DNA of 64,000 nucleotides from Amoebidium appalachense (Eukaryota > Protista > Ichthyosporea). The notes under the pieces are model-generated. The model did not search any database and was not told the DNA's origin. It saw only the letters and a list, made by a program, of their open reading frames with translations. Where the stretch lies: assembly GCA_963693365.1 (NCBI GenBank), contig CAVNZM010000005.1:9094334-9158333 (forward strand). Direction: 5' to 3'. The position numbers were made by a program, and so were the translations under genes. Positions 1-64,000 of the stretch are shown here, piece by piece; position 1 is the first letter of the stretch; each line of letters starts with the position of its first letter.

Positions 1-275
1 CCTGAGGCAGGCACGTGCACTCACTGAATCACTAGAACTCATGAATAAAAAATACATTCGCTAAAAACGGCAAGGTAAATTTGGGGCCAAGCTATTATTT
101 CCCCCTTTTAAACGTTTTTTTAGCTCCAAGAACTTCGACGCCAAAATTTCTATATTTGGCCATCGTATATGATAATGAACACGTGTACTTAAATTAAAGT
201 AGTTATATAAATATGAGCGGCCCGTTACAAATACAATGACGAAAAACAGTGACCCACGAGCAGTTTTTCTTTCTA

Positions 276-323
<48 letters not shown>

Positions 324-1648
324 ACACACACCAGACACACACACCACCACCACGGTGACCACCACCACCACCACCACCACCACTCACCCCTTAAAAAAAC
401 CACACACATACGTGCACGTGTACACACACACACAGAACACCACCACCACCTCCACTGGACCCCATTTCCTCGTTGTTTTCTTAAGCCTTCAGACCAGTCC
501 TGCACACTGGAGTTAAACAATTGAATTCACCTAGGCTGACATGCATCCACCCCCGCCTTCCACTTCCCCCTCCCCCCCACCCCCTCCCCCCACCCCCCCC
601 CACCCCCACCCCCTCCCCCTCGATGAAGAAGGGCCCCCGTAAGCCTTGGGGGGGGGGGGGGGAGGGGGGGGGGAAGGGGAAGGGGGGAGCTCTTGAGCCT
701 CCGGGTAGGGAAGTGGGGTCCGGGGATCCGGAGAGGAGGGGGGGGGGGGGGGGGGGGAAGGGGGCATATAATATTGGGCCTAGATATCATAGTATGGGGC
801 CCCGGGGGGAGGGGAGAGGTGGGGGGGGAGGGGGGAGGATCCACGGGAAAGACCTTTAGGTGCATGTTCTTATTTATACCCCCTTCGAATCATCCCCCCT
901 CTCCCCCCCCCTCCCCCCCCTGAGTGCAGGCCGTGACGTAGCTACGATAACCCTGCAGAAGGCAACAAAAATGTATTAATTACTAGCACTATACATGTGT
1001 TCATAGTGCAGCTTGCACCACGTATGATCTCAGCAACTTTAAAGTAGTCACAAAGTTTAGTTATTTTCATTATTTTCATTGCTCTGAACTCTATTACTCT
1101 GAAATGATCACCGTGCATGTGCCGCAAGATAACAACCCTATATGTGTGCAGCTGCTGCCTGCAGGTTAGACTCGCTGAAAAGACAATTGTCAGTGTGCAT
1201 CCGACGCTTGCAGCTGCAGCTAGCCTCTGCAACATTAATACTTGCCAAGTGAATGCTCTTACACTTGATCATCATTCACTCAAAAAACCGAGGACCGACA
1301 GATTAAATATTAATGTCGATCCGAATGATCAGCAAGTGTCTATGCGTACTACTATATATACACACACGTAAAATGCGAAGCTATCAGTTACAAGGCACAC
1401 CTGCTGCACTGGCACACATACACATACACACCGGCAGATCGATGCTGTCAAAATTTACTTTCATGTACTTCGTAGGTCCGACACAGGTGCACATGAACAC
1501 GTACATATGTACAAGCCGCGCACACACCACACCACACATACACACACACACACACACACTCACACACACACACGCACACACGCACACACGCACACACGCA
1601 CACACGCACGCACGCACGCACACACACACACACACGCACGCACGCGCG

Positions 1649-1718
<70 letters not shown>

Positions 1719-2158
1719 GACACACACACACACACACACATCACTGGGTGCGCTCGCTGGGGATTAGTTTTTTGGCACGCTGTTGACTTTATCGTGTGTT
1801 TATTATTTGCTATTTATTGGCCAGCGGCCAACATTTAAAAATATACTATATACCTAAAAATAGATACTGACTACGGCCAGCAGACATTATACACCTTCCA
1901 GGACACATTAACACCAATAGTCTAACACACCATACTCTCGATCACAAAGAATTCCTAACAAACAGAGAAAAGTGCAAAGGCTCTGTACTATTACTCAGAT
2001 TCTAAATTTTAATTCTTTACAGTAAACTTCGGAATGAAAGCTAGCCCCCCCCCCCCCCCCCCCCCCCCCTCCCCCCTAACATGACTGTACGAAGAACAGG
2101 TATAACTTGAAGCACTACAACACATATGAGATCCGTTACATTGGTGTACATTCCAATA

Positions 2159-3843
2159 TTAGACACTAGTTTGGCTACTCTGACTACTCTGAGATCCTGA
2201 TTGGCTGCCTGCAGACTTGCGGCCACGATTACTTTGCTTTCGATCGTGCCATTGCAGCTGCGTCTCTCCAGCAGGTGGCAACGCCAGGCCCAGCACAGCA
2301 GATGCACGAGAAGGGGGTGGGAACTGCCCACCAGCCGAGGGCTGGCCCACATGGCCCAAGTAAGGATGGGGACCGTGCTGCGGCAGTAGCCCAGGCATGG
2401 GGAAGGCAGGGCCGGGCTGAGGCGGCATGATGCCCCACGGTGGGGGCCAGCCATGTGGGTGGTGCGGGCCTGGATGGGGTGCAGGGGGCATGTGCGGCAC
2501 ATGGCCCTGCTGCATGTCAAGCGCGGGTGCTGGTGGCATGGCATCCTGATTGGCTGCAACCCAACGTGGGCAGCTCTTGGCCCGATTGGAGCCGGGGCAG
2601 CCCTTGCCCTGGCGGCCACACGTCTTGCAGGTCTTGGGGGCTCTCTGGGGTGGCTGCATAGGAGGGGGCACCGGCAAATCCATCTGCAGGGGCCCCTCAG
2701 GGCCAATGTTGCGATGCTTTTTGCCCACTAGCATGGGCAAGGGCCGCTCACGCTGCGCCCCTGCATCGACACCGTCTGGAACAGGGAGGGGTGGCAAGGG
2801 GGCAGGCCGTATGGTTGCTGGCACAGCGTCTGCCCTCTCCTCGCGCATACGCTTGCGGTGATCTGCCAGGCCCTCGTGTGTGGAGCGCTGTGCATGTGCC
2901 GTCTGCCAGGTCTTCCACTTGTCGAAATGCTTCTTGATGTAGGCCGCATCCTTCATGTAGATTCCCCCAGCCACAGAGGCAGCCTTGTTGAAGTCTTGGG
3001 CCAAAGCCTCGAACAGCTGGCCGTTGGGCTTTGCATGTGCCTTGTAGGTGCCCAGGAGCAGCGTGCTGAATAGCTTGCGCTCCTGAGGGGTAAGCACCGG
3101 AAGGAAGGGGATGGCCACATGTTGCTTCTGCGCCAGGAACTTGTAGTCGCCCCTCAGTGCAGGGTCCGGCTGTGGTGCACCACGCGCCACCTGGTTGCCC
3201 CCCCCCATGGCAGCACCGTCACCCTCCTCGACCTCACAGTCCTCTGGCCCGCCCATCACGCCATTGGCTGCAGGCTCGATGTTATCAGACGGAGGTGGGG
3301 GTGCGGGCACCGCAACTGGCTCCTGCGCCGGGGCATTGGCCACACAGGAGAGCGGGGCAAAGTTGAAGTACTCCTCCGGTAGCTTGTAGCAGCCTACGGG
3401 TACCCACTGGGGGTCGAGGTGATGGCCGTACAGCATCAGCGCCAGTGCCTCCATGTCGTCAACAATCCAGGGGCTGTAGTGGGGGGGCCCCGATGCCTGA
3501 CCCAGGCGGTTGCGGTAGTGTGCACGCAGGTTGTGGCGGTGGCGCCTATTGGACATGGTGGCGTCCAGCAGGCGCAGCGACATGCGTGTGGCCCCAAAGT
3601 GGGTGGCCAGGGGGGTTGTGCACTGCCCCCTCCACCTCGTTGGTGCCCCGGATGCAGCGGTAGCGCATGAGCCCATCTGCGTCGGCAGTGGTCTCGTAGT
3701 AGAGGGGCAGGCCGGGGGGGTCCGACAGACAGCCATTTTGGGCGTGTTCGAGCAGCGACTGTGGGGGCACAAGCAAACATCAGAGAGATGGGTGGGTGGT
3801 GGTGGTGGTAGTGTGTGTGTATGTGTGTGTGTGTGTGTGTGGT

Positions 3844-3880
<37 letters not shown>

Positions 3881-3952
3881 TGGGGTTGCTAAGGAAAAAA
3901 ACGAGCAGGGAAAGGCAAAAAACAACTGGCTAGGCAGCAAGGGCCGTGCGGG

Positions 3953-4020
<68 letters not shown>

Positions 4021-4024
4021 ATGT

Positions 4025-4055
<31 letters not shown>

Positions 4056-4610
4056 AGGCTAGGGTGTGCGTGTGTGTGCAGATGAACCAAGGATGACAAA
4101 TAAGCGAAGAATCTTTTCTGTGGTGGTGGAGTTGTTGGGCGCCTGCAGGGGGGGGGGGGGGGGGGGGGGGGGGGTTGTTGCCTCGAGTCTTTCAAAGCCA
4201 TCCTTCTTGAACAGAGGCTTGCCATCCGGTCCGGGCGGCACATCCTTGTAGGTGTTTTTGAACTCCACCAGCCGCGAGACCAGCGTGTATGGGTCGGGAA
4301 TAACCCGCCGGATGCGCTCCATGAAGTAGCTCAGGTCGCCGCCCTTGAGCTCGGTTTCAATGTCGATGCCCTTCTGCTCCAGCACCCCCTGTGAGGCAGG
4401 ATGCCAATATTAATTTACTACGCACACTGCAATTTGGGTTTGGTAGACTTTGATACCTGCCGTTATTGTAGGACCCCTCCCCTCCACCCCCCCCATCTTC
4501 TCCCCCAACACAAGTAAAAAATGCATGTGGCTATTTCCCCCCACAACCCTACATTATTTCTCTCTAGGCATATGAATAACCCCCCACTCTCCTCCCCCCC
4601 TCCCCCCCCC

Positions 4611-4643
<33 letters not shown>

Positions 4644-7600
4644 TTCCCCCCCCTCTCTCTGAGGCTCAGGCTCTCTCTCTTCCCTCAGAAGTTTTGTCGA
4701 AGGTGTGCATGGTTGTGGGTGGAATGGTGAGTGTGTGCTAACGAGTGTATGTGTGTGTGCGCGTCAGTCACGCATGTTGTTGTTGCCGTTTTTTTTATTT
4801 TTATTTTTTATTTTTTATTTTGGGGGGGGGGGGGGGGGGGGAGAGGGGCACCTTCACATGTCCGTAATCCTCTTCATTCCACACAAATATTGCCTCGCTG
4901 AGTGAGCGTGCGTACTCAGCCCTGCGGGGGTGTGACTTGTACGTGCCGTCCGCCGTGTTTGCAATGGAGTGGAAGGCGTCATTCAGCACAGTCTGCCACA
5001 CCACCTCCCCAGGCGGTGCCTGGCCCAACATGCCCTCTCTGGGAGCTGCCTCGGGTCCCCCTGGGGCTGCCTCAAGGCCCCCCGGGGCTGCCTGGGGGTC
5101 CTGGGGGGGTGCCTGTGGGCCGGCAAGGGGTTGCTGCTGCTCGGCAGGGGGAGGACTGGCAGGGGGAGGGGCTGGGTCAGGGACCACCGGCACCTCGGCA
5201 CCTGGGTCCGGTGGGGGCTGAATGGGCCGTAGCCACTGCAGGTGCACCATCAGCTCAAAGGGCGGCGGGCCCAGCTCTCCCAGGGTCTTGCCCTTGTCGG
5301 GGCCAAAGGGCACCTGCATGGCCGGCGACAGCACCTGATCCACCCGCACCACTGCATGCTTCTTGCCCACCTTCATGCCCCCCCAGCGCTCCGGCTGCAC
5401 AGCCAGCACCACCCCGGTGGCTGCTGCAGCATGTGGGCCCCGCCGGGGCACAATCTCAACCCCTTCACCGAGTGCCTTTGCATGAAGCCGCGCTGCATGT
5501 CATAGAGGGAAGCAAAAAACTCAGCCAAAAAGCCACAGCACCAACGTTTTTCTCTTCGCTCCACAAAAATCAAATGCATATTCCTTAGCAACCCCCTTCC
5601 CCCCCCCCCCCCCCCTTCTCCCTCCCCCCCCCCCTCTCCCAGTGCCCAGCTTGTGTGGCACTTGCACGTGTTAACAGTGCTATAGCCCCCCCCCCCCCCC
5701 CCCCCCCCCCCCACCACCACCACCACCACCACCAATCACCCCCTCCTTTGATAGCCACCCGACACCCAGCATAACACAACTGGAACACTGGCCCATGTGG
5801 TCAGCCACCCCCCCCCCCCCCCCCTCCCCCCTCCCCCCCTCCCCCTCTCCTCTGGGGGGCCCACAATCTTTCTATATCTGGCATAAGCACATAAGCACTG
5901 GGGCAAAAAGCAGGTGGGATACACACCTGACAGGTTTGGCCTATCGACCACGGCCGAGTAGACCTGCAGGGACGCATATGCATCAAGGGCAGCGTAGGTG
6001 GCCTGCACCTCTGATAGCGGCTCGTGCCAGTTGGAGCATCGAACAAGTGCCGGCTTGGGCAGCTTCTTGCCTATGACCTGGGCAGTGATGTCGGCCAAGC
6101 CCCGGGCCGCAGAGGTGATAGCTGCACGGGCATAGCAGAACCGGCCCAGCTCCAGATAGCTGGCCACAGGGGTGCCGTAGTCCTTGTTGAGGTGGGCCGA
6201 GTCCGTGCCGATCTGCTTGCCCACCTTGATGATGCTGGGGTCCCTAAGCAGCGCAATCAGCTCGTCCACCAGCCGCGCGGGCGGGCTGTGGTTGGGGCCC
6301 ATGCGTGCCAAGTGGAAGATGTACACGGCCCGTGCGGTGGCAATCTGCAGCGTGCAAACCTTGGACCGCGCCTGGCCCACCCGATAGACCCACTCGCAGT
6401 CCAGCCCCACCACGCGGTGCTGCTGCCCCTCCAGGTCGGCACGAATGGCCGCTGTAGCCACCACCGCCCCCTGGCAGTCGGTGTACACCGGCTTAGGGTA
6501 GTTGGCCGGCAGCTCCAGCCCAGGCAGACCGTCCGTCACGCTTACCAGCGCAGCCTCGTTCAGACGGACGGGGCATTTTGGCCGGGCTAGGGTTGGAAAC
6601 ATGCGCTCAACAAACGCCCGGTCTTGGCAGCACCGATCTGTGTAGAAGAAGGCCGGGCCCTTGCTGTTGAGCGCCGCCGTGGTGGCAGAGATGCGCTGGA
6701 TCACGGGCTCAATCTCCTGGTGGCTGCAGTCCCGTGTAAATACCTGCGCCCGGATCTCTGGGGTGCCGCACTGTGTGAGAGGGCATCTCCGAGCAGCCAT
6801 GCATGTTCTAGCTTCCCTTACCACATGGCCCTTCACGAGACTTCAGTGCCCACACAATCCTTTCCCCCTCCCTCCCCCCAAACCCATGTGCCCACATACT
6901 TTCCCCTCCCTCTCCCCCAAAACCCTTCCCCCTCCTTCCCCCCAAACCCATGTGCCCACATACTTTCCCCAGGCCTCCCTTTCCCCCAAAATCTTCCCCC
7001 CCCCCCTCCCCCTAAACCCATGTACCTACAATCCTTCCCCCTTCCTCCCCCTAAACCCTTGTGATCACAATCCTTTCCCCCTCTCTGCCTTCCCCCCAAA
7101 CCCATGTGCCCACGATCCTTCCCCACTCCCCCTCCCCCCAAACCATGGGACAGCCCTCCATATGGCACCTACTGTCCCCCCCCCCCCCCCCCCCCCCACC
7201 CCACCCCGGGCCTCTTGCCCTCTCTACCTTCAACCCCGACGGTGGTGTCTCTCCCCCCCCCCCCCCCCCCCTGCATCCCTTGCAATCACTGGCCCCTACT
7301 CCCATTCTGCTTGGCAGAAGCTTGCCCCCCCCCCCCCCCCCCCCCCCCCCCTCCCCCCCCCCCCCCCCCCCCCCCGATTCCCCGCCAAAAGAAAGCTCCA
7401 CCCCAGCCCACCCCAATCTCTACCCAGCAAAAACACATACACACATATCTGGAGCTTCCTAGTTTTTGCTCGACAGGGCAAGAATTGTCCCCAAAACCCA
7501 CATACTACAAACCTCTACTCACAGTGTGCCACCTCATTAAATGTGGAGCCTAAGAGATTTAAAGGCCCTAGAGGGGGAGGGGGGGGGGAGGGGGGGGGGG

Positions 7601-8296
7601 AGGGGGGCGTGTGTGTGTGTGTGTGTGGGGGGGGGGGGGGGGTGGGGGTGTGTGGGGGGGGGAGGGGGGGGGAGAGGGGGCCTGGGGGGAGAGTGGGGGG
7701 AGGGGGGAGAAGAGGAGGGACCACACACCGCCAAGCTCGTTTACACAAGTCCATAGGCCTCGGTACAGAGGCTCCCCATTGATGCCGGTGAGCTTCCCAA
7801 TTTGGAAGGTGTGGTCGGCCTTGAGCACGTTGTTTACGGGCTTGAGCTGCGTGTCCAGGCTCTGGTACTTTGCCGTGCGGTCGCTGAACTCAGTATACAC
7901 GGCACTCAGGTATTTGCCTGAACCCCAAGTACTGTTAGAACTCCACCACCCTCCCATCAGGACCATCCCCCCCATTCCCTCTAGTCCCTCGTGTTCATCT
8001 CACCTCTCTGTATTTTCGTAAGTCTGTATGGCTTTTCCCATCTCAAAAACGCTACACACCCATCTCCGGCCGTTTGCCCCCCCCCCCCCCTCCCCCCCCC
8101 CCCCCCCCCTCCCCCCGCCTCCCGGCGCGCGCAAACCCTCCAAGTCATTGCACCAACTTTCACCTTCTTTCCCCTTTGTGCCCCATCTGCAGTTTGTCCC
8201 CTGCACGTCCGTTTGCCCTTCCCCCCACACCCTCCTGCCACTACTATAATAACCATTAAGTACCGCCACCAAGATCCAGTCTACCACCATGTGCCC

Positions 8297-8339
<43 letters not shown>

Positions 8340-10023
8340 CTCTCCACCTCCTTTCCCCCAACACACACAGACACACATGCGCACACCCACCATCTAATTT
8401 CAGGCATAACAGTTCTCCACGATTTCCCAAGCACACTCACTGGTACATGGACCGTTATGCTTTCACCCCTCTGATGATCCCTCTGCCCTCCCCCCCCCCC
8501 CCCCCCCCCCCCCCCCCACCACCACCACCACCACCACCACCATGACTGATTGCCACCACCACCACCTAATCCATCACCATGTCCCCCCTCCCCCTCCCCC
8601 CCCCCCCCCTCCCCACACACACACACACACACACGGACCCACAAGTACACGCACACTCACAGGCGCACATCCACCACCACACATCCACCACCACCATAAT
8701 AGAAACTTATTGACCACACTTCCAAAACCCATTTCCAAGTCCCCCCCCCCCCTAAAAAAAAAATAAAAAATAATAAAACAAAACCCTACCAAGCCAACCC
8801 AAAAAATGCCCAAGCACGTGCATACAAAACAATGGGGACCATTTACACACCCAAAATGCAGTGCACACTTGCCTGAAGGCACATGTCCAGCGTAACCATT
8901 TTTTGTCACCAAACGCCGAGAACTTAGCCGCCTGCTCCTCTGGGGGAAGTTCTGTCAGGCGCTGGTCGTGGGGGCGGAAATCGTTACGCTTTTTGAGTTC
9001 ATACTTGGTCCAATGCAGCGCCCTCGAGTAATACAGGAGCCGCTGCTCGTCGTATCGCTGCTTGTGGAGCTCCGAGAGGAGGGTGGCAAAGGCGTTTGGG
9101 CCCACACCTTTGTCTGCCAGTGCACGCAACAATGTTACCACCTTTAGGTCGAGCCCACTGCGGTGGCTAAGGTAGGCCGGAAACTGATCACGCATGAAGA
9201 GTGGAAGGCGTTTAATTGTCTGGGGGTTTGTGCCGGCAAAGTTTTTTTTGCATGTGTCACAAAAGTACCGGGCCGTGATAATGTAGTAGCAGCTGTCAAA
9301 GTCGATAACACGCCGTCCTACGGGGTTGCTCATGAACCCATTGCGAGAAGTACGGTGTGGGTTGGGGTGGTTGTGGGGGTCCACGTAGTGATCATCGAAG
9401 GGGCACGGCACCATGAAACCGGGAGACAACCTTTCCGGAAGCCAGGCAAAACATCTGGGTTTGTAGAAAGGCGCTGGATCGCCCCCAAATTTAAAGCCTA
9501 TAATGGGAGGTGGAAGATGCCACCCCACAGGCGTCTTCTCATCTTTGAGACTCTCTTTCACTGTGTGCAGGTGCGACTTGATTGTTTCGCCCGCCGCGTC
9601 AGAAAACTCCTCTCCACCGTCATCCCCGTCCGTATTATCTTCTCCCTCTTCCTCCCCTTCATCCTCGTCTACCCGGTACGCATCTGCTGCTGCATTTAGC
9701 AAAGGTTCCTCGTCGGGTTGCACCTGTATGTCTGGTGGGTGTGGAGCAGGGGCCCGATCCATTTCTCTTGGTAACGAATGGACGCTACCTGCCTCAACTA
9801 CACGGGCCCTTATGTCGGCGGCCTTAGATAGAGGGGGCTGTTCGGGTTGTACGTTTACGTTTAGTTCCTGCAAAACAGCTTTGTTTGCCGTCCCAAAACC
9901 TGCAAAGTTCGCTAAAGGCTGAACAAATGCAGCATCTTTTTTTTTGCGCCCAGCTCCCTCCCTAGCTCCGCCTGTTTTATGCCCAGGGCGCTGTGTTGTG
10001 CCCTTAGGGCAGCCTGGCTTCAT
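2159..10023 (-). CDS. Spliced transposase-like protein (~1540 aa): DUF6729-like N-terminus, DDE-type core, embedded DEDDy (WRN-like) 3'-5' exonuclease, C-terminal Cys knuckle and Pro-rich tail
   Basis: Exons 10023-8873, 7917-7729, 6757-5927, 5492-4852, 4388-4182, 3758-2159 join with consistent phase (two donors are GC). Motifs: GGAREGAGRK, RYFCDTC..QFPAYLSHRSGLD, KADHTF, YTDRCC, VGLDCEW/IGTD/YAALDA, DAFH, RCIRGTNEVEG, CKTC..CPG..CP. Two +1 homopolymer frameshifts (~8900 A6, ~3612 C6) must be corrected. Start at the first in-frame ATG is inferred. Confidence 0.8.
5960..6420 (-). other. DEDDy 3'-5' exonuclease domain (WRN/RNase D family) within the transposase-like gene
   Basis: ExoI VVGLDCEW, ExoII KVGKQIGTD, VRCSNW, ExoIII YAALDAY; all catalytic residues present. 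Confidence 0.9.
6850..7150. repeat. Degenerate minisatellite in intron 2 of the transposase-like gene
   Basis: About six variants of cccccaaacccatgtgcccacatactttccc. Confidence 0.75.
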
Positions 10024-10750
10024 TTTAAACACTTGGGGCCTGGCCCCCTGCCCCCCTAGTGCGACTACGTTACCGCAAACATTCCCGTATTCCAGTGTGC
10101 TCGGCAATGCTGCTCATGGCCTTCCCGGACTGGTTGTGACCAGTAAAGAGCGCGCCAATTCCTGACCGCCGCCTACAGCAGTGTATGATCTGTTATCCAT
10201 ATTCGGCAAAAGGGGTCTTGCCCAACCAATGGCTTGAATCCTTGTAACTTTGCTTTATCCATATAAGGTTAGCTGAACACCCCCCCTCCAATCATACCCC
10301 CCCCTTCTCTCTAGTAGTAGCTCCTGGCATGCCGCACCCCCCTTATATCAGCCTTATCAGCTTATAACGTTCCGCTATGTGTGTATATACCCGCTGGCTT
10401 ACGTACCGTAAGTGGCCGCCGGTCGGCGCCGGATTCCTGTTGGGCAATCGGACCAATAGGAAAGCTGTATTTTTCCCTGCTGTAACCGTTCCTGTTGGGC
10501 AATAATAGTAACGCTTCCTTAATTATTAATGCGACTTTGAACCAATCATATGCTGTAAATTTAAATTTATTTGCGCAATCAGACATAGTGACTGTCCATG
10601 GAACGGTTGAGTCGGGCCGCAGGGAGACAGTCACTCAAAGTGAGGCCCTCTCCGAGTGATCATGAGGGGTATTGTGGTGGCGGTACCATGGGCACGCTAC
10701 AACACCCCCAACAAAAATTTTCAGAGTCCGTCCGGCAGTGTTCATACAGA

Positions 10751-11135
10751 TACCGTCCACCATTAAGAATACCCGCCAGTAAGAATACGCTAGCGGCAAA
10801 GATATGCACCGCAGCCAGATTTTGGGATATAATAATGCGGACTGACCTACAGTATAAACTTTGCTGGATCATGCATAATCACCCCCCCCCCCCCCCCCCC
10901 CCTCCCCGTCCCCTCCCCCCTCCCCCTCCCCCCGGGCCCCCTCCCCCCTCAACATGTACACACACACCCCAACTCATCCGCATGTCTCCCCCGTCCCCCC
11001 CCCCCCCCCCCCTCTCTCCCCCCCCCCGCCTCCCCTCCCCCCCCAGGTGGGGCCCCCCCGGGGGATGATAGCGGCCATGCACCGCGACCACGTCTGGGGA
11101 GGGGGGGGGTTCTTAATGGCGGATGGCATACGGTA
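10751..11135. mobile_element. Putative MITE (Tc1/pogo-like ends, TA flanks)
   Basis: Left TA-CCGTCCACCATTAAGAA versus right TTCTTAATGGCGGA(tggcata)CGG-TA: imperfect inverted repeat; non-coding interior. Confidence 0.45.
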
Positions 11136-11791
11136 TCTGCGCGTACGGGCCTCGGGCCTAATACTGTAGAATAGTTCAAGTTTCGTTGTTGAATGCACCT
11201 GTGGACGGGATGTACGTATACGTACGAAGGGGTTCCAAATAAGGGAGAATATAATTCACACATCACTCACTCACGTGCACGTGTTTGGACATGTGCCAAC
11301 TGCTAAGCCAGCTTTGCCGGGCTGCCATTTTGATACAGTACCGTGACTATCGATCCACAGTGCATCATTTTAGAAGCGTGCATGCACAAGTTGATAGCCA
11401 GCTGCAGCTGCAATGCCCATGCATGCAGGGCCAGGGCCCAGGGGCCGCCTGGGCCGGCGCCCGCTCTGGGCGTGCAGTGCACGAAGAAAAATAAAAAGAC
11501 AAAAACAGAACCAATGCTGAAAACTTACGCTATTTACGTCCGTTTATCATTGACATCAAACGTTGAAGAAGAGCAGGGAACACTCGCAGGCTGAGCATAT
11601 GAAGTGACTTGTGTAGGCAGCGCTATAGCTAGCATGTGAGCACCTGTTCCTTCGGCCGGAGCTCCGCGCGCTCCCCTGGCTCATGCTGGAAGACTGTCCA
11701 GTAAATCGAAAAAAATTATTTGAAAAAATCATCGCCGAACCATTCGCTTTTTACTTATTATTTCACCCTCAGTATACCTTCCCATTCCTTA

Positions 11792-11792
<1 letters not shown>

Positions 11793-11887
<95 letters not shown>

Positions 11888-11900
11888 AAAAAAAAAAAAA
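11793..11900. repeat. ~85-nt pure poly-C run followed by poly-A
   Basis: Direct reading; run length may be affected by sequencing. Confidence 0.85.
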
Positions 11901-13343
11901 GAATATGGCAGAAAGAATGCATTACACAAAAAGAAAATGGCAGAAAGAATGCATTGCATAACAGATTTAAGATCTAGATAGAATATTCATTGGCCTCAAG
12001 TTGATGTTTCCAGTGCTGCTGTGCTAGCGCTGAGTGTAATCTTATTGAAACTTTGAAAGTCAACGCTTTTTGCCCGCTCTACTGATTGTCACTGATTGTA
12101 TTTCCTTTTTTTGTTGGCTGTCTCAACGTAAAATCCTAATAATGATTTTGACAAAGAATTCGCAGTCTCCAATTCTTTGTCTCACGTGTACTCACCGTTA
12201 GCATCCTCATGCGCATGGATGCGCCAACCAGTGCCAACGTGCCAAGTTGAATCGGCCACTCGAACGGTTCTTCTAGAATTCTGAGGCGTGTAGATTTATT
12301 TGAAAGCCGGAGAATGCGCATGCGCCCCACGCGCGCGCATGACACTGTGCAACCATCAGCTCACAAACTATGTCTGAGCTTACACTATAAAGTTAAGACT
12401 CACGATCAATTATAAAAAATATTTAATTACCTCCATCTTTAAACAAAAGAGCCGTTTAGTTCAGTAGAACTTCTAAACAGCATGTTTCACGAAGTTGCTA
12501 GAGTGCAGTGATATCTGCTTCACATGTACAGTCGGATTGACAAAGTTTTTTTTGCGTATGGATATGCTCGGGGAGATTATCCGAAGTGCAGGAAATTGTT
12601 TTTTTTCTTTTTCTTTTGACTGGATTTATTCGACGGAAAGATATGCAAGCATGCACGGAGGAAATTAGAAGCCTATAGATGTCATGTTGAGCCTCGAAGT
12701 ATTTTCATAAAGCCTTAGGCACCTTATGGGAATTTGGTCAAACGTCATTGGCAGGCGCTTGACTGCCGGGTTGTACACACATACGTGATGAAGGCCGGCG
12801 CAGTATCTCGTCATACAGCTCATGATGGACATTCACGTGTGATATATACGCTGACAGCATAAGCCTAATCCAACTAGTGGATGATACATAATACTACTAT
12901 GTTCAATAGCCAGGAAAGGCCTTTCAGGCACCACCCACCCAACGTGCATGACTTAATAAAACTCACAATACTGAAATATGCGGAATATATGTATGCTACA
13001 CAAAAGGTTATTTACACGCATGCGCATATTTAAAGCTAACACGGGATTCATCACTTGACGTATGCCAATGTTCAATTCCAGATAGATCTACATGATGCGC
13101 CGCGTGACCTCCTGTCCTTCGACATGGTTTTACCCCCCTCTGACCGCATTCTTTGTAGTTCCTCCAGGTTCCAGCACCAGACTGATATAAAATCCTGCAC
13201 CGCAACATCACCAGGTCACTTTTATCGAAGTCGTTTTTCACAAAGTAAAGATTTTTTCGTGTGTAGAACATGTAGTGAGTCAACAATAACCAACAAAACG
13301 AGATAAAGAGAGAAAAGCAAAACTGTCACTGCCAAACGACAAC

Positions 13344-14240
13344 ATGAAGATCATCGAGGTTACTCATCAAGAGGCAGCGGGCAGGCGTCAGAGCGAGCCC
13401 CTATGCAGCAGAAGTTATAGGCGCGAGACGGGGTCTTGGCATCCTTACAAATACATGGGCCCTCGCCCCTCAGCCGAGCTGTCTTCTCCACCTTCACCAT
13501 GGCGTTGCCACCAATCACCTTCGTTTTTTAATTGTAGCTCTCCTCCCACCCCTCGCAGCCCACCCCATGTTTATGAGCCTGAGTGCTGTCCTGATGATTT
13601 TAACAGGCCTCGTCTGGCGTACCATCCCTACGCCCCAAGACAGAGCCATAGCAACAGCGAAACCGCCTATGTAGGGCGCGAATTCCTAAAGTCGCACAGC
13701 CAAAGTTTTCCCGCCCCCACGCACGCCTACCGCCCAGCTACTTCCTCCTACAGCCGTGATGAATTGCACGATGGCAGACACGGCACACATGTCACAGTGC
13801 CCCGTAACTATGCCCAGGAAGAGTACAGCCTGTCGCGAACACCAACGTCCGAGTCAGCATGCTCAACCACATCCCAGTGGTACAGAAGTGAAAACGACCA
13901 CGTTTCTGATCGAACCTGCTCAAGACGGATTTCCTCCGCTATGGAGCAAGGAGAGGACCGACCAGCGCAAGCAAAACCCTTCCCTTTCAGCATCTGCCCT
14001 TACCGTCGGCCAAGTGGCGCTTCATCCCGTGCAGCGAATGTTCAAGTGGAAATCGACGCCAAGGACTTCTTGGCGATGAGAAGGGGTGGGCATGCGTCAG
14101 ACGAGGAGTTGGCACTGGAAGCGCAAGATCTCGGCAAGGGTTTGCTCAACATGGTGCCAAGAAGTGAAACCACACACACGGCACATGACGATCACCGACG
14201 CCTGTTTGAGCAAACTTTTGGATGCTTGGTTAGTTTTTAA
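13344..14240 (+). CDS. Hypothetical Ser/Pro/Arg-rich protein, 298 aa, intronless
   Basis: Long ORF in non-repetitive sequence with ATG context AACATG, AT-richer flanks and no recognised domain. Confidence 0.65.
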   Translation: MKIIEVTHQEAAGRRQSEPLCSRSYRRETGSWHPYKYMGPRPSAELSSPPSPWRCHQSPSFFNCSSPPTPRSPPHVYEPECCPDDFNRPRLAYHPYAPRQSHSNSETAYVGREFLKSHSQSFPAPTHAYRPATSSYSRDELHDGRHGTHVTVPRNYAQEEYSLSRTPTSESACSTTSQWYRSENDHVSDRTCSRRISSAMEQGEDRPAQAKPFPFSICPYRRPSGASSRAANVQVEIDAKDFLAMRRGGHASDEELALEAQDLGKGLLNMVPRSETTHTAHDDHRRLFEQTFGCLVSF

Positions 14241-16315
14241 GTAGGTCAGTAAAGGTTCCCTGAAAGTAATGGGTAAGCTGTCCTTATGTTTTCTAAAAGT
14301 AATGGGTAAAGCTGTGCTTGTCATAAATAGATGAATGTATATTCTTCAAATGATGCGAATGAGCTTTTGACATGATCCTGTATACTGTAACGTTGATTAC
14401 CTGTACACGGGAACCTTTGGTTAATAAAACTTTAAAACGAAAAACTTGCGTGAAAATACTGCGGCTTTTGGCAAGTTGTCTAGCGATAAAGTAACATCAA
14501 GATTTTGAGAATGGAAAGTGTTTTTGGACAAGAATAAAAAATGCACTGGCCTGAGAGCAGTTCCACGACCGGACAAACTTGAAAGTCGAGATATTAATGC
14601 GAAGGTCCACACTAGTATGTAGTCATGACCTTACTTCCAGAGCGCAGAATTTTCCAGCACACCATACCAACCACTATGAGAAGATGGAAATCCATCTGTA
14701 ATACTTTATCACCCCATCACCTGGTCCATCACGGCCATAGGCAAACCAAGCCTATTCCATGTGGGTACATCGAAAGTTTAACTCTCTGTTGTGCTGTCGA
14801 CTCTGTTGTGCTGTCGATCGAAAATGCGGTGCTTGGCAACTTCTGCTTCTTCCCCCCACACCAAAAATGCCCACGCACACACACACACACGTGCACACAC
14901 ACACACACGTGTAAGGTGCAAACGAACTGTGTGGCATTTTCTCTAGATAACACAGGGATAAAACTTCTGAAAAATTGGGAAACCGTTTGATTGGCCTTGT
15001 GCGCATCGCCCTTGATCTAGGGGGTTCCGACGGCCGCGGCTCGCCACTCAAGACCTCCTAGATCAGTTTTGACATCTAGGGTGACTTCCCGTTGATCATC
15101 ATCCACGGCGGCCATATATGCATGGCCCATGGTTTACGCTGTTTACTCAGGCAAAGAGAGAAATTTCCTGGCCAGGCCAGCATGGACGTAGGATTGAGCT
15201 CCCCTGGAAGTAAAACAAGAATAAAATACAAGCACAGAAAAAGGATATGTAAACACGAGGGAAGACGGTGTCCGGGCTTTCAAGGTTCTCGAAGGTAGTT
15301 TATTAAAGGGCACTGTCACGGGCTATGCATATGTACTAGTACTACTATTTAGTTACTGTCATGGCAATGTAGTGGTGGTCAAGGCCGTCTCGAAAATCCT
15401 TTTTGCTCTCTTATAGTCGAACACCCTGCATATTACGTATGTAGAATATCAGTTTAGAAGTCCCCTTCCATTCCATAGCCATTCGTGTGGCTCCATGGCC
15501 GCATCTCGATGTCTATCCCAGATATGTAAAAGTTTTATTTATCTGTAATCTGTAACTGTTATGTTCAGTCTAGGAGGTTGTTTTCTCTGGCCGCTGAGTA
15601 GCTGTAGGCCGGCAGGTGGCTGAGGACGTCGACCGAGGACCAAAACGGACGGAAGGGAAAGCCAGAGAAGATCACCTAATTCCATAACTCAAGCACCTTG
15701 AGGAAGTATCCGCATGTTCACAAGATGGCCTCCCCATGGTGAGACGCTCATGCCTCTGAATTAATAATCAGTAGCTGGGTAGAAATTTCTAGATCGCTCA
15801 AACATGCACACGCATTCAAACACACACACGCACACGCACACATCTACACATACATCCCTCCCTCCCCCCCCACATACACACGTACGCATATAGGCGTAGG
15901 AACGAAGGCACGCTCACAGGGAGCAAGTGCACGCACATATAAGCACACACACACACTTACACACACACACACACACACACACGCACAATGCTCGCGCGCA
16001 CACACACACACGTACACACACAAAAATGACACACGACATGAGCGCACTGGCACACAGCCATTCACCACCATCTACCCCCCCCCCCCCCGTCCCCGACCCC
16101 TCCCCCCCCCCCCCCCCCCCCCCCCCAAACACACACACACACAGCGCAAAGAGAAACACACACAGGTGGCAAACAGGACTGGTATAGTCACGGGTCGAAA
16201 CAGAAGGTTTACAGCGCTCCTTGCACGCACTGATGTTGTGCATCAGGAAGGGGGAAAAAAAAAGAAAGAAAGAAATCTAATCGTATGCATGGTTGGAAGA
16301 ACCACTATTAGCCCC

Positions 16316-27341
<11,026 letters not shown>

Positions 27342-27412
27342 TCTCGTGCTGCCTGCCCGTTTTGTCGACATGTCGGCTGCAGTATTCGTCCCCACCCGAC
27401 ACACATAACACA

Positions 27413-27479
<67 letters not shown>

Positions 27480-27514
27480 ACACAGACACAGACACACACA
27501 GACACACACGCCCG

Positions 27515-27650
<136 letters not shown>

Positions 27651-27839
27651 ATACGCCTGTGCGCGCACACACCACACGGGGTCACACACACACACACGTG
27701 CGCGCACACACCTCCCCCTTCCTTTTCTTTTTGCGAAATTTCTAGAACTTTGCTGCATGGGCTTAGTCGGAAACCAAACATAGCCTACCCGAATGATTGT
27801 CACACACGTACTTTTTTCTTTTCTTTTTTTTTTTTTTTT

Positions 27840-27901
<62 letters not shown>

Positions 27902-28776
27902 ATGCACGAAAGTAGTGTGTCGAATGGACTGAGGTATTTCACGCAAGATGTGGAATGTACAATATGTTGCTTTATTGCTGCCACGGGTTTCCAGCCAAAT
28001 GGAGTATCGCGAGGTTGTTTTTAATAGGTAAAATTCGAATAGGTAGAATTCAAAAGCTATGAATGGAAGTATCTCAGTGTGACGTCACATGCCATAATCG
28101 CTGGCAACGGCTGAATTTTGGTAGTCTGACAGCGTAGCCCACCCACCTTATCTAGCCTTGTATGTGGCCTGTTTCACCCTAGCGGTGGCACACCATCATA
28201 TATGTACATACATCCCATGATGTTCCAAATGCAATAAACGAAATAAACAGGCTTATGAGAAGCCTGAGCCTTACAACCACTAGTTCATTATTACTCAAGG
28301 CCCGTTCAGTTGATCATCCCGCGGCCGGGCCCTTATGGTTTCGCATTCTCCCCTCCCTCCCCTCCCCCTCCCCCCACCCTCCCCCTCCCCTTCCCTCCCT
28401 CCTCTCCTCCCACCCATGCGTGTGCATGCACATGCATACACACGTGCGTGCACACATTGCACACATATGCAAACACAAACCCAATCGTTCTCTTACTTAA
28501 GCTGTCCGACACTACCATACACCATCACACACACACACTCTCTCTCTGTCTCTTTCTCTCGCTTTCAGTCTCGCATACACACACACTCCAACTCCCCCCC
28601 CCATCCCCCCTCTCCCCCCCCCCCCCCCCCCCCCCCTTCCCCACCCTTCCCCACATGTCATGACACAAACACACACACACACCTCCCCCCCCCCCCTCTC
28701 TCTATCTCTCTCGTCCAGCCTCCCTCCCCCCCCCCTCCTCTCCCCCCCCCCCCCCCCCCCCCTTTCCCCACACACA

Positions 28777-28826
<50 letters not shown>

Positions 28827-28853
28827 CTCTATCTCTCGTCCAGCCTCCCCCCC

Positions 28854-28886
<33 letters not shown>

Positions 28887-29640
28887 TGGCTCTCCCCTCT
28901 TCCTTCCTCCCCCTCCTCCATGACCCCTCGAGAACACAGCTGCAGCGTTCACGCACACTTCCCCATATGCACCCGGCTGTGATCACACACCTTATTGCCA
29001 GCCACAAACGGGCTACCGTATCATGATGTACACCGACGGTACATGCATGACACAGGTTTTGCCATGGGCCGAAGGTAAATATTCAGATATTTGTGTTTGT
29101 GCAAAACTGAGCGCCGGTTTTTAAATTACTTCATATACCATGAACTGCAAACACACTTACATAATTGTATTTGCACACTTCAATCCGTGCCATGAAAATG
29201 GCATGCACCGAAACGTGTTCATATGTTCAGCTAATTCTCGGTCAACATATCACATAGAGCCCTCCTATCGCTATCACCTGCTCATGGTGCGCATGTACAT
29301 CCTAACTAAACACGGAAAAAAGATATAAAGAAGCAAAAAAGAATTTTCCTTTCACCAAGAAAGAAAAAAAAAAGAAAAAAAGGGGGGAGGGGGGGGGGGG
29401 TGTGTGTTGAATTTGTTAATAGTTTAAAAAAATCTCTAAACCACAACAAAAAATAACTGCAACAAGGCATCTCTATGCCCGCATCCACGACTTGTGCATG
29501 CAACCCTCTAAACCTCAGCCCTGGGTGTGTGACCATGTGCCTACACGTAAGCTGTGTGTGCACGTGTGTGCGTGTGTGCATGCCCCACATGAGTCCGTGC
29601 ACACGTGTACGCATAGGTGGAAGCGCACGTTCGTGTGGGA

Positions 29641-29757
<117 letters not shown>

Positions 29758-29768
29758 CGCAGGTCTCT

Positions 29769-29823
<55 letters not shown>

Positions 29824-29836
29824 CGCAGGTGTCTCT

Positions 29837-29886
<50 letters not shown>

Positions 29887-29977
29887 CATGCACAAGTGTA
29901 CGTGCATATCTTGTATCAAGCGCACCTTTGCTCCTTTGCTTGGCACTCATGCACACAGTAGATCTTAAAATCACACA

Positions 29978-31134
29978 TCACTGCCTGCCATCCCACTCAG
30001 CCAAAAAGCTCTCCAACCACGCAACCATCGTCTCATGTCTCCCCTCAGCAACCTTTCTCCCACTCTCCGTTTTCATCATTCCTTTCAGTTTCAGCAATTT
30101 CTCGTAAAAATGGTTCAAAGTTGTCTGTTTCACAGTAGAACTCATATACGCCTCCTTCGTCAAATTTTCACGGGGGGGCACATCGGGATCGTGCAGTGTG
30201 CGATTGAAAAACCCCCCAAAGGTAAGACACCGCGCAACACCGACTGCGCCGATTGCGTCGAGCCGATCTGCGTCTTGAACCACGGCTAGTTCCGGGTAGA
30301 AACTGGTTCCTGTGGATGATAGCTCCTCCTGAGAGGAGAAAGAGGTTGGGGGAGTGAGAGGGGGGAGGGGGGGGAGGAAGGTGGTGGTGGTGGCGGTGGG
30401 GGGGGGGGGGGGGGGGGGGGGCGGGGGAGGGGAGAAAGGGGAGGGGGGGGAGGGGAGAGGGGAGAGGAAAGGGGAGGAAAGGGGGTGGGACGGGGGGGGA
30501 GGGGGGGGTGGAGAACAAAATTTGTGCGCGCGCGTGTGTGTATGTGTGTGTGTATGTGTGTGAGTGTGTGTGTGTGTGTTTGTGTGTGTGTGCGTGTGTG
30601 TGATGCTCCATCTGGGGCAGGCGGGGGAGAGTATGAAGTATACATTCACGACGGGACAAGGCACGGCAGAATTGGAAAAAAAAGTACATTCACAAATGTA
30701 CAACACGGGTAGAGCTCACTGTCGTGTATGTGTGTGTGTGCGTGCATGTGGGTGGGTGAGTGGTGAGGGGAAGAGGGGGGGGGGGGGGGGGGAAGGGGGG
30801 GTTGGGGTGGGGGGGGGGGGGAGGGGGGGGGGAGTGGATAAGGATGTGGGTTGGGAGAAAATGAGGATAGGTTGCTGGAAGGTAATATTGGTAAATGAAG
30901 GTTAAAATGGTAATTTAAGGTTTAAAATTTAAATTTAACCTTGAGGGTACAAACCGAAATACTTTCAAATTAGCTTACAGAAACGTAGGTGTGTGTGTGG
31001 AGGGGAGGGGGGGGGGATGAGGGGGGGGGGGGGGGGAGGGGGAGGAGGGGGGAAGGACCAAAAGACCATAAGGTTAACATAGCTGGGTGATTATGTGACA
31101 TGTGGCCTGTGGTGTGTGTGCATGTTTGCGTGTG

Positions 31135-31233
<99 letters not shown>

Positions 31234-31251
31234 ATGTGGATGTGTGTGTGC

Positions 31252-31283
<32 letters not shown>

Positions 31284-31328
31284 GTGTATGTGTGTGTGTG
31301 TGTGTGTGTGTTGTGTGTGTGTGTGGTC

Positions 31329-31396
<68 letters not shown>

Positions 31397-31409
31397 TGTG
31401 TGTGTGTGG

Positions 31410-31442
<33 letters not shown>

Positions 31443-32121
31443 TGTGTGTCTGTGTGTGTGTGGTCGTGTAAGCATACCTTAAACCCCATCTTTGCAATAA
31501 TATCCATCACCTCATCCGCACGTGGGTACCCGTTATCCCGCAGAAACACCGCTGCATCTGCTTTTTTCTCGCCGTCTTTTGGCGCATACTTCCAATCACC
31601 GACGTCGTGAAGTAGAGCGGCAAGCTCCACAATCTCCATGGATCTTTCGGGAAGCTTCTCGTCACGTGCAAGACGTAGTGCCATGTTGCGCACACGGTGG
31701 ATGTGCCTGTTTGTGGTCACAGTGCTGTATGAGTACTCGAGCATCCCTCCCCCACCCCTCCCCCCTCGCCCCCCGGCCTGGCCCCCCCTTCCACCCACCT
31801 CCCCTCCCCCCCCCTCCGTTTGTTGTCTGCCCTCCCCCCCCCCTCCCCCTGCATCCTTCCCCCCCCCCCCCCCCCCCCCCCCTCCCCAAAAAAAAACACA
31901 AAAAATAACACACACAAAAAAAAAACAAAAAAAAAAACAAAAAAAAAAAACAACAACACCCAGCCTCCTTCCCTGACGGTCCTCTTGATCTGTCCTTCTC
32001 ATTCACTTTTTCCATTTGCTCACCCCTTGTCTCTCTTCAGTACCCTCTCAAAAATTTCCCCTATAATCCGTTCACTTCCCCTTCACATTCTTCCCTCCCC
32101 TGTGGCCCTTCTTCTACTTCC

Positions 32122-32155
<34 letters not shown>

Positions 32156-33041
32156 TTCCCCACCCCCTCCCCCCCACCCGGCCCGGCTCCCCTCCCTGCC
32201 TCCCTTTTCCCCACTACTTCCAAACCCTTCAACCTCATTGCAAGAGCCCCCCCCCCCCCCCCCCCCCCCTTTTCCCCCTGCACCAATACACGCACACACA
32301 GAAAAAAGAAAGAAAGAAAGAAAATAACACAACCTCCACGTCCTTTCCCCAGTCCCCACTTCTTTGGCTCCTCCCTATTTCCTGCCTCCTGTTCCTAATG
32401 AATCTTAAACGTTCAGTCTGTTTTAAGGTCATCACCGTGCTCTGGCTCCCTTAGCTTCTTGACATGCTCCATTCCCACAGCCCAACCCTACCCCTCCTTG
32501 ATCCCCTCACTGTCCCATCTCCAGATAAGACTTTGCTGTCCCCTCCTTTCATTGTTATTACTGACCCCTTTTCCCAGCCTCCCCCCCTCTCCCCCCACCT
32601 CCCTCTCCCACACCTTTTAGTTGGTGCCTCTTTTATCCCCCCCTCCCCCTCCCCTCTTCCTCCCCTCCCCCCGTCCTTATACCCTCGCCCGCATTCCCCT
32701 GTCCTAATCCCCTCCCTTTCCCCCGGCCGTCCGGGTGCCCCTTTCTCCTATAACCGGGGTATAGTTTAACCCTCGTTGCATTCCCAACCAGTAAATGACC
32801 GCTAATCCCTTCTCTCTCCACCCAACTAACACCAGCTTTTGCCGGTGGAAACGATAACATGCACGGCTCGATCTTTAAAACAAGTGTGAGTGCCGGCAGG
32901 ATCAAACAGGTTATTATGATGTCTTCGCCAAAGGGTTACTCACCAATAGTCATGAGAGGCGTCATTGTTCGCAAGTGCTTCTTTTACAAACGCCTCTGCT
33001 AGACGGCAGATGTTCCCTTCTGAGGCTCCGTTGCTAGACAT
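29978..33041 (-). CDS. HD-domain metal-dependent phosphohydrolase (YpgQ/YedJ-like), ~225 aa, 3 exons
   Basis: Exons 33041-32944, 31706-31478, 30328-29978; motifs DASHDYWHIHRV, AALLHDVGDWKY, VQDADRLDAIGAVG, NHFYEKLLKLK. Confidence 0.92.
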
Positions 33042-33804
33042 GTTGCGTTGAAAAAGAGTAAAGGTGGCTAGGCGGTATTTGGCTACGATGTTAGTGCACT
33101 TGTACACCTGGAGTCGTGTAAATCGTAGCATGTGGTGGTATTATAATTAGTGAGCGTTGCTGTGTTTATGGAAGAGACAAAGCACGGGGTATTACGGACT
33201 CCGTTGTCACGAAAATGGAAGTGGGTTCCGAAAGAAGAGCATAACACTTAGTTGGCTGGCAAAAAGTTATGACTTAGGTTCACGGTGGGACAGGGCACGC
33301 AAGCTCAGGCTGGCAGGACAGTGGGCTAACTTTCGCGCTAAAAACCCTCATAAGCCAATCATTTTCCATGGCTATAACATTATATGACGTCATATCCCCC
33401 ACCAGCTACCCGCTACCCCCCACCCTCCGGACATGAGAATTCTACTGAAAGGTGGAGATCTGAGGCGGTATAGAAAGGTTAGTAGAATCACTTTGTGTTA
33501 AACGTAGAAAACTGGCAGGAGGAAGAAAGAGAGCTGAACACACGCACGAGACAGTTAGACAACCGCTGTTAGATTCCTTTTTCGTTGGCTCAACTGGTGG
33601 GTGCCCATATGCCTCATGAAAGCCTCATCCTTTTTAGTGCCTTTTGGGTGTGTACACGTCTACGTAAAGCAAACCCGTTTTGGTTAGATGTTTGCATCTT
33701 ACCGTTCATGTTTAAATTTCACCTATTTTCTGACATCTAGCAAGGTGGGGCTTCGATTTTTGGGAGCTGAACGTGGCAAGCCGGTTTCGAGTTTTGTTGG
33801 CACA
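33042..33804. promoter_or_regulatory. Probable bidirectional promoter between the HD gene and RTCA
   Basis: Divergent start codons ~760 bp apart; microsatellite-free; CCAAT near 33355 and palindromic TGACGTCA near 33385. Confidence 0.5.
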
Positions 33805-45282
<11,478 letters not shown>

Positions 45283-45611
45283 GGTCGATCACATCGGACC
45301 CTCCCCTCCTCCCCCCCCCCCCCCCCCCCCCTCCGGGCGCCCCTTTCCCTTCCTCTTCTGCAATCCTCCCCGCAGGCTCCCACGCGCGGATCAAGACACG
45401 TGTTCAAGCGCATGTGATGAACCTTAACAGACACACGCCACACGCGCTTGCACACACATACCCGCACGTGCATGCGTGAATCGGGCGAATGCAGACCCAC
45501 ACACTCCTACACACTCATGCACACACACACACACATTCACTCTCAATTACTAACTCACTCACTCACTCAACCACCCATACTGACTCAATCGCTCACACGC
45601 GCACGCGCGCG

Positions 45612-45710
<99 letters not shown>

Positions 45711-46872
45711 GCACACCCACACGCACAAGGCTTATCATGCCTCTTCCCTACCTCTGCCCTCTCCACTTCTTCAGCAATGACCGTATTTTTATAATTTTTT
45801 AAAGCAGAACGTAGAAGATTGTAACATTGGAAAATTTTGTTATTGCACGAATGTTGTTACGCTCTTTGATTGATTTAGTTCTAAGTCGGCACTGTTGTGC
45901 CATCAATATGTATGAAGTCGTACATGATGATTGGTTTTGCCCTTGTACGATGAATTTTGGAAGAGACATCGACTTGGTCTTTATTCTAACATGGATGGCT
46001 TTTTCAATAGTGGACGTAGAATTGTCTTCAAGTCTGAATTAGTCTAACGTTATTATACCAAGTATCTTTCTTATTCCCTTGATTATACGGTGGCACCCCA
46101 ATGTGTGTGCACGTGTGTGTGTTTGTGAGTGTTTGTGGCTGTGTGTGTGTTGGTCGTGTGCACGTGTTTGTGTGTGTGTGTGTGTGGTGGGGGGGGGGGG
46201 GGGGGGGAACCGGGGTGGGACTTCCCCCAAAACAAACAAATCACACACGTCGCCAACCCCCCGCCCCCGCCCCTGGGAGGGACTCGGGACCCCCCCCCCC
46301 CCCCCCCCCCCCCCCCAACTGTTTCAACCGCACTGACGACGCAGAACGTACAGCTTCAGGCCGTGCACCCGGGCCGGGCAATATCATGCCGGCATGGCGC
46401 TGCGAGAGTTGTTGACCAATCAAAGCAACCGCATTTGATAATTCTACATTCCAGAATAACACCTCTAAGTTAGGCTCTAACACTTGTTCACAGACCTTCG
46501 CATTGGAGTTTAGCTCTTATCTGCCACAGTAGGCCTACTGCTGGGTTTTCAGTATCTTAACTCCTTTGACATCGTTTCTCGCATCAACATCAAATTCCCT
46601 AAGTGATGTAATTAGTGCAGTGCATTGTACAACAACACTACGCTGGCGGACGAATAGATAGGAGCGAAAATATGTATTGCGCATACCATTGAATTAACAA
46701 AACTCTCAGCGTCCAATCCGATTTTCGACTTGCATGCAGTCGCACTGCCTCAGTAAACGCTTGAAGATAGAGTCGCTACTTGGCTGTGTAGGCTACTGAA
46801 AACGAGGGCTTGTCAGAACAGAAAAACTTTATCAGGTGTTTATTCTTTTTATAAGTATACATCCTGCACAGT

Positions 46873-46962
46873 TAAGAAAGGTAGAGTTTGATGCCTGTAA
46901 TGGGATTATCTTGGCCCTAAGAAAGGTAGAGTTTGATGCCTGTAATGGGATTATCTTGGCCC
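46873..46962. repeat. Perfect 45-bp tandem duplication
   Basis: taagaaaggtagagtttgatgcctgtaatgggattatcttggccc occurs twice. Confidence 0.95.
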
Positions 46963-47301
46963 GGCGTGTGTGGGAAATCGAAGGCACCTGAGAGGTCCAG
47001 TAAGGTTTACTCGACCAATATCGGCTAAACGATAGCGTCCAATCGTTATCAAGCGTCACATCTCGCGCAGGTATATAAACACCAAACCCACCATAAGCCC
47101 TCTCAGTTCAAACTTCAAAGCCAGTTGTGCAGAAGTACAGCCATAGCATCCCGCTCGCTCTCCTACAAAACGAGTTGCAAACTGTATCACCTGGCCACCG
47201 AAAAAAACCAAACCGTGATCTGTGCATACCTGTAGTATCGCACACATTTTCAGCCTTGCAATCACACATCATCTATTCTTCAACCATCCGCCCACGCAAC
47301 C

Positions 47302-48102
47302 ATGCAGCCCATCCTTTTTGGCGCCCTTTTGGCCGTCACGGCGCAGCAGACAGAGGCCACGTGGGGCCTAAACACGTGGTGGGGATGGAACCCGTCCGGC
47401 ACCGCCACGGCCACGGCCAAGCCCAGCAGTGCGTCCGCGGCCACCAACTGGGGCTGGGGCTGGAACTGGGGCCCATGGGCCGGGAAGCCAGCAGGCGCCA
47501 ACCTGTGGGGGTCGTGCCCTCAGGGCCAGTGGCAGTGGCGCACGGGCTGCCGCGCCATTCCCGAGTGTGCGCCCGGCCAGGCCTGGAAGGGCTGGGCGGC
47601 CGGCTGCTGCCGAAACGACTGCCCCATCAACCAGACGTGGGACCCACGCACCGGCCGCTGCTGCGCCGAGCCCACGTGCCCAGCCGGACAGGGCTGGAAG
47701 GGCTGGGCCCGTGGCTGCTGTGCCGACAATCCCGCCCCCGTGTCCCGCCCGGCCACAAAACCTGCCCCTGCCCCCGCGCGCAATGTGGCCGTTGCCCAGC
47801 CAGCCCCCGCCCCCGTCAGTGCCCCTGAGCCTGTGTCCGACCTGGCAGGGGAGGACGTCGATGTGGTCGATGACGCCGCCCCGGTCAGCCCTCCACCTGC
47901 TGTGGTCCGCCCTGCGCCCATTCCCGTTTCTGACTCGATTGCAGCACCACGCCCCGCTCAGGTTCCAGTGACCTCGAACGCATCCCCCGTTGCTGCGTCT
48001 GCTGGCAATGATGATGCTATCGAGGGAAGTGCTGTGGGTGAGGAGAATCTGGTGGTGGATGGAGAGGAAGTGCCCTACGTGGGTGAGGGTGCTGACCAGT
48101 AA
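47302..48102 (+). CDS. Secreted Trp/Gly/Cys-rich protein, copy 1 (266 aa)
   Basis: Signal-peptide-like N-terminus, WG repeats, CPxGQxWKGWxxGCC modules, Pro/Ala linker, acidic tail; strong GC3 bias; frame conserved across three copies. Confidence 0.88.
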   Translation: MQPILFGALLAVTAQQTEATWGLNTWWGWNPSGTATATAKPSSASAATNWGWGWNWGPWAGKPAGANLWGSCPQGQWQWRTGCRAIPECAPGQAWKGWAAGCCRNDCPINQTWDPRTGRCCAEPTCPAGQGWKGWARGCCADNPAPVSRPATKPAPAPARNVAVAQPAPAPVSAPEPVSDLAGEDVDVVDDAAPVSPPPAVVRPAPIPVSDSIAAPRPAQVPVTSNASPVAASAGNDDAIEGSAVGEENLVVDGEEVPYVGEGADQ

Positions 48103-49573
48103 TGTGCAAATTCAATGCAATAAGCCGTGATATGAATGACTACTTCTGTGAAAAGCATCAATATATATGTACGTAATGAAACTTAGTGTTGTTGCCTCTA
48201 AAACATTTTCGTTTCATTGTAAAAACCAGTACCCGTTTCATTGTAAAAACTAGTACCCATGCTGCTTGTAGCAGTCTTATTATGCCTGCACCTGTAGTGG
48301 GCAACCTACGAATGATTAAATGCAAACCCCCGTAAATTTAACGCACATACGCACGGCCCAGGCTGCTGGAAGCCGTTGTACTACGACTTTCCCAAGAGGC
48401 TTTTGTGTACCTTGCTTGCATGCACAACCCATTCCCGTTACCAAATCTCTCCCACAACGGAGCCCTGATAAATTGTTTCCCTCCCTTGCACCCCTCTACT
48501 GCCACCTGTATCCACTGCTGTCCAAATACCGTACTTGCCCCCCCCTCCAACACTCCCAGTGACGGCCTACCCCCCCCCCCCCCCTCCCCCCACCACCCCC
48601 CTTCCCCCCTTTTCGCCCTCTTCCCACTTCCTACCCTTGCAGATTCCGTGTTCCAACCTTCTCTACCCTTCTAGTAACGTCTTTCCCACCCCCCACCCCC
48701 CACCCCCCCCCCCCCTCCCCCGGACCCTACCTCCTTCCCGTCAAGCACCAAAACCGTCACCACCACAACCTTTCCCTCGCCTGCCCAGAAGTTAAAACTA
48801 GTACCCCCCTTACCCCCCTCCCCACCCCTGAGCCCCCCCCCCCCCCCCCCCCCCCCCCCCTCTCCCCGCCCCTCCTCCCCACCAATGGGCCGTGTTGTCC
48901 CAGTGCTGGTGGCACAAAACAATACTTTCACTAAGAATGATTGCCGTACCAGCTCTCACCACGCCCAAGCTACACAATCATAGTATGATGTTTCTTTGTA
49001 AATAGAATGACCATTATGAGCGCTATGAGCCGTCTTACAGTTTTTGTTTTGTTTTTAATCTGAAACACCCACGTTAATTGCGCATCACACTTCACGCACA
49101 GTGGCTGTAGTCACACCAACGGACGCCTGTAGCGAGCAATCGCGCACGCCTGCACACACACACGCGCCAACACAAACATGCACACACATAATAAAGACGC
49201 ACATACAAACACACGCACAAACAAACACACGCAAACACAAACACAGGCACACACAAACACAGGCACACACGCACGCACACCCAAACACACACACACACGC
49301 GCGCGCGCGCACACACACACACACACACTCACTGTCAAACATTACAGGCAGGTATCTTGCAAATTGGATGCACATCGCAAGTCCACTTGTTATTGACCCA
49401 CGGTAGCATTTAGGGTCATTATTTCTTACATAACTTTCAAGTGAATCAGGAAGCCTCTTGCTTCAATGCCAGCTTAATGTTGCACCTGTGCAACTGAAAG
49501 AAAAAAGAACATGCATCGTTTCACAATCGGCCCCGGAAACCATACGGGCAGAAGGGGGACTGAATGGGGGAGT

Positions 49574-49623
<50 letters not shown>

Positions 49624-50944
49624 GGGGAAGGGGTAGGCCAGGGATTGAAGAATTACGAACTAAGCCGGCTGTAGCTACAACCGCGCAACAATTGACGTAA
49701 ACCTCTCGGCTAATGATCCAAGTAGAGCAAACATAATCTGTAGGAATATGTGAGAACTTGGCGAATCACTTCTTTCACATCAGCCAGAGAGAGGTAAAGG
49801 GGGAGAGGGAATGGGGGGAGAGAGGGGGGGGGGAGGGGGGGTGTTAGGGGGGGGGGGGGGGGGGGGAGAGAGAGAGGGGCTGTGACTTCGACCCTTGGAA
49901 ACATCATCAACTTCCCTATATTTAACCACATCTCCCTCCACACCCAGCCTGCGAGCGCGAGCCGGACCCCTTGTAGTATATATATAATATAACGGTAAAT
50001 ACGTGACCTGGTATGACCGATGAGAGCAAGCTCTTTCGATGATTCGACATTCCCGACGGAATAGACATCTATGATAAGTAATTCGGAACTTCATGCTGTA
50101 GTTTGCTTTGGCCATGGAGTTTGGGAGTCATTTGCATTTCTAACACTGGGTTTTTCACCATCGGCTTGGGATTAATTTTCATTTTCTCACCCTTCTTCAA
50201 TCGAATTCGGGTATTGATGTGATTCTAATCTACTGTTGTAAATTTACAAAAAAAGAAACAAAAAATAATAATCACAAGAAGTCACTAATTATTTTGCGAT
50301 ATTCTTGCCGAATCGATGGGTCGAAATTTAGCAAACATACATACCATTGAATAAACAGAGTTACAAACCTCCAATCCGATATTCGACTCGCATATCATTG
50401 CCGTAAATGACTCAAAGCCCATAAACCATTGTTTTTATATGTGTGCAGCATGTCAGTATCAGAAGCAAAGACTTTCAAACCTTGAACCTCTTAATTATGC
50501 TTTAAAATTTGAGGCTCATTATTTTTTTAATAGGCGCAGTCGTATCGGCCCATGTCTTACTCTCTGTCAAAGTTGAACTCATGAGAAGTTGAGACGCGTC
50601 ACTCAACTTGAGACTGTTGAGAGTCTAGATTGACCAATCACACGTCTTGTTCGTAAGAACCGATCATAGAGATTCGTCGCACTTCCCGCAAGTATAAAGA
50701 CATCGATCTTCCACCAACTCTTTCAGTTTCACAAGTACAGCCAACCCCTCCTCTCAACACAACTCCAACCCTATTCGCTCTTCAGATTCTCGTCGTCTCC
50801 GAGTTTGCCGTACTGCACACTGCCTTGTAGAACACGGGTCGAAGCGATTATCTGTGGTAGCCCGCACATAATACACAAGCAAGGTGGCATAAACCACCCA
50901 TTTAGACACGATCAACTATTCTTCAACCACCCGCCCACGCAACC

Positions 50945-51592
50945 ATGCAGTCCTTCCTTTTTGGCGCCCTTTTGGCCGTCACGGCGCAGCAGACAGAGGC
51001 CACGTGGGGTCCCAACACGTGGTGGGGATGGAACCCGTACGCCACGGCCACGGCCAAGTCCAGCAGCGCGGCTGCGGTGAATAACTGGGGCTGGGGCTGG
51101 AACTGGGGCCCATGGGCCGGGAAGCCAGCAGGCGCCAACCTGTGGGGGTCGTGCCCTCAGGGCCAGTGGCAGTGGCGCACGGGCTGCCGCGCCATTCCCG
51201 AGTGTGCGCCCGGCCATGCCTGGAAGGGCTGGGCGGCCGGCTGCTGCCGAAACGACTGCCCCATCAACCAGACGTGGGACCCACGCACCGGCCGCTGCTG
51301 CGCCGTCCCCACGTGCCCTGCCGGCCAGGGCTGGAAGGGCTGGGCCCGGGGCTGTTGTGCTGATAACCCCGCCCCCGTGTCCCGCCCGGCCACAAGGCCT
51401 GCCCCTGCCAAACCAGCCCCCGCCCCCGTCACTGCGCCACAACCCGCTCAGGTCCCAGTGACCTCGAACGCGTCCCCCATTGCGGTGTCTGCTGGCAATG
51501 ATGATGCTATCGAGGGAAGTGCTGAGGGTGAGGAGAATCTGGTGGTGGATGGAGAGGAGGTGCCCTACGTGGGTGAGGGGGCTGACCAGTAA
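50945..51592 (+). CDS. Secreted Trp/Gly/Cys-rich protein, copy 2 (215 aa)
   Basis: Paralog of 47302-48102 with a shorter linker. Confidence 0.88.
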   Translation: MQSFLFGALLAVTAQQTEATWGPNTWWGWNPYATATAKSSSAAAVNNWGWGWNWGPWAGKPAGANLWGSCPQGQWQWRTGCRAIPECAPGHAWKGWAAGCCRNDCPINQTWDPRTGRCCAVPTCPAGQGWKGWARGCCADNPAPVSRPATRPAPAKPAPAPVTAPQPAQVPVTSNASPIAVSAGNDDAIEGSAEGEENLVVDGEEVPYVGEGADQ

Positions 51593-51940
51593 TGCACGAA
51601 TGTAAAATTATATTAACATAGCTAATCGTATGAAATATGTACGTACTTATTTCAATGAAACTGATCCCGAGAGAATAAAAGACTGCTTGTGGCAGTCTAA
51701 TTCTGCCACGTGTAGTGGACAACTTGAACTCAACTGAAAGTTCTTGTATTAATACATACTGTTGTCAAAATAAATACTGTTGTCAACACGAGCTCTACCC
51801 CGAGTCAGCCTCAAATTAGTTCCCTCGAGCTCCTTTCAAGCAGCACGCATGCGACCTCCCCAACAAGCACACGCTCTGTTCCTCAACCGTCTCCCCCTAC
51901 CCGTATCTTTTCACTCTTTCTCTATCCCTATATCATATAA

Positions 51941-52006
<66 letters not shown>

Positions 52007-52033
52007 CCCCCCCCCCCCCCCCCCCCCCCCGGA

Positions 52034-52106
<73 letters not shown>

Positions 52107-52272
52107 CTCTCACCCACCCCCCCCCACCCTCTCTCTCTTTTCTCCCTCTTCCCCTCCCCCCCCCCACCCTCTCTCTCTCTCTCTCTCCCCCCCCCCCCCC
52201 CCCCCTCACTATCCCCACCTCTCAGATGTTTCGATTTCCTGTCTCTCGCGCTTCCCCTCTTTCTCTCTTTTT

Positions 52273-52470
52273 CAGGGCCCAACCACATCGGCTGAGTCAA
52301 GTGGATTCGAGCAGATTAATTCTCAGTAAAAGCAGAATAATTCTGCATTCTGCTTTTTTCCGGAATAATTCTGCATTCTGCTTTTTTGCAGAATAATTCC
52401 GCTTTTTGCAGAAAAATCCCGCAAAGTCTGCTTTTTGCAAGTTGACTCTGACAGGTGTGGTTGGGCCCTT
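52273..52470. mobile_element. ~200 bp MITE with hAT-like CAGGG end and internal repeats
   Basis: Left (C)AGGGCCCAACCACATCGGCTGAGTCAA versus right TTGACTCTGACAGGTGTGGTTGGGCCCT; interior repeats of GCAGAATAATTCTGCATTCTGCTTTTT; no clear TSD. Confidence 0.75.
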
Positions 52471-52567
52471 TTCTCCCTCTCCCCACCTCTCTTTCGTTCT
52501 TTCTTCTTCCCTTCCACTTCACAGGATCTCCCCTCCCTCTCCATTCCCCCCCCCCCCCCCCCCCCCC

Positions 52568-52604
<37 letters not shown>

Positions 52605-52877
52605 TTCACCACCACCCCCTCCCCCTCCCTCCCTCCCCTTTCTCCCACTCTCTCTCCCTCCCTCCCTCCCTCCCTCCCTCCGTCACTCCCTCCCTCCCTC
52701 TCTCCCTTCCTCTCTCCCTCCCTTTCTCCCTCCCTCCCTCCCTCCCTCCCTCACTCCCTCCCTCCCTCCCCCCTCCCTCCCCCCACTCCCTCCCTCTCTC
52801 TCCCTCCCTCCCTCCCTCCCTCCCTCCCTCTCTCTCTCTCTCCCTCCTTCCCTCCCTCCCTCCCTCCCTCCCTCTCT

Positions 52878-53004
<127 letters not shown>

Positions 53005-53961
53005 ATAGGCTCTCAACTCCATCTCCCTCTCCCTCTCACACACTCTCTCTCGCTCTTTCTGGGGAGGTGGTGGGGGGGGGGGGGGGGGGGGGGGTAGACG
53101 GGGGGGTGTTGTTTTGTGTGGGTAAACGGCGAAGCAGAGAGCACAGATGGGTGTTATGATATACACAACACATAGACACACGGGAGAAACACAACCGGAG
53201 AGGTGGAACGATTTCTGGGACCATAGGAAATGATTTCAACTGCTTGATATTTATTTCAAGATGAAGTTGCGTTTATACTCAGGAATGTGAAATCGATAAG
53301 CCAATCAAAAGAACGAAAACTCTTTTATCCAATCAAAAAGACGAAAACTATGAGGGTAAAATAAATCGATCGAAATGCCTGTCGACACATAGAAGATAAA
53401 ACGCAATCTTCTAATGAAAGCAATCTTCTAATGAAAGTACGGAAACATTAACAAAATGAAACCACATATGTATCTATTAGTTCACATCACATATTTATAC
53501 ATGTTCTTAACATAACACGTCTAAATATAAGTAATCCTAATAGCTGGGGAGTTTAGAGCAATTCTACGTCGTGGGAAAAGAAGGAAAAGGAATGAGGATA
53601 GAAAGGAATGGAATGGGAAAGGAATTGAGTAGAATTAATGAGGAATGTAGGTTACTATATTTGGGAAACTATAACGAGATCTGATTGGACAACGTATTTA
53701 GACATGAACGCAAACAACAATACCTGTGCGCGGGCTAAATGGCTCGATGTGTACACAGATCTAAGATATCTGTGCACACGGAAACGGAAAGGAAAGAAAG
53801 AAAGGAAGAAAGGAAAGGAAACGAACTACAACAAACTAATAAACATGTGTAAAACTCAACTTCTGAGTCTTGCCGTTAACCATGGGTAGATGACAGGGGG
53901 AGGGCTCTATTAATCATATTTTTCCCCTCTTTTTTTTGTCCTGTTTGGAAAGGGGGAAAGT

Positions 53962-54020
<59 letters not shown>

Positions 54021-54179
54021 ATATATTTAGTCATTAATTCTAAGTCGCGCGCTAATAATATATTGCGTCATTCTTTCAACATAACAGCTGCAGCGAGTAG
54101 CATATCGTGTTTGCAGAAGAACACAGGGACACTCGTACGGGGAGCCCCTACGTTTCATAAGTAATTTAACGTAATAATC

Positions 54180-55379
54180 ATCCTCAAACTAATGCCATAA
54201 ATGAACGGTCCCACAGACCTATTAATGATGCCATTAGTAAGTATATGAATTTGGATCGTATTCGGGCAACATCCTACCCTTTTTCCGGACGTCTCTCTTT
54301 TGCCTCCTGGGGAACCCATGAAGCAACCAGAGTGGACTGCTCTAAGGGAAAAGGCGATAAGGCAAATTCACAGATTGTGCGGCATATGCAACTGAATAAG
54401 CCGCCAAGAATAATTCGCAAAAATCAGATCAAGTTGCGAAAATTCGCAATTATTTCAGAGAAGACCCAGTGATGATCAGAAATACTTCTGAGCATCTCGG
54501 TAAATTTTCCCCTCGTTGGCACCACGGATTCGAGGTGGTCAAGCAAGTGGGAGAATTAACTTATCGGGTCAGAAATAAGCAAGATTTAAATGATATTCGT
54601 ATTCTCAATGTTAACGATATTAATCTAGAAGTGCCTCTCTCTGTACGTGGTGTTATGCCCAACAATGATAACCTCCCTCTGACTGGTCAGTCACTTGGCT
54701 GGAATATCGTTGCAGATGATGAAGTAGAAATAGAGGCCATTCTAGATATGAAGATAGAACACCCAGTTTCCTTACGAAACCGGTGTGCTCTACCCACACA
54801 GAAATATCGGGTCCGCCTTAAAGCTGACCGTGGTAATCCTGTGTCGATGGATAAAACACAGTTGAGGTCATGTGCAAAATTAATTGCTGAATTTGAGTCT
54901 AAATTTGATCGGACACAAGCCCCTCTTCCCCACGTGCAGGAAGAGCAGGACTTGCCCGTATAAAATTTAGCACATGGCTATGATTGGTTCGTTAGGAACC
55001 ATTCTCCACAACACAGATCGTGAGCTGATGCTTATGACTATATGTCGTTTTCTCACACACACATCTCAACCTATCACTCACTCCTTCGAGGACGAAGGAT
55101 CTTAAGGGGGGGGTACTGAGGTGTGATTGCGCCATATGGGGTAAAATACCATCAAATAGTAGCCAATAGGATACGAGCCTGGTGCTCCATATATAGATGA
55201 GGAATTCAATGAGTGCGCCTACGTGTCCTGGAGACACCTTCCCGTACATCAGCCTGCGCTCTGTGCTGTGCAGAGAGCCGATAGTAAAGGGTTAGGGAAA
55301 CGAGTGAGTTCCCGTTAACCCCCAGTGTTGGTGTCGTGTTGCCTTTTCCCCTACAACTCCGTTCGAAGAACCCACTTCA
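54180..55379 (+). mobile_element. 5'-truncated Ty3/Gypsy (chromovirus-like) LTR retrotransposon: integrase tail, PPT and 3' LTR
   Basis: ORF remnant, then [28 protein letters not shown] (55104-55113), then a TG...CA segment at 55117-55379 with TGAGGTG/CACTTCA ends; left boundary approximate. Confidence 0.75.
54469..54963 (+). pseudogene. Integrase C-terminal (GPF/Y-like) plus degenerate chromodomain remnant
   Basis: KFSPRWHHGFEVVKQVGELTYRV..LNVNDI..EVEIEAILDMK..KYRVRLK. Confidence 0.75.
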
Positions 55380-55404
55380 ACACACGTATACACACAAGAG
55401 ACAC

Positions 55405-55444
<40 letters not shown>

Positions 55445-55836
55445 AAAGGGGGTTTTAGAATGAAAGTCAAAGCCATTTGATATAAAAGTGTTGTTACTGC
55501 AATACCGCTAGCATGCCTAGCATGCTGCGCTCAAATAAATTGTTGATAACTGTTGATTAAGTTGCTATGCCCAAATAAATCCTTGAATGAGGGGGGGGGG
55601 GGGGGGGAGGGGGGGAGGGGAAGGGGGAAATTTAAAGGGGGAGGGGGGGGGGGGGGGGGGAAAAAGGGGGGGGGGGGGGGGGGGGGGGGGGAGGGACAAA
55701 GGGAGAGGGGGCGGGGGTGGGGTGCATCTTTGCCCCATCTCGAGCTCGATAGGAAGCGCAAGAGGGGGAGGGGGGGGGGGGGGGGGGGGGAAGAGGGGAG
55801 AGGAAGAAAAGAGAGGGGGGGGGGGTCTCGAGGGGG

Positions 55837-55867
<31 letters not shown>

Positions 55868-56941
55868 CTGTGACTTCGACACTTGGAAACATAAGCTCCC
55901 TTATCTTTAACCACATCTCCCTCCACACGCAGCCTGCGAGCGCGCGCAGCGCGCGAGCCGGACCCCTTGTAGTATATATATAACATAACGGTAAACACGT
56001 GACCTGGTACGACCGATGAAGGCAAGCTCTTTCGATGATTCGACATTCCCGACGGAATAGACATCTATGATAAGTAATTCGGAACTTCATGCTGTTTGCT
56101 TTGGCCATGGAGTTTGGGAGTCATTTGCATTTCTAACACTGGGTTTTTCACCATCGGCTTGGGATTAATTTTCATTTTCTCACCCTTCTTCAATCGAATG
56201 CGGGTATTGATGTGATTCTAATCTACTGTTGTAAATTTACAAAAAAAGAAACAAAAAATAATAATCACAAGAAGTCACTAATTATTTTGCGATATTCTTG
56301 CCGAATCGATGGGTCGAAATTTAGCAAACATACATACCATTGAATAAACAGAGTTACAAACCTCCAATCCGATATTCGACTCGCATATCATTGCCGTAAA
56401 TGACTCAAAGCCCATAAACCATTGTTTTTATATGTGTGCAGCATGTCAGTATCAGAAGCAAAGACTTTCAAACCTTGAACCTCTTAATTATGCTTTAAAA
56501 TTTGAGGCTCATTATTTTTTTAATAGGCGCAGTCGTATCGGCCCATGTCTTACTCTCTGTCAAAGTTGAACTCATGAGAAGTTGAGACGCGTCACTCAAC
56601 TTGAGACTGTTGAGAGTCTAGATTGACCAATCACACGTCTTGTTCGTAACACAGAACCGATCATAGAGATTCGTCGCACTTCCCGCAAGTATAAAGACAT
56701 CGATCTTCCACCAACTCTTTCAGTTTCACAAGTACAGCCAACCCCTCCTCTCAACACAACTCCAACCCTATTCGCTCTTCAGATTCTCGTCGTCTCCGAG
56801 TTTGCCGTAATGCACACTGCCTTGTAGAACACGGGTCGAAGCGATTATCTGTGGTAGCCCGCACATAATACACAAGCAAGGTGGCATAAACCACCCATTT
56901 AGACACGATCAACTGTTCTTCAACCACCCGCCCACGCAACC

Positions 56942-57589
56942 ATGCAGTCCTTCCTTTTTGGCGCCCTTTTGGCCGTCACGGCGCAGCAGACAGAGGCCAC
57001 GTGGGGTCCCGACACGTGGTGGGGATGGAACCCGTACGCCACGGCCACGGCCAAGTCCAGCAGCGCGGCTGCGGTGAATAACTGGGGCTGGGGCTGGAAC
57101 TGGGGCCCATGGGCCGGGAAGCCAGCAGGCGCCAACCTGTGGGGGTCGTGCCCTCAGGGCCAGTGGCAGTGGCGCACGGGCTGCCGCGCCATTCCCGAGT
57201 GTGCGCCCGGCCATGCCTGGAAGGGCTGGGCGGCCGGCTGCTGCCGAAACGACTGCCCCATCAACCAGACGTGGGACCCACGCACCGGCCGCTGCTGCGC
57301 CGTCCCCACGTGCCCTGCCGGCCAGGGCTGGAAGGGCTGGGCCCGGGGCTGTTGTGCTGATAACCCCGCCCCCGTGTCCCGCCCGGCCACAAGGCCTGCC
57401 CCTGCCAAACCAGCCCCCGCCCCCGTCACTGCGCCACAACCCGCTCAGGTCCCAGTGACCTCGAACGCGTCCCCCATTGCGGTGTCTGCTGGCAATGATG
57501 ATGCTATCGAGGGAAGTGCTGAGGGTGAGGAGAATCTGGTGGTGGATGGAGAGGAGGTGCCCTACGTGGGTGAGGAGGCTGACCAGTAA
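56942..57589 (+). CDS. Secreted Trp/Gly/Cys-rich protein, copy 3 (215 aa)
   Basis: Differs from copy 2 at two residues (N>D near the N-terminus, G>E near the C-terminus). Confidence 0.88.
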   Translation: MQSFLFGALLAVTAQQTEATWGPDTWWGWNPYATATAKSSSAAAVNNWGWGWNWGPWAGKPAGANLWGSCPQGQWQWRTGCRAIPECAPGHAWKGWAAGCCRNDCPINQTWDPRTGRCCAVPTCPAGQGWKGWARGCCADNPAPVSRPATRPAPAKPAPAPVTAPQPAQVPVTSNASPIAVSAGNDDAIEGSAEGEENLVVDGEEVPYVGEEADQ

Positions 57590-57937
57590 TGCACGAATGT
57601 AAAATTATATTAACATAGCTAATCGTATGAAATATGTACGTACTTATTTCAATGAAACTGATCCCGAGAGAATAAAAGACTGCTTGTGGCAGTCTAATTC
57701 TGCCACGTGTAGTGGACAACTTGAACTCAACTGAAAGTTCTTGTATTAATACATACTGTTGTCAAAATAAATACTGTTGTCAACACGAGCTCTACCCCGA
57801 GTCAGCCTCAACTTAGTTCCCTCGAGCTCCTTTCAAGCAGCACGCATGCGACCTCCCCAACAAGCACACGCTCTGTTCCTCAACCGTCTCCCCCTACCCG
57901 TATCTTTTCACTCTTTCTCTATCCCTATATCATATAA

Positions 57938-57997
<60 letters not shown>

Positions 57998-58023
57998 CCC
58001 CCCCCCCCCCCCCCCCCCCCGGA

Positions 58024-58115
<92 letters not shown>

Positions 58116-58283
58116 TCTCTCACCCCCCCCCCCCACCGTCTCTCTCTTTTCTCCCTCCTCCCCCCCCCCCCCACCCTCTCTCTCTCTCTCTCTCCCCCCC
58201 CCCCCCCCCCCCCCCCTCACTATCCCCACCTCTCAGATGTTTCGATTTCCTGTCTCTCGCGCTTCCCCTCTTTCTCTCTTTTT

Positions 58284-58481
58284 CAGGGCCCAACCACATC
58301 GGCTGAGTCAAGTGGATTCGAGCAGATTAATTCTCAGTAAAAGCAGAATAATTCTGCATTCTGCTTTTTTCCGGAATAATTCTGCATTCTGCTTTTTTGC
58401 AGAATAATTCCGCTTTTTGCAGAAAAATCCCGCAAAGTCTGCTTTTTGCAAGTTGACTCTGACAGGTGTGGTTGGGCCCTT
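58284..58481. mobile_element. Second copy of the ~200 bp MITE (carried by the duplication)
   Basis: Same sequence as 52273-52470. Confidence 0.75.
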
Positions 58482-58893
58482 TTCTCCCTCTCCCCACCTC
58501 TCTTTCGTTCTTTCTTCTTCCCTTCCACTTCACAGGATCTCCCCTCCCTCTCCATTCCCCCCCCCCCCCCCCCCCTCCCCCCCCCCCCCCCCCCCTCCCC
58601 CCCCCCCCCCCCCCCCCTTCACCACCACCCCCTCCCCCTCCTCCCTCCCCTTTCTCCCACTCTCTCTCCCTCCCTCCCTCCCTCCCTCCCTCCGTCACTC
58701 CCTCCCTCCCTCTCTCCCTTCCTCTCTCCCTCCCTTTCTCCCTCCCTCCCTCCCTCCCTCCCTCACTCCCTCCCTCCCTCCCCCCTCCCTCCCCCCACTC
58801 CCTCCCTCTCTCTCCCTCCCTCCCTCCCTCCCTCCCTCCCTCTCTCTCTCTCTCCCTCCTTCCCTCCCTCCCTCCCTCCCTCCCTCCCTCCCT

Positions 58894-59010
<117 letters not shown>

Positions 59011-59796
59011 ATAGGCTCTCAACTCCATCTCCCTCTCCCTCTCACACACTCTCTCTCGCTCTTTCTGGGGAGGTGGTGGGGGGGGGGGGGGGGGGGGGGG
59101 GGTAGACGGGGGGGTGTTGTTTTGTGTGGGTAAACGGCGAAGCAGAGAGCACAGATGGGTGTTATGATATACACAACACATAGACACACGGGAGAAACAC
59201 AACCGGAGAGGTGGAACGATTTCTGGGACCATAGGAAATGATTTCAACTGCTTGATATTTATTTCAAGATGAAGTTGCGTTTATACTCAGGAATGTGAAA
59301 TCGATAAGCCAATCAAAAGAACGAAAACTCTTTTATCCAATCAGAAAGACGAAAACTATTAAGGTAAAATAAATCGATCGAAATGCCTGTCGACACATAG
59401 AAGATAAAACGCAATCTTCTAATGAAAGCAATCTTCTAATGAAAGTACGGAAACATTAACAAAATGAAACCACTTATGTATCTATTAGTTCACATCATAT
59501 ATTTATACATGTTCTTAACATAACACGTCTAAATATAAGTAATCCTAACAGCTGGGGAGTTTAGAGCAATTCTACGTCGTGGGAAAAGAAGGAAAAGGAA
59601 TGAGGATGAGGGATACGGGATCGGCGATTTTGAGTGGTCCCCGATTTCTTTCTGGCGCCGCCTTTTTTTCCCCTGATTACGTAACGCGTTGCTACGCACC
59701 CACGCCGTACAACGAGTTTTGTGTTCGCAGAGGGCGCACAACCCGAAAGAATTTTTTTCATGAAAAGAAACTACTTTGAATACATGCACTTTTACC

Positions 59797-61169
59797 ATGG
59801 GTGTGCAGGGCTTGCTCCCAGCACTCGGCATTAGTGCCGAAAAAGCCACAGATGTTACTGCAGAGTTGCAACGTGGGGTAGTTGCTTTTGACGGGATGGT
59901 GCAGGTCCAGAAGTCCTTTTCAGTTTTCGCTGACACAGTAGCCAAACAGCAAATAGATGACAAAAAAGTCACAGACGACACATATGCAGCTATTGCAAAT
60001 CACTTTATGTCCAAAGTTAATACGTATAGGCTAGCAGGGGTCCAGCCACACTATGTGTTTGATGGGCGCAGATTGAAAGAGGGAAAACTAGTTGATAACG
60101 ACCGTGCAGAAAAGGTGGTCAAAGCCCGCCAAGAAATAGCCACAAAAAGAGAGAAACTGGAGGAGGTAACTAAAAACAAATTGAGAAGCGCTGCAGAGTT
60201 AGATAACAGTGTTTTACAAGCAATCCTCTTAGACCGAAAGATGAGAATGTCGATTACACAGTAGCTCCATACGAAGCAGACCCCCAGCTTGCCTATATGG
60301 CACGTACCGGTTTGGCACACACTGTTGTCACTGAGGATGCCGACCTTCTTCTGTATAACATCCCGCGGGTTGTATACAAACTGCGCATTGCGGATGCGGC
60401 GGTCATCCCTGGGACCGCTAATGCGGTGCGCATTCCCAAACTGTACGGAGTGATTGTAACCCCCGCCGATGTTTTTACCAGAAGCACAAAGTACAACTTC
60501 GACGGATGGGATATAGAAATACTGCGTTATTTTGCTATTGTGAACGGCTGTGATTATGTGAAAAAGCTCAGGGGAATCGGCATGGGCACTTTGCACGCAG
60601 CTGTAAGTGAGGCGTGCCGGGCCTGGGGACGCGAGGGAAGGCCGGTAGCTGCGGGGGTTGTGTTCACAGATCTGCTCCAGCATATCCAACGGGTCAGAAA
60701 GGGGAAAAGAGGGAAGGAAAAGCCCGTTAAAAGCACAGAAAACAAGCAGGGTGGGGACGAACGGGCAGGAAGAGTCGAAATCGGACGGAAAGGAGGTGAA
60801 GCAGTGGAGGAAGAGGTTGAGTGGTGGGATCTTGAATACGAACATGGAACGTATGAAAACGGGGCTGAGGTGATGAGGTTATAGAGATGCAATGATGAGG
60901 GTGAAGAGGTTATAGAGATGCAATATGCAGATGGTACGAAAAAGAGGCGGATAGTAGGACCAAGTGTAGAAGAATTGGCCCAATCATACAAGCCTGACCT
61001 TGTAGGGCTCCGTGCATTTGTACAGCAAATAGACCCTACTGGACACAAGTATAGTTTTACCTGGAATGAAAAGTTTATGGTGCAAATGTATCCATCATAC
61101 AGGGCAGAAAACCACAAAAAGTGGAAGAAGAAGAAGAAGAACACGAACACTGAAAATGCAACTGAATGA
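59797..61169 (+). pseudogene. EXO1/XPG/FEN1-family 5' nuclease, intronless, disrupted
   Basis: MGVQGLLP, AFDG, YVFDG, (frameshift ~60230) DENVDYTVAPYEADPQLAYM, VTEDADLL, NGCDYVKKLRGIG; in-frame TAG at 60882-60884 beside a 19-bp duplication, after which the frame continues to 61169. Confidence 0.88.
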
Positions 61170-61188
61170 TTCTGCCAAAAGTTTCCTT

Positions 61189-61219
<31 letters not shown>

Positions 61220-61252
61220 GTTTACGTTATCTTTCATAATGTGTGTGTGTGT

Positions 61253-61290
<38 letters not shown>

Positions 61291-61600
61291 GTAATCTTCT
61301 GACCGATCTAGTGAACCTATAATGAATGAATGAAGACCGTGTGTCAAATCTGAGAGCAATGTACCAGACCCTGGTGCCTGCATATGTTTCCTACCCCCCC
61401 CTACCCCCCCACCCCCTCCCCCCGGTCCCTCCTCCCCCCTTGGTGTTTGCATACGTGCCTACCTGCCCCCCCCCCCCCCCTCCCCCCCCCCCCCCACACA
61501 CGTGTGTGGGGGGGGGGGGGAGGGCGTGCATGCGTGCGTGTGTGCAAATGCGTGCGTGCGTGCGTGCTTCCGTGTGTGCGTGGTTGTGTGTGTGTGTGAA

Positions 61601-61631
<31 letters not shown>

Positions 61632-61797
61632 GGGGACGACTCAAGGTTGTACTTGGCACACAAATACATAAGTGGAGCCCTACTGGCCGAATACATACAT
61701 GCAAGCATTCATTCAAAAAAAAAGACAAAAAAAAAAAAAAAAAAAAAAAAAAAGCAGAGAAGGGGGCTTTAGGGAGAGGCAATCGAAAACGAAAATT

Positions 61798-62634
61798 CTA
61801 CACCATGCTTTTGGTGTGCCCGGACCCCACCATATCCTTATATAGTGGCTCTTGCATGTTACACAAGAAAGCCACAGCCTTAGCTACCATCCAATGGGTG
61901 CCTACCATCGACATCTGCACCTGATTGCTAAACAGCCGATAATTTTTCATGCGCCCAAAAGCCCTCTCACTGCTCGTCTCCCCCCGCTCCCTCGCTCGTT
62001 TCCGTGTTTGCTCAATATCTGAGGCATCCATTCCTACAGCTTGCATATGACTATTGGCCCTTTCCTCCCTCAATAGCTGTACCTTCTCTCTGTACATCGG
62101 GTCTAGTTCCATTCGGATGGGACATGCATCCTTTGTTAATTTCAGTTTTCCATTCTTAACAGTAATATCATCATCGGTGAAATGTGCCTCGCATACAACC
62201 AGTTGCTTAAGGATAGCCAGTGGCCAGGGGACTTCCACCTTCGGTTGCCCCCGTTTCCTCTTTGGTTGTGGTTCTTGTGCCGACTGCTCAGCTGGCACAG
62301 CCGAGTCATTGGCATTTTCGGATTGTGTGTCAGCTGTGTGTGTCTCAGTAGTGGTTGTGTCTGTATTTACGTTTGTCCCATCCGAGGCCTTTGGCCTTGT
62401 GTCTGTGTGTGTGTCTGGGTCGGGGGGTGCTTGCTTTGTGTGTTCTGCTATTTGTTTCCGCTCATACTTTGTTTGCTCCTGCCTGCCTATAGCATTTAAC
62501 CAAGCATGCCTCCTAGCCAATACATTTGGTTTGCATCCATATGGAACAGTAAAAAGCTTTATCTTCCTGGTAGGATCTTTGGGAGAGACTGTTTCTTCGT
62601 CATTTTTGCAGTAGTTAGCCGCGCAAGTTGGCAT
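61798..62634 (-). pseudogene. THAP domain fused to the C-terminal end of a DDE_Tnp_4-type transposase (internally deleted)
   Basis: MPTCAANYC..LFTVP..AWLNAIGR..VVCEAHFTDDD..LTKDACP (THAP); EQTRKRAR..ERAFGRMKNYRLF..AVAFLCNMQEPL resembles the ISL2EU/Harbinger C-terminus; HTH and the two catalytic Asp regions are not present. Confidence 0.8.
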
Positions 62635-63191
62635 TGTGAGTGCCTAACATATATAGTTAGAAAACAACCCGCCTTCATGAAAAATGTGCAGCGCAGTTTT
62701 GTCCGGACACGTGTGTGGCATGCCGTGTGTACATGGTATAGCTCGGCCACACGATCTTAGGTGCCCAATAGGCAGATCAAGCCCACTCAATCCAGATAGA
62801 TATCGATCTGAGCGGCGCCAGAAAGTATTCGAGCCGTGCGATCCCGTAAGGAATCGAGTAGAATTAATGAGGAATGTAGGTTACTATATTTGGGAAACTA
62901 TAACGAGATATGATTGGACAACGTATTTAGACATGAACGCAAACAACAATACCTGTGTGCGGGCTAAATGGCTCGATGTGTACACAGATCTAAGATATCT
63001 GTGCACACGGAAACGGAAAGGAAAGAAAGAAAGGAAGAAAGGAAAGGAAACGAACTACAACAAACTAATAAACATGTGTAAAACTCAACTTCTAAGTCTT
63101 GCCGTTAACCATGGGTAGATGACAGGGGGAGGGCTCTATTAATCATATTTTTCCCCTCTTTTTTTTTGTCCTGTTTGGAAAGGGGGAAAGT

Positions 63192-63248
<57 letters not shown>

Positions 63249-64000
63249 GGAATATATTTAGTCATTAATTCTAAGTCGCGCGCTAATAATATATTGCGTC
63301 ATTCTTTCAACATAACAGCTGCAGCGAGTAGCATATCGTGTTTGCAGAAGAACACAGGGACACTCGTACGGGGAGCCCCTACGTTTCATAAGTAATTTAA
63401 CGTAATAACTTATTAACTTTTATAATACAAAAAGTCTTGCTATTACTGAATAATATGAATGGGCCGGCATAGTGATAGCCAAGGTGGATGTACTGACCAT
63501 ATATCATAAGTAAATTGCCCGCCGTATACGTGGTACAGTGTAGTCTGCTGTAGTGTATATATACCAACACCTTGCTCAGCAATTGGTCGTATTCTGTTGT
63601 TAGTCTAAAGTTAAATAGTATGCCATTTTTCATAGCTATATACTTGATATTTTATGGGGTCTCCATGTGTAAGAGTCGTGTGTCCCAGTGCAGACAACTA
63701 GAGTCATTCATAACTCATATAAACATACTGTACTATGGCTGTTTTCCGGAGTCATAATATTATGTCGTTGGCATGGATGAGCCTCGTGGTACTATGGTCT
63801 TATTTATACAACGTTTCGGGCAGTCTCATACGGTACTTCTATTTTTCGACTGTCTTGTTTTTTTATCCCCCTTTTTGTTTCCGGGGAAAGGGGCGGAGGG
63901 GGGGGGGGGGGGGGGGGGGGGGAGGGGAGGGGGGGAGGGGGGAGGGAAGGGGGGGGAGAGAGGGCGGGGGAGAGGAGGGGGAGGGCTAAAGGGTTCCTCG

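Follow-up and report, generated by a model that had tools for sequence, protein, structure and literature searches.

What would a DNA transposon do with a 5' nuclease of the EXO1 type? The question is raised by a 64,000-nucleotide stretch of Amoebidium appalachense DNA (the window), in which a first-pass annotation made from the letters alone had delimited an insertion carrying a THAP-DDE transposase gene and an EXO1/XPG-type nuclease gene, and had proposed an undescribed PIF/Harbinger-ISL2EU lineage. The insertion is a damaged 3.2-kb copy of a cut-and-paste transposon with terminal inverted repeats (TIRs) in Amoebidium, a single-celled relative of animals.

An inserted copy and its ends

The insertion is present in one member of two duplicates that are 98% identical to each other, and its delimitation against the empty sister duplicate was borne out by within-window comparison of both flanks, the left one (56001-59607) aligning to 50005-53599 at 98.0% and the right one (62848-63408) to 53619-54177 at 98.9%. 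Contigs of public sequencing runs (X1, X6, X7 and X13 below) revealed two flanks on the left side and another two right-end sequences. Amoebidium carries a multi-copy family of these TIR transposons, with copies ~99% alike, of which the window copy is one internally deleted and frameshifted member; damaged in three ways, it is a dead, non-autonomous derivative. Searching the window for further occurrences of the 13-bp end motif gave one exact occurrence, plus one chance match with two mismatches. The features of the ends are as follows.

53599-53619, no strand: empty site in the sister duplicate, which spans about 49799-54177; the empty allele is also present as loose ends in public runs
59606-59607, no strand: candidate left target-site duplication (TSD) AT, the last two bases in common with the empty sister site
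59608-59623, plus strand: left TIR, outer block, model TRAGGGATACGGGATCG; the window is one T short of the model
59648-59661, plus strand: left subterminal inverted block CTTTCTGGCGCCGC, a 14-bp perfect inverted match to 62812-62825
62812-62825, minus strand: right subterminal inverted block, partner of 59648-59661
62839-62848, minus strand: right TIR, truncated, a 10-bp match to 59614-59623

The bipartite TIRs of the first-pass annotation were thus recovered as an outer 10-bp and a subterminal 14-bp pair, inverted matches of these lengths being found in 17/2000 and 0/2000 shuffles, respectively. Its outer limits, 59616 and 62846, had to be revised: the left end lies instead at about 59608-59610, with a contig of run X7 beginning at 59609 and one of run X13 joining a different flank at the same position, and the right end is truncated. 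The latter is short of its last 4-7 bases and of about 20 bp of flank, the empty site being longer by 19 bp, and consequently no clean TSD is present in the window. Other copies extend their right ends past 62848 with TCCCT(T/C)AAT, continuing as TCCCTTAAT in X7 and TCCCTCAAT in X6; right-end contigs from three runs stop 9 letters beyond 62848, and none of the insertions was seen with its two flanks together. These longer ends rule out a TA duplication with ends at 59616/62846.

An AT target duplication appears to be the best-fitting model for the ends of the family, and a TNA model also fits. Filled and empty alleles are identical up to ...GAGGAT, and AT adjoins three other element ends in public contigs, as it does at the window breakpoint if one T is missing there. 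For the TNA model, TGA, TAA, TTA and TCA adjoin GGG/CCC at four ends, but the empty allele is without TGA at the breakpoint. The ends would begin TRAGGG under the AT model and GGG under the TNA model, a GG start being found only under the latter. Kolobok elements combine a THAP domain with a TTAA target-site duplication, and such a duplication was rejected here: TTAA fits only 2 of the 4 ends (X13 left and X7 right), the X6 right end reading TCAA and the window left end ATGA, and the transposase tail is of the DDE_Tnp_4 type.

Two converging genes

The interior of the element contains the following features.

59797-60227, plus strand: nuclease gene, XPG_N half, from ATG to frameshift (PF00752, E 3.1e-5; Atlas score 0.95 to XPG_N clusters)
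60228-60884, plus strand: nuclease gene, XPG_I half with an H3TH-type GCDY...GIG motif and a charged tail (PF00867, E 9.4e-14); stop at 60882-60884
60875-60924, plus strand: 19-bp stretch duplicated locally (60875-60893 = 60906-60924), with the nuclease stop codon inside
60885-61800, no strand: 3' remnant plus a spacer of simple repeats (poly-T, poly-G, poly-C, GT, poly-A) that separates the converging genes
61798-61968, minus strand: C-terminal tail of a DDE_Tnp_4 transposase (ERAFGRMK...LCNMQEPL; PF13359 positions 121-158, E 0.005 alone)
61967-61968, minus strand: in-frame internal deletion junction with 2-bp microhomology
61969-62634, minus strand: N-terminal part of the transposase, a THAP zinc finger split by ~90 low-complexity residues (PF05485, E 1.4e-8, two stretches)

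The two annotated open reading frames do converge, their ATGs lying 189 and 214 bp inside the ends, but the nuclease is not one frame in this copy and the transposase is internally deleted. Matches to XPG_N, XPG_I and THAP all lie above the curated Pfam cut-offs, the first two in different frames that break near 60227. Other copies of the family carry the nuclease with its frame open: an extra base behind 60227 joins both frames in 4/4 public runs, and none of the eight scored substitutions (seven in all four runs, one in three) creates a stop. A second form has an extra G behind 60296 in X13, making at least two independent frameshifted nuclease forms; EukProt P0001 stems from a form that begins MMART, consistent with this extra G re-shifting the frame, so the recorded form is not intact. 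The XPG_I half is 99% identical to P018428 of Amoebidium parasiticum in EukProt, a transcriptome-type protein. Positions 60885-61169 were rejected as part of the nuclease frame of the window copy, a 5-bp insertion lying there in 3/4 runs.

Judged by its sequence, the product is a strongly diverged EXO1-type XPG nuclease with predicted activity, in agreement with the first-pass reading. It matched human EXO1 (E 5.7e-14) better than archaeal FEN1 (E 4.9e-5), and a fold model of the I-half (pLDDT 69.8) gave a weak half-domain match to EXO1 and FEN1 (E 1e-4). In an alignment with 10 EXO1 proteins G2, D32, D89 and R103 are invariant, and the acidic active-site positions are kept in 7/7 cases (D32, D89, the E and D of YEAD, both D of TEDAD and the D of GCD). 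Identity of the N-half to EXO1 proteins is only 15-26%, the near-invariant LH motif of EXO1 is lost and the gateway Lys lies one position off. The nuclease of the window copy (362 positions) is without the long C-terminal region of EXO1, many host EXO1 matches having 500-1000 aa. The SWIM motif was absent from the 160 proteins searched.

A quick 44-row tree (eukaryotic FEN1, GEN1 and XPG not included) placed the nuclease inside the EXO1 side (SH-aLRT 98), on an end branch of 2.5 against a median of 0.75, and a clade with 7 viral-type FEN-like proteins was rejected (p-AU 0.011). A viral origin was rejected on this placement and test, and a search with the window nuclease protein turned up no viral relative. 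The next-best protein in a search of 1.84 billion stood at 42% identity, and no near-identical host copy was present among the sequences searched. Among these sequences, from which the host's own EXO1 did not emerge, recent host capture was rejected on this value together with the N-half divergence and the long branch. GC3 was 0.43-0.52 in both element genes versus 0.78 in one neighbouring host gene. We count the long branch, the 42% match and the GC3 contrast as support for a long residence of the nuclease in the element, as the first-pass annotation had suggested on the grounds that the nuclease is diverged and intronless among intron-rich host genes. The divergence stands; the intron-based argument is weak, intron-rich host genes being weakly supported by one short signal-peptide-peptidase exon match in the window, where the neighbouring secreted-protein gene (56942-57589) is one open frame.

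The transposase frame measures 278 aa. Its THAP domain, in halves at 62455-62634 and 62110-62250, is as annotated, but the DDE assignment holds only in part, the DDE_Tnp_4 match being limited to model positions 102-158 (E 8e-4) and scoring 19.5 bits, below the cut-off of 24.8. The window copy keeps only the last third of this domain, the internal deletion at 61967/61968 having removed the HTH along with the first two catalytic Asp. Upstream of the tail, other copies continue with QRLSSVRVHV, and the motif RVHVER is present in them. Contigs of X1 leave the window at the junction with 614 and at least 255 other letters, and X7 and X13 contigs break there; if the two X1 contigs adjoin, the deleted middle would measure roughly 840 bp or more and could encode more than transposase. 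The THAP part is 99% identical to P018990 of A. parasiticum in EukProt (a transcriptome-type protein), while EukProt P0155 runs past the junction with other residues, ending at 287 aa, and P0151 is the deleted form. No full-length transposase was found at 488-2000 aa (965 candidates), and between 152 and 487 aa the sole recovery (1/248 candidates) was the EukProt cluster of the family itself; an Atlas lead combining THAP, HTH_Tnp_4 and DDE_Tnp_4 scored only 0.76.

Between the genes, the spacer frames gave no meaningful Pfam family, only low-complexity matches under cut-off. A second internal deletion may have left the 19-bp duplication as filler DNA; one contig of X13 joins the element at 60891 after at least 255 foreign letters, open in the downstream frame. 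Contigs of 4/4 runs begin at the left end or cross it and reach into the nuclease gene; among the 18 rows listed of 30 there was no loose end between that end and the gene. Depth in X7, which is not a copy number, was near-equal over the nuclease part (978.8) and the THAP part (959.2). No contig spans the whole element, nor were nuclease and complete transposase seen on one molecule. Run X13, only guessed to be RNA, had no cover at 62658-62845.

Placement among known transposons

AcademX elements carry an XPG-type nuclease, and the Academ transposase is unrelated to that of the THAP-DDE_Tnp_4 type. Membership in AcademX was rejected, as the transposase remnant matches only THAP and DDE_Tnp_4. 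The two have in common that a TIR transposon encodes an accessory nuclease, which for AcademX has been proposed to shape the TSD, whose lengths are linked to nuclease versus helicase in AcademX versus AcademH (PMC10045372). AcademX has a 3-4 bp TSD; the tail here matches DDE_Tnp_4 and its protein carries THAP.

In the window copy, which is without the deleted middle, frames of at least 60 aa gave no match to YqaJ or Myb; within these frames the replacement of YqaJ by an XPG nuclease thus agrees with the first-pass annotation. A copy with an EXO1 nuclease and a THAP-DDE_Tnp_4 transposase, without YqaJ or Myb, is therefore best described as an ISL2EU-like PHIS family in which EXO1 apparently replaces YqaJ. 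The lineage originally proposed holds for the type of transposase, which is that of PHIS/ISL2EU, but canonical ISL2EU membership does not. As ISL2EU is described in PMC4122938 and PMC4482050, the two share a THAP domain at the transposase N-terminus, a DDE_Tnp_4-type R(3)E motif, a nuclease as second ORF, short TIRs and, as best model here, an AT duplication. Of the ISL2EU HTH and DDE core (D..K..D..D..P..R(3)E) the window shows the tail only, and other copies show RVHVER. By contrast, ORF2 is of EXO1/XPG fold here and a YqaJ exonuclease in ISL2EU, with a role stated as unknown in PMC4482050; ISL2EU TIRs usually begin GG there, whereas the present ends begin TRA under the AT model; and an ichthyosporean is the host here, all 25 families in Han 2015 (PMC4482050) having come from animals. 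PIF/Harbinger and Nuwa, as described in that source, share a related DDE core and two ORFs, and GGG ends with TNA make them the rival end model; unlike here, their ORF2 is Myb/SANT, and THAP lies outside their description.

The search for XPG adjoining DDE_Tnp_4 in other organisms, which the first-pass annotation had suggested, returned no second case: a DDE, THAP or YqaJ neighbour was found at 0/82 EXO1-like loci, namely the best 80 of 505 confirmed EXO1-profile stretches (25/64 metagenome collection parts) and 2 viral loci. Screening by motif and by phmmer gave no credible THAP/DDE match in any of the 7724 frames of at least 40 aa (best E 0.2), and Pfam, considering the 5 best families per protein, found no DDE_Tnp_4, THAP, YqaJ or SWIM at E 1e-6 in 223 frames of at least 200 aa (224 picked from 66 loci, 9 of a near-duplicate locus, L070, dropped and 8 added). 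This is a weak negative because the search patterns favour host-type EXO1. Used as single queries, the window proteins found nothing in metagenome or viral contigs. The literature searched yielded no published pairing of XPG with ISL2EU/Harbinger; Repbase and Dfam, outside the reach of the search, may list such elements. Within this scope, none of the three refuting findings named by the first-pass annotation (copies lacking the nuclease, near-identity to host EXO1, an identical architecture already catalogued) turned up.

A putative role for the nuclease

The reading towards which we lean, as mildly probable, is that in this TIR family an EXO1-derived 5' nuclease gene faces a THAP-DDE_Tnp_4 gene and that its product does the job supposed for YqaJ in ISL2EU. 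Full-length copies would carry the nuclease and a complete transposase between the same ends; THAP would bind the two-part ends, and the DDE core would cleave and transfer the 3' ends, with AT as the target. To the nuclease would fall the trimming or cleavage of the non-transferred 5' strand, or of 5' flaps, whether at the ends of the element or in the product of strand transfer. Such work would be 5'-directed, like that of the lambda-type YqaJ, but done by a different fold. Copies like that of the window would move only in trans, and with its truncated right end the window copy itself is probably immobile.

The same family and gene pair might instead serve donor repair, the nuclease resecting the break left by excision so that copying from the sister or another copy restores the element and raises its copy number. 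Host EXO1 is a resection nuclease, and aborted gap repair in P and Ac/Ds elements leaves internal deletions with microhomology and filler, which the window copy resembles in its 2-bp microhomology and likely filler duplicate. Such deletions also arise, however, in elements without a nuclease gene, and the host's own EXO1 could do this work, the element enzyme being without the long EXO1 C-terminal region; we find donor repair rather unlikely. We consider it unlikely that the family acquired an EXO1 gene or cDNA a single time and has carried it as a passenger that diverges without contributing to transposition. All catalytic acidic residues are kept despite the N-half divergence and a branch over 3x the median, a retention hardly to be expected of a neutral passenger, and the nuclease lies as far from its end as the transposase from the opposite one, although the absence of any relative closer than host EXO1s, the single case against 82 loci, the two or more frameshifted forms and the passive acquisition of cargo by DNA transposons, e.g. 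TET/JBP genes (PMC12730594), would all suit it.

A composite or chance object, in which a THAP-DDE remnant and the nuclease of another element or a giant virus are nested between look-alike ends, seems very improbable. Amoebidium does carry many viral insertions (PMC11244446), and the 600-bp simple-repeat spacer between the genes is bridged by no contig; yet the same two-part inverted repeat stands at both ends, and the nuclease falls on the EXO1 side, away from viral-type FEN-like proteins and without a viral relative found. Compared with host EXO1 (PDB 3qea, 5uzv, 5v0b), to which it gives its best sequence and fold matches, it has the XPG_N, XPG_I and H3TH core and the acidic active-site set, but differs in its low N-half identity, lost LH motif, missing C-terminal region, long branch and location inside a mobile element.

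Returning to the nuclease as a working partner of the transposase, a tentative extension, which we hold to be quite possible but not probable, is that an undescribed, old and widespread ISL2EU-like branch depends on its own EXO1-fold 5' nuclease, with the Amoebidium family as its opisthokont representative and with YqaJ and EXO1 as unrelated folds for one obligatory second-strand step. The active sites of the EXO1 fold are well mapped, so that a dead mutant is easily defined and the question directly testable. If true, this dependence would explain what the second ORFs of PHIS elements do: an unrelated 5'-directed nuclease in the place of ISL2EU ORF2 predicts that the task is to process the 5' strand and that one nuclease might substitute for the other.

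Insertion, ends and copies of the element

Alignment of the window with itself (BLASTN) matched 56001-59607 to 50005-53599 at 98.0% and 62848-63408 to 53619-54177 at 98.9%, the sister copy lacking the intervening 3.2 kb and carrying 19 additional bases at the same point. This bore out the insertion described in the first-pass annotation, as well as its bipartite inverted repeats: an outer 10-bp and an inner 14-bp inverted block are common to both ends, and a 14-bp inverted match was reached in none of 2000 shuffles. The element is real and its parts had been correctly named.

Features of the window
2162-10113, minus strand: long intron-poor frames
5739-6842, minus strand: DNA_pol_A_exo1 3'-5' exonuclease (E 5.5e-15)
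8755-10113, minus strand: DUF6729 (E 2.2e-18)
26519-27232, plus strand: signal peptide peptidase match (42 aa, E 4e-6)
47264-48104, 50906-51594 and 56903-57591: tandem array of three paralogs for a small Trp/Cys/Pro-rich protein, 93% alike among themselves
54400-54960: weak SH3_Tf2-1 match (E 0.009)
near 55043-55055: purine tract
59797-60884, plus strand: nuclease gene of the element
61798-62634, minus strand: THAP-DDE gene of the element

The end positions first proposed, 59616 and 62846, proved a few bases off, the inverted repeat being longer in other copies. Among contigs of public sequencing runs (X1, X6, X7 and X13), an X7 contig starts at 59609, where an X13 contig meets a different flank (...GTATTA followed by AGGGATAC). 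Among the 24 of 51 loose contig ends listed, an X7 contig reads TCCCTTAAT and an X6 contig TCCCTCAAT beyond 62848, and an X1 contig likewise continues for 9 more letters. These ends and flanks reveal that the right end of the window copy is short of its final bases and of ~20 bp of flank, and that insertions of the family occurred at two or more sites. We somewhat favour a model with ends TRAGGGATACGGGATCG and an AT duplication, which explains both the same +9 stop in right-end contigs of three runs and the empty allele's AT ending at the breakpoint, at the cost of one T missing in the window. A model with GGG ends and a TNA duplication within an AT-rich target, in which one base would have to differ from the empty allele, remains a serious contender. 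No single insertion with both flanks was seen in the public-run contigs (24 of 51 right-part loose ends listed).

The nuclease stretch was found, whole or partial, in 20 of the 24 public runs listed, and at least half of it in 16 (5 studies), a count in which one run may itself be the source of the window. The window copy, damaged in three places, is a member of a multi-copy transposon family of the ichthyosporean Amoebidium, in which a THAP-DDE transposase of ISL2EU type is very probably coupled with a nuclease derived from EXO1. Its target (59456-59607 and 62848-63124) is itself a high-copy repeat with many variant contigs and an X7 depth far higher than that of the element; one X1 contig shares the left junction of the window copy, its flank showing majority letters and, upstream of 59493, a different sequence. 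Elsewhere in the window, the frames at 2162-10113 look like another large transposon carrying its own exonuclease, 26519-27232 is likely a single exon of a host gene, and the Trp/Cys/Pro-rich paralogs begin much like a signal peptide and match no Pfam family. The stretch 54178-55400, adjoining the empty sister copy, is a probable LTR-retrotransposon remnant.

The nuclease and transposase genes

In the window, the nuclease domains XPG_N (E 3e-5) and XPG_I (9e-14) lie in separate frames (Pfam), which are joined into one by an additional base behind 60227 present in all four runs compared; none of 8 scored substitutions creates a stop codon. Against 10 EXO1 proteins, G2, D32, D89 and R103 are invariant at an identity of just 15-26%; the YEAD, TEDAD and GCD motifs are retained, and the near-invariant LH motif of EXO1 is absent. 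The closest solved relative is human EXO1 (5.7e-14, versus 4.9e-5 for archaeal FEN1). Below 1e-30, only the family's own protein was retrieved among 1.84 billion representatives, the next match standing at 42% identity; 19 more matches were looked up and 9 bore a source name, seven reading exonuclease 1, Rad2 nuclease, exonuclease, PIN-domain-like or a gene id only, and two "hypothetical".

A 44-row tree was built from the window protein, its frame break written as X, from 12 of 18 locus frames and from 31 of 60 EXO1-like proteins in which both halves were present. It placed the nuclease on the EXO1 side (SH-aLRT 98), among EXO1 rows picked as best matches and without eukaryotic FEN1, GEN1, XPG or Amoebidium's own EXO1. 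The end branch of the nuclease measures 2.5, versus a median of 0.75. Grouping it in one clade with the seven viral-type FEN-like proteins, a comparison suggested at first pass, was rejected (p-AU 0.011). Together with the human EXO1 match, this placement upholds the EXO1-like nuclease announced there, which sequence comparison predicts to be EXO1-derived. A separate 3.9-kb metagenome contig, filed under a Gallionella MAG, holds an intronless, long-branch EXO1-like frame of at least 603 aa (locus L102, 1426-3234, plus strand) and ends ahead of any partner gene; this frame is possibly a eukaryotic element-borne nuclease.

A local duplication of 19 bp contains the nuclease stop at 60882 in its first copy, and at 60891 an X13 contig joins from foreign letters that are open in the downstream frame, so that the family's nuclease may, with slightly better than even chances, exceed the 362 positions of the window copy. 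At 60838-61170, X1 depth is 4x that of the remaining nuclease gene; both X1 and X7 have contig breaks at 60838, and another form joins in this stretch.

On the minus strand, THAP was recovered (1.4e-8), interrupted by a low-complexity insert, and DDE_Tnp_4 is represented by its end alone, below cut-off. Two X1 contigs depart from the window at 61967/61968, with 614 and at least 255 different letters. Upstream of the tail, other copies read QRLSSVRVHV, and the combined reading RVHVERAFGRMK represents the R(3)E motif, described as containing the third catalytic residue (PMC4122938).

Three EukProt proteins of Amoebidium parasiticum match the element: P0151 (278 aa, 99%) records the deleted transposase form, P0155 (287 aa) a longer one, and P0001 is 99% identical to the nuclease I-half. 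The start Met of P0001 fits a second frameshift present in X13, so this recorded form is not intact. All three bear Trinity-style names, presumably denoting transcriptome assemblies, which suggests that both element genes are transcribed. The matches also show the matched parts to be without introns and assign the host to the genus Amoebidium (Ichthyosporea). No full-length transposase was retrieved in protein searches.

Probable kinship with ISL2EU and proposed role of the nuclease

ISL2EU elements, described from animals, are defined by a THAP-HTH-DDE transposase, a YqaJ second ORF, AT duplications and GG ends (PMC4482050, PMC4122938, PMC9179366), the role of ORF2 being stated as unknown (PMC4482050). 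The Amoebidium element shares their THAP; a YqaJ ORF was searched for and not found in the frames of the window copy. Of the DDE core this copy keeps the end, and of the two end models one agrees with AT duplications and the other with GG starts. The element is probably of the PHIS type and would work like ISL2EU, and is not filed as an ISL2EU member. Searched by term, the Amoebidium genome paper showed no Harbinger, PIF, XPG or THAP in its main text (PMC11244446), and the pairing of EXO1/XPG with THAP-DDE is absent from the sections covered of PMC12730594, PMC6431247 and PMC5718144. No published paper describing it was found in a literature search, with supplements and Repbase outside its scope.

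In the proposed mechanism, THAP would bind the bipartite ends, and transfer of the 3' ends would fall to the DDE core. Lambda-type YqaJ and EXO1-type nucleases are both 5'-directed, and we consider it somewhat probable that the nuclease acts on the non-transferred strand or on 5' flaps, by trimming or by cutting, either at the element ends or within the product of strand transfer. That an accessory nuclease may act close to integration has a precedent in the difference in target site duplication between AcademX and AcademH (PMC10045372). Alternatively, the nuclease might resect the donor break, for repair restoring the copy, which we hold unlikely; that it is a passenger gene appears marginally less likely still, and a composite or viral object is highly improbable.

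Several observations favour the nuclease as a family trait. In all four runs, contigs that start at or cross the left end continue into the nuclease gene, with no loose ends between the two among the 18 of 30 listed. X7 depth is 978.8 over the nuclease part and 959.2 over the THAP part, and GC3 is 0.43-0.52 in both element genes versus 0.78 in the single neighbouring host gene. On the opposing side, X1 depth is uneven (109-1369), no contigs across the simple-repeat spacer were seen in the public runs, and neighbourhoods of the 82 EXO1-like loci screened in other organisms were host-like or viral only. The nuclease is very probably a trait of the Amoebidium family, and tentatively, at rather less than even chances, the family may belong to one widespread lineage depending on its own EXO1-fold nuclease.
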